NCBI GenBank assembly: GCA_033549025.1
Contig: JAWSUS010000017.1
Location: 1-64,000, forward strand
Direction: 5' to 3'
Length of the DNA stretch: 64,000 nt
Source: Desulfuromonadales bacterium
GTDB taxonomy: Bacteria > Desulfobacterota > Desulfuromonadia > Desulfuromonadales > SZUA-540
Shown here: positions 1-64,000 of the stretch, one piece after another
Position numbering within the stretch: position 1 is the stretch's first letter
Layout: each line of letters opens with the position of its first letter
Program-made: the position numbers and the translations under genes
Notes under the pieces: model-generated
The model's input: only the letters and a program-made list of their open reading frames with translations
Database searches by the model: none
Told to the model about the DNA's origin: nothing

Positions 1-320
1 ATCTAACGCCATACGAAAAGTTGCTGGATCATTTCTATGGCTTAAAAGTGTAAACAACGCGTTCAGATCTAACAATTTAGGTGATATGATTGTTGAATAA
101 ACAAAAGGTTTTTGACTCATTAGAAAATATTCTCTTGACAGTTTGTGTCAATATATCAGAATGATTAAGTGCTAAATACTTATATTGATTGCTGTATATC
201 TGTAAATCTGAATGATGGAATGACGGGTTGTGTTTTGATGCGAGCAAGCTTCTTGTCGTTATCTTACCTCGAATAGGGCGCGTGCTGTAACACCGACAGA
301 AAGGGGAAGGTAGGAATCGC

Positions 321-1838
321 ATGGCGAATAATCGGGTACTGGTCGTTGATGACGAACAATTGATCCGCTGGTCTCTGGGGACGTCCCTGGGAAAAAGCGG
401 TTATGAGACCGATACCGCCGGCACGGGGGAGGAGGCCCTCGCCAAACTGCATTCCTTCTCGCCGGATGTTGTCCTGCTGGATGTCTTTCTGCCTGATGCC
501 AATGGGTTGGACCTGCTCAAGCAGATGAAAGCTCATGATCCCAGCCTGGCGGTCATTATCATTACCGCCAACTCGCATATGGACTCCGCCGTCGAAGCTT
601 TAAAGCAAGGGGCGGAAGATTTTATCGGCAAACCGTTCAACATCGCTGCCATCCATCAGACGATCGCTCAGGCTCTTGAAAAAAGAACCCTGAATATGCC
701 GATCAACCCGCCCCAGCCACTCGCGTCACCCGAAGAAGATTACGACCGGCTCATCGGCACCGGCGCCAAGATGATGGAAGTTTTCAAGATGATCAAGGTC
801 TGTGCCGAAGCGCAGTGCAAGACCGTGCTCATCCTTGGCGAAAGTGGCACCGGCAAAGAACTCGTGGCCCGGGCCCTCCATCAGCACAGTCCCCGCCGTG
901 ACCGGCCGTTTATCGATATCAACTGTGCGGCCATCCCCGAGCATCTTCTCGAAAACGAACTCTTCGGCCATGAAAAGGGTGCTTTTACCAGCGCCGCCAA
1001 TTCGGAAAAAGGCATTTTTGCCGCGGCGGATGGCGGTACGGTCTTTTTGGACGAAATCGGCGACATGCCTTTGGCCATGCAGGCGAAAATTCTCAAGGTG
1101 ATCGAGAACAAGCGCTATCGTCGGCTGGGCAGCAACCGGGACTCGGAAGTCGACGTTCGCATCATCGCCGCCACCAACCAGAACCTGTCGGCCATGGTGC
1201 AAGAAGGAACCTTCCGCGGCGATCTCTTTTTTCGTCTCAATGTCCTGAGCATTCAACTCCCGCCCTTGCGCGAACGCCGCGAGAACATCGGGCAGATCGC
1301 CTCTTATTTCATTGATAAGATCAACCGAAGCTACAATAAAAAAATCGAGGGACTGGCTCCGGAGGCGGTCGATTGTCTTAACCGCTACAATTGGCCAGGA
1401 AACTGCCGTGAACTGCGGAATGTCATCGAACGCGCCATGATTATGGAACCGGGGCCGCTTTTAACCTCCCGGTTTTTTCCGCCTGAAGTTCAGGATCCGG
1501 TCGATGCTTTTATCGACGGCCAGGAACCGGGAGCCACTGCTTTTGACCGTTCGTCATCAGCCAACATCCATGATTTTCCCTCCTCGATTCAGGCCGAAGA
1601 GGCCGTTTTTGCGGATGATCCGAGCCTGCCTCGGGTCATTCTGCCCCCGGAAGGGATTTCTATCGAGGCCGTCGAAAAGGCTTACATCATGCAGGCATTG
1701 ACCCGCTACCGGGGCAATCAGACCCGGGCCGCCAAGTGTCTCGGCATGAGTCTCGACACCCTGCGCTACCGGCGCAAGAAGTTCGGGCTTGAAAACTATC
1801 CCAATGATGAGCAGGAGGCCTCTGCCTCGGCAGGCTAG
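321..1838 (+). CDS. Sigma54-dependent response regulator (REC-AAA+-Fis HTH, NtrC/AtoC family)
   Basis: Receiver domain (VLVVDDE...LLDVFLP), Walker A GESGTGKE, GAFTSA loop, WPGNCREL, C-terminal HTH GNQTRAAKCLG. Confidence 0.95.
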   Translation: MANNRVLVVDDEQLIRWSLGTSLGKSGYETDTAGTGEEALAKLHSFSPDVVLLDVFLPDANGLDLLKQMKAHDPSLAVIIITANSHMDSAVEALKQGAEDFIGKPFNIAAIHQTIAQALEKRTLNMPINPPQPLASPEEDYDRLIGTGAKMMEVFKMIKVCAEAQCKTVLILGESGTGKELVARALHQHSPRRDRPFIDINCAAIPEHLLENELFGHEKGAFTSAANSEKGIFAAADGGTVFLDEIGDMPLAMQAKILKVIENKRYRRLGSNRDSEVDVRIIAATNQNLSAMVQEGTFRGDLFFRLNVLSIQLPPLRERRENIGQIASYFIDKINRSYNKKIEGLAPEAVDCLNRYNWPGNCRELRNVIERAMIMEPGPLLTSRFFPPEVQDPVDAFIDGQEPGATAFDRSSSANIHDFPSSIQAEEAVFADDPSLPRVILPPEGISIEAVEKAYIMQALTRYRGNQTRAAKCLGMSLDTLRYRRKKFGLENYPNDEQEASASAG

Positions 1839-1890
1839 CGCTCGCCGGTTACACTTTTCTTTCTTGTCTCAAATCCCGTAAAGGACTGCC

Positions 1891-3246
1891 ATGTGCCCAC
1901 CCGTGTTCAGTGGCCGTTTTGCCCCTCTGCTGGTTGCGCTCTTTTTTTTCGGAGCGGCAGGATCTGCGGCCCTGGCCCAGGACTGTCTCACCTCAGGCTG
2001 CCACGCCGGGATGCAGACACAGGATTCCCGCCATGCGCTGGTGCAGGCGGGTGAGTGTCTATCCTGTCATCTGGTCGAGGGCACTTCCCATCCGCAGAAA
2101 GGGGGCCCGACAATCGTTCTTGTGGAGAGCGGGGTGAAGCTGTGCAGTCAGTGTCATGAGGAATTCGGGAAAAAACGTCTTGTCCACGCGCCGGCCCAGG
2201 CGGGGGAGTGCACCGCCTGCCATGACCCGCACGGGGGAAGGCCAGCGCTGCTCAGCGTCGATAAGGGGGATGTGCGGCCACTCTGTTTCGGTTGCCACGA
2301 TGAGCAGGGTTTCGAGGCCCAGGTCATGCACGGCCCCGCTGCCGTAGGCGCCTGTCTTGAATGCCACAACCCCCATGAATCGAATACCGCCGCTCTTCTT
2401 AAGCAAACGCCGGTGCAAACCTGTACCCGCTGCCATGCCGACATGGCGGAAGGGCTGGAGCAGTCTCCCGTTGTCCATACCGCCGTGCGCGAATCCGAAT
2501 GTACCACCTGCCACAACCCTCATGCCGCTCCCGTCAAAAAACTGCTGAAACAGGCACAGCCCGACCTGTGCCTCGGCTGCCACCCGGCTTTCGGCGACAA
2601 ACTGACTAAATCATCCACCCGGCACGCGCCGCTTTATCGCGAGGAAAGTTGCGGATCCTGCCATTCCACACACTTTTCCGACTACCCGGCCCTGCTTCCC
2701 GCCCCCCAGCAGGAGGTCTGTCTTTCCTGTCACGGCAAGGATGACAACCGCCGCTCCCGGCCCCTTAAAAACATGGCCCGTGAACTCGAGGGCAAATCGA
2801 TGCTGCATGGTCCCGTGGCCGAAGGGGCCTGCGCCGCCTGTCACGATCCCCACGGCTCCGATTATTTCCGCCTGCTGAAAAACGCCTATCCGGAAGGTTT
2901 CTATGCGCCTTTCAAGCCGGATACCTACGCCCTGTGCATGGACTGCCACGACAGCGACATGCTGCGATTCCCTGAGACCTCCATTTATACCGACTTCCGC
3001 AATGGCAAGAACAATCTCCATTACGTCCATGTCGCCGACCCCTGGAAGGGGCGCAGTTGCCGGGCCTGTCATGAGCCCCATGCCAGCAACCTGGATAAAC
3101 TGATCAGCGAACAGGGGGCCGCTTTCGGCGACTGGCGCATTCCCACCCGTTTTCAGAAAACAGATACGGGGGGCGGCTGCACGCCTGGCTGTCATCGTAG
3201 CCTCTCCTATGATCGTGACAATCCCGTGGACTACCAAACGCCCTGA
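1891..3246 (+). CDS. Periplasmic multiheme cytochrome c (13 CxxCH plus CX4CH and CX3CH, ~15 hemes)
   Basis: Signal peptide ending ALA; repeated H-x-P...CxxCHxPH paired-heme units counted in the translation. Confidence 0.92.
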   Translation: MCPPVFSGRFAPLLVALFFFGAAGSAALAQDCLTSGCHAGMQTQDSRHALVQAGECLSCHLVEGTSHPQKGGPTIVLVESGVKLCSQCHEEFGKKRLVHAPAQAGECTACHDPHGGRPALLSVDKGDVRPLCFGCHDEQGFEAQVMHGPAAVGACLECHNPHESNTAALLKQTPVQTCTRCHADMAEGLEQSPVVHTAVRESECTTCHNPHAAPVKKLLKQAQPDLCLGCHPAFGDKLTKSSTRHAPLYREESCGSCHSTHFSDYPALLPAPQQEVCLSCHGKDDNRRSRPLKNMARELEGKSMLHGPVAEGACAACHDPHGSDYFRLLKNAYPEGFYAPFKPDTYALCMDCHDSDMLRFPETSIYTDFRNGKNNLHYVHVADPWKGRSCRACHEPHASNLDKLISEQGAAFGDWRIPTRFQKTDTGGGCTPGCHRSLSYDRDNPVDYQTP

Positions 3247-3276
3247 TCTTTCTCCTAAAAAGATTCCGACTTTTAC

Positions 3277-3305
3277 GACCCTGCTGTAGCGGGGTCTTTT
3301 TTTTT
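3277..3305 (+). terminator. Rho-independent terminator
   Basis: GACCCTGC-tgta-GCGGGGTC followed by a T run. Confidence 0.7.
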
Positions 3306-3503
3306 GTTTCTGGCAGGTGGGGATATGGCCTTCAGGGTGGCCAAAGTGGGTAAATGGCAAGGCGTCAGGCAATGAAAGGATAAGGTTCTCCCCCCAGCCT
3401 GCCCCGAATGTCACCCTGGGTATGGGGTGAGGCCTGTTTGGGGGGTGTTTTGTAACTATCTGAAACTAAAAAGAAAAAAATCACTAAAATTTGAAGTGGC
3501 CTC

Positions 3504-3520
3504 TTGGCATTGCCCTTGCT
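3504..3520 (+). promoter_or_regulatory. Sigma54 (-24/-12) promoter
   Basis: TTGGCATTGCCCTTGCT: GG-N10-GC with TGGCA/TTGC consensus, upstream of the OmcE-like gene. Confidence 0.8.
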
Positions 3521-3697
3521 CTAAGCAAGGGCAGCAAGACGAGATCATTTCTTCTTTGGGGGAAGAGATGGTCACTGCTCCGGAAGGTCCCTGCACATGG
3601 GGTGCCTGTGGCCGAAGGGCAGGTGAGAAAAGAGCTGAACGTGGACAATGGAGGTTTTTACAAACGTACTTTTTAATGAATTCTAAGGAGATCCAAA

Positions 3698-4390
3698 ATG
3701 AGCAAGATGAAGAAGTTGCTTATCGCCTTGTGCGCCGTCGCACTCACTGCCACTGTTTCTTTTGCTGCCACTAATGCTTATACCCCTGGCAGCGGTATCG
3801 TTGGTTCACCCCATGATATGACGATGCTGGACGATGTCCCTGACGCCCAGGGCCGCGTCTGCGCCTACTGCCACACCCCGCATCATGCGGAAGACGCCAG
3901 CCTTTCCGATTACATGCCTCTGTGGACCAAACCGCTGACCCAGGAAGTCTTTATGCCTTATACCAGTTCGACTTTGGATGCGGTGGTCAGCCTCGATGTA
4001 GTGGATGGCCCCTCTCGTCTGTGCATGAGCTGCCATGACGGCGTCGTCGCTTACGACTCCTATTATGGCAAGGTGGGCAATGACACACTGGTCGGTGATT
4101 TTTACAATGAATATGCTGTCGGTACCGGCGGTATTCTAATGAACGACCATCCCATCGGTTTCAACTACCTCGACGTCGCCACGGCGGATAACGAGATCAA
4201 CGATGCCGCCACGCCGTTCATGGGCAGCACCAAAGGTGTGACCATTGCCGATGTCCTTTGGGATGGCACCACCTTCACCTGTGCCAGCTGCCACGATGTT
4301 CATAACAGCGCCAACACCGTTATGGACGCCTACTTCCTCTACGCACCTCAGGCCGATTCGCAGATCTGCCGCAGCTGTCACGCCAAGTAA
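3698..4390 (+). CDS. OmcE-like tetraheme cytochrome c (possible nanowire subunit)
   Basis: 230 aa, signal peptide, 4 CxxCH in the OmcE pattern: HD...CxxCHTPH...PLW...CMSCHDG...NDHP...CxSCHxVH...FL...CxxCHxK-stop; RBS AAGGAG. Confidence 0.85.
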   Translation: MSKMKKLLIALCAVALTATVSFAATNAYTPGSGIVGSPHDMTMLDDVPDAQGRVCAYCHTPHHAEDASLSDYMPLWTKPLTQEVFMPYTSSTLDAVVSLDVVDGPSRLCMSCHDGVVAYDSYYGKVGNDTLVGDFYNEYAVGTGGILMNDHPIGFNYLDVATADNEINDAATPFMGSTKGVTIADVLWDGTTFTCASCHDVHNSANTVMDAYFLYAPQADSQICRSCHAK

Positions 4391-4410
4391 ATTGCCGACT
4401 GCTGACTGCT

Positions 4411-4447
4411 GAAATGGGGGCCACTGGCTTTGGCCAGTGGCCCTTTC
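4411..4447 (+). terminator. Stem-loop / probable terminator after the OmcE-like gene
   Basis: GGGCCACTGGC-tttg-GCCAGTGGCCC followed by TTTC. Confidence 0.55.
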
Positions 4448-4584
4448 ACGTTAGTGCGCAGGTTTTACCCGTTGTTACGGTAAAAGACGTCATTTGTCGT
4501 GCAAATGACGGCCTCAGGATGTTGCTGGTCTTGTTGAAGGTATTGAAATTATTAAAAATAAAGAAGGCCTGATCGTTTATCCCC

Positions 4585-4601
4585 CGGGTATGAAGATTGC
4601 A
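4585..4601 (+). promoter_or_regulatory. Probable sigma54 promoter of the NHL/cytochrome/porin operon
   Basis: CGGGTATGAAGATTGCA (GG-N10-GC, TTGCA); perfect 9-bp inverted repeat ~80 bp upstream (4488-4510). Confidence 0.55.
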
Positions 4602-4650
4602 GCCTTCAATCTCTTGATTTGGACCACACCATCATGGGAGGCAACGCTAA

Positions 4651-5835
4651 ATGAGGAAAAACGACAGCATGATCGGAAAAATTCTCAGGGGGGTTGTTTT
4701 ATGTCTTTGCACTCTAGGGGCCTCGACGGGATGTGCGGGCAAAACGACCGTCTCAAATGACCCGATCTTTTTCCCCCCCGAGCCCAATCCCCCTCGCATA
4801 CAGTTTCTGCTGGGAATCAAGGATTCCCGCGATGTTGAGGCGAAGGACGATGGTTTTTCTCTTTTCAGTGTCCAGAACGGTAACCAGAAGACCCAGGTTC
4901 GCACGCTGGTCAAACCTTACGGTGTCGCCGTCAACGGCACGACTCTGTATGTGTCGGATACCATGCAGCGTACAGTGGCGGTGATCAACCTGGAAGAAGG
5001 ACGCTTTGAGCTGCTCAAAGGCAATTTTGGCCCTGGTTCCCTCAAAAAGCCGACCGGGATAGCCGTAGACAGCGAAGGACAGCTCTTTGTGGCCGATACT
5101 CAGCGGCGGCTGGTTCTGGCTTACGACGCCCTGGGCAATTTCGTCCGCAGCTATGGCGACGATCTCAAGATGAAACCGGTTGACGTCGCGGTCGATTCCC
5201 GTCAGGTCTATATCCTCGATTCGGAAAACCACAGTATTCGGGTTCTCGACCGTCAGAGCGGCAAGCAGAAAAGCGAGTTCGGCAACACGGGCGAGTCGGA
5301 CAGTCGGTTCCGTCTGCCCATCAGCATGACCCTGGACGACAAGGGGAAGTTTGCCGTCAGCAATGTACTCTCCGGGCGTATTCTCTCTTATGACCGGGAT
5401 GGTAATTATCTGGGCGGCTTCGGCAAGCTCGGCGATGGTTTCGGTCAGTTCAGTCGTCCCCGAGGGGTGGCGGCTGGAAAGGACGGGAGACTCTATGTCG
5501 TCGATGCCGCTTTCCAGAATGTGCAGATGTTCAACCAGGATTATCGTCTGTTGATGTTTTTCGGCGATCCCGGTCAATCCAAGGGGTCCCTGAATATACC
5601 CGCCGGTATCGCGGTTTCTTCCACACGGCTCGACTACTTCCAGACACTGGCGGCCAAGAACTTTGAATTGAGTGAACTGATTGTCGTCGCCAACCAGGAA
5701 GGTCCGGCGAAGTTGTCCATTTACGGTTTGGGACACATGCGCGGCGTGGATTACGACGCTTTCTATCGTCAGGCCGAGGAAGAGAGGCGCAAAGAGCAGC
5801 AGCGCCGCGAGAAAGAGGAAAGTCCCTCGAAATAG
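4651..5835 (+). CDS. NHL-repeat beta-propeller lipoprotein
   Basis: Lipobox-like STGC; FPPEPNPPRIQFL start; repeats such as KPTGIAVDSEGQLFVADT and RPRGVA...LYVVDA. Confidence 0.88.
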   Translation: MRKNDSMIGKILRGVVLCLCTLGASTGCAGKTTVSNDPIFFPPEPNPPRIQFLLGIKDSRDVEAKDDGFSLFSVQNGNQKTQVRTLVKPYGVAVNGTTLYVSDTMQRTVAVINLEEGRFELLKGNFGPGSLKKPTGIAVDSEGQLFVADTQRRLVLAYDALGNFVRSYGDDLKMKPVDVAVDSRQVYILDSENHSIRVLDRQSGKQKSEFGNTGESDSRFRLPISMTLDDKGKFAVSNVLSGRILSYDRDGNYLGGFGKLGDGFGQFSRPRGVAAGKDGRLYVVDAAFQNVQMFNQDYRLLMFFGDPGQSKGSLNIPAGIAVSSTRLDYFQTLAAKNFELSELIVVANQEGPAKLSIYGLGHMRGVDYDAFYRQAEEERRKEQQRREKEESPSK

Positions 5836-5862
5836 TCGTGATTCCCTGGGCAGGATGGATAG

Positions 5863-6450
5863 ATGGCGAGCAAACATGACAACCGCTGGACCTGGATTTT
5901 TTTTCTGGTCGCTTCACTATGCTGTCTCGGGATGCTCTGTGGCTGCGATCCGGTTACGCGGCACAAGGTACTTTCTACGGTTTTCGATGGAGTGCCCGCG
6001 GCTCCCAATCCTGACGACATCTGTGTGGGTTATTTGGAAGCGGATAAAACAACCGCCGCTCAGGGGGAGGGACAAGGTTCGGCTGCGACCGGGTCAAACC
6101 ACAAGCCCTATACTGAAAAGCGCTGCAACGATTGCCACGCCCAGAGCAAAACCGAGAATAGCGGACTGATTCATCCCAGACAGGAACTCTGTTTCGTCTG
6201 CCACGACACGATCATTGCCGGAACCTTTGTGCATGGTCCGGTCGCTGTCGGTGATTGTCTTGCCTGCCATCTGCCCCACAGTTCGTCCAACCCTTTTCTC
6301 CTGAGGCAACAACCGGAAAAGATCTGCCAAAGCTGCCACCGTGAGGAACGACTGGCGGCCACCATGCATCGAAAGGTGTCCGACCGGTCGATGGCCTGTG
6401 GCGACTGTCATGACCCGCATTCTGGGCAGGCCCGTTATTTCCTCCGCTGA
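5863..6450 (+). CDS. Pentaheme cytochrome c lipoprotein
   Basis: Lipobox LCGC; 5 CxxCH (CNDCH, CFVCH, CLACH, CQSCH, CGDCH). Confidence 0.88.
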   Translation: MASKHDNRWTWIFFLVASLCCLGMLCGCDPVTRHKVLSTVFDGVPAAPNPDDICVGYLEADKTTAAQGEGQGSAATGSNHKPYTEKRCNDCHAQSKTENSGLIHPRQELCFVCHDTIIAGTFVHGPVAVGDCLACHLPHSSSNPFLLRQQPEKICQSCHREERLAATMHRKVSDRSMACGDCHDPHSGQARYFLR

Positions 6451-6490
6451 CGATTCCTCAGCGGCCATCACCTCCAAACCCGGTTTTTTC

Positions 6491-8518
6491 ATGCCTTTGA
6501 CGCCACGACGACATTGCCTCCAGAAAAAATACCGGGTTTTCCGGAGGATTTGCGCTGTGGTCGCTCTGTTTCTGATTCTTCCTTCGGGCGTCATGGCCCA
6601 GCCCAAGGCTCTCTTTCTATTGGGTGATTTCCGTTCATGGGGGGAGGCGGCCTATGAACTCAATGGGTATTCCCGCAGTTCGTCGGGAAGCCGCACGTAC
6701 AGTTCCGCCGATCACGACCTGGAAGAATCTTTTCATTTTGAGGGTCTTTACGGTCTGCTTGATCATCGCTGGTGGAGCGGGCGCTTTAGTGTGGATCTGG
6801 GCCTGGCCCAGACCCTCAGTCGCAGCGACGGGCGGGGGGATGATCGCGATTTGGAAGGGGTCCGGGGAGATTTTTACCTGGATGGTCGCCTGTTCGACAA
6901 ATCCCCGGCGCCGGCCAGCTTTCTGACCAGCTACGCTCAGGAGCGGGTTCTGGTCCCTTTTGGCCGAGATTATGACCGCACGGTGACCAGCAACAGCGTC
7001 GGTCTTCAATTGCATAACGATTATCTGCCGGCCAGCATTCTCTACCGAAGCAACGAAACGCAGACGGATGGGCTCTCTCTCGACCGTACCCAGACCGTCG
7101 AAGAAACGCGCTTCCAGGTCAGCCATCGTGTTTACAGTCTCAGCCAAAGTGGCTTTACCGCCAGTCGTATGAGAAACGCCACGACTTATGCCACCAGTCT
7201 GTCGGCCCTGGAAAGCGACAGTTACGAGGTGGCCGTCACGAATCAGCTCACTTTCGGAAATGTCGCCCGCCCACATACGCTGGATTCACGCTACCGCCTG
7301 AGCAGCGAAACCGGCAGCCGCCAGTCGGAACGTACGCTGTGGGAAGAGCGTCTGCGCCTGATACCAGGCAAGGCCCTGACGGTGACGGCCGCTCACACCC
7401 TGAACAGGGATGAGACCGAGGGACAACGTCGGGACCGGCAGCGGGAAGAATTCAGCCTGGAGCATCGGTTGTTTTCCAGTTTGGTGACAAGGGTTCAGGC
7501 CGACCTGGAAAAGCGAGAATACAATAATGGCGAAGAGCAGACCCGGGGAGGCGCTTTGAACCTGAGCTATACAAAGCAACTGCCCGGCGATAGTCGTCTC
7601 GGCCTGAACCTGGGTCGGCGGGTCGCCATGACGGATCGCGATCTTGCCAGTAATGAACTGACGGTGGTCGCTGAATCTCTCCTTGTTACAGATGGCCGCG
7701 ACTTTCTGGAACAAAACTTCATCGTGCCTTCGACGGTTAGGGTCTTCAGTGCCGACCGCCTTATCCTGTACCAGGAGGGGATCGATTTTGAACTTGAGGT
7801 CGTTGGCGCGCGCACCGAACTCCTTGTTCTTGACCTGGCCGCCATCCCCACGGGAACAGATCTGTCCGTCGATTATTCCTATAGGGTGGATCAGAGCATC
7901 GATTACACCACGACTACGGACAATCTGAGCTTCACCCTGAACACCTTGGGCAATACCTGGGAGATGAAAGTCAATTATGGTCGCAGCCGGCAGGAACCTG
8001 ACGGCCCTGATCCCGGCTCCCTGTATTTGAGTGATACCCGCTTCACCCTGGTTGGTATCGACCACAATTTCGACGGAGGCAGCGCCGGTGTTCACTATGA
8101 AGACATGCGCAGCGACTGGCAGAATCAGCAATCCATTGTCGGCAATCTCTTTCGCCGCCGCGACCTCTTTGCCGGTCAGTTGGCCTTGCGTCTGAAAAAT
8201 CAATATACTTTGACCGAGACCTTGCTGAAGAGTGCGGAGGGGGCCCCCGTCAGCCGGGATACCCGGCGAAATGTCCTGAGTTTGTCCGCTGACTTTGGTC
8301 GGGTTGTTCATCACAACGGCCGACTCAATCTGCGGGGGCTGGGCCGCGTCAGCCGGGGAGACGGTATCCACGAAGATAATCTGTCGGTGACTCTGGGATA
8401 CCAGTACTGGCTCGGCCGCATGGAGTTTCGCCTGCAGTCGGAGGTGGAGTGGATGTGGAGCGACGAGAGCCGCGAACGCAACGATTACCTCTATCTTTAT
8501 GTGCGCCGCTATTTCTGA
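6491..8518 (+). CDS. Large outer-membrane beta-barrel (porin-cytochrome conduit type)
   Basis: Signal peptide, many alternating polar/hydrophobic strands, C-terminal YLYVRRYF; start uncertain (ATG 6491 chosen). Confidence 0.7.
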   Translation: MPLTPRRHCLQKKYRVFRRICAVVALFLILPSGVMAQPKALFLLGDFRSWGEAAYELNGYSRSSSGSRTYSSADHDLEESFHFEGLYGLLDHRWWSGRFSVDLGLAQTLSRSDGRGDDRDLEGVRGDFYLDGRLFDKSPAPASFLTSYAQERVLVPFGRDYDRTVTSNSVGLQLHNDYLPASILYRSNETQTDGLSLDRTQTVEETRFQVSHRVYSLSQSGFTASRMRNATTYATSLSALESDSYEVAVTNQLTFGNVARPHTLDSRYRLSSETGSRQSERTLWEERLRLIPGKALTVTAAHTLNRDETEGQRRDRQREEFSLEHRLFSSLVTRVQADLEKREYNNGEEQTRGGALNLSYTKQLPGDSRLGLNLGRRVAMTDRDLASNELTVVAESLLVTDGRDFLEQNFIVPSTVRVFSADRLILYQEGIDFELEVVGARTELLVLDLAAIPTGTDLSVDYSYRVDQSIDYTTTTDNLSFTLNTLGNTWEMKVNYGRSRQEPDGPDPGSLYLSDTRFTLVGIDHNFDGGSAGVHYEDMRSDWQNQQSIVGNLFRRRDLFAGQLALRLKNQYTLTETLLKSAEGAPVSRDTRRNVLSLSADFGRVVHHNGRLNLRGLGRVSRGDGIHEDNLSVTLGYQYWLGRMEFRLQSEVEWMWSDESRERNDYLYLYVRRYF

Positions 8519-8535
8519 GAGGGTATAGGGATTTT

Positions 8536-9600
8536 ATGGCGACAACTCTTTCCTGCAGACGCGTTTGCTTTAGGTTGGTTCTTCTGTTGCTCATCGCCCT
8601 GATGCTGGGCGGCTGCGCTCTTCAACCGAAACCTGACCTGCCGCCGCAGAAACGATTGGTGTGGCCCGGCCCGCCGCTGCCCCCCAGAATTGAATACCTG
8701 GGAGAAATTCACTCATCCCTCGACGTCGTCGAACGGACAGGTTTTTGGCAGAAATTCAGGGATACCCTCTTCGGACAGGAGGAGACAGGCTTTCGCCGGC
8801 CTTACGGGGTGTCGGTGAAATCTGGCCATCAATTATGGGTGACCGACCCCGGGGCCGGACGACTCTATCGGGTCGATGTGACGGCAAAGACTTTTAGCGT
8901 GATCGGAGAAGGGCAGGGGCTCCTTTCACCCATCGGCATCACCGTGGACGATACCGGGCGCCTCTATGTTACCGATTCGGAAAAAGGGAGCATCTATGTG
9001 CTGGCGGAAGACGAAAGGATGCAGCCCCTCTTCTCCTTTGTGCTGCGTCGGCCGACCGGCATTGCCTTCAGCCCTCGCAATGGCTGGCTCTACGTATCGG
9101 AGACCGAAGCTCACCAGGTGGTAGCTTTTGACCGTGCCGGCATCGAACAGCTGCGTTTTGGCGGGCGTGGGGACGTGCCGGGCCGCTTCAATTATCCGAC
9201 GGATGTATGGATTGCCGACGGGCGCCTTTACGTCACCGACGCCCTCAATAGCCGCATTCAGGTCTTTTCGCTGGAAGGGCAGCTTATCACCTCCTTCGGT
9301 CGTGCGGGGGATACGGCCGGCAGCTTTGCCAAGCCCAAGGGGGTAGCCACCGACAGCGAAGGCCATATTTATGTGTGCGATGCCCTCTTTGACGCCGTGC
9401 AGATATTTGATGGGGACGGCCGGCTCTTGCTGGTCTTTGGCGAGAGCGGTGGCGGACCGGGGCAGTTCTGGATGCCGGCGGGAATCCACATTGACGGACA
9501 GGACCGGGTTTACGTGGTTGATGCCTACAACCGCAGAATCCAGATTTTTCAATATCTGAAAGAGCCTGTGGTCCAGAATCCGCAAAGGAGGTCCCCGTGA
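8536..9600 (+). CDS. NHL-repeat beta-propeller lipoprotein
   Basis: Lipobox LGGC; WPGPPLPPRIEYL; six NHL repeats (FxxPxGxxxD..G.IYV.D). Confidence 0.9.
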   Translation: MATTLSCRRVCFRLVLLLLIALMLGGCALQPKPDLPPQKRLVWPGPPLPPRIEYLGEIHSSLDVVERTGFWQKFRDTLFGQEETGFRRPYGVSVKSGHQLWVTDPGAGRLYRVDVTAKTFSVIGEGQGLLSPIGITVDDTGRLYVTDSEKGSIYVLAEDERMQPLFSFVLRRPTGIAFSPRNGWLYVSETEAHQVVAFDRAGIEQLRFGGRGDVPGRFNYPTDVWIADGRLYVTDALNSRIQVFSLEGQLITSFGRAGDTAGSFAKPKGVATDSEGHIYVCDALFDAVQIFDGDGRLLLVFGESGGGPGQFWMPAGIHIDGQDRVYVVDAYNRRIQIFQYLKEPVVQNPQRRSP

Positions 9601-11249
9601 AATCCTTCTATAGCCTGCTGACGCTGCTGGCGGTGCTGCTTCTGGCCCCTGAAACCGGGGTGGCCGACATTCTGGCGACCAAACACAATCTTTCCGTCAG
9701 CGGCCCGGGCACGATCAAGGCGACGTCGGAAGACCGCGTCTGCGTTTTCTGTCATACCCCGCACCACGCCAGCGATGTCACCCCGCTCTGGAACAGGCAG
9801 ATGAGCAGCTCCATCTACAACCTCTATGCCTCGACGACCCTGGTCTCCTCTCCCGGCCAGCCCACCGGAGGGGCGCGACTCTGCCTGAGCTGTCATGACG
9901 GCACCATCGCCGTGGGGATGCTTTTCGGTCGACCGGATCCGGTTCCTATGACCGGGGGGATCGGTACCCTGCCTCCCGGCGGCAGCAATCTCGGCACCGA
10001 TCTGGCCGATGACCATCCCATCTCTATGGCCTATACGTCGTCCTTGGCCACTGAAAGGGGAGAACTGGTCGATCCGGCGCTGCTGCCGGTGGAGATTCAC
10101 CTTGAAGACGGGATGATGCTGCAGTGCACCGCCTGCCACAATCCCCATAAAGACCCTTACGGCATGTTTCTGGTCATGGACAACACTTACTCGGGATTGT
10201 GCACAAGCTGTCATGCGAAGACAGGATGGAGCGCCGGCAGCCATGCCACTGACGCTGCCATGGCGGAGATGGGCTGCCAGAACTGCCATGCGTCCCATGG
10301 GGCCACTGGCTTCAGTCACCTTTTGCGGGGGACGACGGAGGAGGGCAATTGTCTGGCCAACTGCCACAATGGCAGCGGTTCCGGGGTCGATACCCAGCGC
10401 GTTTTCAATAAACTGTATGTTCATCCCGTTACGGCGACGGCCGGGATACACGACATCCGTGAAAATCCAGGAACCATGGGCAAGCATGTGGAATGCCAAG
10501 ATTGTCACAATCCTCATCAGCTGAACGCTCAGGCGGCCCCCTTGTCGGCGGCGCCGGCTGTTAACGGCCGCCTCCAAGGCGTCTCAGGGGTCAACGCCAG
10601 CGGGACGCCGGTCGAAGAAGCGGTATATGAGTACGAGGTCTGCTTCAAATGCCACGCCGACAACCAGTTCGTTTACACCGTCTCCGTGCCCCGCGTCATC
10701 CAGGAGAGCAACGAACGCTTGCGCTTCGATCTGGCCAATCCTTCCTATCACCCGGTGGTCGGCTTGGGCAAAAACAGCCATGTGCCCAGCCTCAGACCCG
10801 AGTGGAGCGAGGCGGACTCTATCTATTGCGTGGACTGCCATGCCAGTGACGACAGTCTTAGAGCTGGCGGGACAGGTGCCGAAGGCCCGCATGGCTCCAT
10901 CTATCCTCATCTGCTGCTGGCCCAGTATGAACAGGACAGTTATCCCATGCCCTATGCCGCCAGCAACTACGCTCTCTGCTTCCGCTGCCACGACCCGGAT
11001 GTCCTCTTTAATCCCGCCGTTTCCACCTTTGGCAACAGTCATGTATCCCATGTTCAGGTCAAGCAGGTTCCTTGCTCGGCCTGTCATGACCCGCACGGTG
11101 TGCCAGTCGCCAGGGGGGCGACAGATACAGCCAATGCGCATCTGATTAACTTCGACACCCGCTTTGTCGATCCCCTCACCGCCAGTTATGACTCCGTGGC
11201 GAGAACCTGCACGGTCAGTTGTCATGTAAGTAATCCCAAACAGTATTGA
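9597..11249 (+). CDS. Multiheme cytochrome c (~12 hemes) with N-terminal OmcE-like tetraheme module
   Basis: GTG start overlapping the upstream stop (GTGA); 10 CxxCH plus 2 CX3CH; TKHNLS...CVFCHTPH...PLWNR...NLGTDLADDHP. Confidence 0.9.
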   Translation: MKSFYSLLTLLAVLLLAPETGVADILATKHNLSVSGPGTIKATSEDRVCVFCHTPHHASDVTPLWNRQMSSSIYNLYASTTLVSSPGQPTGGARLCLSCHDGTIAVGMLFGRPDPVPMTGGIGTLPPGGSNLGTDLADDHPISMAYTSSLATERGELVDPALLPVEIHLEDGMMLQCTACHNPHKDPYGMFLVMDNTYSGLCTSCHAKTGWSAGSHATDAAMAEMGCQNCHASHGATGFSHLLRGTTEEGNCLANCHNGSGSGVDTQRVFNKLYVHPVTATAGIHDIRENPGTMGKHVECQDCHNPHQLNAQAAPLSAAPAVNGRLQGVSGVNASGTPVEEAVYEYEVCFKCHADNQFVYTVSVPRVIQESNERLRFDLANPSYHPVVGLGKNSHVPSLRPEWSEADSIYCVDCHASDDSLRAGGTGAEGPHGSIYPHLLLAQYEQDSYPMPYAASNYALCFRCHDPDVLFNPAVSTFGNSHVSHVQVKQVPCSACHDPHGVPVARGATDTANAHLINFDTRFVDPLTASYDSVARTCTVSCHVSNPKQY

Positions 11250-11271
11250 AAAACAATTTTAATCATGGTGA

Positions 11272-11303
11272 AAAGCCACCTCTCTTGGCAGGGAGGTGGC
11301 TTT
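11272..11303 (+). terminator. Rho-independent terminator
   Basis: AAAGCCACCTCTC-ttggca-GGGAGGTGGCTTT. Confidence 0.65.
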
Positions 11304-11462
11304 CTCATTGGTGATTTCCCCCTTTTTTGCGAGTGAATTAGGGGAAACCCTTCACTCCCCCCTCATGGTGAAAAAAACAAAGGAAATTCAGCCTTTTAAA
11401 AAAAGATTAAAATGTCGGTAACTTGCGTAAAAATCGCGGGATTTGGCAGGTTGAATTGTGTA

Positions 11463-11479
11463 AAGGCACAGTTGGTGCA
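11463..11479 (+). promoter_or_regulatory. Probable sigma54 promoter of selenocytochrome 1
   Basis: AAGGCACAGTTGGTGCA (GGCAC, GG-N10-GC). Confidence 0.55.
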
Positions 11480-11660
11480 GAAATGGCTTCAAACGTTCGG
11501 CTCAAACTCTTTAAACAGTCAGACCCTCTTTATGGCGTTCCCCAAAAACCCATAAACCGGTCCCGGCCCATGGAGGTGCCCTCTCACAGAATAGTTCACT
11601 CGTATTGGACATAAAACGTGTACCAAATCCAACAAGTGATACTCAAGGAGAAGCATTAAA

Positions 11661-14600
11661 ATGATAAAGATTTTGAAAAGAGCGCGAACGTATCAGCTGG
11701 TGTTGTCCTCGCTGATGCTCTGTCTATTGGGGGCCGGCAGTGCCCTGGCCCTGGTTCATCCCGATGTCGTCCTGCGTGGACCAGGGGGCGAGTACATTGA
11801 TCTGAGTGCCGCCGGGGCGCAGCCCGCTTACAGCTCCCAGAACACCTGCGGCGGCTGCCACACCTATGCGAATATCGAGCAGCATTCCTATCATGTCCAG
11901 CTCGGGGCCAACCAGCAGATGGGTTGGGATATGTGGAACCCCGATTCCTCCAACACCTACAAATCCGGTGTGGCACCCAAAGGTAAGAACTGGGTGCAGA
12001 GCCCCGGCCACGTAGGCAAGTGGTGACCGCCCTCCGCTCGCCAGTTGGCGAGACTCTTCGAAGGCAACAGCGGTACCTCCAGCTACGATCCTCTTACGGG
12101 CAAATTTAATGAAGTCAATTCGCTGCTGAACAGTGCCGGCGAACTGATGAAACCCTTCAAGTATGCTGATCCGACCGACTTCGCTAAAAAAGTCGACCTG
12201 TCGCTGGCCGGCAACATGATGGACTGCGGCGAGTGTCACGTCGGCGGCGGCGCCATGCAGTATGTGCCTTACACCGTGTTGGGCGCACGCACCTCCCTGC
12301 GCGACATCAAGAACGTCAATGTCAACGGTTTCGCACCGATTAGCAAGACCGATATCACCGCCTTCAACTACTTCATCGATAACTACGACGTCGATGGCGA
12401 TGGCGACAAGAATGAAGTGATGCATATCGATTATGCCAATACAGGCGTGATGGAAGTCGACTGCTTCATGTGCCACCAGCAGGGCTACCAGTATGAGGAG
12501 CGCAATTCCGTGCTGCGCAAGGCCAAGATCGATGCCACCCGCGCGGTTGGCGCCGGCATCGCCATGGAGAACACCATGGTGTGGTCTCCAGCTGCAGATG
12601 AAGCCCCTGCCGGCTACGGCAACACCGTTGTTTATGACGCCTCAAAGCTGGCTGAGGATGTAAACGGCCATGCCATCATTCCTTCGAGCTTTTTCGCTAA
12701 TTTCGTCAAGCGTACGCCGGCTTCGGAAAACTGCGCTTCCTGTCATATGGGGGAATACGCCGTGGACTGGAAGAAGCGCGGCGACCATTGGGAAGGTGAG
12801 CACGATTACGAAGTGCATTACATGTACGGGTGCATGGGCTGCCACGAGCGTATGCCGACAGCCGCTCAGCCCGGTCCCTTCACCTCAGAGGACGGCGGAC
12901 TCTATCCTCAGATGGGAACGGGACTGCTCGGCCACGATCCGGCCAAGGGGAATGCCCCTTACAGTTCACTCTATAACGGCAACGACACCGCAGCGTTCAA
13001 GGGCTGTGAGGGGTGTCACCTGACCGGCACCAACGGCGCCGAACAGTTCGGCGCGCCCGATCCCACCGCGGCTCACCAGGCGGCCGGCCTGACCGCCCGT
13101 ATCGTACAGAGCGGTATAGACGGGGTCGCCAATATCAGTCACATCGACCTGATGGATTGCTCGGCCTGCCATAGCCGCAAAATCTCCAGCAGCGTGTGGA
13201 ACACCGGCGGCGCGGTGGTCGATGCCACGGGCGCCGACCCGGTCGGTCGTCTGGCCGATCATGAGAACCAATACGTCGACCGTAACAATATGACCGACCG
13301 TACCGGCCTGTCCTGGTACAACGGCAAACTGCTGCGCGTCGGTATCCTCAACACCATGTTCTACCGTGACAAGAACGACATCGACTTTGACGCCAACCTC
13401 GATGGCCGCGGTGGTGGCATGGATGCGCTACTCATGACCCAGGTGCTGGCCGTCAATGAGGCCAACGGCTGGAAATCCCTTACCGAAGACACCCATGGCA
13501 ACGTGACGGCGGCGGTGATCGATGCCCGTGTTGCCACCATGAACGCCGCGGTCGATGCCTGGGCCGGCGTTACCGGCAAGGCCCAGACTAAACTGTCCTT
13601 CATGGGGGTCCCCTTCAAGGATCAGCACAGCGTATCCCCCGCGGCGCTGGCCTGGGGCGCAAACGGCTGCGCCGACTGTCATGCCGCTGGTTCTGAGTTC
13701 TACCGTGGTGCCATGCGCATGGTCGGCGATGACATGACCATGTACTGGAACGATGACTTCGTCCCCTACACCAAAGCCAACGGCTCCACGCAACCCACGG
13801 ACTTTCACCCCAATACCAAGAACAAGGTCGCCAATCGCTCCATCGCCGTGACGGCGACTAACGGCACCCTCAGTCTGGACGCCGACGGGGATGGCACGCC
13901 GGAAAGCTACAAGACGGTGCGGGATGTGGACCGTTCCGAAGCTCTGTACGAAGGCACCTTCATGACCAATGCCGACTTTGCCGACTCTTACAGTTCAACG
14001 GGAGCGATCGGGTTTGCCGGGAACGAAAAAGGGTGGCTGCTGAAGGTTCAGGCCAAAGATACCGCAACGGGTGTCATCACCACCCGCACCCGGGCCGTTT
14101 CCGGCAACGTGGCCGATTTGACCGCTCTGCTGGCCAATCTGGGTGGCTTCGCTGCCGGTGATTTTGAATTCACCATTACAGAAAATGGGGCCGGGGGAAT
14201 CACCCTTACGGCGGATGCGGGGTACCAGATTCGACTGCATCCCCAGGCGGATTCGGGCAATTTTGTGATTGCCAATGCCCAGTGGAAAGCTGCTCCTGTC
14301 AAGGGCATCAACGGTGTCGATTACGCCGGTCGCGACGCTTGGCTCGCTTATCTGGACACTCTCAACAATGCGGCGGCCTTTGGTATCGGTGTGGATCCGG
14401 TGGCGGTTTTCTCGGCGCCGACCACCGAGGTTACGGTCAACACGGCCTTTGACTTCGTGGCCGACATCAGCGTCAACACTCAGGGAACCTTCGCCTACTC
14501 CTGGCTGATCAACGACGGTAACGGCACGACCCTGACCGGCGCTACCGCCAGCCACACCTTCACCACGACCGGCAGCTTCCTGGTGACGCTGTATGTCGAG

Positions 14601-14936
14601 GACGAGGAGGGCAAACGCGCCGCTGACTCCAAGTACGTCAAGGTTGTGGCGCCGGCCCCTGACACCACCATCAGCTACAGTCAGATTGCCGGTACCAATA
14701 GTGCGGAAGTCACCTTCGGCAACATGCCGACGCACACCCGCCTGCTGCTCTACTGGGGCGACGGGACCTACCAGTGGGTGACGAATTCCGACCCGAGTCT
14801 GACGGTGACCAAGGCCTTCCGGGCCGTATCGACCTACGACAAGGGAACCTACTACCAGTACCTGACCCGTGTCTATGTCTACAACGGCAGTTCCCGCGTC
14901 GACTACGAGACGGCCACGATCACGCTGAATAAATAA
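11661..14936 (+). CDS. Selenocysteine-containing octaheme cytochrome c (OTR-like) with C-terminal PKD domain; 1091 aa, Sec122 at TGA 12024-12026
   Basis: ORFs 11661-12026 and 12045-14936 are in the same frame with only TGA between them (GKW-U-PPSARQLAR); SECIS-like hairpin 12037-12052; 1+7 CxxCH; only the upstream part has a signal peptide and RBS; paralog has the same arrangement. Confidence 0.85.
12037..12052 (+). promoter_or_regulatory. Bacterial SECIS-like hairpin 1
   Basis: CTCGCC-AGTT-GGCGAG, starts 10 nt after TGA, G in second loop position. Confidence 0.8.
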
Positions 14937-14940
14937 CCAT
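14373..14940 (+). repeat. Direct repeat copy 1 (PKD plus C-terminal domain), ungapped match to 20978-21545
   Basis: Constant offset 6605; 9 differences in 187 aa; 14520-14647 identical to 21125-21252. Confidence 0.95.
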
Positions 14941-15018
14941 CAACCTCAATCCGGGTCCGGCTTGCGTCGGACCCGGACAGACACCATTATTTAATCCAGT
15001 TGTTATGTGTAAGAAATG

Positions 15019-15050
15019 AAAAAGCCCGGGAATGACCCCCGGGCTTTTTT
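15019..15050. terminator. Bidirectional terminator between convergent genes
   Basis: AAAAAGCCCGGG-aatgacc-CCCGGGCTTTTTT. Confidence 0.8.
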
Positions 15051-15076
15051 CTGTCGTTGTCCTGCCAAACCGCAAT

Positions 15077-15745
15077 TTACAGGGTTTCCAGGTCCACCAA
15101 TCCCAGTTTGACCGCATAGCGCACCAGCTCGACCCGGCTGTGAATATCCATCTTTTTCATGAGATTGGCCCGGTGATTCTCTGCTGTTTTGGGACTGAGC
15201 CCCAACTGCTCGGCAATGGCCTTGGTGGTGTGCCCTTCCACGATCAGACGCATGACCTGTTGTTCGCGGGGGGAGAGCAAGCTGTAGCGTTCGTCGCTGC
15301 CCGATTCCTTGCCGTCACCGGAAACGAGTTGCCCCACGACTTCCTGGGAGACGTTGCCATCCAGGTAGTATTCCCCTCGCAGCAGCGTATCCATGGCCTG
15401 TACCAGTTTGGCGCTGGTGGCTTCTTTGACCACGTAGCCGTGGGCGCCGGCTTTGAATGCCTCGGCCACATACTCAAAGCGGGGGTGCATGCTGAGCATG
15501 AGAATTTTAACGCCACCCTGATTTTGAGCGATGCCCCGCGCTGCCTCGATACCTGTCATGTCTGGCAGGGAAACATCCATGGTCACCAGATCCGGACGCA
15601 GATCCTGAGCCAGTCTGAGAGCATCCTGGCCGTTGCCAGCCTCACCGATGACCGTGTAACTGCCGGTACGGGCTATCAGACTTTTGAGCCCCTCGCGAAA
15701 AAGAGGGTGATCGTCAACCAGTAGAACGCGTTTCTTGGGAGTCAT
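15077..15745 (-). CDS. NarL/NreC-family response regulator (REC plus LuxR HTH)
   Basis: VLLVDDHPLFREG; LSPREQQVMRL...LGLSPKTAENHRANLMKK. Confidence 0.95.
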   Translation of the reverse strand: MTPKKRVLLVDDHPLFREGLKSLIARTGSYTVIGEAGNGQDALRLAQDLRPDLVTMDVSLPDMTGIEAARGIAQNQGGVKILMLSMHPRFEYVAEAFKAGAHGYVVKEATSAKLVQAMDTLLRGEYYLDGNVSQEVVGQLVSGDGKESGSDERYSLLSPREQQVMRLIVEGHTTKAIAEQLGLSPKTAENHRANLMKKMDIHSRVELVRYAVKLGLVDLETL

Positions 15746-15775
15746 GGAGTCGTCCTGTCAAGATAAGGGTTATGG

Positions 15776-17185
15776 TCAATTCCCCAGTACGGGAATTTCA
15801 ATCAGGATGCGGGTGCCCTTGCCGGGCGCCGAGACAACCTTGAACTTGCCGTTAAGGAGCTGCACTCGTTCATACATACCCACCAGACCGAGCTTGTTGC
15901 CGTTGTTGATCGGATTCATTTGATCTTCGATGGTAAATCCGACGCCATCATCCTCAATTCGTAAAAAAATGTCAGGGTGGGAAGCCGTCAGTCGCATGGT
16001 GACCTGTCTCGCGCCGGCGTGTTTTACCACATTATTCAAAGACTCTTGGATGATACGGTAAATATTGATTTCCACATCGCTGTTGAGCTGGATCTCCTTC
16101 AACCCTCCTGTCTTGAAGTCGATATTCAAGGAGTGCATTGCCCGGACCTTCTTGATGTGGTCGTGGATCGCGTCGACCAGTCCGAGACGCTCAAGTGAAG
16201 AAGGTCGCAACGCTCCTGACAGTTTGCGCACAGAGTTGATGGAGGAAAGAATGTGGGCGTTGATGGCGGCCAGTCGTTTCTGGGCAGTTTCGGGTTGCGA
16301 GACGATATCTTCGGCGAGGGTTTCCGCCGCCATTTTGACGGCATTGAGTCGCTGGCCCAGGTCGTCGTGCAGTTCCCGCGAAATAAATTTGCGCTCGTCT
16401 TCCTGAGCGTTCAGAAGACGATGGGAAAGGGCGCGTATGCGCTGTTCCGATTCTTTTCGGCTGGTTATGTCGCGAGCAACCGCCAGCTTGGCGGGCTTGT
16501 TGATTCCAGGCATCCGGATGCCCATTTCGATGACCGAATACCAGGCCTTGTTGGCCTGGTTGAAAAATTCCTTGTAGAGCGGTTCCCCAGACTTGAATAC
16601 ATCATCGCGGCTGCAGTCTTCACACGGGGAGTCTGAACCGCGGCACAGCTTGTGACACGGATCTGTGTCGATGTTCCCATGGCAGGATGCCAGCATTTTT
16701 TGGTTGGCGTAGATGATTTTGTGGTCATCACTTACCACGTAGACGCGATCCTCCATGGCATCAAGGAGCAGACGCAGGGTTTGTTGGGAGACCACCATGG
16801 CCTCGGCCATAATTTGGCAATCCGTCTGGTCCTTGAAGGTGCCGACAATAGCCGGCCTTCCGTTGTGGCTTACCTTTTTGGTTTCGATCTCCATCCAGAA
16901 AATCGAGCCGTCCGTCCGGGAGGACGGCTGCGCCCAGCCGGCGTGGGGGATGTCTTCGGCAATCATTTTGTCGTGCATGTCCCTAAAAAGGTCGAGGGTG
17001 CCGGAATCGGGATAGACCTCTGAAAACAGGTCGCGGTGGAGCAGGCTGTCCCGGTCAGAAAAACCGAAAATGTCGGCAAAGCGCTGATTGAGATAGATCA
17101 GCTTGTTGTCCTGACAGACATAGGTCCCCAGGGTGAGGTTTTCTGCGATGGTGGTGCCCAGGCTGGGCTCGGCTGCAATCTGCAT
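15776..17185 (-). CDS. Cytoplasmic PAS-PAS histidine kinase (HisKA_3)
   Basis: AQEDERKFISRELHDDLGQ H-box; IQESLNNVVKHA; DDGVGF; no TM segments; Cys cluster in second PAS. Confidence 0.92.
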   Translation of the reverse strand: MQIAAEPSLGTTIAENLTLGTYVCQDNKLIYLNQRFADIFGFSDRDSLLHRDLFSEVYPDSGTLDLFRDMHDKMIAEDIPHAGWAQPSSRTDGSIFWMEIETKKVSHNGRPAIVGTFKDQTDCQIMAEAMVVSQQTLRLLLDAMEDRVYVVSDDHKIIYANQKMLASCHGNIDTDPCHKLCRGSDSPCEDCSRDDVFKSGEPLYKEFFNQANKAWYSVIEMGIRMPGINKPAKLAVARDITSRKESEQRIRALSHRLLNAQEDERKFISRELHDDLGQRLNAVKMAAETLAEDIVSQPETAQKRLAAINAHILSSINSVRKLSGALRPSSLERLGLVDAIHDHIKKVRAMHSLNIDFKTGGLKEIQLNSDVEINIYRIIQESLNNVVKHAGARQVTMRLTASHPDIFLRIEDDGVGFTIEDQMNPINNGNKLGLVGMYERVQLLNGKFKVVSAPGKGTRILIEIPVLGN

Positions 17186-17547
17186 GGTTTTCTGATCTCC
17201 TGCTGGGGGTGCGCTTTTCTGGGGAGGTACGGCTCGTGATCAAGAGCATCCAGGGCCAGACATTGTCTTATGGTCATTTACCCATATCTGGTTATATGAC
17301 CATCTCGCCCCTCTTTTTCACTGGGGTGCCGATCCTCAACCTTCATTTTGTAAAAGCCCCAAGTCTATGAGGGAAAGCCCTCGTTGAGTCTGGGGGGTAC
17401 GCCTCAGAATGAAAAAATATTTTCTAAAAACTGAGGCGATTGCTCTTTGAGGCCGTTCATATACTTTCTTTAATATCAATAAGATAGAATTTTCTTATTG
17501 TTTGCGTCTCATCCCGGGGCCGTTTATGGCCTGGGCCGCTCAGCTGC

Positions 17548-17564
17548 TTGGTATCGTGGTTGCT
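17548..17564 (+). promoter_or_regulatory. Sigma54 promoter of selenocytochrome 2
   Basis: TTGGTATCGTGGTTGCT (TGG-N10-GC, TTGCT). Confidence 0.75.
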
Positions 17565-17743
17565 ATACAGGATGTCAGCTCTTTTCTCTCATTCCTATGC
17601 AAACCGCTTGCCCAGCCTGGGTGATCCCCAAAATCAGCTGGTGAGGCCAGTGGAGAAAGGAAGGCCAAAGCCATTTCGGTTTTTCGTTTGAATGCATTCA
17701 CATTGGTGTGGAACTAACAAATGATGAAGAAAGGATAGACGCA

Positions 17744-20700
17744 ATGAAGAGGAGGAGTTTCAAAAGATGGGTGCTGGGGGGGGCGCTGGCGGCTGCCGGC
17801 CTGACCCTGAGTGCCGGTCTGGCGTTTGCCGCGCATCCGCCGGTGACGCTTTACACCTACGAAGAGTTGGCCATGCAGTATGGCATGGACAAGATGCCGG
17901 TCCAGGTTGATCCCAATAACCTGCGCGGCTTCCCCTACAGCCCCAAGCAAACCTGCGGGGGCTGTCACGAATACAATAAGATCTCCGACCATGCCTTCCA
18001 CGCCGCCCTGGGTATGCACGAGTGGCAGGACACGGCGGATGGCGAGTTCAAAATTGATGATCCCAATGTCATCAAACCCTGGGTTCAATCTGGGGCCATG
18101 TGGGGTAAGTGGTGAAGTCCCTCTCTTCGCCAGGTGGCGAACTTCATGGATCAGGACCCCGCAACACCCGCAGTTGATGACAAGTATTATACGGAACAGG
18201 AATTTTTGGCCCAAACCGACCTGACCACTTGGGACATGGCGGTTTACTGTGGTACCTGCCACGTCGGCGGCGGCTTCGGTGAAAAAGACCGCAACGGTGT
18301 GCGCCTCTCAATGAAAAATCCAGCCGGCGGCATGGACCCTGGCGCGGCCGGATACTCTGAGGCAACGCCTTTCAATGCCTACAACCACTATGTGTTCGAG
18401 TTGTTCACCAAGGATACGGGCCTGCCGCAGCATATGGTCGGCCAGGCTCCCTGGGCCTACCCGGTCTATGAGGGCGGCCAACCGGTGACCGCCCCTTCTG
18501 GCTGGGGACAGGCGATGACCATGACCCTGCCCGACGGTTCCTCTATGCCTGTGGCCGACGGTCAGCTCATGATGCCGAACGTCAAGGAGATGGACTGCCT
18601 CTACTGCCACTTCAAAGGCTACAATAATCTCATGGCCTCGGTGATGACCTACAGCGGCGCCCACAATGCGGCCCCCATGGCCGGTTCGGGCCTGATGGAC
18701 ACCAATAGCCTCAGCCCCACCTACCAGGGCTATACCGTCGATGCCGGTAATGGCAAGACCCTGATGGGTGCCCCGGCTATGGTCACCATGGACGCAAACG
18801 GCATCGTCAGCCTGAGCGATTATGCCCTGGGCAACCTGCAGGGCAACCCGGACGAGGCCAACTGCCGTCAGTGTCATGCGCCCAGCTCCCTGGAAGATTT
18901 GCCGGACATGATGCGGGATTTCCTCTCGTCGGCCCCCATGGTCTATACCGGCAACTTCTCCCAGTCCTTTACCGGACTGGCCATGCCGTCCTTCGACTTT
19001 AACGCCCCCTTCGGCAACACCTGGAACTGGACGGAAGCCCCCCTGGGAGCGCCCTATCCGCCGGGTCTGGCCTATCCGACCTCGGGGAAAATTACTGTCG
19101 GCGACGTGATGGCTGGCATGGGGATCATCGGCGGCAACTGGGCCTACATCCCCTCCATCGGCTTCCCGGCCGCCATGGGGCCCACGGTCTACAACACGGG
19201 CATCTTCCCCTTTGGCCCCAACGGCATGCCGGCAGCCGAACTGCTGGATCCCTACGATCCGGCCACCTTCGACTGGTCCGATCCTAACGCCATGCAGATT
19301 CTGATGGCCAAAGAGATCGGTGGCGGCAATCCGGCGGGTACCGGACCTCTCTATTTCGAGGCGCCCCTGCTTGACGCCAGCGGCAACCCAACCGGCTTCA
19401 TGGACCAGAACGCTCTGAAGAAAGGCATCGTGCCTTTCCCCCGCGCCGAGTGGTTCAAGCGTGGCGATCTCTTCGGCAACGCCCAGCAGGAGGTTCACCT
19501 GGCCATGGGCTGCGCAGGCTGCCACATGGACACCAACACCACCAAGATCGACCAGTATGATGCCGATGGCAACATCGTCTTTGACGGCAAGAGCCAGTGC
19601 GACCCCGGTCGCGGTTTCGATGCGGCCAGCGGCGTTGAAAACGGTACGGTGGTCGACGACGTGACGTTCGACTCCAACAACACGGTGAAAAAGTGCGCCG
19701 ACTGTCATGTCACCGGCAAAAACTCCGATGGCATTGCCATCAACACCTTTGGCGCGCCTGATCCTACGGCCGCTCACCAAGCCGCCGGTTTGACCGCCAA
19801 CCTGGTGCAGGCTGTCGGGCCGCAGGGTCTTGTGCCTGGCAACCACCTGGACATCATCGACTGTACGGTCTGCCATGTTTACAAAAAACAGATGGCCGTG
19901 CGCCTGCTCGATTCCACCTCTGGTCATCGTTTCCCGACCATGGTGGGCTTCGACGAGTCCCAGGGCATGCTGGGCATGTTCGACGATCCCTTCGGCATGG
20001 GCATGCCGGCCGGCAGCAATGCCGCCGAATGGCAGCCTCTTTATGTCTGGCAGAAACAAGGGATGTCCGATCAGAACAGCGATCCGAACTGGCGTCGGAA
20101 GATCATGCAGATCAACATGATTACCGCCACGCTGTGGAACAATATCGATTCCACCGTGGATGCCAACGGCGACGGTCAGACCGGGCGTCATGCTTTGACT
20201 TACGACCCCGCCACGGACCCGGCCTACACCGGCATGGTGCAGAAAACCTACTATGATCCCTGGATTCAGCGTGACCTCAAGGCCGGTCTGAACTTCGGTC
20301 CCAGCGGTTTCGCGCCTATCCCGGTTGGTTTCGGCGGCGGCGATTATCAGTCGGCCTATGCGCCGGATGGAACGTTCACCGGTGCCTGGCAGTATGTCGG
20401 TGTCTACGGCGGCAACATCATGTTCTCCACGCCGGAAGAAATCGAAGCCTACAAGGCCTACCGCAATGCCATCGCCCCTGCCGTTGACGGCAAGGATTGG
20501 ACCGACACCGAGCTGCTGCTCGGCGGCGCTCCTTTCATGATCACCCACAACGTACGCAGCACCGATCAGTTCGTGCTGGGCAAAAACTGCAGCGATTGTC
20601 ATGCTGCCGGCAAGGGCTTCTTTGATGGTGGCTTCAACATGACCGGTACCGCCATCAAGGCGACCGCCGGCGGTCAGTTCATGGCCTCCGCCGCAGAGGA

Positions 20701-21541
20701 GATGGTTGTTGTCGCCAAGGCGACTGACCTGACCACGGCCGCTGAGATTGGGACCAAAGACGGTGTTGCCCTGGAAGTTCCCTTCGAAGAGCTGGGCGAC
20801 TGGGATGCTGCCACCAAGACCTTTACGCCGAATCCGACCGGAGCCTACAAGCGGGTGACGGATCTGGACCGCAGCGTGGCTCTTTATCCGGCTGAAGCGT
20901 CCTACACCGCGGCTGACGGCACCACCTATGCCAGCCGTGCCGACTGGGTTGCCTACCTGAATACCCTCAGCAACCCGGCGGCCTTCGGTCTCGGCGTGGA
21001 TCCTGTGGCCGTCTTTTCGGCGCCGACCACCGAGGTTACGGTCAATACGGCCTTTGACTTTGTGGCCGACACCAGTGTCAATACTCAGGGAACCTTCGCC
21101 TACTCCTGGCTGATCAACGACGGCAACGGCACGACCCTGACCGGCGCTACCGCCAGCCACACCTTCACCACGACCGGCAGCTTCCTGGTGACGCTGTATG
21201 TCGAGGACGAGGAGGGCAAACGCGCCGCTGACTCCAAGTACGTCAAGGTTGTAGCGCCGGCCCCTGACACCACCATCAGCTACAGTCAGATTGCCGGTAC
21301 CAATAGTGCGGAAGTCACCTTCGGCAACATGCCGACCCACACCCGCCTGCTGCTCTACTGGGGCGACGGGACCTACCAGTGGGTGACGGATGATCAGACG
21401 GATCTGACGGTGACCAAGGCGTTCCGGGCCGTGTCGACCTATGACAAGGGGACCTACTACCAGTACCTGACCCGTGTCTATGTCTACAACGGCAGCACCC
21501 GCGTCGACTACAAGACCGCCACGATCACGCTGAATAAATAA
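17744..21541 (+). CDS. Selenocysteine-containing octaheme cytochrome c (OTR-like) with C-terminal PKD domain, paralog 2; 1265 aa, Sec124 at TGA 18113-18115
   Basis: Same-frame ORFs separated only by TGA (GKW-U-SPSLRQVANF); SECIS-like hairpin 18126-18141; 1+7 CxxCH; ATG 17744 after AAAGGA; signal peptide ending AFA. Confidence 0.85.
18126..18141 (+). promoter_or_regulatory. Bacterial SECIS-like hairpin 2
   Basis: TTCGCC-AGGT-GGCGAA, 10 nt after TGA; terminal pair T-A versus C-G in paralog (compensatory). Confidence 0.8.
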
Positions 21542-21545
21542 CCAT
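20978..21545 (+). repeat. Direct repeat copy 2 (PKD plus C-terminal domain)
   Basis: Near-identical to 14373-14940. Confidence 0.95.
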
Positions 21546-21775
21546 TAACCCTGACCGGGCCCGGCTTGCGCCGGGCCCGCTAAATGCCTGTAACTGTCGT
21601 GCAATGACGATGCGCCCGGATCCAATTCCGGGCTTTTTTCCTGAGACGGCCACTGCTGGTTTGGAACGACTGCAATGGAATGGTTTTTGTATATCATTCA
21701 CGACAAAATCGTCATGGCTTTTTCGCTGTGTGTTCTGTCGCGTGATGTCCCTTTTTCCACTTTGAGTAGGGTTCT

Positions 21776-22618
21776 ATGAAATGGTTTGTCTGCCTCCTGC
21801 TGCTTGGATTCGGGGTTCTGCTTCCGGCGGTCGGGCAGAGCGCCAGCCAAAAAGGTGAATTCAGCGGGAGTCTCACGGCTGGCGGGTATTTCCCTGATGG
21901 CGGCCGCCATGCAGGCGATTCGGTTCTTTATGGAATCAAGCTGGGCTATACATTGCCCGGACGCTCTCTTGTTCAAACGCTGGCCCTGGAGGTTGACTTC
22001 TCGCGGATGGAGGTTCGTGCCGACACAGACAGCGACCAGGGGCATGGTGGGCGTCTCGATGTCCTCTACTCTTTGCGTCAGGGGGGCGATTTTTGTCCCT
22101 TTCTGGCTTTGGGGGCGGGAGTGCTCGATCCCCCTGGTTCTATGGGGGCTGATTTTGTCGTGGCTTACGGGGGAGGGGCTGTTTATCGGCTCAGCCCTTT
22201 GTTCGGTCTGCGGACCGATGTGCGGCATCTTCTGCCCATGACAACGGACCGCTACAATGATTTTACGGCCACCGCCGGGGTGGCGATTCGCTTAAGCGGT
22301 TCGCCGGCTGAACAAAAGCGACTCCCCAAAGACGCCGACAAGGATGGCGTACCGGATGGCCGGGATCGCTGCCCCGATACGCCACGTACTCTTACGGTGG
22401 ATCGCCACGGATGTCCGGATAATCCGCCCGACAGCGATGCCGATGGTGTCGCGGATTATCTCGACAGTTGTCCTGATACGCCCAAAGGCGCTTCCGTCGA
22501 TGCGAAAGGCTGCCTGAAAGACACCGATCGTGATGGTGTCCCCGATACAGAGGATAAGTGTCCGGATAATCCCCCAGGTTTGCCTGTCGACGAGCGTGGC
22601 TGTGTTCGCCTCGACTGA
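21776..22618 (+). CDS. OmpA/OprF-type 8-stranded beta-barrel with thrombospondin type-3-like repeats, no C-terminal peptidoglycan-binding domain
   Basis: Signal peptide, barrel strands, three DxDxDGVxDxxDxCPxxP...VDxxGC repeats, then stop. Confidence 0.8.
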   Translation: MKWFVCLLLLGFGVLLPAVGQSASQKGEFSGSLTAGGYFPDGGRHAGDSVLYGIKLGYTLPGRSLVQTLALEVDFSRMEVRADTDSDQGHGGRLDVLYSLRQGGDFCPFLALGAGVLDPPGSMGADFVVAYGGGAVYRLSPLFGLRTDVRHLLPMTTDRYNDFTATAGVAIRLSGSPAEQKRLPKDADKDGVPDGRDRCPDTPRTLTVDRHGCPDNPPDSDADGVADYLDSCPDTPKGASVDAKGCLKDTDRDGVPDTEDKCPDNPPGLPVDERGCVRLD

Positions 22619-22637
22619 AACGATTCGTCCTTAACCG

Positions 22638-23468
22638 GTGGCTCCCGATGCGGATGGTTCAGTGTCTAAGTTGAAACGTTACCGCCTGATTCTGATGCTC
22701 TGCACTACCGGGGTGCTGCTGCTGGTTTCCTTTCTGTGGGGAAGAGGGCAGGTGCATGACTTTACGAACCGCTGCGAATCCTGTCATCTGACGTTCACTG
22801 ATGACGGAATGCCTGGCAAATATACCCGGAATATCGATTTCCTCTGCATCGAGTGCCATCGCGTGTCCGCGGCGTATTCCCACCCCACCGGCATGGTTCC
22901 ATCATTCGATGTGCCCGCTGAACTGTCTCTGGACTGGTCGGGACGCATGACCTGTGCAACCTGCCATGATCCTCATGGTGAACAGGTCATGGGAGGGGGC
23001 GACCTGCTGCGGACGAAATACCGGGGTAAGCTTTTCTGCCAGCAATGCCACAATTACGCTTTGCCGGCCGAAGGGCGGCACGGCGGCACCGGGGGGCGGG
23101 CTCACTTTGGCGGCGAAACGTCCACCGATCCGGGGAGATGGTCCCGACTCCTTGATGCGGTATCCGCCGAATGTCTGGCCTGTCATGACGGGGTGGTCGC
23201 TTCGGCCACTTCCTATCGGGTTGGGGAGGAAGACGAGTCGATAACCTACAGTCAGCGGAAGCTCTCGCATCCCATCGGTATCGATTATGGCCGGGCCGCG
23301 ATGCGGGACCGGGAGTTGCGGTCGCCAGAGGCCCTGGCGCCTTATGTCACACTTTTTGAAGGCAAAATCGGCTGTGGCTCTTGCCATAATGTCTTTTCCC
23401 GGGAGAAAAATCTTTTGGTGGTCAACGACAGAGGCAGTTCTCTCTGTTTTGAATGCCATATCAAATGA
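22638..23468 (+). CDS. Heptaheme cytochrome c
   Basis: N-terminal hydrophobic segment; 7 CxxCH; SHP...CxxCH units; start uncertain. Confidence 0.88.
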   Translation: MAPDADGSVSKLKRYRLILMLCTTGVLLLVSFLWGRGQVHDFTNRCESCHLTFTDDGMPGKYTRNIDFLCIECHRVSAAYSHPTGMVPSFDVPAELSLDWSGRMTCATCHDPHGEQVMGGGDLLRTKYRGKLFCQQCHNYALPAEGRHGGTGGRAHFGGETSTDPGRWSRLLDAVSAECLACHDGVVASATSYRVGEEDESITYSQRKLSHPIGIDYGRAAMRDRELRSPEALAPYVTLFEGKIGCGSCHNVFSREKNLLVVNDRGSSLCFECHIK

Positions 23469-23501
23469 TTCAGAGCGCTCTTCATCGGATTGGAGTTGTT
23501 T

Positions 23502-24527
23502 ATGTCCTTCAGTTATCTCAATGCGTTAAAATGTCTGCTGATTATTGGTTTTTTTCTGCTGTTTACTTCCCAGACTGTCATGGGAGACGAGAGTGTGGTC
23601 GCCAGAGTCGGAGGCATTCCGATTACCACTTTCGAGCTTAAACGGCAGGTCAGTCGCATTCTGCCCCTGAATTCCAGTTATCATGGCGGCGTTTCCCGAG
23701 AAAAGCTCGAAGAAATCGAGGAAAAAGCTTTGGGCGAACTGATTGAGCAGGCCATGAAGGTCCGTTACGCTTTGGATAATGAAATCGTGGTTTCATCGGC
23801 GGAACTGGAGGCGCGCCTTCAACCGGTCTGGGAAAAATTTCCGACGCCAGAATTGCTTGGCGAGGCCTTGCAGGGAGAGAGCGTGTCGGCCTTGCGGGCC
23901 TCTGTGTACCGGGGATTGATCGCTAAAAAAGCTGAGAAGGTCGCCATTGCCCAGCAGGTCAATGTGCCGGAGGCAGAGGTCAAGGACTTTTATCAGACCA
24001 ACAGCCAGCGTTTTTTCAGACCCCGCATGTTTCGGGCCAGCCAGATCTTTATCAAGGTTGATCCGCGGCTGACCCCGGAGCAGAAACGCCCTTTTCTGGA
24101 GAAGGCTCGAGATCTTGCGGAGCGGGGCAAGGCCGGTGAAGATTTTTACAATCTGGCTTACTACAACTCCGATGATGAAAAGCGCTACGTGGGAGGGGAT
24201 CTGGGGTTCTTTCACGAAGGCCAGCTAATCGCCGATATTGAAAGGGCAGTCGTCCAGATGCAGGACGGCGAAGTCTCCGACCCGGTCGAATCGATTTACG
24301 GCTACCATGTTCTCAAGCTTGTGGAGATCAAGGACCCTGTACAACTTTCCTACGATGAAAAAAAAGACGATATCCGCCGCGAACTGGAGCAGCAGAGATA
24401 CGAAACCCTGTATGCGGCCTGGATGACTGCTCTGCGCGATGCCTGCAAGGTGGAAAGAATCGAGAAGCCTGTGGCTTCAGTCCCGGAAATTCAAGGCCCA
24501 GAGGAAAAGAAGACCCGTTCTTTGTGA
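23502..24527 (+). CDS. SurA/PrsA-like parvulin (PpiC) peptidyl-prolyl isomerase
   Basis: VVARVGG.PIT; ASQIFIK...GEDFYNLA..NSDD...GGDLGF...GEVSDPVES.YGYHVLK; RBS GGAG. Confidence 0.9.
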   Translation: MSFSYLNALKCLLIIGFFLLFTSQTVMGDESVVARVGGIPITTFELKRQVSRILPLNSSYHGGVSREKLEEIEEKALGELIEQAMKVRYALDNEIVVSSAELEARLQPVWEKFPTPELLGEALQGESVSALRASVYRGLIAKKAEKVAIAQQVNVPEAEVKDFYQTNSQRFFRPRMFRASQIFIKVDPRLTPEQKRPFLEKARDLAERGKAGEDFYNLAYYNSDDEKRYVGGDLGFFHEGQLIADIERAVVQMQDGEVSDPVESIYGYHVLKLVEIKDPVQLSYDEKKDDIRRELEQQRYETLYAAWMTALRDACKVERIEKPVASVPEIQGPEEKKTRSL

Positions 24528-24807
24528 AAACGTCATTTGAATCTCGCGGTGGGCATTTGACCACTTTGGGTCGCAGACAGAAGACACACTTTTTCCAAAT
24601 ACCCCATCGGCGACCATAGCTAGAGCGCGTTTCTGGCGGTAAAAATTGCGTTTTAATCCCAGTGAAAAATACTTAATTTCTTCATAAAACCAGTTATTTA
24701 AGGCTTTTGTCTCCTTTTCAGTCGAGGTTAGGGGAAAATAATGGCCGGACGACGAGAAGGGGCCCGTTTTTTGCTTTTTTAATGTTTGTACCATCGCACA
24801 ACTGTCG

Positions 24808-24890
24808 CCTGACCGAAAAGAGCAAAGCCAGAGAGATCTGGTGACGCAAAGCCACGGATCCGATACAGGACAGCCGGGTTGCCGAAGAGG
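24808..24890 (+). ncRNA. GEMM-I (c-di-GMP-I family) riboswitch, A20 variant predicted to bind 3',3'-cGAMP
   Basis: GAGCAAA-GCCAGA-GAGA-TCTGGT-GACGCAAAGCCACGG...ACAGCCGGGTTGCCGAA matches the GEMM-I core; downstream terminator. Confidence 0.88.
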
Positions 24891-24927
24891 GTGTATAGCT
24901 TCCCAGGATTCGTTATGGACTGACCAT

Positions 24928-24963
24928 AACGCCCACCTTCGGTTTATAGGTGGGCGTTTTTTT
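24928..24963 (+). terminator. Riboswitch expression-platform terminator
   Basis: AACGCCCACCT...AGGTGGGCGTT plus T run, located between aptamer and ATG 25010. Confidence 0.85.
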
Positions 24964-25009
24964 AATGCTTGTTGTGACCTCGCCATAATCCATTCAGGAA
25001 GAGAAGGTC

Positions 25010-27307
25010 ATGAAATTGCGTTGGAAACATTTTCTGCTGGTTGGTCTGGCCGTTCTTCTGCTGAACCTGGCCCTCATTATGGCCTCCAGGGGGCTCCCCC
25101 AGGGGGGAGCCGGGACGATTCGCTATTTTCTGCACTGGAACTTTTTGCTCACCCTGGTTTTCGGCCTGACGACCTGCGGCATTTTGGCCAAGTTGTCCCT
25201 GGTGCGGCGAAAACGGCGGGAAATTGAGGCCCAGTGCCACACCCTGGTCGAAAACCTCGGTCTCGGGGTTTCTCTTGTAGATGAACATTTCAACATTCTG
25301 ATGACCAATTCGGCCATCGGGCGTATTTTTGATAAGGACGTCAATAGCCTGGTCGGCCGCCCCTGTTTTCGCGAATTAAAGGGCCGGAAAAAACCTTGCA
25401 CCGATTGCCCGGGCGCTATTGCCTTAAGCACCGGCAGTCCCGCTGCGGAGGAAATAGTCGGTCATCATGTCGATGGGTCTCCCCGTGTTATGCGAGTGCA
25501 GGCCTTTCCTGTTTTTGACCCCGCCGGCCGAGCGCACCGTTTTATTGAAATTGTCGAGGACATAACAGCCTACAAAGAAGCCCAACGCGCCCTGCGAGAG
25601 TCGAACCAGTTGGCCAAGACGGTGCTCAACAGTATCCGCGATGGCGTGGCGATCATCGATACCGCTGATTATTCTTTCACTGCTGTTAATCGGGTTTTTC
25701 TGGAAAATGTCGGCCTGCGCGAGGAAGAGGTCGTCGGCCGCTCCTGTTACGAACTGCTGCCGCAGAAACCTTTATCTTATCCTTCCCAGGATGCCTTCTG
25801 CCCTATAGAGGAAAGCGAAAAGAGTGGTGCCCACGCCCAGGCCGATTACTCTGTAACAGATGCCAAGGGGGTTATCCGCCACCTGGAGGTCTTTACCTCG
25901 CCGATCAAAAATGACTCTGGTAAGGTGATCCAGGTGGTCTGGGTGGCTCGGGATGTGTCGGAGCGCAAAAGGGCCGAGCAGGAAATTCGCCACCTCGCCT
26001 ATCACGACGCCCTGACCGGACTGCCCAACCGCAGTCGCCTGGAAGAACGGCTGGAGCAGCTTTTTGCCCAGGGACAGCCCGGCAGTCAGCAATTGGCCAT
26101 GCTGTTTCTCGACCTGGACCGTTTTAAAAAAGTCAATGACACCTTCGGTCATGCCATGGGGGATCTGCTTCTCAAATCGGTGTCCCGACGTCTGCGGGCC
26201 AGTGTGAGGGAAGGGGATATGGTCGCTCGGCTTGGCGGCGATGAATTCGTCGTTCTGCTGGTGAGGACCAAAAATCGCCAGGAAGTGGAAACCGTGGCCC
26301 GCAAGATTCTGGAAGTCATTTCGGCGCCCTTCTATCTGGAGGGGCAGAAAATATATATCACGACAAGTATCGGCGTTGCCTTGTGCCCGCAGGATGGTCA
26401 GGAAGGGGACCTCTTAAAGAAGAGTGCCGACATGGCCATGTATGCCGCCAAGGAAAAAGGCCGCAATGCCTACCACTTTTATTCCGAACACATGGGACGG
26501 CAGGCCAAAGAGCGCCATCAGGTCGAGCAGGAGCTCCGTCGCGGTCTGGAGGACAGGCAGTTTTACCTGGTCTACCAGCCCCAGTTTGATTTGCGTACCG
26601 GTCAACTCACAGGTGTCGAAGCCCTGCTGCGCTGGCGGCATCCCCAGCGCGGGGATATCTCTCCCCTGCAGTTTCTGCGCTCAGCAGAAGAAACCAACCT
26701 CATTCGTCCGCTGGGAGAATGGGTGCTTGAAACCGCCTGTGCCCAGAACAAGTCATGGCAGGATGAGGGATTTCCCCCCGTACGGGTTTCCGTTAACCTG
26801 TCGAGCCACCATTTCCGTGACCCGGATTTTGGGCAGTTCGTGCGGGAGGCGCTGCTGCGAACGGGGTTAAACCCCCGCTATCTGGGGCTGGAGCTGGCGG
26901 AAAGTGTGCTCATGGAAAATGCCGAGTCCCTCACCCGTATTCTTCAGGACTTGAAAGACCAGGAAATTCAATTGACCGTCGATACCTTTGATACGGGCTA
27001 CGCCCCCTTGCGTTATCTCAAACATTTCCCCATTGATCGGGTCAAACTTTCCCATAGCGCGGTCGAAACCCTGTTTGTCGGTCAGGATCATAAAAAACAC
27101 TTCGAGGAGATGATTTACAAGGCGCGGCAGCTCAATCTCGATATTGTTGCCGGGGGCATCGAAACGATGGAGCAGATCGATCAACTGACGAGCCTGCACT
27201 GCTTCACCATGCAGGGCTACTACCTTGAACGCCCCCTGGGCGCCGCGGAAATGCCAAGGGTGTTCAGGGGAGGTCTTTTTCAAGGGCGTCTGGCCGCCCA
27301 ATCCTGA
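25010..27307 (+). CDS. Membrane-anchored PAS-PAS-GGDEF-EAL protein (intact GGDEF, degenerate EAL)
   Basis: 2 TM; DLDRFKKVNDTFGHAMGD; REGD I-site; RLGGDEF; VEALLRW but DTFDTGY and AGGIE. Confidence 0.93.
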   Translation: MKLRWKHFLLVGLAVLLLNLALIMASRGLPQGGAGTIRYFLHWNFLLTLVFGLTTCGILAKLSLVRRKRREIEAQCHTLVENLGLGVSLVDEHFNILMTNSAIGRIFDKDVNSLVGRPCFRELKGRKKPCTDCPGAIALSTGSPAAEEIVGHHVDGSPRVMRVQAFPVFDPAGRAHRFIEIVEDITAYKEAQRALRESNQLAKTVLNSIRDGVAIIDTADYSFTAVNRVFLENVGLREEEVVGRSCYELLPQKPLSYPSQDAFCPIEESEKSGAHAQADYSVTDAKGVIRHLEVFTSPIKNDSGKVIQVVWVARDVSERKRAEQEIRHLAYHDALTGLPNRSRLEERLEQLFAQGQPGSQQLAMLFLDLDRFKKVNDTFGHAMGDLLLKSVSRRLRASVREGDMVARLGGDEFVVLLVRTKNRQEVETVARKILEVISAPFYLEGQKIYITTSIGVALCPQDGQEGDLLKKSADMAMYAAKEKGRNAYHFYSEHMGRQAKERHQVEQELRRGLEDRQFYLVYQPQFDLRTGQLTGVEALLRWRHPQRGDISPLQFLRSAEETNLIRPLGEWVLETACAQNKSWQDEGFPPVRVSVNLSSHHFRDPDFGQFVREALLRTGLNPRYLGLELAESVLMENAESLTRILQDLKDQEIQLTVDTFDTGYAPLRYLKHFPIDRVKLSHSAVETLFVGQDHKKHFEEMIYKARQLNLDIVAGGIETMEQIDQLTSLHCFTMQGYYLERPLGAAEMPRVFRGGLFQGRLAAQS

Positions 27308-27489
27308 TAAACTCCGCCATCTTTCCCAGAACGTCCTGAAGCAGATAAGTCTTGAATTCAGCGCAAAATATAGATATTGTGAGTCGGCTATTTTACGGCA
27401 GGCTCCCGGAGTTTGCCGAAGACAGACGCAGGCGATTCTCTGGTATGTGGCCTGCGTGGAAGAATCAAAACGCTGAAGGAGGCATGTTG

Positions 27490-27831
27490 ATGAAAATCGA
27501 GATGAAAATAGCAGCCCTGCTCATGGGCTTTGTCGTTCTGGCGGGCCCGGCCCTTGCCGCATCCGATGCGAGTGGCGGCCGTGGACGTTACCTGTTCCGC
27601 AAGGAATGCCGCACTTGTCACGGTTCTGAGGGGCGTTCCGTGGCCTTGACTCCCCAGAGCCGGACGGCCGAGGAATGGCGCGCTTTCTTTGACGCCCCCC
27701 CCAAAGAGGGCCATGCGGAAGTCTGGCAAGATATCGGCGACCGCAATGTGGAGAAGATCAAAGAATTTGTCGTGTTGAACGCCTCGGACGTCTTTTCCTC
27801 CAAGGCCTCTGACTGCTGGGAACCAAAATAA
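27490..27831 (+). CDS. Small monoheme cytochrome c
   Basis: RBS AGGAGG; signal peptide ending ALA; GRYLFRKECRTCH. Confidence 0.8.
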   Translation: MKIEMKIAALLMGFVVLAGPALAASDASGGRGRYLFRKECRTCHGSEGRSVALTPQSRTAEEWRAFFDAPPKEGHAEVWQDIGDRNVEKIKEFVVLNASDVFSSKASDCWEPK

Positions 27832-27863
27832 CTGCCTTGCCGCTGGCAAGGTCGAGTTTTTAC

Positions 27864-27895
27864 AAAGCCGCCCCAACTCGGGGCGGCTTTTTTTT
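27864..27895. terminator. Bidirectional terminator
   Basis: AAAGCCGCCCC-aactc-GGGGCGGCTTTTTTT. Confidence 0.75.
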
Positions 27896-27918
27896 CCTCT
27901 TATCGCCGTTCTTTTTTA

Positions 27919-30882
27919 TCATTTGATCAGGAGCTTGACCGCCGCCTGACCTGCCTGGGTATCCTCTGTCACCTCTATCTGGGGCTCAACGACAAAAAGA
28001 CGTCCCGAGTCCACATGCCCGGTGTCGACCAGATGTTCCAGGGTGCTGTTTGCCCTTTCTATCGCCAGAAGGCGCAGGTCTTCGTCGGACACCTCGGTGG
28101 CATTGAGCAAAAAGTCCTCCATCCGTTTTTGGGCTTCTGCCGCATCAGCCGCAGGGGATGGACTTTGCCCTGTCTGCCCTTCTTTCGGCGACTTTTGCAG
28201 GGCTTGCCGATAGAGCCGTTCCAGATAAAAAGCGTATTCTTCTGGACTGAGCGGAATATCCTGTTCAGCCGGTGATTTGGTTTCGTTTACGCGGGTCGAT
28301 TTGAGTTTTTCCAGTTTAAGGCGGTTCAACAGTTTTTTCCTGGCTAAAGCCTCGCTGTCGCTTCGCACGTCCACCTGCCCGGCAAGGTCCATCTTCAGGC
28401 CGGGCCTTTCGCTCAAGACCTTGGCGACCAGCGGCAGTTTGTCCAACGCGGCCGCCCCGAGGCTGGCTTCTCCCGGTTCAAAGGGAATATACTGTAAATC
28501 CTCGCCGGCGGGAATCAGGCTGCCGAGCAGGGCAAAAGGACTGGTGGCCGCCTTGGTGAGGAGGTTGACGATTACCTGCAGAATCACGCCGCCGACGCTG
28601 AACTCGGGATCGTCAAGGTCCCCCTGCACCGGGATGTCCAGGCTGATTTCGCCGCTGCGGTTTTTCAGCAGGGCGATGGCCAGATTGACCGGCAGGCTGG
28701 TGGCATCAGGGCTTTCAACGCGCTCACCCAGAGTGAACTGGTCGAGAAAGACCTTGTTCTCGCTTTGCAGCTGGCTTCCCTTGATATCGTAATGCAGATC
28801 AAGATTCAATTTGCCCTTCTCGGTTTTTTGGCCGACGTATTTGCCCGAGTACGGGGAGAGGGGGCTCAGGTTGAAGTTTTTAAAATCGAGAACCAGGTCC
28901 AACCGGGGGACGCGGGTCAACGGATTCATCGTGCCAGAGAGGACCAGCGGGGCCTGCTGGTCAATGCGGGCATCAAAGCGGAATTGGGCAAGGGAATTCG
29001 GCTCAGAGGAAATGCCGGTTATTTCGCCGTGCAGCTGGTCGATGGTCGCGCCGTAGCTGGGGCTGATGCTGCGGTCCTGTATCTTGGCGCTGCCTTTGTT
29101 CAACACGATTTTGTCAACACGCAGATCGAGAGGAGCCGCCTCTGTCCCTTCATCCGCTTCTATGGCCCCTTCAGCCGACTCTGGTTTTCCTTCACTGTCT
29201 CTGGTCAGGCTCGCCAGATTGAGCCGGCCATCTTCCCGTATCACCAGATTCGCCGCCGGTTCATCAAGCTCTATTGCGTCGATCCTGATCTGCAAAGGCG
29301 TTTGCTCAAGGGCGATGCCCTTTAGTCGTAAGGCTTTCCAACCCAGCAGATCTTCCCCCTGCGTATCATCTTTGGTCCGGAGTTCTGCGATCGTACCGCC
29401 GCCGGTGAAGCGCAGTTGTCCTTCCGGATCAAAGTCGAGATTCCCTTGCAGCGACAGAGACCCGTCGGCCATCAGGACGCGGGAATACTCCGAGATGTAC
29501 GGCTGAAAGTCGGCCAGCCGTACCGAGGCGACATCCACGGTGGTTTGGAGGGCAACGGGTGTCAGAGCCAGACTGCCCGTTCCCTTGAGATGACTGTGGC
29601 CGTTCAGGTCGAGGGCATAGGACAGACTGCCTTGCGTCTGCGGCAAGGTGGAAAGCCCCTGGGTTTGGATAGCGATGGCACTGGCCCGGATATCGGCAGG
29701 GCTTCCCAGAGCGCGGTCGCTGAAGAGGACCTCGCCGTTGCGCAACGAGAAGTCATCCACGGTCAAAGCCCAGCCCGGAGCGGCGCTGTCCGTTTCGCCG
29801 AATTCCTCTTCAGGTGAAGGTTCGGCGTTTTCCGGTTTATTCTGGAGCAGGGCCATGGGGAGCAGTTTGCCGTCTGGCGACCGGATCATCCCCACATAGG
29901 GTGAATCGACGTCGACCTGGGCGAGGTGAATATCCCCCGCCAGCAAGTTGGAATCCGCCAGAACAACCGTAAAAGTCGGCAGACGCAGATAGGTTTTGCC
30001 GGCCTGGTCGGTGACTTCCGTCTCTCTTAGGGTCAGGGTTCCCGTCAAGGCCAGGCGGGAGGAACCATCGTTACGATACAGGTAAGAAAGCTGGGTATCC
30101 AGGTCGAGTAGTGCTGATTTAAGCCGCAAGGCCGTGGGATTCGGAACATACGCCAGGTATTCGGGGATATCGATGCCGTCCATTTTGAGGTCGATGTCTG
30201 TTTCGCGTGACTCGGCGAACAGCTTGCTCCCACCGGCAAAATTAATGGGCGTGCCGTTGATGACAGCTGAAAAGACCGGCTCTACCGAACTTTCAATATT
30301 GCTGGGCAGGTTGGAGACGGAAGGGATGGCCAGCCTGAGGTCGTCAATCTGATGGACCGTGTCTTTCGGCCTATCCTCAAAGCGGATTGAGCCATTGTCG
30401 ATTTCGATATTGTTGATGGAAAAGAGAAACGGTTTTCCCTCCTTCTTCGGTTCAGGTGTCTCGGACGTTTCCTCCCCGGCCAGCAGGTCGGAAAAGGAAA
30501 AGGTGTTGTCGGACAACCGGCTGAAGTCAATCGCCGGTTTCGACAGGGAAACGGAGCGAAGGATCAGGGCCTTTTTGAAAAGGGACAGGCCCTGCAGGTT
30601 CACATGAAGACGGTCGAAGGCGATGAATTGGGCGTTATTCTCCCGGTTCTGCAGGCGGAAACCTTCGATCGTTGCCGTCAGGGCATAGGGGTTCAGGCGA
30701 ATTTTGGTAATATTCGCCTGCCGGTGCAGAGCCTCGGACATTTTATTTTCGAGGACAGGTTTCAGGATGAGCGGCAGGAGCACGAATCCGAGCAGGGTAT
30801 ACAAAAGGACAGCCAGCACGGTGCCAAGAACCACCTTTTGCCAACGCTTCAACTGCTTGAGGGAAGTGAGAAAGGCAGGCAT
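27919..30882 (-). CDS. DUF748-family (AsmA-like) repeated-domain protein
   Basis: N-terminal TM; LSPYSGKYVG...KGKLNLDL.Y; SLPVNLAIALLKNRSGEI.LDIPV.GDLDDPEF; start uncertain. Confidence 0.8.
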   Translation of the reverse strand: MPAFLTSLKQLKRWQKVVLGTVLAVLLYTLLGFVLLPLILKPVLENKMSEALHRQANITKIRLNPYALTATIEGFRLQNRENNAQFIAFDRLHVNLQGLSLFKKALILRSVSLSKPAIDFSRLSDNTFSFSDLLAGEETSETPEPKKEGKPFLFSINNIEIDNGSIRFEDRPKDTVHQIDDLRLAIPSVSNLPSNIESSVEPVFSAVINGTPINFAGGSKLFAESRETDIDLKMDGIDIPEYLAYVPNPTALRLKSALLDLDTQLSYLYRNDGSSRLALTGTLTLRETEVTDQAGKTYLRLPTFTVVLADSNLLAGDIHLAQVDVDSPYVGMIRSPDGKLLPMALLQNKPENAEPSPEEEFGETDSAAPGWALTVDDFSLRNGEVLFSDRALGSPADIRASAIAIQTQGLSTLPQTQGSLSYALDLNGHSHLKGTGSLALTPVALQTTVDVASVRLADFQPYISEYSRVLMADGSLSLQGNLDFDPEGQLRFTGGGTIAELRTKDDTQGEDLLGWKALRLKGIALEQTPLQIRIDAIELDEPAANLVIREDGRLNLASLTRDSEGKPESAEGAIEADEGTEAAPLDLRVDKIVLNKGSAKIQDRSISPSYGATIDQLHGEITGISSEPNSLAQFRFDARIDQQAPLVLSGTMNPLTRVPRLDLVLDFKNFNLSPLSPYSGKYVGQKTEKGKLNLDLHYDIKGSQLQSENKVFLDQFTLGERVESPDATSLPVNLAIALLKNRSGEISLDIPVQGDLDDPEFSVGGVILQVIVNLLTKAATSPFALLGSLIPAGEDLQYIPFEPGEASLGAAALDKLPLVAKVLSERPGLKMDLAGQVDVRSDSEALARKKLLNRLKLEKLKSTRVNETKSPAEQDIPLSPEEYAFYLERLYRQALQKSPKEGQTGQSPSPAADAAEAQKRMEDFLLNATEVSDEDLRLLAIERANSTLEHLVDTGHVDSGRLFVVEPQIEVTEDTQAGQAAVKLLIK

Positions 30883-31027
30883 AGTCAGTCTTTCGGGTAA
30901 AGGGTTAAGGTCGCAGAAATAGCTTTTCGCCAAGTCGCAGATTCAATTGTTTCACAGAGATGGGGCGTGCGCAAGGGCGGCGGGGTTTTTAGCAGGGTGG
31001 AATTTGCGGGTACAGCGAGACGACAGG

Positions 31028-32047
31028 TTAACCGGGGGCGAAGAGCCGGACAAAATGATTGTAGAGTTCGTGGTCCAGATCGGAGACCAGGTCTTCCTTC
31101 ATGATTTTCAACGCCTCAAAGGTGGAGCGGCGCCTGTGGTAGGATCGGTCGGAGGTGAGGGCCTCGTAGATGTCGGCCAGGCGGCAGATGCGCGCGTAGG
31201 GGTGTATTTCCACACGCACAAGACCGCTTGAATAGCCCTTGCCGTCGTCCCGCTCGTGGTGCTGGGCCGCGACAAGTTTGGCCTCTTCCGAGATGGTCGG
31301 GCTTTTTTGGAGAATTTCGAGTCCCGCCAGGGGGTGCTGCTGAACGATGGCCCGTTCTTCAGCGGTCAGGGGGCCCGGTTTGTTGATGATTTCAAGGGGG
31401 ATTTTACACTTGCCCAGATCGTGAAGGAAGAAACCCGCTCCCAATTGGCGAATCTCCTTTTCCGCCTTGGCGCCGTAATAGGAGCGTGCCAGGGCAATGC
31501 CAAAGATGCCGACATTGGTGCAGTGGGTGTAGGTGTTGTTGTCGTAGCCGGCCAACTTGATCAGGCATTTGGTGGTAGGGTCATCGGCCATAATCAGATC
31601 GACGGTGGGGGTGATGACCTCCTCCGCCAGGCGCAGGAATGGCGCCCGGGGATCGTCGTAGACTTTACGCATGATTTCCCGGCAGCAATCGTAGACGGCG
31701 CCGGCTTTGCGGTCAGGGGTGCTGACCGGATCGTGCAGTATGGCCTGGGTGACTTTCTGAACATAATCGTAATAAAGCTGGGCGTCTTTCTCGCGGATAT
31801 AGAGGCTCTGGATGCCAAAAAAAGAAAGCTTGCTTTGGATATCCTGACCAAAGGACAGCCCTTTGCCGGCGAAGAGGACATACTCGGGTTCGCCGACCCG
31901 CCACAGATGCGCGCTGACTTTGCGATACAGGTCGCAGGGAGCGTACTGCTCCGCGTGCAGAAGGGACAGCCCGATGGAGATCCATCCCTGCTGGACAGGA
32001 ACAATTTGCTCAAGTGTTGTTGTCAGCTCTTCTTTTCTCTTCAGCAT
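31028..32047 (-). CDS. HD-GYP family phosphohydrolase (GYS variant)
   Basis: YTHCTNV; LHDLGK; HHERDDGKGYSSGL; ADIYEALTSDRSYH. Confidence 0.9.
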   Translation of the reverse strand: MLKRKEELTTTLEQIVPVQQGWISIGLSLLHAEQYAPCDLYRKVSAHLWRVGEPEYVLFAGKGLSFGQDIQSKLSFFGIQSLYIREKDAQLYYDYVQKVTQAILHDPVSTPDRKAGAVYDCCREIMRKVYDDPRAPFLRLAEEVITPTVDLIMADDPTTKCLIKLAGYDNNTYTHCTNVGIFGIALARSYYGAKAEKEIRQLGAGFFLHDLGKCKIPLEIINKPGPLTAEERAIVQQHPLAGLEILQKSPTISEEAKLVAAQHHERDDGKGYSSGLVRVEIHPYARICRLADIYEALTSDRSYHRRRSTFEALKIMKEDLVSDLDHELYNHFVRLFAPG

Positions 32048-32421
32048 GATTCTCTCGGCAAGTTGAGGCCGCGTTGATTTTTACCGGTCTGTGTCGTCGG
32101 GCCCGGTGCCGTTTTGGGGACCTTCGTGTCCCAAAATAGTCCCCCGCCTGTCCAGGGGAAAGGGCGGCAGGAACAGGCAACAGCTGGAAATGGCGAGTTT
32201 GGGGGAAACCCCGCTTGAGGATTCCTTTGCCCGGCAGACCATTGGTACCCTGTTCCAAAAGTCATGCCAATGGCTGCTGCTGTCTTGGGCCACGGGGGGA
32301 CTGTCTGGATTAGGCCTTCGAGCGGTCCAACCCCACAGGCGTCGCGCCAAGTGTCCCCCATCTGTGCCACGCCGGTAGCTTCGAGGTTGACACATGTGTA
32401 ACCTGTAACAGATCTTCGGGG

Positions 32422-33579
32422 TCAGGAAGCTGAAAAGCTTTTGGCGCCGCGTAAGATAAAACCAAGCAGGCCGACCACCAAGGCGCCCCCCGCCGTCAGG
32501 AACAGCAGAGACAGGCCGGCGGCCTCTCCGATGTATCCCAGCAAAAAAGAGCCCGAAAAAAGCCCCAGATCGATGCTCCCGGTAAAGATTCCCGTGATTT
32601 TCCCCCGGTTCTGATAGCTCTCGTGGCGAATGGCCATGCTGTTGAGGGTGGGAAAGAGCATGCCGTGCCCGATTCCGCAGAGCAGGCCGGCCATGGCGAG
32701 CCCCCAGTTTTTCTGCACCAGCGCCAACGCGAAAAGGCCGCTGGCGGTGATGGCCAGAGCCCAGGGGAGCAGACGGATTTCACCCAGCCGGTCTGCCAGT
32801 TTTCCACCCAGAAAACGAATCATTATCGCCGAGCCGGCGTAGGCCAGGTAGAACAGGGATATGGGTGACAGTAGGCGCGCCTGCGCCAGGGGTGCCACAA
32901 AGTTGCCGCTGGCCGCCTGTCCAATCCCAAAAAGGAGAGCGAGACCAGCGACAATCAGGTGCTTTCGGCGTCGGAAGAGGGTGAAGAAAGAAACAGTCTG
33001 CTCGTGGCCTGGTTCGGCGGGTGTATCCCGCAACGGCCATTGGATCAGCAGCCCGATGAGCGCCAGGGCGGCAGACATGACGAAAAAATGAGGGAACCCG
33101 GCGTGGCGCAGCACCCATTCGCCCAAAGCGGGGCCGACGGCCAGGCCGATGAGTCCCGATGTTCCGAACATGCCCAGTCCTTCGTTGAGGCGGTCCCGTG
33201 GAATGATGTCCGCCATATAGGTGAACACCGCCGTGAAGCAGATGGCGATGCCAATGCCGTGGATCACGCGAACCACAAGCAGCGGTGCGTAAAAATTGCT
33301 CAGCGGCCCGGTAAAGGCGAGGTAGGTCAGGGGCATCAGAACGAGGATGAGGCAGCCGACCGTGTAACTCTTCTTGCGGCCGAGCCGGTCGATCATCTCG
33401 GAAATCCAGGGCCGGCAGAGGGCCGAGGCCATGGCAAAAACCCCCATGATAATGCCGATGTCTCCCTGGCTGCCGCCGTGTTCGGCAATGAAAAGGGGAA
33501 AGAGAAAAAAGGCCGTGAAAGACGAGACGGTGGTCAGGTTGGCGATAAACATCACCAGGAAGGTTTTCGTGTACAGCAT
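32422..33579 (-). CDS. MFS transporter
   Basis: ~12 TM; motif A IDRLGRKK and GKLADRLG. Confidence 0.9.
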   Translation of the reverse strand: MLYTKTFLVMFIANLTTVSSFTAFFLFPLFIAEHGGSQGDIGIIMGVFAMASALCRPWISEMIDRLGRKKSYTVGCLILVLMPLTYLAFTGPLSNFYAPLLVVRVIHGIGIAICFTAVFTYMADIIPRDRLNEGLGMFGTSGLIGLAVGPALGEWVLRHAGFPHFFVMSAALALIGLLIQWPLRDTPAEPGHEQTVSFFTLFRRRKHLIVAGLALLFGIGQAASGNFVAPLAQARLLSPISLFYLAYAGSAIMIRFLGGKLADRLGEIRLLPWALAITASGLFALALVQKNWGLAMAGLLCGIGHGMLFPTLNSMAIRHESYQNRGKITGIFTGSIDLGLFSGSFLLGYIGEAAGLSLLFLTAGGALVVGLLGFILRGAKSFSAS

Positions 33580-33695
33580 ACCGGTCTGGCCTTTTTGCTG
33601 GAGGAATGTCTCTTATAAGGCGCCCTTCGTAAAAGGTCAAGAAAGGGGTGGCCGGAGACACTTTTTAATGATTCGGAAGGGGGCCAGGGAATGAA

Positions 33696-33725
33696 TGTCA
33701 ACCGCGACTAGCTTGATGGTTGACA
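33696..33725 (+). promoter_or_regulatory. BirA operator
   Basis: TGTCAACC-N14-GGTTGACA perfect palindrome directly upstream of the bio operon. Confidence 0.88.
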
Positions 33726-33756
33726 GGCTTGAAAAAGCCGTGGTAATTTCGCCGCC

Positions 33757-34578
33757 ATGGAAGAGAGCCTTTACAGTATTCGCATGCATGCCACCTGTCT
33801 GGGGGACCATCTCTCAGGCGCCGAGGCGTTGGTGAGCGAAAGCGAGCTTAGAGCTGTAGCGGGTGACCTTGTGGCAAGGGCCTTGGGGCATTCGCGGGGG
33901 AAAGCCCAGAGCATCCGGATCAGTATTGATGATCTCACCGGCACCGAGGCGAAAAAAGGCAGCCTGCCTGACCTGGTCACAGTGCCCGTGGACGACTACC
34001 GTGAAGGTCGCCGGGCGGCGACGCAGTTGCTGGCCGGGGCCGGAATCTCCGACCTGGCCATAACGCGCACCCTGGACGCGCTCAGCCAGGGGGCGGCTCC
34101 CGGCCATAAAGCCATGCGCGGGGCCATGCTGGTGAATGCCGCCAGCGGCGAACGTCTTGAACCCGACCCCGCCCGCGGGGTACGCGTCAGTCGGCTTGGG
34201 CTGGACGCGGCCACCGCCGACGCCCTGCGGTGCGCCCTGCGTCCGCTGGGACTGGACAATGCCCATGTGCGCGAGGCCCTGCTTCTGGCCGCCAAAGTGC
34301 TGGCCTCGGGGCAGGTGCTCGCTGAAATCTGCTGGTCCGACGACCCGGACTACACCGCCGGCTATGTGGCGATCCCCCGACTGGGCTATGTCCGCTTTCC
34401 CCATCTCAAGCCCCTGGGTGACGTCCGTGGCGGTCGCGCGTTCTTTTTGCCGTCAGGGCTGCACGATTCGGCTGCGCTGATCTCTTTTCTGCAAGATACC
34501 CCCTGGCTGGCCGTCCGTCTTGGTCGCCTGAATCCCCCCATTTCGCTGGAGGCGCTGCGTGATCTCCTGGACCGCTGA
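33757..34578 (+). CDS. bioW: 6-carboxyhexanoate (pimelate)-CoA ligase
   Basis: YSIRMHA...[39 protein letters not shown]. Confidence 0.9.
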
Positions 34579-35734
34579 GCTTGAACGTTTGCAGGCGCAG
34601 AACATGTTTCGCTCGTTACGAACCGTAGAGAGTTTGCAAGGAACGAAGGTTTGGTTGGCAGGGCAGGAAGTGCTGATGCTGTGCAGCAACAACTATCTGG
34701 GCCTGGCCAGTCATCCCGTTCTGATAGAAGCCGCGGCCCAGGCGGCCCGGGATTGGGGGGTAGGGACGGGAGGCAGCCGTCTTATCTCCGGATCAATGAC
34801 CCCCCACGCCCAGCTGGAAGAGAGGCTGGCCGCCTTTAAGGGAACCGAAGCGGCCCTGCTGTTCAATTCCGGCTATGCCGCCAACACCGGTCTGCTACAG
34901 GGGCTGTTCGGCCCCGATGACGTCATTTTCTCCGATGCCCTCAACCATGCCTCCATCGTCGATGGCTGCCGTTTATCCAAAGCGAGGACGGTGGTCTATC
35001 CCCATGGAGATACGGATGCACTGGAGCGGTTGATGCATCAGGAGGAAAAAACACGCCAGGGCCGCTGGGTGATTGTCACCGACGGCGTCTTCAGTATGGA
35101 TGGAGATCTGGCGCCCCTCATCGCGCTTGTTCGCCTGAAAAAACGCTACGGTGCCCTGCTTATGGTCGACGATGCTCACGGCACCGGCGTGCTGGGCGAG
35201 GGCGGGCGGGGTACGGCCGAGCATCTCGGCTGTCTGGCCGAGGTGGATCTGCACATGGGGACGCTGGGCAAGGCGCTCGGCTGCTTTGGCGCCTATGTGG
35301 CGGCTGACCGGGTGATTGTCGACACCCTGATCAATCGTTCGCGCTCATTTATCTTCTCGACGAGCCTGCCCCCCTCCGTCCCCGTTACGGCTATGGCCGC
35401 CCTCGACATCGTCGAAAGTCCCGAGGGCGAAAGCCTGCGGCAAGCGCTCTGGCGCAATCGAAATCTCTTGGCCGAGCGCCTGCAAAGGGGCGGCCTGTCG
35501 ACAGGTGAGAGCACCACGCAGATTGTGCCGGTACTGACCGGCGAGCCGGCGCCGACCATGGCGCTGGCTGAAAGTCTGCTGGCCGCCGGTGTCTTTGTCC
35601 AGGGGATCCGACCGCCCACGGTTCCTGCCGGAAACTGCCGTCTGCGCGCCACCCTTATGGCAACCCACGAACCCGAAGACCTGGAGAGGGCCGCCGAGCT
35701 GATTTTGCAGGCGGCGGTTGGAGCCGGCCGATGA
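34559..35734 (+). CDS. bioF: 8-amino-7-oxononanoate synthase
   Basis: [48 protein letters not shown]. Confidence 0.95.
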
Positions 35735-36534
35735 AGACCTTCGTGTTGCCTGACGGTCGCCGCCTCGCCTATCGTGAGTCCGGTTCGGGGCCGGCGCTGG
35801 TCATGCTGCACGGCTGGAGTATGTCCTCTGCCGTATTCAGCGAAGCCATAGAGGCCTTTTCGTCCTCTTTCCGGGTTCTGGCTCCCGATCTGCGCGGACA
35901 CGGCGAGTCGGAGCCCGGATTGGGTTACCGGCTGGCCGACCTGGCCGGTGATGTGACTGCCTGGCTGGAACAGACCGTGGAGGACGAAGTGTCGCTGCTT
36001 GGCTGGTCTCTTGGCGGTCAGGTCGCCCTGCGGCTGACCGGGAAACTGCGGAAGAAGGTTGCCCGGGTCATTCTGCAGTCGACCACTCCTCGATTTGTGG
36101 CCGGTGACGGCTGGAGCGCGGGCCTTCCTGCCGGTCAGGTCAAAGCGATGCGTCGCGACCTGCGCCGCAACTATCGAAAAGCCATGGGGGATTTTTTCTC
36201 CCGCCAATTTGAAGAAGGGGAAATGTCGCAGGAACGTTTCTGGCGTGTGGTCGATTTTGCCGTACGGGCCGGTCGCCTCCCTCCTGACGAGGTGGCGCTG
36301 GAGACCCTGGACACGCTGGCCCAGACCGATCTGCGGGCCGAGCTGTCGCAGATTGACGTGCCGGTGCTGGTCGTGCATGGCGAAATGGACCGGATAATTC
36401 CCTTTGCCGCGGGAGCTTATCTGGCGGAGCAGATGTCCTTTGCCCGCCTTGCTGCTTTGCCTGGCGCCGGCCATGCCCCTTTTCTGAGTTATCCCGAGGA
36501 CGTTTTTGCGCTGTGGAGAGAGTTTCTGCCATGA
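35731..36534 (+). CDS. bioH: Pimeloyl-ACP methyl ester carboxylesterase (alpha/beta hydrolase)
   Basis: LHGW; GWSLGG; GHAPFLS; bio operon context. Confidence 0.85.
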
Positions 36535-37343
36535 CCGCCACCCCGGCTGTGCGTTCACACGTGCGGCGTAACTTTTCGAGCCATGCCCAAGAATACGAGC
36601 GCTATGCGGTCGTGCAGGCGCGAGTCATTGCGCGACTGGTCGGGTTGCTGCGCGAACGGGCCCCTTTCGAGAGGCCCGTATTGGACATCGGCTGCGGAAC
36701 GGGTTTGCTCGCCGCGGCCCTGCGCCCCCTGTGCTCCCAGTCCACCCTGGTTGTTTCCGATCTCGCCCACGGCATGACCTGCCAGGCCAGGCGGCGGCTG
36801 CCAGAATCCTTGGCTCTCGATGCCGACGGCTGCGCGCTTCCCCTGGCCGGCGCTCGTTTCTCCCTGGTCTGTTCGAGCTCGGTCTATCAATGGGTGCCCG
36901 ATCTGGACAAGGCCTTTAGCGAAGCCTACCGGGTGCTGTTGCCCGGCGGTGTTTTCGCTTTTGCCCTTTTCGGTCAAGAGACTCTCTTTGAGTTGAAAAA
37001 CGCGCATCACTTTGCCCTGTCGCAGACTGGAGCGAACAGAACTTCCCATTTTCAGACTTTTCCGGATCTGCAGACGGTCAGGGGCGCCATGGAGAAAATG
37101 GATTTTCATACCCTCAACGTTTTTGAGGAGCGTGAAGTCGAATACCACCCGGACGTCACCCGGTTGCTGCGTTCTCTCAAGGGGATCGGGGCGCAGAATG
37201 CTTCCGCCCATCGTCCGCCCGGCCTGGCGTCACGACGGGTCATGCAGTGTATGGCTGAACACTACACCCGGCAGTACGGTGGCCCTGCAGGGGTTCCGGC
37301 CACGTATCATGTCATTTATGGAGTTGGCGTAAAAGGCGACTGA
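36531..37343 (+). CDS. bioC: Malonyl-ACP O-methyltransferase
   Basis: FSSHA..YE.YA.VQ; VLDIGCGTG; TL.EL; PATYHVIYG; ATGA overlap with bioH. Confidence 0.9.
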   Translation: MTATPAVRSHVRRNFSSHAQEYERYAVVQARVIARLVGLLRERAPFERPVLDIGCGTGLLAAALRPLCSQSTLVVSDLAHGMTCQARRRLPESLALDADGCALPLAGARFSLVCSSSVYQWVPDLDKAFSEAYRVLLPGGVFAFALFGQETLFELKNAHHFALSQTGANRTSHFQTFPDLQTVRGAMEKMDFHTLNVFEEREVEYHPDVTRLLRSLKGIGAQNASAHRPPGLASRRVMQCMAEHYTRQYGGPAGVPATYHVIYGVGVKGD

Positions 37344-37355
37344 ATAGAGACGGTC

Positions 37356-38531
37356 CTACTCGACGCAGAGGATGGCGCATTTGAGATATTCGGTCTCCGG
37401 GCAGGACAACAGGACCGGGTGGTCATAGGCCTGGCTGCGCATTTCCAGCAGGCGGATGGCCCGGCCTGCCTGTACGGCGGCCTTGCTCAGGGTATCCAGA
37501 AAGATGTCCCGGCTCATATGGTGGGAGCAGGAGCAGGTAAAGAGGTAGCCGCCAGGCGTCACCGCTTCCATGGCCCGGCGGTTGATGGTCAGGTAGCCTT
37601 TGATGGCTTCGGGGAGTTTCTTGCGACTTTTGACGAAGGCCGGCGGGTCGAGGACGATGGTGTCGAAGGTCTGGCGATCCCGGTTGAGGCTGCGCAGAAA
37701 ATCGAAAACATCGGCTCTTTCGAAAGAACAGCGGCCTTCCACAAAATTCAGGCGGGCATTTTCCCGCGCCAGCGCCAGAGCGCCTTCCGAAATGTCGATG
37801 CCCAGCACCTCGCGGGCCCCATAGCGGGCGGCGTGTACCGACCAGCTTCCCGAATAGCAGAATAAATCGAGAACCCGGTGCCCTGATACGAATGGCTTCA
37901 GGGCCAGGTGATTCTCTTTCTGATCCAGAAAATGCCCGGTCTTCTGTCCCCCCAGAACATCCACGCGGAAGCTCAGACCGTGTTCCGTCATTATGACGTC
38001 TTCGGGCAGCTCGCCCTGCAGAATTTCAACCCGACAGTCGAGGCCTTCAAGTTCGCGCACGGCAACATCGTTGCGGGCGACGATGGCCTTCGGCTGCCAC
38101 AGGTCGGTGAGCGCCTGTACAATCACCTGGCGTCGACACTCCATGCCCAGGGTCAGGAACTGCAGGGAGAGGACGTCGCCGTAGCGGTCGACCACCAGTC
38201 CAGGCAGGCCGTCGCCCTCGCCATGCACAAGGCGCATGGTAGCCAGATCACCGTAAAAACGCTGCCGGTAAAGAAGGGCCGCCCTGAAGCGGGCGTGAAA
38301 AAAATCAGGGGTGTCGATGGACTCTCTGGCGCGAGAGAGGATGCGGGCGGCAATGAGCGAGTGGGGGTTATAATAGGCCATGCCCAGGAATTCCCCCCGA
38401 TGCGTGAAAACCTCGACCGCCTCCCCCGGTTGGGGGGCGCGGTCGAGGTTTCCAATTTCATTGCTGAATATCCAGGGGTGTCCCGCTCGGGCGCGGCGAT
38501 CGTGGCCGGCACGCAGGGTCAGTCGGGTCAT
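37356..38531 (-). CDS. rlmI: RlmI-like 23S rRNA m5C methyltransferase (PUA plus class I SAM)
   Basis: GHPWIFSNE; GQKTGHFLDQ; VLDLFCYSG; LDPPAF; DHPV...ETEYLK. Confidence 0.82.
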   Translation of the reverse strand: MTRLTLRAGHDRRARAGHPWIFSNEIGNLDRAPQPGEAVEVFTHRGEFLGMAYYNPHSLIAARILSRARESIDTPDFFHARFRAALLYRQRFYGDLATMRLVHGEGDGLPGLVVDRYGDVLSLQFLTLGMECRRQVIVQALTDLWQPKAIVARNDVAVRELEGLDCRVEILQGELPEDVIMTEHGLSFRVDVLGGQKTGHFLDQKENHLALKPFVSGHRVLDLFCYSGSWSVHAARYGAREVLGIDISEGALALARENARLNFVEGRCSFERADVFDFLRSLNRDRQTFDTIVLDPPAFVKSRKKLPEAIKGYLTINRRAMEAVTPGGYLFTCSCSHHMSRDIFLDTLSKAAVQAGRAIRLLEMRSQAYDHPVLLSCPETEYLKCAILCVE

Positions 38532-38830
38532 GGCTCCGGAGGTGCCTCAAAAAGCGATTGGACGATGCGGCGGGCTTCGTTGGAAACGACGTGGTAGTAG
38601 ACTTCCACCCCTTCACGCTGGCCTTCGATAATTCCCTTGTTCTTAAGAAGGGCCAGATGCTGGGAAACGGTGGCCTGGGGAAGAGCGAGGCATTCCCAGA
38701 TCTTTTTGACGTTGCAGGTCTGAGAAATCAGTCCGGCGATAATTTTCAGGCGAACGGGATGTCCAAGAACCTTGAGGATCTCGGCTTCCCGGTCATAATT
38801 CTGCATTTTGTCAAATTCCAGTTTTTCCAT
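38528..38830 (-). CDS. ArsR/SmtB-family transcriptional regulator
   Basis: LKVLGHPVRLKI; QATVSQHLALLK; REG..VYY. Confidence 0.9.
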   Translation of the reverse strand: MEKLEFDKMQNYDREAEILKVLGHPVRLKIIAGLISQTCNVKKIWECLALPQATVSQHLALLKNKGIIEGQREGVEVYYHVVSNEARRIVQSLFEAPPEP

Positions 38831-39082
38831 GATTGGACCCTTCTTTTATGGGATTGTAAAATGCATTGAAATATGCGGATTTTAGTGTCCTCTTAATACA
38901 AATGTCAAGCAGTAAGAGCTGTGAATAAGGCAACTTCGGTTGCTTGCGGGGTAAAGCGCAGGTATGATTCTGCTCGACACGCTCCTTCTGCGTGGTTAAA
39001 CTGTGCGCCCTTTGAGCCCGAACGTGCAGATTCGGCACGCTGCACAGGGCTCTTGCCTGTTCTGAAAGGTCTTGTTTTTAAA

Positions 39083-40024
39083 ATGATTCTGGCTGTTGTT
39101 CTCTTTTTTATCGGGATAACCGTTCTTTACTACGGCGCCGAGTTTCTGGTGGAGGGCAGTTCGCGTTTCGCCATATCCTTCGGGATTCGCCCCCTGGTTA
39201 TCGGCATGACCATTGTTGCCCTGGCGACCAGCATGCCCGAAATGATGGTCTCGCTTCTGGCTTCCGTCAAAGGGTCGTCCGATCTGGCGGCCGGCAACAT
39301 TATCGGTTCGAACATTGCCAACGTGGGACTGATACTAGGCGTCGCCGCCGTTTTTCAACCGGTATCCGTTACCCGCAAGACGGTACTCTGTGAAATCCCC
39401 ATTATGGTCGGTGCCTCTGTGCTCCTGTGGCTTTGTGCCCTGGATGGCGTGCTTTCCGCGGGGGACGGCCTGCTGATGGTCGCCTCTTTGGGGGCTTTTC
39501 TGCTGTACTGTCTGAAAAACGCCCGAAATGAAGAGGGGGAGACGAAGATTCCGGAGGGGATGGTGCGCAGAGAAAAAGGGCATCGCAAAAAGGATATGCT
39601 CTACATCCTTCTCGGGATCGTCGGTCTGGCGGCCGGAGCCGAACTGATGGTGCGTTCCGGGGTTTTTATCGGACGTTCTCTCGGCATCTCCGAGATGGTC
39701 ATCGGTCTTTCGGTCATCGCCCTGGGAACCAGCCTCCCCGAACTGGCAGCCTCGTCGGTCAGTGCCTGGCGCGGGGAATCGGACCTGAGTGTCGGGAACG
39801 TGATCGGCAGCAATATCTTTAATATCTTCTTTGTTCTGGGAATCTGCGCCCTGATCAGACCCTTGCCTATCCAGGCGTCGGTGCTACGCTTTGAACTGCC
39901 TGTCATGATTTTGTTCAGCACGGCCTTGATCCCTCTCATGTATCGGGGGCTGGTCCTGGGCCGGCGGGAGGGGATGTTTCTTTTGGCGGCCTATCTGTTG
40001 TTTATCTGGAGGCTATTCTGGTGA
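39083..40024 (+). CDS. Calcium/sodium antiporter (YrbG/CaCA family)
   Basis: Two alpha-repeats: ATSMPE...GNIIGSNIAN and GTSLPE...GNVIGSNIFN. Confidence 0.92.
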   Translation: MILAVVLFFIGITVLYYGAEFLVEGSSRFAISFGIRPLVIGMTIVALATSMPEMMVSLLASVKGSSDLAAGNIIGSNIANVGLILGVAAVFQPVSVTRKTVLCEIPIMVGASVLLWLCALDGVLSAGDGLLMVASLGAFLLYCLKNARNEEGETKIPEGMVRREKGHRKKDMLYILLGIVGLAAGAELMVRSGVFIGRSLGISEMVIGLSVIALGTSLPELAASSVSAWRGESDLSVGNVIGSNIFNIFFVLGICALIRPLPIQASVLRFELPVMILFSTALIPLMYRGLVLGRREGMFLLAAYLLFIWRLFW

Positions 40025-40845
40025 TAAAACGCTCTGTGCTGTGTTTGCTTGGTCTTCTATTCTGGCTCTTGACCGTTTCCGCCCCTCTGGCGGAAGAGGT
40101 TCCCCTTGACGAAGCGGTTCCATCTCCCGTGGCGGCCATAGAGGCCCTTTTAGGGGAAGATTATATTTACGACGTCTCCTTTCTCTGGTTTGATCAGCTG
40201 GCGGAAGGCCGCATCCGGCTGGAGAGGGGCGAGCGGCCCTCTACCTACCGTGCCATGCTCGAAGCTAAGACCCTGGGGGTGGCGGCCTGGTTAACGGGAG
40301 ACCGGGTGCAGCGCTATGTGTCGGTCATGCAGGTGACTGACGACGGGCGCTTGCATTCGAAGGTGTATGAATCACACATTCTAAAAAAGAAAAAGGGCAA
40401 GATAAACAATCGGGTAAAGCGTTATACGTTTGATAGCGAAAACCGCACCATTCTCTACCAGAAATTCAATGGCGACAAGAAGGTGAGCGAAGAGGTTATC
40501 GCCTGGACCCATGAGGAATGGCCCGACGATTTTCTGACGGCTTTCTATAATTTCCGCTTGGGCAACAGTGGTCCCCTGGTGGCCGGGGCGAGTTACCGCA
40601 TTCCCACTTTCAAAAAAGAAGGCCCGGCTGACATCCTGATTGAAATTCTGCCCGATAAGGCACGGCCCTCGAAGTCCTTTTTCCCGGCGGGCGGGCAGCT
40701 GGTCAAGGTGATCCTCGATCCGGATGTCTTTGAAACGGCCGGCGGCGATGTCTTTATGTGGATGGATGACAGCGCCAGGCCGGTTAAGGGGCTTGTCGAA
40801 AAGGTCATCGGGCTGGGAGACGTCAAAGGAACCATGCGCCGGTAA
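40021..40845 (+). CDS. Exported DUF3108-like protein
   Basis: Signal peptide; GE..xYDVSFLWF...AEG pattern; family assignment by recollection. Confidence 0.6.
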   Translation: MIKRSVLCLLGLLFWLLTVSAPLAEEVPLDEAVPSPVAAIEALLGEDYIYDVSFLWFDQLAEGRIRLERGERPSTYRAMLEAKTLGVAAWLTGDRVQRYVSVMQVTDDGRLHSKVYESHILKKKKGKINNRVKRYTFDSENRTILYQKFNGDKKVSEEVIAWTHEEWPDDFLTAFYNFRLGNSGPLVAGASYRIPTFKKEGPADILIEILPDKARPSKSFFPAGGQLVKVILDPDVFETAGGDVFMWMDDSARPVKGLVEKVIGLGDVKGTMRR

Positions 40846-40880
40846 CATTCAGGATGTCCTGTTCGGAAGGAAATTATGGC

Positions 40881-42536
40881 ATGAGTAAAGAAACCATTTA
40901 TGTAATAGGGCATAAAAACCCGGATACCGACTCCATCTGCAGCGCCATGGCCTATGCCCGTCTCAAGCAGTTGCAGGGGGTGCCGCAGGTGCAGGCGGCC
41001 AGGGCCGGCGACTTGAACCGCCAAACCGAATTCGTGCTGGATGAACTGGCGCTGCCCAGGCCTCAGCTCCTCATGGATGTCTATCCCAGGGTCAAGGATG
41101 TGGTCGGTGACCACGTGGTCACCGTTTCGGGTGATGCGCCGCTGTCGCGAGCCCTGGAGCTCTTTCACCTGCACAACATCCGACTGCTGCCGGTGATCGA
41201 CGACGATCGGCAGCCGCTGGGACTGTTGTTTCTGAAAAAAGTGTCCGAGCGGTTTCTCATCCCGCGCCAGGAGAGCGAGATCCGTCGGGTTATCGCCTCG
41301 GTGGACTCTATTCGCCAGTGCCTCAAGGCCAGCATCCTCTGCCAGGCCGAGGGGGCTGGTGACAAAGTGGAGGAACTCAACCTCTATGTCGGCGCCATGG
41401 CCTCCGCCACCTTCCGGGAAAGGCTTAAGGGATACAACCCGCGCGACATGGTCCTGGTGACAGGAGACCGCGAGAATATTCAGCGGCAGGCGGTTGAAAT
41501 GGGGGTGCGCATCCTCATCGTCACCGCCAGTCTGCCGGTGTCGCCGGATATGGTCGAGCTGGCGCGGAAAAAAGGGGTCACGATTCTCTCGACTCCCTTC
41601 GATACGGCGACAAGTGCCTGGCTGACCCGGTTGTCCACTCCCGTCAGTGAGCTGGTGGCGGCGGATTACCAGAGCGTCGGTCTGCAGGATCGCCTGGATG
41701 ATTTACGCCTGAAGCTGCTGCACTCCAAAGATCCTGGCGTCGTGGTTCTTGACGGCGAGGGCAGGGTGGCGGCGGTGGCGACCAAAAGCAATCTGCTGTC
41801 CCCATCCCAGGTCAAGCTCATTCTGGTAGACCACAATGAACTGTCCCAGGCCGTGGCCGGGGCCGACAAGGTCGAAATCATGGAGGTCATCGATCACCAT
41901 CGCCTGGGGAATTTTCATACCGATCATCCGATCCGTTTTATTAATCAGCCCCTGGGCAGCACCTGTTCCCTGGTGGCTACGCTTTATCGGCAGATGGGGA
42001 GAGAGCCGGAAAGGGCCATTGCCGGCCTGATGCTGGCCGGGTTGCTCTCCGATACGGTTATCCTCAAATCCCCGACGACAACTGATACCGACCGGGAAAT
42101 TGCCAGCTGGCTTGGCAAACTCGCCGGTCTCGATCCCTATGAGTTCGGCCGTCGCATTTTCAGCGCCGGCAGTGCGCTGGCGGCTCATCCTTCCGTCAGA
42201 CATCTCATCCTTGCCGATTTCAAGGAATACAAAGCCGATGACCGTGTTTTCGGCCTGGGCCAGGTGGAGGTGGTCAGCTTTCACGAATTCCATTCCTTGA
42301 AAGATCAGATCACCAAAGAATTGGCGGCGCTGAAAAAAGAGCGTAAGCTCGACACGGTCGGCTTGCTCGTTACCGATATCGTTCAGGAAACCAGTCTTCT
42401 GCTGGCCCAGGGAAGCAAGGAGCTGCCCTATGTGATCGGTTACCCCCAGGTGGAGGAAAATCTCTTTGAACTCAAAGGGGTTCTTTCTCGCAAAAAGCAG
42501 CTGGTTCCCCACCTTCTTAAAGTTCTTAAAGGCTGA
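40881..42536 (+). CDS. ppaC: Family II Mn-dependent inorganic pyrophosphatase with CBS-DRTGG-CBS insert
   Basis: GHKNPDTDSICSA; LVDHNE; IDHH; SDT...SPTTT; SRKKQLVP. Confidence 0.92.
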   Translation: MSKETIYVIGHKNPDTDSICSAMAYARLKQLQGVPQVQAARAGDLNRQTEFVLDELALPRPQLLMDVYPRVKDVVGDHVVTVSGDAPLSRALELFHLHNIRLLPVIDDDRQPLGLLFLKKVSERFLIPRQESEIRRVIASVDSIRQCLKASILCQAEGAGDKVEELNLYVGAMASATFRERLKGYNPRDMVLVTGDRENIQRQAVEMGVRILIVTASLPVSPDMVELARKKGVTILSTPFDTATSAWLTRLSTPVSELVAADYQSVGLQDRLDDLRLKLLHSKDPGVVVLDGEGRVAAVATKSNLLSPSQVKLILVDHNELSQAVAGADKVEIMEVIDHHRLGNFHTDHPIRFINQPLGSTCSLVATLYRQMGREPERAIAGLMLAGLLSDTVILKSPTTTDTDREIASWLGKLAGLDPYEFGRRIFSAGSALAAHPSVRHLILADFKEYKADDRVFGLGQVEVVSFHEFHSLKDQITKELAALKKERKLDTVGLLVTDIVQETSLLLAQGSKELPYVIGYPQVEENLFELKGVLSRKKQLVPHLLKVLKG

Positions 42537-42833
42537 ACTTTTTAGTCGACCTGCTTTTCCTGTGGCCGGGGTTTTCCCCGGCCTTTTTCCTTATCAGCTC
42601 TTCCTTGACAAAATTTGACCTGCCTCTGCGGAAAATCGCGCAAAAACAACCGTATCCCTTTCTGCTGCTTTTGGCATAACGCTGGGTAAGCCCCTGCGTT
42701 TGGCGCCTTGAGCCCCTGGCGCGTCGGCAGGGGCGTCCTTGGCACAAAGTGTGAAGATGGACCCCGTGCGCGCCTTGCCTGGTACGGCCGTCGGCGCGTT
42801 GATGGTCGGGATTCTATCTGGAAAGGGTGTGCT

Positions 42834-44135
42834 ATGCCTGTGTTGCTGCGGTTTATCGTTATTCTGGTGCTGGTGGGGCAGACTTGGGGTGCTGCTGCCG
42901 AATCGTTGACTTGCGGTCATCTTTACGACGGGGTGACCGGCAAGCCGATCGAAAACGCGGTGGTCAGCAGTGGCCCGCGTCTGGTGCGCACCGATGCTAA
43001 CGGGCATTTCGTCATTGCTTCTTCGCCGGAAGGGTTGCAGGCGAGGGCTCCTGGCTATCGGGTTCGTTCCTTCAGTGCTGACCAGGGGCATGACATCGTT
43101 ATGGAGCCTTTTTCCGCCAAGGCCCTGTATCTCTCCCATTACGGAATTGCCGAGCCCATCCTGCGTAATCCCGCTTTGGAAATGATCAAAAATACAGAAC
43201 TCAACGCGCTGGTGATAGACCTCAAGGGGGATCGCGGACAAGTCGCCTTCAAAGTGGATCATCCCATGGCCTCTGAAATTGGCGCTCAGAAAATTCTCAC
43301 TGTCAAGGATGGCAAGCGCCTGCTGGCGTCACTGAAAGCCAAGGATGTCTATACCATTGCCCGTATCGTGGTATTTAAAGACGAATTGCTGGCCAAGGCC
43401 CGGCCTGATCTGGCTATCCGCACCGAAGGAGGAGACGTTTGGCGGGATGGTGAAGGCATGGCCTGGGTGGATCCTTTTTTGCCCGAGGTCTGGGAATACA
43501 ATATCTCCCTGGCCGAGCAGGCGGCCCGGATGGGCTTTGACGAAATTCAGTTTGATTACGTCCGTTTCCCGGACCGAGGTGGTCTGCGATTCGCCAGGGA
43601 TAACCAGGAAGAAAACCGGGTTGACGCCATTTCCAGTTTTCTCGCCACGGCTCGTCAGCGCCTGGAACCCTATGCGGTTTTTCTGTCGGCGGATATTTTC
43701 GGGTACGTCTGCTGGAGCGAAAAAGATGTTGAAATCGGCCAGCGCCTCGAAGATTTATCCGTCCATCTCGACTATATCTCTCCCATGCTCTATCCCTCCG
43801 GATTTGGTCATGGGATAGGGATGTATCGTAATCCCGTCAAGCACCCTTATGAAATCATCTCCTTGTCCCTCAACAGGGCGCAGCAAAGGACAGGGTTGCC
43901 CGGTGCGCGATTTCGTCCCTGGCTTCAGGCCTTCAGGGATTACGCCTTTGACCGTCGCTCCTTCGGAGAGCATGAAGTCAGGGCGCAGATCGAAGCTTCC
44001 GACGATTTCGGCAGCAGTGGCTGGATGCTCTGGAATGCCCGCAACGTCTACAGCCAGGCCGGTCTACTGAAAAATTCCTATGAGGCCCACGCCGACCAGG
44101 TCATGGAGTCGGCATCGGCTCATCCGAAACTGTAG
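42834..44135 (+). CDS. Exported putative glycoside hydrolase (DUF4015-like) with N-terminal carboxypeptidase-regulatory-like domain
   Basis: NALVIDLKGD.G; IARIVVFKD; GFDEIQFDYVRFP; PMLYPS; RPWLQAF. Confidence 0.8.
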   Translation: MPVLLRFIVILVLVGQTWGAAAESLTCGHLYDGVTGKPIENAVVSSGPRLVRTDANGHFVIASSPEGLQARAPGYRVRSFSADQGHDIVMEPFSAKALYLSHYGIAEPILRNPALEMIKNTELNALVIDLKGDRGQVAFKVDHPMASEIGAQKILTVKDGKRLLASLKAKDVYTIARIVVFKDELLAKARPDLAIRTEGGDVWRDGEGMAWVDPFLPEVWEYNISLAEQAARMGFDEIQFDYVRFPDRGGLRFARDNQEENRVDAISSFLATARQRLEPYAVFLSADIFGYVCWSEKDVEIGQRLEDLSVHLDYISPMLYPSGFGHGIGMYRNPVKHPYEIISLSLNRAQQRTGLPGARFRPWLQAFRDYAFDRRSFGEHEVRAQIEASDDFGSSGWMLWNARNVYSQAGLLKNSYEAHADQVMESASAHPKL

Positions 44136-44194
44136 TGAGCCGAGGTCATCAGACGGCGCTGTAGTGCGGGGGCCCCTTGCCAGGGTGAGAACAC

Positions 44195-44263
44195 AAAAAA
44201 ACCCCGTGAAGGAGGGGAATCACGGGGTAAAACCCTGACGTTGTCTAAACGCCTGGGCAGCAT
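44195..44263 (-). ncRNA. Candidate ~70-nt small RNA with anti-SD terminator loop
   Basis: Minus-strand TTGATT-16-TATGAT promoter (44270-44297), one internal hairpin, terminator ACCCCGTGA-ttcccctcct-TCACGGGGT plus T run; no minus-strand CDS nearby. Confidence 0.45.
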
Positions 44264-44452
44264 AGGTCAATCATACCCGGATAAAACAAAAAATCAACGG
44301 TAAATTAGCCTGTTGTGGCGCAGGCCGAGCAGGCTTACCCAGGTTCATCCTCCGGAAAAAAGTTTTTTTCAGCCATAATAAGAGTATACTTTTGGGTGTA
44401 CCTTCGCTTGCCCGTCTGGACGCCATCATAACTTGCCCAGGAGTGATACCTC

Positions 44453-45355
44453 ATGCTGATTTTCAGGTCGCCATCTCGTTTCGTCTTGCTGACTTTTCTC
44501 GTTATTCTCACCTGCTCTTCCAGTTCGTGGGCCTCAGAAAAAAACGCCCGAAAAAATATCTACCTGGAACTGGATTTTGATTTCACCAGTGGTGATTACG
44601 GTTCGGATACGACCACCGATTCCACTGTGTATACGCTCCTTTTAGGCGCCTATCTGGGGGATCGCTGGGATGTGCAGATTTCAGCGCCTTATATCTATCA
44701 GAATAACTCTTACGTGACCACTTCGGGCAACATTCACTACGGTTCCCGTATGACCGCAGCGCCCCAGGTCAGTCCTTTGGCTAACGGTGACGGGATGGGC
44801 GGCACTGGAGGGGACGGAACGGGCGGGATGGATCCGACGACCACAACCACAACCACAGACGTGAAAGAATCCCAGTCGGGACTTGGTGATATGACTTTGG
44901 GTTTGGGGTATATCCTGATTTTTGAAGGCGAGGCTTCCCCTCAGGTCAGAGCTTACGCTGAAGGTCGGTTGCCAACGGGCGACGAGGACAAAGGGCTTGG
45001 CACGAATGGCTACGGCGTAGAAGGTGGTCTTGAATTGTTTAAATGGGCCGGGCCTTTTTCTTTGCTGGGGAAGGGGGGCTATGCCTGGCAGGAAGATCGG
45101 TCGGACCTGGGGCTTAAAAATTATTGGAGCTATGAAGTGGGCGTGGGATACGCGTTGACGGATCGCCTGCGCCCCGGACTTTCTTTCTGGGGGGCCACAG
45201 AACCTGCGGAGGGTATCGGGCATCTTCTGGAAGGAAAAGTCCAGCTGAACTATCGCACCGGCGAGACTTCGGCCATAGGCGTCTATGTCATGAAGGGGCT
45301 GGCCACGGCTAGCCCGGATTCAGGCGCCGGGGTCTTTGTTTTTTGGAATTTTTAG
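44453..45355 (+). CDS. Outer-membrane beta-barrel protein (MetA/phenol-degradation-like transporter)
   Basis: Signal peptide; SGDYG; SGLGD; LPTGDEDKGLGT; C-terminal F; Gly/Thr-rich loop. Confidence 0.7.
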   Translation: MLIFRSPSRFVLLTFLVILTCSSSSWASEKNARKNIYLELDFDFTSGDYGSDTTTDSTVYTLLLGAYLGDRWDVQISAPYIYQNNSYVTTSGNIHYGSRMTAAPQVSPLANGDGMGGTGGDGTGGMDPTTTTTTTDVKESQSGLGDMTLGLGYILIFEGEASPQVRAYAEGRLPTGDEDKGLGTNGYGVEGGLELFKWAGPFSLLGKGGYAWQEDRSDLGLKNYWSYEVGVGYALTDRLRPGLSFWGATEPAEGIGHLLEGKVQLNYRTGETSAIGVYVMKGLATASPDSGAGVFVFWNF

Positions 45356-46002
45356 CGTGATGACAGTTCGGCCAAAAGCGAGGGGAGTTCGCGGATATGG
45401 CCAAGGACTCTGTGGGCTCGGCTGAAATCACCTCCTGAGGTGAGGCGATTGGGGATGACACAACAGCGCAGGCCTGCGCGAGTGGCCGCAAGAAGGCCGC
45501 GCGGTGAATCTTCAACCACCAGACACTCATCCGCTTTGAGTTCCATGCGGGCCAGGGCTTTCAGGTAGGCTTCGGGATGAGGTTTAGGGTGGTGGTAGTC
45601 CTCCCTGACCAAGGCGAATTCGAAAAAGGGAAGCAATCCCGTCTGCTGGTGAATGATCTGAAAGTGAGGCTGACGGCACCCCGTCACGACAACCATGCGA
45701 AAGGTCTCCTTCAGTTTCTGCAGGGTCTCATGAACGCCTTCCATAGCTGTTAGCCCATTTTCCAGTAGGGAGGCGTAAAGAGCATCCCGCCTTTTTCTTA
45801 AGGTCTCCAACTCCATCTCGTCGTTTTCGCCTTTTACCGCCAGAGCAAGAGCGCTTTGCCCCTGGGTGAGGGAAATGCGTATAAAGTCTTCTTCGGAGAG
45901 GCTTACCTGCCTTTCCGCCAGAATCTGTGCCGTTGCCTGAAAGTACAGATGTTCCGTGTCGACCAGGACACCGTCGTTATCCCATAAAATGGCTTTGAGC
46001 AT
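45352..46002 (-). CDS. HAD-family phosphatase
   Basis: DNDGVLVDTE; KPHPEAY; VVEDSPRG. Confidence 0.92.
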   Translation of the reverse strand: MLKAILWDNDGVLVDTEHLYFQATAQILAERQVSLSEEDFIRISLTQGQSALALAVKGENDEMELETLRKRRDALYASLLENGLTAMEGVHETLQKLKETFRMVVVTGCRQPHFQIIHQQTGLLPFFEFALVREDYHHPKPHPEAYLKALARMELKADECLVVEDSPRGLLAATRAGLRCCVIPNRLTSGGDFSRAHRVLGHIRELPSLLAELSSR

Positions 46003-46031
46003 AGAACCTCAGGAAGATGGATGGTCGCTTG

Positions 46032-46075
46032 AAAAAAGAGCCGTCCCGGGGGCTGCCCGGGACGGCTCTTTTTTT
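46032..46075. terminator. Rho-independent terminator after cytochrome c7
   Basis: AAAAAAGAGCCGTCCCGGG-ggctg-CCCGGGACGGCTCTTTTTT. Confidence 0.85.
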
Positions 46076-46097
46076 AGTACAAAATTTTCAGCCCAGT

Positions 46098-46370
46098 TTA
46101 CTTCTTGTGGCAATCGTTGCACTTGGTGGGGCCGGCACCTTTTTGGGTGTGGCAGTCTTTACAAAGAGCGTGGCCGGTCTTCATGTCAAGCTCAAGCTTG
46201 CCGGGCTCACCCTCATGGCAGGCAGCGCAGCCCTGAGCTTCGCCATGAGCCTTGTGATTGAACGTAACGTTACCTTTTTTGCTTTCGAGGGTGATGGTGT
46301 CGCTGGCAACAGCCAGGGTGCCAACAGCCAGAAAAGCAACGACCAGCAGAGTAGCTACCAAACGTTTCAT
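46098..46370 (-). CDS. ppcA: Triheme cytochrome c7 (PpcA family)
   Basis: 90 aa; signal peptide; GNVTFNHKAH, CAACH, CKDCH, GPTKCNDCHKK; RBS AGGAGG. Confidence 0.88.
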   Translation of the reverse strand: MKRLVATLLVVAFLAVGTLAVASDTITLESKKGNVTFNHKAHGEAQGCAACHEGEPGKLELDMKTGHALCKDCHTQKGAGPTKCNDCHKK

Positions 46371-46626
46371 GTTTCTCAGCCTCCTGAAAAAATTTGGGCG
46401 GAAGATTCCGCCTTGGTTAAAGCTAATGTATACACGGTGTTTTGGGAAATGCATCCGACATCGAGTGGAATGTCACCCGATGTCGATATAATAAAAAATA
46501 AATACAAATACTTATGAAAACGCATGTCGTGCTGTTTTTTGAGATTAGAAGCCGATTTTTAAATGGTGTTTGCTCTTTTTAACCGGGTCTGGTAAGGTTT
46601 TTAATCACTTTGTGACCGAGGTATGT

Positions 46627-47556
46627 ATGAGCGAGCAATTACCCCCTATGGTCTGTTTGGATGGCGACCGGATTCGAGCTATCCGTGAAAGTCAGAAGCT
46701 GACCCAGCTTTATGTGGCAAAGGTGGTGGGTGTCACAACGGATACGATTTCCCGCTGGGAAAATAACCGCTATCCGTCCATCAAGAAAGAAAATGTTCTG
46801 CGGCTGGCCGAAGCGCTCGAGGTTTCTGTTGATGATCTGATCAAGAGCGAAGAGGCGAATCCGGAGACGGGTGAAGAATCCTCTGAGAAACCCCTGTCTT
46901 CTCGCAAGTGGCTGCTGGGATTGGTCTTTTTAGTCGCCGTGGCGCTGGGAGCAGTCCTGCTTTTCAAAGGACGGGAGATGGCCGTGCCCGCCGTCCATGC
47001 CGAGCGCATTTTACCGGCTTATGCCGCCCCTGGCAGTATTGTCCCCGTGCAGATTCACCTGGAAACGGAAGAGTCCATGAAGGGATTTATCCTGCGCGAA
47101 CATTTCCCGCCCGGGTGGAAGCTCATTGAGGCCAGCCCCCCGGCCTCGAGTCTCGATAATGAAAAGGGGACAGCTCGGTGGATCGTTCGTACGGGAGACA
47201 GCCGCAAACATCTCGTCTATCTGGTGAGGGTTGCCGGTACGGAACCCTTGGGGACGACCGCTGGTTTCAGCGGTGATATCGTTGCCAATGCCGATAATCG
47301 CCAGACTCCCACCTCCATACAGGGGCAAACTTCTGTCGAAATCGGTCCTTTTCAGTGGGCTGATCTCAATGGTGACCAAACAATCGATGACAGTGAGATA
47401 CTGCGCGCCTATGACATGGTGGAAGAAATGACCGGTGTTCATCTCGACTGGGAAATTGTGGACACCATCTGGGATGCGGGTGGTTATCGCTGGGAAGAAA
47501 AAGCGAAAAAATTCATTCCGGTCCGAGCTGAAGCGGGCGCTGCTCCTGGCGAGTGA
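46627..47556 (+). CDS. Membrane-anchored XRE-HTH protein with periplasmic beta-sandwich and EF-hand-like motif
   Basis: IRAIRESQKLTQ...TISRWEN; single TM; ADLNGDQTIDDSE. Confidence 0.8.
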   Translation: MSEQLPPMVCLDGDRIRAIRESQKLTQLYVAKVVGVTTDTISRWENNRYPSIKKENVLRLAEALEVSVDDLIKSEEANPETGEESSEKPLSSRKWLLGLVFLVAVALGAVLLFKGREMAVPAVHAERILPAYAAPGSIVPVQIHLETEESMKGFILREHFPPGWKLIEASPPASSLDNEKGTARWIVRTGDSRKHLVYLVRVAGTEPLGTTAGFSGDIVANADNRQTPTSIQGQTSVEIGPFQWADLNGDQTIDDSEILRAYDMVEEMTGVHLDWEIVDTIWDAGGYRWEEKAKKFIPVRAEAGAAPGE

Positions 47557-47558
47557 CG

Positions 47559-48008
47559 TCACAACTGAATCATAAAGCTCCTCAACAGTCGCCCCTGGGG
47601 GGAGACGGCTTCAATGTGTCCCTGAAAACGCCCGGGTCCCAGATCCGGCAGCGGGGCGGCATAAAGGCCGGCTTCTTTTTCTTCCAGTCGTTGCTCTAAC
47701 GCTTTTTGACCCTCATGATCACGAATAACCAGACGAACCGTTCCTTCCCTGACAGGATATCCTGCTTTGTCTTTTAGAAGGACCTGGAAATTCTTCTCGG
47801 ACACCGCCATATTCATTTGCCAGGACATCCCTGCGCCAAATCGTTCTTCAATGGAGTCCGCCATGCCGGTTTGCGGAGCTTCTTGCGGGGAGGTGGGCAA
47901 GCCACGAGTGGCAATCTGGTTTAGCAATAGCACCAGGCAAATCAAAAAAATGGTGGCCAGCATCATGATGCGTCCTGGCCGTCCTCGGTCTTGCGGTTCT
48001 GACTGCAT
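47559..48008 (-). CDS. Membrane-anchored FixH/YtkA-like protein
   Basis: N-terminal TM; LKDKAG.PV; L.E...GLY...L..PGRF. Confidence 0.55.
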   Translation of the reverse strand: MQSEPQDRGRPGRIMMLATIFLICLVLLLNQIATRGLPTSPQEAPQTGMADSIEERFGAGMSWQMNMAVSEKNFQVLLKDKAGYPVREGTVRLVIRDHEGQKALEQRLEEKEAGLYAAPLPDLGPGRFQGHIEAVSPQGRLLRSFMIQL

Positions 48009-48261
48009 CAGCGGTCCTTTGTGGTGGGCAAGGCCTGAGTTTCCTGCTCTGCGTGTTCCACCATTGTGATAGGTTTGGCTGAAAAATCAAATGCCTCGTG
48101 GATCTCTTGCAGTTCCTCTCGGAAGCAGCGGCAGCAGGTGCTGGCCGATTACCTGTTTTTGGAGCGTTGCATATTGCCCAACCCTTGAAAAATGTTTGAC
48201 ATTCTCGCGACGGTTTCTTTAGGATAGTGAGAATTTTTTCAAGGGAGAATAAGGCTGTCTT

Positions 48262-49230
48262 ATGGAAAAGGCACTGAACCTTCTTCACGACGATCTTGGC
48301 CGTGTCGAAGCCCAATTTGGCGAATATCTCGAATCGGACGTTCTGCTGATTCGCAAGGTCGGCGAATATGTCCTGGCCAGCGGAGGCAAACGTATCCGTC
48401 CTTTGCTGTTGCTTCTCAGTGCCCGTCTGGCCGGTTACCAGGGAGACCGGCACATAGGCCTGGCCGCGGTGATCGAATTCATCCACACGGCCACCTTGCT
48501 CCACGATGATGTTGTCGACAGCGCTGTCCTGCGGCGAGGGGCGGCTTCGGCCAACTCGGTATGGGGCAATGAAGCGTCGGTTCTGGTCGGTGATTTCCTT
48601 TTCGCTAAATCCTTTTCCCTCATGGTTCGCTACGGGAGCCTCGATATTCTGCGTGTTTTGGCCGATGCCACCACGACGATCGCCGAAGGAGAAGTCCAGC
48701 AGCTGATCAACACCTGCGACATCGACCTGTCCGAAGAAAACTACATGAAGGTGGTGCGGGACAAGACGGCTGTTCTTATCGCGGCCGCCTGTCAATGTGG
48801 CGGAATTCTGGGGGGCTGTGATGAGACACAACAGCGAGCCCTCAGTGAATTTGGCCTCGATCTGGGAGTAGCCTTTCAATTCATGGACGATATTCTCGAT
48901 TATGTCGCCGATGAATCGGAGTTTGGTAAAGCCAAAGGACATGATCTGGCCGAAGGAAAAATGACCCTGCCCCTTATCTACGCCGTCAGCCGTTGTTCTG
49001 CTGAGGAGAGAACCAGGGTTGAGGAAATTATCGAAAAAGATGAACTTGAAACGGGAGATTTGAACTTCGTGGTGGATCTCATTGAGCGCACCGGAGGTCT
49101 TGAGTATACCCGGGAGCGGGCCGCTTCTCTGGTTGCCCATGCCACCGGTTATCTGGATATTTTCCCCGAAGATGAGGCAAAGGCAGCTCTCTGCGAGCTG
49201 GCCGAATATGTTGTGAGCCGTCGAAAATAG
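48262..49230 (+). CDS. ispB: Octaprenyl/polyprenyl diphosphate synthase
   Basis: GGKRIRP; LLHDDVVD; FQFMDDILD; DLAEGKMTLP. Confidence 0.9.
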   Translation: MEKALNLLHDDLGRVEAQFGEYLESDVLLIRKVGEYVLASGGKRIRPLLLLLSARLAGYQGDRHIGLAAVIEFIHTATLLHDDVVDSAVLRRGAASANSVWGNEASVLVGDFLFAKSFSLMVRYGSLDILRVLADATTTIAEGEVQQLINTCDIDLSEENYMKVVRDKTAVLIAAACQCGGILGGCDETQQRALSEFGLDLGVAFQFMDDILDYVADESEFGKAKGHDLAEGKMTLPLIYAVSRCSAEERTRVEEIIEKDELETGDLNFVVDLIERTGGLEYTRERAASLVAHATGYLDIFPEDEAKAALCELAEYVVSRRK

Positions 49231-49268
49231 CTGGGCATTTGCCTGTGATTTAACCGTACGGACCTCGT

Positions 49269-49309
49269 AAAATCACCCGCCGGCTTTCAGCCCGCGGGTG
49301 ATTTTTTTT
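49269..49309 (+). terminator. Rho-independent terminator
   Basis: AAAATCACCCGC...GCGGGTGATTTTTTTT. Confidence 0.75.
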
Positions 49310-49440
49310 GTGCCTTCAATCGCAATATCCCGAAATTATTGCGATTGGCTGGACTGAGATGGTTGGCTCGGAACTTGCTCATCCAGAGATAACCAGTCGG
49401 GATCATCCCGAATAAACTTCTCTGCATAAGCGAGGCGGTC

Positions 49441-49677
49441 ATGAGTGAGGAAGTTCTTGTCCATAGCTGTCGTGTCCATTTCAGCGGTCACGATTATGAT
49501 GTTTTTGTCTACAGCCGACCCGATGGCAGTCATCTCGCCAAAACCTTTTTCACGCCTCGCGACGTCATCATCAGTGACGGAATCACTCTGGACGAAGTTC
49601 TGTCAAAACACCAGCACCTGTTGCCTCTGGCGGTCACCTCCCGCGATATCCTGCGGCAGTTCCGCAAGGATAACTGA
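49441..49677 (+). CDS. Small hypothetical protein
   Basis: 78 aa, RBS GAGG, protein-like composition. Confidence 0.6.
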   Translation: MSEEVLVHSCRVHFSGHDYDVFVYSRPDGSHLAKTFFTPRDVIISDGITLDEVLSKHQHLLPLAVTSRDILRQFRKDN

Positions 49678-49751
49678 TCCTGCCGTCCCCCTGGTATTTT
49701 AGCCGTCTGTTTTTCGTTTAGCCGTATCCTTTTCCCTGCTATACTCCCGCC

Positions 49752-52280
49752 ATGCCGCGCCTCAATCTGCACAAGAAACTGCTGATGGCTTTCTGGGTCA
49801 TCTCTCTGGCTCCCCTTGTTTTCCTGGCAGTCAATTCGAATCAGAGCATACGGAAGGTCGAATCGATTCTGGTCGAAAACGCCTCTAGCGCTCTCGATGA
49901 CCAGGCCGCCAAGGCCCTGGTTCTGCGCGCTCAAATGGTGGCCGCGGAGGTCAGCGCTTTTCTGCGGACAGCCGAATCGGACCTCTTTGATCTGGCCTCT
50001 CTGCCTGTAACCACAATCTCCTATCTGGATTTTTACAGCCGTCACCGCCGGCAAATCTGGTACCGCAGTGGGACCAACGCAAAGCCGGTGGAAAAGCGTG
50101 AGATCGTTCCTCTTTATTCGGAGCTGGCTTTCATCGACGCCCAGGGGCAGGAAAGGCTTCGTATAGCCGAAGGAAAGGTCTCCCCCCTCCTGCGCGATGT
50201 CTCTCACCCTGAAAACACAACCTACCTCTCGGAAACCTATTTTGACGAAGCACGGCAACTGCCGGCCGGACAGGTTTTTGTGTCCCGGTTGACGGGCTGG
50301 CATGTGAATAAAGAGGATCAGCTTCAGGGGCAGCCGACTCCGGAATCTGCTGTTGAGGGCCGTTCTTACCAAGGCGTGATCCGATTTTCGACGCCTCTCA
50401 GAAAGGAAAACGGCGACCTGGTGGGGGTTGTGGTCCTTTCTCTGGACCATCGGCATCTCATGGAGTTCACCCAGCACATTATTCCTACCGAAGAGCACTA
50501 TGTCGTTTTTCCGTCCTACGACAGCGGCAACTACGCTTTTATGTTCGACGATGAAGGGTGGATGATCACCCATCCAAAGTACTGGGATATTCGCGGCCTG
50601 GACGATCAGGGGAGGCTGGTGCCGCCTTACACGGTGGAATCGTCACCCGAAGCGGTTGAAAAAGGCCTCATCCCCTACAATCTGCTTTTTGCCGGGTTTA
50701 TTCATCCCAACTATCCCGTGGCGGCTGATGAGGTTTTTACGGGGCGATCGGGGGTGGTCGATGTTACCAATGTCGGCGGATCCCAGAAGATCATGGCCTA
50801 TGCTCCCATCTTTTACGATCGCGGCGTTTATGCAGACAAAGGGGTATTCGGCGGGGTAACCATCGGCGCGGAACTGGCCAATTTTCACCGTCCGGCCCTG
50901 ATGGCCTCGGCGTCGATTCGTCGGGAAATCAGCCGTTTTACCCAACATTCAGGTTTGCTGATTACCGTAACCGGATTAATCGTCGTGCTGGTCGCTTATC
51001 TGCTTTCTCGCAGTATAGGACGCCCCCTGCTTCAACTGACCGAGGGGACAAAGGAGATGGCCAAGGGCAATCTCGACGCCAGGGTGACTGTTCACAGCCA
51101 CGATGAGGTGGGCGAGTTGGCGCAATCGTTCAACACGATGGCCAACGAATTGCGCCGTCGCCATGAAAAACTCGTCAAGACCCTGGCCGACCTGCGGAGT
51201 TCCCGTTATGAAATTTTACGGGAAAGAAATTTCAAGGAGACCATTGTCGAGAATATCGAAACCGGCATTCTCACCCTGGATCCCCAAGGCCGGGTGACTT
51301 CGGCAAACAGCCCGGTCCTGCGCATCCTGAACCTGAATCTGGAGCGGACGCCGAACCCGGTCCCCCTCGAACAGGCCCTGGAGGCCTGGCCTGAAATCTG
51401 GGAGGCTCTGGCCAAGCCGCTGGCGGAAAGTATAAGCGGTTTCTGGAGCCGGTACTTCTATCTCGAACGGGCGGGCAAGCACCAGACCTTTCGCATCGCC
51501 CTGCTTCCTGTAGCTTTCAGTGGCGAAAAAGGGCGCATTGTCACCGTCGAAGACCTGACGGAGCGTACCAATATGCGCCGGCGCATGGAGCGCATGGAAC
51601 GCCTCGCTTCCCTCGGGCGCCTGTCCGCGGGCATCGCCCACGAGATTCGCAATCCCCTGACGGGGGTCAGTCTGCTGCTCGATGAACTGCATGACCGGCT
51701 GCTGCGTTTCCCCGAGGACCAGAGTCTTATTCGCCGGGCCCTGGAAGAGATGGAGCGACTGGAAGGCCTGGTGAATGAATTGCTGAATTTTTCAGCTCCT
51801 TCCCAACCATCCTTGACGCGGGTCGATGTCGCCGATGTGCTTCGGGAGACGCTTTTCCTCTGTCAGAAGCAGTTGCAGAAGTCCGGCATCGTTCTGCAGG
51901 AAGAGATCGAGCCGGACCGTCCTCTTGTTCTCCTCGATTTTTCCAAGATGAAGCAGGCCTTTCTCAATCTGGTGACCAACGCTATCCAGGCTATGCCGCA
52001 AGGTGGAATCCTCCGGGTGCTGATCGGCTTTGACGAGGAACAGGTCACCGTTTCGTTCGTCGATACGGGGCAGGGCATCGCCCCCGATCTGATCCCGCTG
52101 ATTTTTGAGCCTTTCTACACCAATAAGGGGGGCGGCACCGGCCTGGGACTGTCCATTACCCACAATATTGTGTCCGACCACGGCGGACGCATTGAGGTGG
52201 AAAGCCGTCCCGGCGCGGGAAGCACCTTCACCATCTGGCTGCCCCTTCACCCGGAGGAGCGTGCAGGCCACGACAATTGA
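49752..52280 (+). CDS. Membrane sensor histidine kinase (Cache-like periplasmic, HAMP, PAS, HisKA, HATPase)
   Basis: 2 [38 protein letters not shown]. Confidence 0.93.
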
Positions 52281-52435
52281 GTCCTGCCAAGGAAGGAATT
52301 GCCCGCCCCGGGTGGCTAAAATCCACCATTTTTGATCTTGCCTTTCCGGCCATACAGACCTAGTATGTCCTTTTGCTGGCGTTTTTCGGCCAGTGTCAAG
52401 TGACCTGAGAGTAATAGCCTGGAGTTCTGGAGTTT

Positions 52436-53824
52436 ATGGAAAAAATTCTGATCGTGGATGACGAGGCGTTTATCCGCGAGAATCTCGAGCGTATTCTATC
52501 GGAGGAGGGGTATCGCCCTTTTTCGACCGACAACGGTGACGATGCGCTGAAAAAAATCGCGGAGGAAGATGTCGATCTCGTCTTTCTCGACCTCAATCTG
52601 GGAAGCCAGAGCGGGCTCGATATTCTGCGGGCGATCAAGGAAGTGGACCCCAAGGTTCTGGTCATAATCATTACCGGCTATGGCACCGTGGAGAGCGCGG
52701 TTGAAGCCCTTAAGCTGGGAGCCTACGACTATATCAAAAAGCCTTTCAAGGCCGACGCCATTCGCCTGATTGTACGTCTGGCTCTGGAGGCCCAGCACCT
52801 GCGGCGAGAAGTCCGCCAGCTGCGGCGGGAAGGCAAAGACGCTCTCGGTGCGACTGATATGGTAGGTTCCAGTCCTCAACTGCTGCAGATCTATCGTCAG
52901 ATGCGCGAAGTCGCCAAACATGAAACGGCCACGGTGCTCATTACCGGCGAAAGCGGGACCGGCAAGGAGCTGGTCGCCCGCGGCATTCACAACCTGTCGC
53001 CGCGCAAAGAGCGTCCTTTCGTCGAGATCAACTGCGGTTCTTTGCCTTTCAATCTGCTGGAGACCGAGCTTTTCGGTCATGAGCGAGGGGCTTTCACCGA
53101 TGCAAAGTCGCGCAAGATTGGCCTGTTTGAAGAATCGAGCGGGGGGACCGTCTTTCTGGACGAAATCGGTGAGATGGATCTCAATCTGCAGGTCAAGCTT
53201 CTGCGTGTGCTTGAGGACCGCAAAATCAGGCGGTTGGGGGGTACGCGCAATATCGATATTGACGTTCGGGTGATTGCGGCGACCAATAGGGATTTGAAAG
53301 AGGCCATTGCCGAAAAGAATTTCAGGGAAGACCTCTATTACCGTCTCAATGTCTTTCCCATTCACGTTCCGCCGCTGCGTGAGCGACGTGAAGACATCCC
53401 GCCTCTGCTCGACTATTTTTTCAAGCGTTTCAGTGGGGAATTCAAAAAGAGCGTCCGCGAAATTTCCCGCGAAGCTCTGGATCTGCTTATGCGCTACCGT
53501 TGGCCGGGCAACGTGCGTGAGCTTCGTAATGTGGTTGAGCGCATCTGCATCATGAATCAGGGCGATGTACTAACCCCCGAAACTCTGCCCCGCGAGATAT
53601 GGGGGGAAGCGCCGGTGGAAAAGGCCAGCTTCCAGTTTGATATCCCCCCTGAAGGGATTCTGTTCGAGCAGATCGTCGAGCAGGTCGAAAAGGAGATCAT
53701 CGCCAGGGCTATTCAGATCACGGGGGGGAATGTGGCCAAAACCGCCCGACTGCTCAATGTCCCCCGCGGAACGCTCCGCTACAAACTCGAAAAATATGAA
53801 CTCGGCGGTGATGACTCACCCTAG
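52436..53824 (+). CDS. Sigma54-dependent response regulator
   Basis: REC; GESGTGKE; GAFTDA; WPGNVREL; Fis HTH. Confidence 0.95.
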   Translation: MEKILIVDDEAFIRENLERILSEEGYRPFSTDNGDDALKKIAEEDVDLVFLDLNLGSQSGLDILRAIKEVDPKVLVIIITGYGTVESAVEALKLGAYDYIKKPFKADAIRLIVRLALEAQHLRREVRQLRREGKDALGATDMVGSSPQLLQIYRQMREVAKHETATVLITGESGTGKELVARGIHNLSPRKERPFVEINCGSLPFNLLETELFGHERGAFTDAKSRKIGLFEESSGGTVFLDEIGEMDLNLQVKLLRVLEDRKIRRLGGTRNIDIDVRVIAATNRDLKEAIAEKNFREDLYYRLNVFPIHVPPLRERREDIPPLLDYFFKRFSGEFKKSVREISREALDLLMRYRWPGNVRELRNVVERICIMNQGDVLTPETLPREIWGEAPVEKASFQFDIPPEGILFEQIVEQVEKEIIARAIQITGGNVAKTARLLNVPRGTLRYKLEKYELGGDDSP

Positions 53825-53860
53825 GCTTCTCCTGTGGGTCCTTCTTTTCGTTGATTGATC

Positions 53861-53892
53861 AGCCTCCCTTGTTCTCGGGGAGGCTTTTTTTT
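53861..53892 (+). terminator. Rho-independent terminator
   Basis: AGCCTCCC...GGGAGGCT plus T run. Confidence 0.7.
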
Positions 53893-53963
53893 GAAAGGAC
53901 AAAGACTGATCTTTGCTGGGGAAATTGAGTTTGTCTGCGACTTGGCCTGTGTATCTTCATGGG

Positions 53964-54043
53964 TGGCTAAAAAAAGCCATTCCCGGGGCGCTTCCTGCGG
54001 GGATTAAAATTTTTTGGAGCCACATAGTGGCTAAAAAAGGCCA
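53964..54043 (+). promoter_or_regulatory. Tandem palindromic enhancer sites (UAS)
   Basis: TGGCT-AAAAAA-AGCCA (53964-53979) and TGGCT-AAAAAA-GGCCA (54028-54043), upstream of a sigma54 promoter. Confidence 0.65.
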
Positions 54044-54186
54044 TATTGTGCCCTGCTCTAGGACTTTTGATTGGTATGAATTTATAACAGTATTTTAGAT
54101 TTTAGTTCGAAGTTTAATGAAAAAAGAGTGTAAAAACAGTTGTGTATACGGTTTGGGACACATCGTCCCGACGCATTTTTACCTCC

Positions 54187-54203
54187 TTGGCACTAGGGTT
54201 GCT
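54187..54203 (+). promoter_or_regulatory. Sigma54 promoter of the DASS transporter
   Basis: TTGGCACTAGGGTTGCT, consensus -24/-12. Confidence 0.88.
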
Positions 54204-54274
54204 TACAGGAAACAGTTCTTGAAGCCGATGCCCTGTCTAGGCTGTCATTATCCCGTCGCTAGGAGAGAGATCAT

Positions 54275-56014
54275 ATGTTTTCTGCACTGATGGACCGTCT
54301 CTGGAGTATGCATGACGAGACGAAGAAGCTCGTTCTTTTTGATCCGAAGGCCCTGATCAAGGACATCAAAAAGAATCTCGCCTTCAACAGTTCCAACCCT
54401 GAGCATGATGCGGACCTGTCCGAAGAACTCGATGATGCGCCGGCAGAACATGCCCGTCGGATCAAATCGAGTCCCGGCGGGGTTGAGGAAGGGGAGCCAC
54501 GAGAATACACAAAGCGCCAAAAAATCGGTCTGTTTCTTGGCCCCATACTGATGGTCCTCATGCTTGTGATCCCCACGCCGGCCGGCATGACGCCTGATGC
54601 GCAGAGAATGGCCTCCATCGCCCTGCTCATGGCCTGCTGGTGGATGTGCGAGTCCATTCCCATCCCGGCGACCAGTCTGCTGCCCATCCCCCTTTTTCCG
54701 CTCTTCGGGCTCATGCCCACGGGCAAAGCGACCGCTCCCTATGCCAGCCACCTGATTTTCCTCTTCATGGGCGGGTTTATCATCGCGCTGGCCATGCAGC
54801 GCTGGAACCTGCACCGGCGTATCGCCATGAACATCGTCAAGACGGTCGGTTTTTCACCCAGTCGGTTGATTTTCGGCTTCATGGTGGCGACGGCGGTGCT
54901 GTCGGCCTTCGTTTCCAATACGGCGACGGCGGTCATGATGATGCCTATCGGCCTGGCCATTATCAGCCATGTGGTGGAAGAGGGTAAAAAGGAAGGGTTG
55001 GACAAAGTCATTGATTTCTCCCCCGAACACTTTGCCTTCGGTCTGAATCTGATGCTGGGTATTGCCTATGCCGCCTCTATCGGTGGCATCGCTACCCTGA
55101 TTGGCACCCCTCCCAATACGGTACTGGCCGGTTATCTGCAGAAAACCTACGGATATGAGATCACTTTTGCCAAATGGCTTCTGGTTGGCGTGCCCCTGGT
55201 GGTGGTCATGCTGCCGCTGACCTGGCTGTGGCTGACCCGGGTGGCCAATCCCATGAAACTGAAAAAGGTACCGGGGGGGCGCGACCTGATCAATGCCGAG
55301 CTCAAAGAAATGGGCCCCATGAACAGCGGGGAAAGGTGGACGGCTCTGGTCTTTACCCTGACTGCCCTGTCCTGGATTTTTCGCAAGCAAATCGGGTTTC
55401 TCTTCCCCGATCCCAAGATGGTCACCGACGCGGCCATCGGCATGACGGGTGCTTTGCTTCTTTTCCTCATCCCTATCAACATGAAAAAGAACACCTTCGT
55501 CATGGACTGGCATTGGGCTTCCAAGATGCCCTGGGGGGTATTGATTCTTTTCGGCGGCGGTCTCGCTCTGGCCGACGGTTTCAAGGTGACCAAGCTCGCC
55601 GACTGGATCGGCAGCCAGGTCAGCCTGCTGGAAAACGCGCCTATTTTCATTCTGATTGTCGCCGTCGCTGCCCTGATCATCTTCCTGACGGAACTGACCT
55701 CCAACACGGCCACGGCCGCCATGGTCATGCCCATTCTGTCGGCTGTCGCCATCGGCCTGGGGCAAAATCCCCTGCTGCTGGTCGTGCCCGCTGCCATCGC
55801 CGCTTCCTGCGCCTTTATGCTGCCCGTGGCGACGCCGCCCAACGCTATCGTGTTCGGTTCCGGCTATGTCACTATCCCCCAGATGGTCAAGAGCGGTTTC
55901 GGCCTCAACATCATCGGCATCGTTCTTGCCGTTGCCATCACCTATATTCTGGTGATGCCGGTCTTTGGCGTTGTCGTCGACCAGTTGCCCCAGTGGGTGC
56001 TGGCTGCCGGCTGA
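54275..56014 (+). CDS. DASS/SLC13 sodium:dicarboxylate symporter
   Basis: Two SNT motifs (VSNTAT, TSNTAT); IGTPPN; LPVATPPNAIV. Confidence 0.93.
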   Translation: MFSALMDRLWSMHDETKKLVLFDPKALIKDIKKNLAFNSSNPEHDADLSEELDDAPAEHARRIKSSPGGVEEGEPREYTKRQKIGLFLGPILMVLMLVIPTPAGMTPDAQRMASIALLMACWWMCESIPIPATSLLPIPLFPLFGLMPTGKATAPYASHLIFLFMGGFIIALAMQRWNLHRRIAMNIVKTVGFSPSRLIFGFMVATAVLSAFVSNTATAVMMMPIGLAIISHVVEEGKKEGLDKVIDFSPEHFAFGLNLMLGIAYAASIGGIATLIGTPPNTVLAGYLQKTYGYEITFAKWLLVGVPLVVVMLPLTWLWLTRVANPMKLKKVPGGRDLINAELKEMGPMNSGERWTALVFTLTALSWIFRKQIGFLFPDPKMVTDAAIGMTGALLLFLIPINMKKNTFVMDWHWASKMPWGVLILFGGGLALADGFKVTKLADWIGSQVSLLENAPIFILIVAVAALIIFLTELTSNTATAAMVMPILSAVAIGLGQNPLLLVVPAAIAASCAFMLPVATPPNAIVFGSGYVTIPQMVKSGFGLNIIGIVLAVAITYILVMPVFGVVVDQLPQWVLAAG

Positions 56015-56173
56015 TAACTCGTAAAATTTCTTTTGTGACCCTGCCCCCTCAGGGTCTTTGCGCCCCGTTCCAAGCCCTCCTCCGGAACGGGGTTTTTTTA
56101 TTCGCCGGAGGTGCTTCGGGCATCATTGCGCCCGGACTCAGACAGTGGTAAAAGTAAGTGTCCGGAGGCCGCC

Positions 56174-58465
56174 ATGAACCCTTTGCTGCGCCACAGAATA
56201 AAGGTCAGAGGAATCGTCCAGGGCGTCGGGTTCAGGCCCTTCGTTTATCAGATGGCCACGCGATTCGCTCTGTCGGGTTGGGTCCTCAACGATTCCGATG
56301 GCGTGGTGATCGAGGTGGAAGGAGAGAAAGCCCGTCTCGACGCCTTTGCCTCGGTTTTGGGGGAAGAAAATCCCCCCCTGGCAGCCGTGGAAGAAATTCA
56401 TATTGAGGAGATTCCGGTCACGGGCGAACCGGGTTTTGACATCCGGCAGAGCCAGAGGCACCGGCATCGCGCCACCGAAATCTCTCCTGACACCTTCGTC
56501 TGTACCGATTGTCTGACGGAACTTTTTGACCCCGCCGACCGCCGCTACCGTTATCCCTTCATCAACTGCACCAACTGTGGTCCCCGCTACACCCTCGTCA
56601 CCGATGTCCCCTATGACCGCAGCTGCACGACCATGGCCGGGTTTACGATGTGTCCCGCCTGTCAGCGTGAGTATGACGATCCTTCTTCCCGCCGCTTTCA
56701 TGCGCAGCCCAACGCCTGTCCGGACTGCGGTCCTCAGATCCTCTTGCGGGATGCTACGGGGCAGGTGGTGAACACGACCGATCCTGTAAGTGAGGCGGTC
56801 TCTCTTCTCTCGCAAGGTTGTATTCTGGCCGTGAAAGGGGTTGGCGGCTATCATCTGGCGGTCGATCCCTGCCATGATCAGGCTTTACGGAGACTGCGGC
56901 GCCGAAAAGGGCGCGATGAAAAGCCCTTTGCCCTGATGGTGGCCGACGTGAGCACGGCCCAGCGTCTCGCCGTGCTGGATGAGGATGGCAGGCGGCTGCT
57001 GGAGAGTACCGAACGGCCCATCGTTCTGCTGTCGCAGCGTTCCGGACATGGCCTCTCTCCGCACGTCGCTCCGCATAATCGCTATTTCGGCCTCATGCTT
57101 CCCTATGCGCCCTTGCACTATCTGCTTTTCCAGGACTCTTTCAGCGCCCTCGTCATGACCAGCGCCAATCTCAGTGAAGAACCCATCGTTTTTCGGGATG
57201 AAGACGCGCAGGCAACTCTCCGTGGTTTGGCCGATTACACGCTGGAGCACAACCGTCCCATTCACATCCGCACCGACGATTCCATCGCCCGCATTCTTGG
57301 CGGGCGGGGCCTATTGCTGCGCCGTTCTCGCGGATTTGTGCCAAGGGCGATCCGTCTGAGCCGTCACACGGAACCCGTTCTGGCCGTGGGGGCCGAGCTC
57401 AAAAACACTCTGTGTCTGACGCGCGGCCAGCAGGCCTATCTGAGTCAACATATCGGCGACCTCAAAAGTCCCGAGGTTTTTCGCTCTTTTCTGCAAACCT
57501 ACGATCACTTCCGCCATATTCTCGGGGTTGATCCCGATATCGTGGCCCATGATCTCCATCCCGATTATCAGTCGACAGCTTTTGCCCGGCAGTTGCAGGG
57601 CAAGATGCTGGTGGGAGTCCAGCATCATCATGCTCATTTGGCCAGCTGCCTGGCGGAAAACTGCTTTGAGGGGGAGGCCATCGGCGTTGTTTTTGACGGA
57701 GCCGGCTACGGCGAGGACGGTCAGGTCTGGGGAGGGGAGTTTCTGCTGGGGGATTGTCGGGATTTCCGCCGCGCCGGGCATCTGGCCTATCTGCCCATGC
57801 CGGGGGGGGATGCCGCAACGCGAGAACCGCTGCGCATGGGGCTCAGTGCGCTCTTTCACGCCTTTGGCCGAGAGTTGCCGGACCACCCGCTGGTTAAGGA
57901 TCTTCCGCCAGCTGAAATCCAGTTTTATCTGCAGATGATGGAACGTGGTCTCAATACGCCGCTGACCTCAAGTTGCGGCCGCCTTTTCGATGCGGTGGCC
58001 GCTTTGGCCGGCCTGCGATACCGGGTGAGCTACGAAGGTCAGGCGGCGCTCGAACTGGAAATGGCGATCCCGGAAAACCCGGGCGAGGAGGCCTATCCCT
58101 TTGTGCTCGAGAAAATAGGGGAGGAACTGATTGCCAGCCCTGCCAGAGTATTCCGGGCCCTGGTAGATGACCGGCAACAGGGTGTGGACGCTGGCCGCAT
58201 CAGCCTCCGTTTTCATAACGGCCTCGCCCGCCTGATTCTGGATGCCTGCCGCAGTTTGAGAAATCAATTCGGTCTGCAGACCGTGGCTTTGACCGGCGGA
58301 GTTTTTCAGAATCGCTATCTGACCGAAAAAGCGCGGGCTTTTCTGCTGGAAGAAGGTTTCCGCGTTCTCCTCCATTCCCTCGTGCCCCCCAATGATGGTG
58401 GTATTTCCATGGGGCAGGCCGTTGTGGCGGCGCGGCGGACCGAAGTCGGCCGGCCAGGAGGTTGA
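56174..58465 (+). CDS. hypF: Hydrogenase maturation carbamoyltransferase HypF
   Basis: GIVQGVGFRPF; CxxC Zn fingers (CTNCGPRY); HDLHPDY; QHHHAH; PPNDGGISMGQ. Confidence 0.96.
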   Translation: MNPLLRHRIKVRGIVQGVGFRPFVYQMATRFALSGWVLNDSDGVVIEVEGEKARLDAFASVLGEENPPLAAVEEIHIEEIPVTGEPGFDIRQSQRHRHRATEISPDTFVCTDCLTELFDPADRRYRYPFINCTNCGPRYTLVTDVPYDRSCTTMAGFTMCPACQREYDDPSSRRFHAQPNACPDCGPQILLRDATGQVVNTTDPVSEAVSLLSQGCILAVKGVGGYHLAVDPCHDQALRRLRRRKGRDEKPFALMVADVSTAQRLAVLDEDGRRLLESTERPIVLLSQRSGHGLSPHVAPHNRYFGLMLPYAPLHYLLFQDSFSALVMTSANLSEEPIVFRDEDAQATLRGLADYTLEHNRPIHIRTDDSIARILGGRGLLLRRSRGFVPRAIRLSRHTEPVLAVGAELKNTLCLTRGQQAYLSQHIGDLKSPEVFRSFLQTYDHFRHILGVDPDIVAHDLHPDYQSTAFARQLQGKMLVGVQHHHAHLASCLAENCFEGEAIGVVFDGAGYGEDGQVWGGEFLLGDCRDFRRAGHLAYLPMPGGDAATREPLRMGLSALFHAFGRELPDHPLVKDLPPAEIQFYLQMMERGLNTPLTSSCGRLFDAVAALAGLRYRVSYEGQAALELEMAIPENPGEEAYPFVLEKIGEELIASPARVFRALVDDRQQGVDAGRISLRFHNGLARLILDACRSLRNQFGLQTVALTGGVFQNRYLTEKARAFLLEEGFRVLLHSLVPPNDGGISMGQAVVAARRTEVGRPGG

Positions 58466-58469
58466 GGGG

Positions 58470-59432
58470 TCAGATGCCGAGGATCTGGGCCAGCTGCAGA
58501 AGAACCTGATCGATCGGTCGCAGCCCTGAGGTCAGAACTTTTTCCAGTTCGGTGAAAGTGACCTTGCCGCAACTGAGGCCGACCATCTTCCCCGATTCCC
58601 CACTCATAAGCGCTTCGACCGTACTGGCGCCAAAACGGGCTGCGAGGACGCGGTCAAAAGTGCTGGGTGAACCCCCGCGCTGATAGTGTCCCAGGACCAT
58701 GATGCGGGTTTCAAAGCCGACCTTGTCCTTGATCTGCTCGGCAATGGTCTGGGCCTGTCCCACCCCTTCGGCGACCATGATGATTGAATTGTCCCGGCCT
58801 TCCTCAAAGCGCCGCTTGAGATTGGCGCAAATCGCTTCGATATCGTAAGGCATCTCCGGAATGAGAGCATGCTCGGCCCCGCAGGCAATGGCCGCTACCA
58901 CCGCCAGATAACCACATTTTCTGCCCATGGTTTCCACCAGAAAAGCGCGGTCGTGCGACGATGCAGTGTCTTTGAGGCAGTCGACGGCGTGGATGATATT
59001 GTTCAGCGCGGTGTCGACCCCCAGGGACATATCGGTAAAGGGGATATCGTTGTCAATGGAAGCGGGGATGCCGATAACCGGGATGCCCCGAGCATGCAGG
59101 GCCCTGGCGCCGCGAAGAGAGCCGTCTCCGCCGATGACGACCAGTCCCTCCACCTGGTGTCTTTGCAGGGTGGCCACCGCCGCCTCAAGACCGTCTGGCG
59201 TGTGCATTTCAGGGCAGCGGGCACTCTGCAAAAAAGTCCCGCCCCGTTGCAGGATACCGCTTACGGAGCGAGTCGTCATGGGTTCTGCCAGGTCGTGGAT
59301 CAGGCCGTAATAGCCTTTTTGAAAACCAACGATATCCAGTTTGGCCGCCAGGGCGGAGCGAACCACCGCCCGTATGGCTGCGTTCATTCCCTGGCAGTCA
59401 CCGCCACTGGTTAATACGGCTACTTTTTTCAT
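58470..59432 (-). CDS. pfkA: 6-phosphofructokinase
   Basis: VLTSGGDCQGMNAAIR; GGDGS; SIDND; ETMGR; LGHYQRGG. Confidence 0.93.
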   Translation of the reverse strand: MKKVAVLTSGGDCQGMNAAIRAVVRSALAAKLDIVGFQKGYYGLIHDLAEPMTTRSVSGILQRGGTFLQSARCPEMHTPDGLEAAVATLQRHQVEGLVVIGGDGSLRGARALHARGIPVIGIPASIDNDIPFTDMSLGVDTALNNIIHAVDCLKDTASSHDRAFLVETMGRKCGYLAVVAAIACGAEHALIPEMPYDIEAICANLKRRFEEGRDNSIIMVAEGVGQAQTIAEQIKDKVGFETRIMVLGHYQRGGSPSTFDRVLAARFGASTVEALMSGESGKMVGLSCGKVTFTELEKVLTSGLRPIDQVLLQLAQILGI

Positions 59433-59659
59433 AGGGACCTCTTGGCTAAGGTGGGGGCTTGCACCGGTTGGCATAAAGGAGTTAACCACGGGCAGGACTT
59501 TTGTCAAAGTCGAAAGCCTCTTCCTGTTGTCCCTCGGGAGATTCGGCCAAAAACACCTGCTGTCGGCCAATGGTTGGCAGCACGATTTTCTTTGTGCTAC
59601 CCTGAAAACTTCAACCAGGTATCCTGTCTTGTGATCCTTTTAACCTGCTGGGAGATTCG

Positions 59660-61159
59660 ATGATCCGTCTATCCTTTCAACGTCTGGGACTGTTTCTGTT
59701 TCTTACCGGTCTGCTCTGTCTGCCGTCCGTCGCCACGGCGGAAACCCTCGAAGCCAAAGTTAAAGAACATACTCTGGCCAACGGGCTGAAGCTGCTGCTG
59801 GTCGAACGCCATGACTCTCCTACCTTTGCCGCTTATATTACTCTTGGCGTGGGAGCCACCGACGAGACCAGCGAAAATCGTGGGGTGGCCCACCTGCTTG
59901 AGCACATGCTCTTCAAGGGAACCAAGACCCTGGGGACGACCGATTACCAGAAAGAAAAGCCGCTTCTGGACGCCATCGAACGCACGGCGATTCAACTGGA
60001 TGCCTTAAAGAGAGCAGGGGAGCAGGCTGACCCGGACGCCATGGCCCGGCTGCAACAGGAACTTGACGCCTTGCAGGAGCGTCACCGGGAGTTTGTGGTC
60101 AAGGATGAGTTCAGCCGGATTTACGCGGAAAACGGTGGGGTAGGGTACAACGCCTTTACCAGCAAGGATCTGACGACCTACCTGGTCTCGCTGCCGGCCA
60201 ACAAGCTGGAGCTTTGGGCCGCCATTGAGTCTGATCGCATGAAAAACGCCGTCCTGCGCGAATTCTATACCGAGCGGGAGGTTGTGCAGGAAGAGCGTCG
60301 ACGGTCCTACGAGACAAATCCGGCCGGCATGCTCTACGAAAATCTGCTCGCCACGGCTTTCACCATGCACCCCTATCGCTATCCCATCATCGGCTGGCAC
60401 TCGGATATCGCCAATCTGACGCTGGCCAAGACCCGGGCCTTTCACGAGGCCTACTACGCCCCGGTCAATACCGTTATCGCCCTGGTTGGTGATATCGATG
60501 CCGAGGAGGCGATCGCCACGGTGGAAAGGTACTTTGGCGACATCCCGCCGGGAATCCCCGTGGTCGGGGTTGAGGCCGTCGAGCCGGCCCAGCGCGGCGA
60601 GAAGCGCATCCATCTCACCTTCGAAGCCGAGCCCCAACTGCAGGTGGCTTTCCACAAGCCGACCCTGCCGGAGCGTGACGATTATGTTTTCGACCTGATA
60701 GACCTTGTTCTCGGCCAGGGCCGCACTTCCCGGCTCTATCGATCGCTGGTGGTGGAAAAACAACTGGCTACGTCCGTCTCGACCTATTCGGCTCCCGGTT
60801 CGCGTTATCCCAATCTCTTTGTCATTTCGGCCGTCCCCCGCCACCCCCATTCCCTGGCCGAAGTGGAGGCCGCCATCTATGAGGAACTCGACCGTCTTGC
60901 CCGCGAACCCGTATCCGAGCAGGAACTGGAGCGGGCTCGCAATCGCCTCCGGGCCGACCGTCTACGCTATCTCAAAGGCAACGGTGGTCTCGCCCGCATG
61001 CTGACCTTCTACCAGACCGTCGCGGGAGACTGGCGGTATCTGGTGAACTACGATCAGGTGATGGACACGATTAGCGCCGAGGAAATCGCCGAGGTCGCCC
61101 GCCGCTATTTTCGGGCGGAAAATCGCACGGTAGCCAGTCTGAGCAAGGAGGGGATTTGA
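59660..61159 (+). CDS. M16 family zinc peptidase, catalytic subunit (exported)
   Basis: HLLEH inverted zincin; YNAFTS.D.T.Y; EREVVQEERR. Confidence 0.92.
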   Translation: MIRLSFQRLGLFLFLTGLLCLPSVATAETLEAKVKEHTLANGLKLLLVERHDSPTFAAYITLGVGATDETSENRGVAHLLEHMLFKGTKTLGTTDYQKEKPLLDAIERTAIQLDALKRAGEQADPDAMARLQQELDALQERHREFVVKDEFSRIYAENGGVGYNAFTSKDLTTYLVSLPANKLELWAAIESDRMKNAVLREFYTEREVVQEERRRSYETNPAGMLYENLLATAFTMHPYRYPIIGWHSDIANLTLAKTRAFHEAYYAPVNTVIALVGDIDAEEAIATVERYFGDIPPGIPVVGVEAVEPAQRGEKRIHLTFEAEPQLQVAFHKPTLPERDDYVFDLIDLVLGQGRTSRLYRSLVVEKQLATSVSTYSAPGSRYPNLFVISAVPRHPHSLAEVEAAIYEELDRLAREPVSEQELERARNRLRADRLRYLKGNGGLARMLTFYQTVAGDWRYLVNYDQVMDTISAEEIAEVARRYFRAENRTVASLSKEGI

Positions 61160-61161
61160 GC

Positions 61162-62586
61162 ATGAAGACCATCAAAGTTTGTCTTCTGGCCCTGCTGGCG
61201 TTTGGGGTCACTGCCTGCCTTCCATCGGAAAAAGTGGTCGATCCCCGGCAGCTTTCTTTTGCGCCCCTGACGTTTCAGGTACCGGACGTCGAGCGGCTGA
61301 CTCTGCCCAACGGCATCCGCCTCTATTTGAAAGAAGACCCTGAATTGCCGCTGGTCGATGTTACGGCCATGGTGGGGGCGGGCAGCATCGGAGACCCCAG
61401 GGACAAAGTCGGGTTGGGCAATCTCTTCGCCGCCGCCCTGCGGACGGGGGGAGCAGGGGATTATCCGCCCGACTCTTTTGAGGAATCTCTTGAATTTCTT
61501 GCCGCTGATCTGTCCGTGGCAACATCCACCTATGACACCACCCTGCATCTGTCGGTGCCGGCCAAAGACTTCGAGAAGGGCCTGGGGCTTTTCGCCCAAC
61601 TCCTTCTGGCCCCCCGCTTTGAGCCGGAACGTCTCGAAGTCTCCCGCAAACAGGCCCTGGAAGGATTGCGCCGGCAGGATGACATGCCCGGCTCTCTGGC
61701 GCAAAGAGCCCTTATGGCCGCCCTTTATCCCGGCCATCCCCTGGGGACACACCCCGAGGTAAAAAGCCTGCAGGCCATAGAGCGTCAGGACCTGCTCGAT
61801 TTTCACCAAAGGTACTTCAAGCCCGGCAACCTCTGGCTGGCCATCTCTGGTGATTTCGATCGCACGCTGCTGTTGAGCCGTCTGGAGGCCCTCTTCGGTC
61901 AGTGGGCGGATGACGATTTCGTTCCCCAGGCTGTTCCCGCCGTGCCAAAGTCCGCAGCGCCGGCGCTGTGGGTGGCCGACAAGGATATCCCCCAGACGAC
62001 CATTCTGCTGGGAGAGGTCGGGCTTGAAAAGTCGGCTCCCGATCTGCAGGCGGCCCGTGTCATGAATTATATTCTTGGTGGCGGTGGCTTCAATGCCCGG
62101 CTCATGCGGGAAATCCGTTCCAACCGGGGACTGGCCTATTCCGTCTACTCCTATTACCAGGTCGGCAGAAGACTCCCCGGCCCCTTTGTCGCCGGTAGTG
62201 AAACCAAAAGCAGCTCCACGCTGGAAGTGGTGCAGCTGATGCTGGCCAATATGGAACGCATGCGGCAGGAACCGGTGAGCGAAGAAGAGCTGCGCCTGGC
62301 CAAGGAGAGTCTCATCAACTCTTTTGTCTTCGCCTTTACCGATACCCACGAGGTCGTCACTCAGACCATGCGCCTCGATTTTTATGACTATCCTGCCGGT
62401 TATCTGGAAACCTACCGAGACAAGGTGGCCGAGGTGACAGTCGCGGATGTTCAGGCCGCCGCCAACCGCTATCTGCACCCTGATGCGCAGGCTATTGTCC
62501 TGGTGGGAGAGGGCGACGATTTCGCCGAATTGGGCACTGCGCTGGGCCGACCCGTCCGGTACATCCCGCCGGCTTCCGGCCCTTGA
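61162..62586 (+). CDS. M16 family peptidase, non-catalytic subunit (lipoprotein)
   Basis: Lipobox VTAC; no HxxEH; ILGGGGFNARLMREIRSNRGLAY. Confidence 0.9.
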   Translation: MKTIKVCLLALLAFGVTACLPSEKVVDPRQLSFAPLTFQVPDVERLTLPNGIRLYLKEDPELPLVDVTAMVGAGSIGDPRDKVGLGNLFAAALRTGGAGDYPPDSFEESLEFLAADLSVATSTYDTTLHLSVPAKDFEKGLGLFAQLLLAPRFEPERLEVSRKQALEGLRRQDDMPGSLAQRALMAALYPGHPLGTHPEVKSLQAIERQDLLDFHQRYFKPGNLWLAISGDFDRTLLLSRLEALFGQWADDDFVPQAVPAVPKSAAPALWVADKDIPQTTILLGEVGLEKSAPDLQAARVMNYILGGGGFNARLMREIRSNRGLAYSVYSYYQVGRRLPGPFVAGSETKSSSTLEVVQLMLANMERMRQEPVSEEELRLAKESLINSFVFAFTDTHEVVTQTMRLDFYDYPAGYLETYRDKVAEVTVADVQAAANRYLHPDAQAIVLVGEGDDFAELGTALGRPVRYIPPASGP

Positions 62587-62696
62587 GAGGTGTTGCATTT
62601 TTTAGATAAGCAATTCATTTTATTGCAAAAAGATCAGGGTGTGCTCTAATTGTTGCAGGCCAAGGTCCCCTTGAGTTGCCAATTGCCGGAGGTGCC

Positions 62697-63098
62697 ATGA
62701 CGGTTGAAATCGATATACTCGCCTTGATTGTTGTTGTTGCGGCCGTGCTTGTTGTCGCTTTTTTAATACCGATGATGGTTCAGGCCAAAAAAACTGCCCG
62801 GCAGGTCGATGAATTCATCACGCTGGCCCAACGGGACATTCTGCCCATGCTGCGTGAACTGCGCGAGGCATCTGAGCGGATCAACAAGGCTTCCGCCAAG
62901 GCCGAACAGAGTGTGGAGCAGGTTGAAGGGCTGATGCAGTCGGTAGGGGAGGTTGGTGATTCGATACATCGGGTCAACCATTTCCTCCAGCATGACGTGG
63001 GACGGTACATGGGGAACGCGGCTGGCCTCTGGCTCGGGATTCGGGCGGCCAGCAAGGTGCTGCTCAGAGAAATGAACAAGGACAAAGGAGGTGACTGA
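62697..63098 (+). CDS. DUF948/YoxC-like membrane protein
   Basis: RBS GGAGG; N-terminal TM then coiled coil; adjacent to YtxH-like gene. Confidence 0.75.
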   Translation: MTVEIDILALIVVVAAVLVVAFLIPMMVQAKKTARQVDEFITLAQRDILPMLRELREASERINKASAKAEQSVEQVEGLMQSVGEVGDSIHRVNHFLQHDVGRYMGNAAGLWLGIRAASKVLLREMNKDKGGD

Positions 63099-63100
63099 TC

Positions 63101-63415
63101 ATGGCAGATGATTACAGAGGTTGTGGGGCTGGATCCGTTTTTCTGGCTTTTGTCATGGGGGCGGCGATCGGCGGAGGAATTGCCCTGTTGACGGCACCCC
63201 GCTCCGGTAGCGAGACCCGTGGGAAAATACGGGATCTTAGTGATGAAACGCTGGACAGGGTGAAGGAACTCACCGATGAAGCGGAAGCCCGCCTGAAAAG
63301 CGTCGTTGATGAAGGCCGCGAACTGTTGAACGAAAAGAAAGATCTGATCCAGGCGGCCATTGAGGCTGGCCGACAAGCCATGGAGGCCGAGAAGGCCAAG
63401 AAGAAAGAGGCTTGA
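63101..63415 (+). CDS. YtxH domain protein
   Basis: F..GAAIGGG.ALL.APRSG.ETR. Confidence 0.88.
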   Translation: MADDYRGCGAGSVFLAFVMGAAIGGGIALLTAPRSGSETRGKIRDLSDETLDRVKELTDEAEARLKSVVDEGRELLNEKKDLIQAAIEAGRQAMEAEKAKKKEA

Positions 63416-63424
63416 GGCGAACCG

Positions 63425-63458
63425 ACCAAAAAGCCCACGCTGACGTGGGCTTTTTGGT
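63425..63458 (+). terminator. Rho-independent terminator
   Basis: ACCAAAAAGCCCACG-ctga-CGTGGGCTTTTTGGT. Confidence 0.75.
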
Positions 63459-63488
63459 GTCCGGAATCAGAGGCGAAAGGGGTAGGGC

Positions 63489-64000
63489 ATGGCCGAATGG
63501 AAGGACAGGTTCGAACGTCTGGTGCGCTTTGCCAAGACGGGCAATCTTGAACTTGACGAAGAGAGCGTGGGGCGCAAGAGAAGATTTATGGTCAACCCGG
63601 CCAGGGTCGCCGCGCTGGTGTTCCATGATTTCTTCGCCGATGGCTGTCTTATACGTGCCTCCGCGCTGACCTACACCACGCTCCTTTCCCTGGTGCCGCT
63701 TTTGGCCCTCATGTTTGCCCTGCTCAAAGGTCTTGGGGTCCAGAACACGCTGAAACCGATCATCCTGCAAAATCTGGCCGTCGGTTCGGAGGAGATCGTC
63801 TCCCAGGTCATCACCTACATCAACAACACCAACGTCGGGCGCCTGGGGATGGTCGGTCTTCTGGCCCTGCTCCTGACCGTAACCACCCTGATGACCAATA
63901 TCGAGAAAAGCTTCAACCATATCTGGGGTGTGCAGGAAACCCGTCCTCTCATTCGCCGCTTCTCCGACTACTTCTCGGTGCTCACCATCGGGCCCCTGCT
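63489..64000 (+). CDS. YihY/BrkB family membrane protein (runs off the window end)
   Basis: Read manually from ATG 63489: ...RASALTYTTLLSLVPLLAL...IEKSFNHIWGV...RRFSDY. Confidence 0.85.
   Translation, partial: MAEWKDRFERLVRFAKTGNLELDEESVGRKRRFMVNPARVAALVFHDFFADGCLIRASALTYTTLLSLVPLLALMFALLKGLGVQNTLKPIILQNLAVGSEEIVSQVITYINNTNVGRLGMVGLLALLLTVTTLMTNIEKSFNHIWGVQETRPLIRRFSDYFSVLTIGPL

Follow-up and report, generated by a model that had tools for sequence, protein, structure and literature searches.

Two neighbouring loci in the 64,000-nt window analysed here (the whole stretch of contig JAWSUS010000017.1, from a Desulfuromonadales bacterium) raise the question of whether each pair of consecutive open reading frames encodes two separate cytochromes or a single one interrupted by an in-frame TGA. 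In the ORF reading, gene 1 begins with a 121-aa frame (11661-12026) carrying a single CxxCH and ending in G-K-W-TGA, and gene 2 with a short frame (17708/17744-18115) of the same make-up and end; past the TGA both frames stay open for a further 963 aa (gene 1) and 1135 aa (gene 2), with 7 CxxCH each. Translated with TGA as U, gene 1 (type 1, 11661..14936, plus strand, like all features of the two genes) yields an octaheme cytochrome c of 1091 aa with Sec122, and gene 2 (type 2, 17744..21541) one of 1265 aa with Sec124, and in each a single codon is recoded and 8 CxxCH motifs are followed by a PKD tail. ORF calling and read-through translation thus reproduce the two split loci of the initial annotation in every coordinate, motif and length, including short ORFs with a signal peptide, one CxxCH and G-K-W-TGA. 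Both ATG 11661 and ATG 17744 follow an AAGGAG or AAGGA (the SD-like AAGGAG of gene 1 lies at 11645..11650) and open N-termini that look by eye like signal peptides (about aa 1-30 in gene 1); the downstream starts TTG 12045 and GTG 18134 fall within a hairpin and are not preceded by an SD, in agreement with the earlier description.

The two genes share a common layout. In gene 1, the TGA (12024..12026) is preceded at position -5 by His117 (12009..12011), a candidate axial ligand of heme 2, and followed by a SECIS-like hairpin with a 6-bp stem and AGUU loop (12037..12052, +14 to +29 from the U of UGA); its eight CxxCH motifs span 11847..13682 and form an OTR-like heme core (OTR, octaheme tetrathionate reductase), and the PKD (Ig-like) domain (aa 912-993, 14394..14639) falls within a 3' tail that includes the stop codon and a downstream hairpin (14322..14975). 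Gene 2 features Met119 at position -5 (18098..18100), the TGA (18113..18115), a SECIS-like hairpin with an AGGU loop (18126..18141), eight CxxCH motifs (17954..20602), and a PKD domain (aa 1086-1167, 20999..21244) in a tail (20927..21579) homogenised with that of gene 1: the two are 91.5% identical over 656 nt, and such homogenisation of the paralogs' tails is found within other genomes. RNA-library contigs from public runs, in which DNA carry-over is possible and whose differences are displayed in part, cover both genes, and one of them (X1 record 5, 17588-18162) spans the TGA of gene 2; these contigs carry no weight in what follows. A promoter scan returned 7 sites against 4.4 +/- 2.3 expected, which is uninformative.

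Comparison across homologs indicates that the TGA of both genes is very probably recoded to selenocysteine. Among 77 homologous long-form sites, 70 carry TGA and 7 a Cys, Ser or Asp codon, and none has TAA, TAG or TGG; a short sister subfamily carries the same TGA in 20 of 30 sites, together with the same hairpin. The hairpin stem covaries (21 compensatory cells versus 4.7 +/- 1.7, a level reached in 0 of 500 shuffles), with 90.4% of its cells paired versus 30-67% in slid controls, and synonymous codons within it are fixed, as for Leu TTG in 55 of 55 cases against a 7% background. Pairing also follows the codon, with a mean of 5.54 stem pairs in long forms with TGA versus 3.29 with a sense codon; the short subfamily shows the like contrast (5.65 versus 3.2). 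It is this conservation across homologs (70/77 TGA, covariation, fixed synonymous codons) that lifts the recoding signal above chance. Three other lines were dropped: single-sequence folding, in which the stability of the hairpin does not exceed that of shuffles (z from -1.13 to +0.69, 4 folds); in-frame adjacency, as the host genome has 120 places where an open stretch of 100 aa or more is continued in frame, past a stop codon, by one of 600 aa or more (59 TGA, 38 TAG and 23 TAA); and SelA co-occurrence, as selA is found in 28 of 28 carrier genomes yet also in 185 of 201 Desulfuromonadia genomes, and accompanies the short form in 10 of 10 genomes tested, 7 of which lack TGA in the short-form gene. 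The host genome does encode selA, selB, selC and selD, tRNA-Sec included. The read-through interpretation put forward initially has come through every refutation test that can be run by computer. Judged from sequence, each locus is almost certainly one gene for an exported eight-heme protein with an internal stop read as selenocysteine.

Could the TGA nonetheless be a real stop, with a small monoheme and a large heptaheme protein made separately, the second through re-initiation 18 nt downstream? Codon +7 is TTG, GTG or ATG in 63 of 70 TGA sites, databases annotate two proteins, and the available text of PMC4070692 gives typical signal peptides for all 7 cytochromes of the matching Geobacter sulfurreducens cluster. 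We consider this very unlikely, since codon +7 is no start codon in the other 7 sites (TTT, GCG, TGG) and its third base belongs to the covarying stem, the downstream starts are devoid of an SD, TAA and TAG never occupy the site, and Cys, Asp or Ser takes its place in natural fusions, among them the full-length P0004 and P0005 (Asp) and P0067 and P0105 (Cys). Furthermore, heme c attachment requires a signal peptide, and the downstream ORFs begin without one, including that of the G. sulfurreducens member AAR36619.1 (P0108), which is truncated at the same point. Pseudogenisation, sequencing errors and a Trp reading of UGA deserve hardly any credence: frameshifts do occur in a few homologous loci (L021, G182), but TGA is conserved at one codon across long-form and short-form homologs alike, TGG is absent from the site, TGA terminates many ordinary ORFs of a host that has tRNA-Sec, and both the pseudogene and the Trp reading were accordingly rejected.

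The widespread, as yet unnamed family of these proteins is a distant relative of OTR, and its database entries are cut in two at the same point, as the initial annotation had anticipated for standard pipelines; truncated forms were entered as 'No ID' in a 2024 survey, and the selenoprotein lists of the literature, taken apart from BSepDB Table S2 and Haft and Tolstoy 2025, yielded no entry for it. Named carriers include Desulfuromonas, Geobacter, Malonomonas, Desulfocapsa, Desulfurivibrio and Dissulfurirhabdus. Sec recoding is retained in three deep subfamilies, and in a quick tree search (348 of 1123 columns, gene 1 of the window represented by its duplicate, L064) the family forms a long-branch clade separate from OTR. 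Cys stands at the aligned Sec position in P0067, P0105, P0159, P0160, P0164, P0168, P0170, L035 and L018, and Asp or Ser in some other members. The residue at -5 is His, Met or Lys in long-form homologs and Gln or Asn in the short subfamily. Some short relatives carry a cytochrome b fusion (P0198, with TIGR01583 above cut-off).

Structural comparison suggests OTR, rather than ExtKL, as the closest relative. HHalign aligns hemes 4-7 with OTR at 96-98% probability; for the heme core, Foldseek returns 1SP3 as the sole match at E <= 1e-3, and VIA gives a Z of 8.4 (309 aligned, rmsd 4.2; next match Z 3.2), about the level of common arrangements. Fold searches with the full-length model retrieved Ig-domain proteins only, and searching PDB sequences by HMM gave nothing beyond PKD domains or heme motifs in isolation. 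Canonical OTR membership was rejected: the OTR model TIGR04315 (cut-off 375 bits) does not match P0001 or P0002, its matches to 7 of 26 family members are weak (best E 2.4e-10) and under the cut-off, and of its three matching loci in the genome none lies at these two genes. Heme 2 is invariant in the family alignment (A3), and in true OTRs the position of Cys64, given as a catalytic-site feature in the available text on OTR, is itself TGA in 10 of 28 sites; one Sec-type member, WP_331457571.1, appears as 'GenBank annotated' in PMC13188914 and is probably of the NNFU type. By analogy, Sec would be the equivalent of Cys64 beside a catalytic heme 2, and the family residue at -5 (His/Met/Lys) may be that of the OTR ligand Lys56. 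We infer both rather than read them off an alignment, because the heme 1-2 segment could not be aligned (profile alignment placed the heme-2 motif alone, and global mode mis-registered the hemes) and the structure models have pLDDT <50 around Sec.

Upstream of the two genes lies a conserved cluster (321..11249, plus strand) of a sigma-54 regulator, cytochromes with 13, 4, 5 and 10 CxxCH, two NHL-type beta-propeller proteins and a 725-aa ORF; the latter matches nothing in Pfam or NCBIfam and is possibly an outer-membrane barrel, a weak lead from the Atlas (rank 25, score 0.89), where Porin_4 occurs on 33% of members. A NarL/LuxR-type response regulator and a PAS histidine kinase, often kept in homologous loci, separate the paralogs (15077..17185, minus strand), which are followed by an OMP beta-barrel/TSP3 protein, a 7-CxxCH cytochrome and a PrsA/SurA-type peptidyl-prolyl isomerase (21776..24527, plus strand), the isomerase recurring in 10 of 23 homologous loci. 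Elsewhere, selA and a rhodanese gene immediately follow both genes (G019), or the cluster contains a subtilase gene (G035). In the window, 7 cytochromes and 2 two-component systems follow each other just as they do in the G. sulfurreducens GSU3216-3233 cluster, the match resting on gene order and not on accessions. According to the available text of Kato et al. (PMC4070692), all seven are induced by hematite and magnetite, GSU3228 by 8.09x and 3.33x; that text treats them as separate, ordinary cytochromes without Sec, whereas we read the family as Sec proteins. These sole expression data found tie the matching cluster to iron oxides, not sulfur.

The sequence evidence indicates that SelB-tRNA(Sec), guided by the coding-region hairpin just 3' of the UGA, places selenocysteine between the first and the second heme motif, and that the product is an exported octaheme c-type cytochrome (about 119 or 138 kDa) in which an OTR-like core is joined to a tail of the Ig-like/PKD type. 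For its function we propose a model. Heme 2 would be catalytic as in OTR, with Sec in place of the active-site Cys64 and His117 or Met119 possibly ligating the iron; the selenolate might attack a sulfur-sulfur bond, as in polysulfide or in polythionate, or else some related oxyanion, using electrons delivered through the other seven hemes. Within the upstream-encoded conduit of multiheme cytochromes, beta-propellers and a putative barrel, the proteins would occupy the outer end, and their tails, nearly identical within a genome, may attach both paralogs to a shared surface partner or export route. Both 'redox enzyme' and 'surface', as the initial annotation put it, are what we infer for the two proteins, the sulfur link because of the named carriers, the selA/rhodanese neighbours and the MccSep precedent, and the surface link because of the PKD tails, the conserved cytochrome cluster and tail homogenisation. 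We put the probability of this model as a whole, in which a redox enzyme working with Sec and heme 2 forms the outer terminus of a cytochrome conduit, at about 0.5; set against it are the Asp/Ser members, the Gln/Asn of the short subfamily at the ligand position, the occurrence of carriers in only 28 of 201 Desulfuromonadia genomes, and a host that already encodes MccSep and two OTRs.

Accepting Sec, the proteins might instead be non-catalytic conduits or terminal reductases for iron minerals or electrodes, with Sec ligating or tuning heme 2, a possible though rather doubtful reading to which the GSU3216-3233 gene order and mineral induction, the PKD tails, the subtilase gene and the tolerated Asp/Ser substitutions all lend support, as does MmcA, in the available text an OTR relative turned conduit. 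The GSU mapping is by gene order only, however, and the family keeps heme 2 and an adjacent Sec/Cys where MmcA lost heme 2 and its Lys. Retention of costly Sec recoding usually marks catalysis, and here it persists across three deep subfamilies. Periplasmic OTR-like reduction of nitrite, hydroxylamine or tetrathionate, substrates ascribed to OTR in the available text, with the PKD tail as a mere spacer or oligomerisation module, would suit the OTR fold and the cytochrome b fusion of some short relatives; we find it improbable, as the long forms have no membrane anchor, lie inside a cytochrome/propeller/barrel cluster and lack the Lys-NNFC motif as such. Extending the surface-enzyme model, we tentatively envisage, as an unlikely case, a large overlooked Desulfobacterota radiation of OTR-fold selenoproteins (two long surface forms, one short, one SECIS) in which Sec binds or sits on the heme-2 iron of an extracellular enzyme, a natural Se-heme site linking respiratory conduits to sulfur or mineral chemistry, and gene conversion of docking tails keeps the paralogs plug-compatible. 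Should our reading be right, the annotated multiheme cytochromes of Geobacter, Desulfuromonas and their relatives would be in part wrongly described, supposed 7-heme fragments without signal peptide being 8-heme selenoproteins of selenium-dependent production; members in the genetically tractable G. sulfurreducens make this directly testable there, and the family offers a way into the physiological role of the OTR fold, which is still cryptic.

Among known systems, the GSU2204 family CXXCH (seleno)protein is ruled out by the lack of an NF041027 match in NCBIfam 20.0 scans. MmcA of Methanosarcina (TIGR04314) shares an OTR-related core but lacks OTR heme 2, which is invariant here with Sec beside it; with only weak, sub-threshold matches for 7 of 26 members (best E 7.7e-14), membership is ruled out as well. 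The parallel drawn initially with ExtKL holds in part: MccSep/ExtKL (GSU2937-2936; NF040886), a pentaheme polysulfide reductase found in the same organisms, is likewise an exported selenoprotein with several c-type hemes that two ORFs conceal, and its Sec acts beside a heme in genuine polysulfide catalysis (PMC13510729). Homology does not hold (best BLAST E 0.017, no NF040886 match), and with 5 hemes rather than 8 and Sec in a C-terminal Ig domain rather than between hemes 1 and 2, MccSep/ExtKL membership is excluded; the host's own ExtKL carries its TGA elsewhere, on C4. OTR (Shewanella oneidensis SO4144, PDB 1SP3) resembles the family in its eight colinear c-heme motifs and in a Cys/Sec between hemes 1 and 2, but has Lys56 and a K...NNFC (Cys64) motif at heme 2 that the family does not have as such, 10 rather than 45-130 residues from Cys/Sec to heme 2, VKHGD where the family has KKRGD, and no PKD tail, the family being 2.5-3 times as long. 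If our reading is correct, these proteins would constitute a third kind of Sec-heme protein, next to MccSep and Sec-OTR.

In both window loci a frame interrupted by a single TGA continues into a large multiheme cytochrome, and the coordinates and motifs given for them by the initial annotation were correct on ORF reading of the window. On the forward strand, gene 1 comprises an ORF at 11661-12026 that ends in GKW-TGA with its frame open on to 14936, and gene 2 begins at ATG 17744, carries GKW-TGA at 18113-18115 and remains open to 21541. With TGA translated as selenocysteine (Sec), the products P0001 (type 1, 1091 aa, U122) and P0002 (type 2, 1265 aa, U124) each hold one recoded codon and eight CxxCH motifs, and start at an ATG with an upstream SD and an N-terminus judged by eye to be signal-peptide-like; the downstream TTG and GTG starts indeed lack both SD and signal peptide. 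The genome has the Sec machinery whose presence had been proposed as a check, with tRNA-Sec(TCA) on its contig C3 and selA, selB and selD above cut-offs on C5, selD carrying an in-frame TGA of its own. Also encoded are an ExtKL/MccSep (Sec pentaheme polysulfide reductase) with one TGA, two canonical octaheme tetrathionate reductases (OTRs), and a divergent OTR-like cytochrome (L062, G000:C2:240543-241748) under the TIGR04315 cut-off, which carries a KRGD motif and has a D/C-rich repeat region at its N-terminus.

Residues 30-700 of P0001, used as a query, matched 105 proteins, nearly all beginning right after the Sec position; G. sulfurreducens AAR36619.1 (P0108) is cut at the same point, and a locus of genome G035, which agrees with it at 563/564 positions of the part compared, keeps the upstream heme motif and the TGA. 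The few full-length homologs have Cys (P0067, P0105) or Asp (P0004, P0005) at the site. A first pass over 56 GTDB loci gave 61 sites, with 58 TGA, 2 GAT and 1 TGT (63 rows, two without the site; the two GAT are one gene counted twice). In a wider, de-duplicated pass combining the locus sets of several searches with the window, 70 of 77 sites were TGA and seven had a sense codon, for Ser in four, Cys in two and Asp in one. These counts are not independent, because related Geomonas genomes supply many of the sites. TAA, TAG and TGG occurred at 0 of these 77 sites, though the search pattern admitted them, so that the suggested comparison of homologs at GKW-x came out in favor of the Sec proposal; the pattern overlooked some type-2 genes (e.g., in L016, L019 and L057). 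The family is present in 28 of 201 Desulfuromonadia genomes. Malonomonas rubra (L005/L034) has at least four tandem type-1 paralogs, three with TGA and one with Asp, the latter keeping the full hairpin with CTG replacing TTG; in Geomonas (L031, L033, L038 and L051) a third type of paralog has Ser in place of Sec and Lys at -5, and copies in L021 and G182:C5 are frameshifted, by decay or sequencing error.

That the TGA is not recoded, the two reading frames being for instance separate genes, is very improbable. In favor of separate genes, codon +7 could serve as a start in 63 of 70 genes. In-frame adjacency is by itself no evidence of recoding, since 120 such cases occur in the same genome, and neither is hairpin folding, as single-sequence folds of the window hairpins are no better than shuffles; two of five measures taken on the aligned hairpins did not exceed shuffles. 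On the other side, codon +7 is no possible start in 7 of 70 genes, and the alignment of 56 TGA sites, 52 of them distinct, shows a stem of 6 bp around a 4-nt loop (+14..+29) that has 90.4% of cells paired, versus 30-67% in slid control registers, with 21 compensatory cells against 4.7 ± 1.7 in shuffles (0/500 reach it). Codon choice is similarly constrained, with TTG for Leu +7 (55/55; background 7%), GCG for Ala +8 (61/64; 14%) and AGA for Arg +9 (39/51; 7%). Mean stem pairs are 5.54 in 70 TGA genes versus 3.29 in seven sense-codon genes, exceptions being the Asp gene (6 pairs) and one Cys gene (5).

NCBIfam 20.0 and Pfam hold no family for P0001 or P0002 besides PKD and generic heme models, and weak matches among 26 members fall to TIGR04315 (7) and TIGR04314 (7). 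Profile comparison with OTRs is significant over hemes 4-7, with probabilities of 96-98% (E 3e-9 to 7e-13), and an AlphaFold2 model of the heme core (pLDDT 72, pTM 0.76) finds the OTR structure 1SP3 as its sole match both in Foldseek (E ≤ 1e-3) and above Z 5 in VIA (Z 8.4, rmsd 4.2, 309 aligned). Kinship with ExtKL was rejected, no homology being found. OTR heme 2 is ligated by Lys56 (PMC3769277), and a Cys is among the listed catalytic-site features (bioRxiv 2023.04.20.537704), numbered Cys64 here; after removal of three spurious pattern matches, TGA occupies its position in 10 of 28 OTR sites examined (L098, L107, L110-L113, L115, L116, L118, L120; NNF/Y-U), several with a W-C-R-C context right before heme 2. 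OTRs and the long forms, the PKD-tailed family of the window genes, are alike in having Cys/Sec between hemes 1 and 2, and Sec may be the equivalent of Cys64, but the long-form segment gave no alignment to OTR and is poorly modelled.

Residue -5 from Sec is His in 69, Met in 4 and Lys in 4 of 77 long forms, all usual heme ligands, a possible role weakened by the Met, Gln or Asn aligned there in the short subfamily. Ahead of a conserved DP-x-K/R-G motif stands His or Cys (P0001 His425, P0002 Cys619; type 1, 24 His and 35 Cys; type 2, 7 Cys), which suggests that His and Cys replace each other as ligand of another heme. The heme-1 motif is often non-canonical (CX3CH to CX12CH; L022, L023, L027, L031, L033, L038, L049, L052 and others) and is therefore overlooked by heme counters. 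Desulfobulbaceae-type loci (L012-L014, L020, L024, L029, L036, L045 and others) have a ninth CxxCH past the core, and P0105, P0164 and P0167 reach 13-20 hemes by N-terminal extensions.

A profile search (E ≤ 1e-3) returned 622 cluster representatives, among them a group of shorter proteins (600-900 aa), some of which are fusions with cytochrome b. The profile of this group matches in 70 of 401 genomes from the phylum, partly via long forms. In 20 of the group's best 30 loci TGA stands at the same site, followed by the same hairpin with 5.65 pairs on average, and the other 10 have sense codons there (3.2 pairs on average); in short octahemes of L128-L149 the hairpin is moved 6 nt where a 2-aa insertion is present. 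On a quick tree, types 1 and 2, a type 3 with Ser/Cys, the short group and OTR come out apart, and Cys and Asp forms fall inside the type-1 TGA forms.

The feature is real and belongs to the Sec-bearing OTR superfamily, within which the long forms are a new variant. PMC13188914, whose complete table of prokaryotic selenoproteins has 119 families, includes ExtKL, GSU2204 and TIGR04315 octahemes, but the long forms are missing from it. Among the portions of other sources available, PMC1914089 has ExtKL as its sole find, the main texts of PMC12013277 and PMC13326102 have no cytochrome entry, PMC11492766 enters two truncated members as 'No ID', and PMC13194489 and PMC12545173 add nothing further; no description of the family was found in the freely accessible literature searched.

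The window genes are about 21% identical in their heme cores, but the final 656 nt of the two genes (14322-14975 and 20927-21579, forward strand) are 91.5% identical in DNA, through the stop and downstream hairpin. Ten within-genome type-1/type-2 pairs, one mislabelled by the script, have cores 18-23% identical and last 170 aa 46-95% identical (≥77% in nine), against a median of 28% over 331 same-type tail pairs between genomes; besides the window, these homogenised tails occur in L016, L017, L022, L023, L025, L027, L123, L125/L126 and L127. The simplest reading is repeated gene conversion of PKD tail and terminator, behind which selection for a common docking partner may lie.

The window's upstream genes encode a sigma-54 regulator, four multiheme cytochromes and two beta-propellers, and include a conserved 725-aa ORF (6341-8518) with a C-terminal Phe; a two-component system separates the paralogs and a prolyl isomerase follows. 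Among 23 homologous loci examined with 8-kb flanks, these neighbors turn up in 6 to 12. The 725-aa ORF has no Pfam or NCBIfam match, scores 0.99 with many unnamed clusters in an Atlas search, and is possibly the outer-membrane barrel of a conduit. Elsewhere, the two genes are directly followed, on the same strand, by selA, a rhodanese gene and an HgdD/BcrAD-type pair (L123:5306-17507, G019); a 2063-aa subtilase with CARDB repeats, absent from the window, sits inside the cytochrome cluster of G035 (L125:712-6903), a parallel to the subtilase processing OmcZ; and in one Desulfuromusa genome (L008:139-6355) the gene follows what, from sequence, resembles a PilM/N/O-secretin-pseudopilin secretion cluster.

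Comparison of sequences shows recoding, an export signal, eight hemes and an OTR-related core. We favor, at a probability of about 0.5, a Sec/heme reductase at the cell surface that acts on sulfur-sulfur or related substrates, both the surface location and the substrate being putative. A mineral or electrode conduit is a doubtful but appreciable alternative: the G. sulfurreducens cluster GSU3216-3233, mapped by gene order only, has the same order as the window and is induced by hematite and magnetite (PMC4070692) and, as is GSU2937, in an ihfA-1 mutant (PMC7962754). A periplasmic OTR-like enzyme, consistent with the core, is unlikely. In the favored surface reductase, Sec would perform catalysis at heme 2, as modelled on OTR Cys64 and on MccSep, where Sec next to a His/Cys heme reduces polysulfide (PMC13510729).
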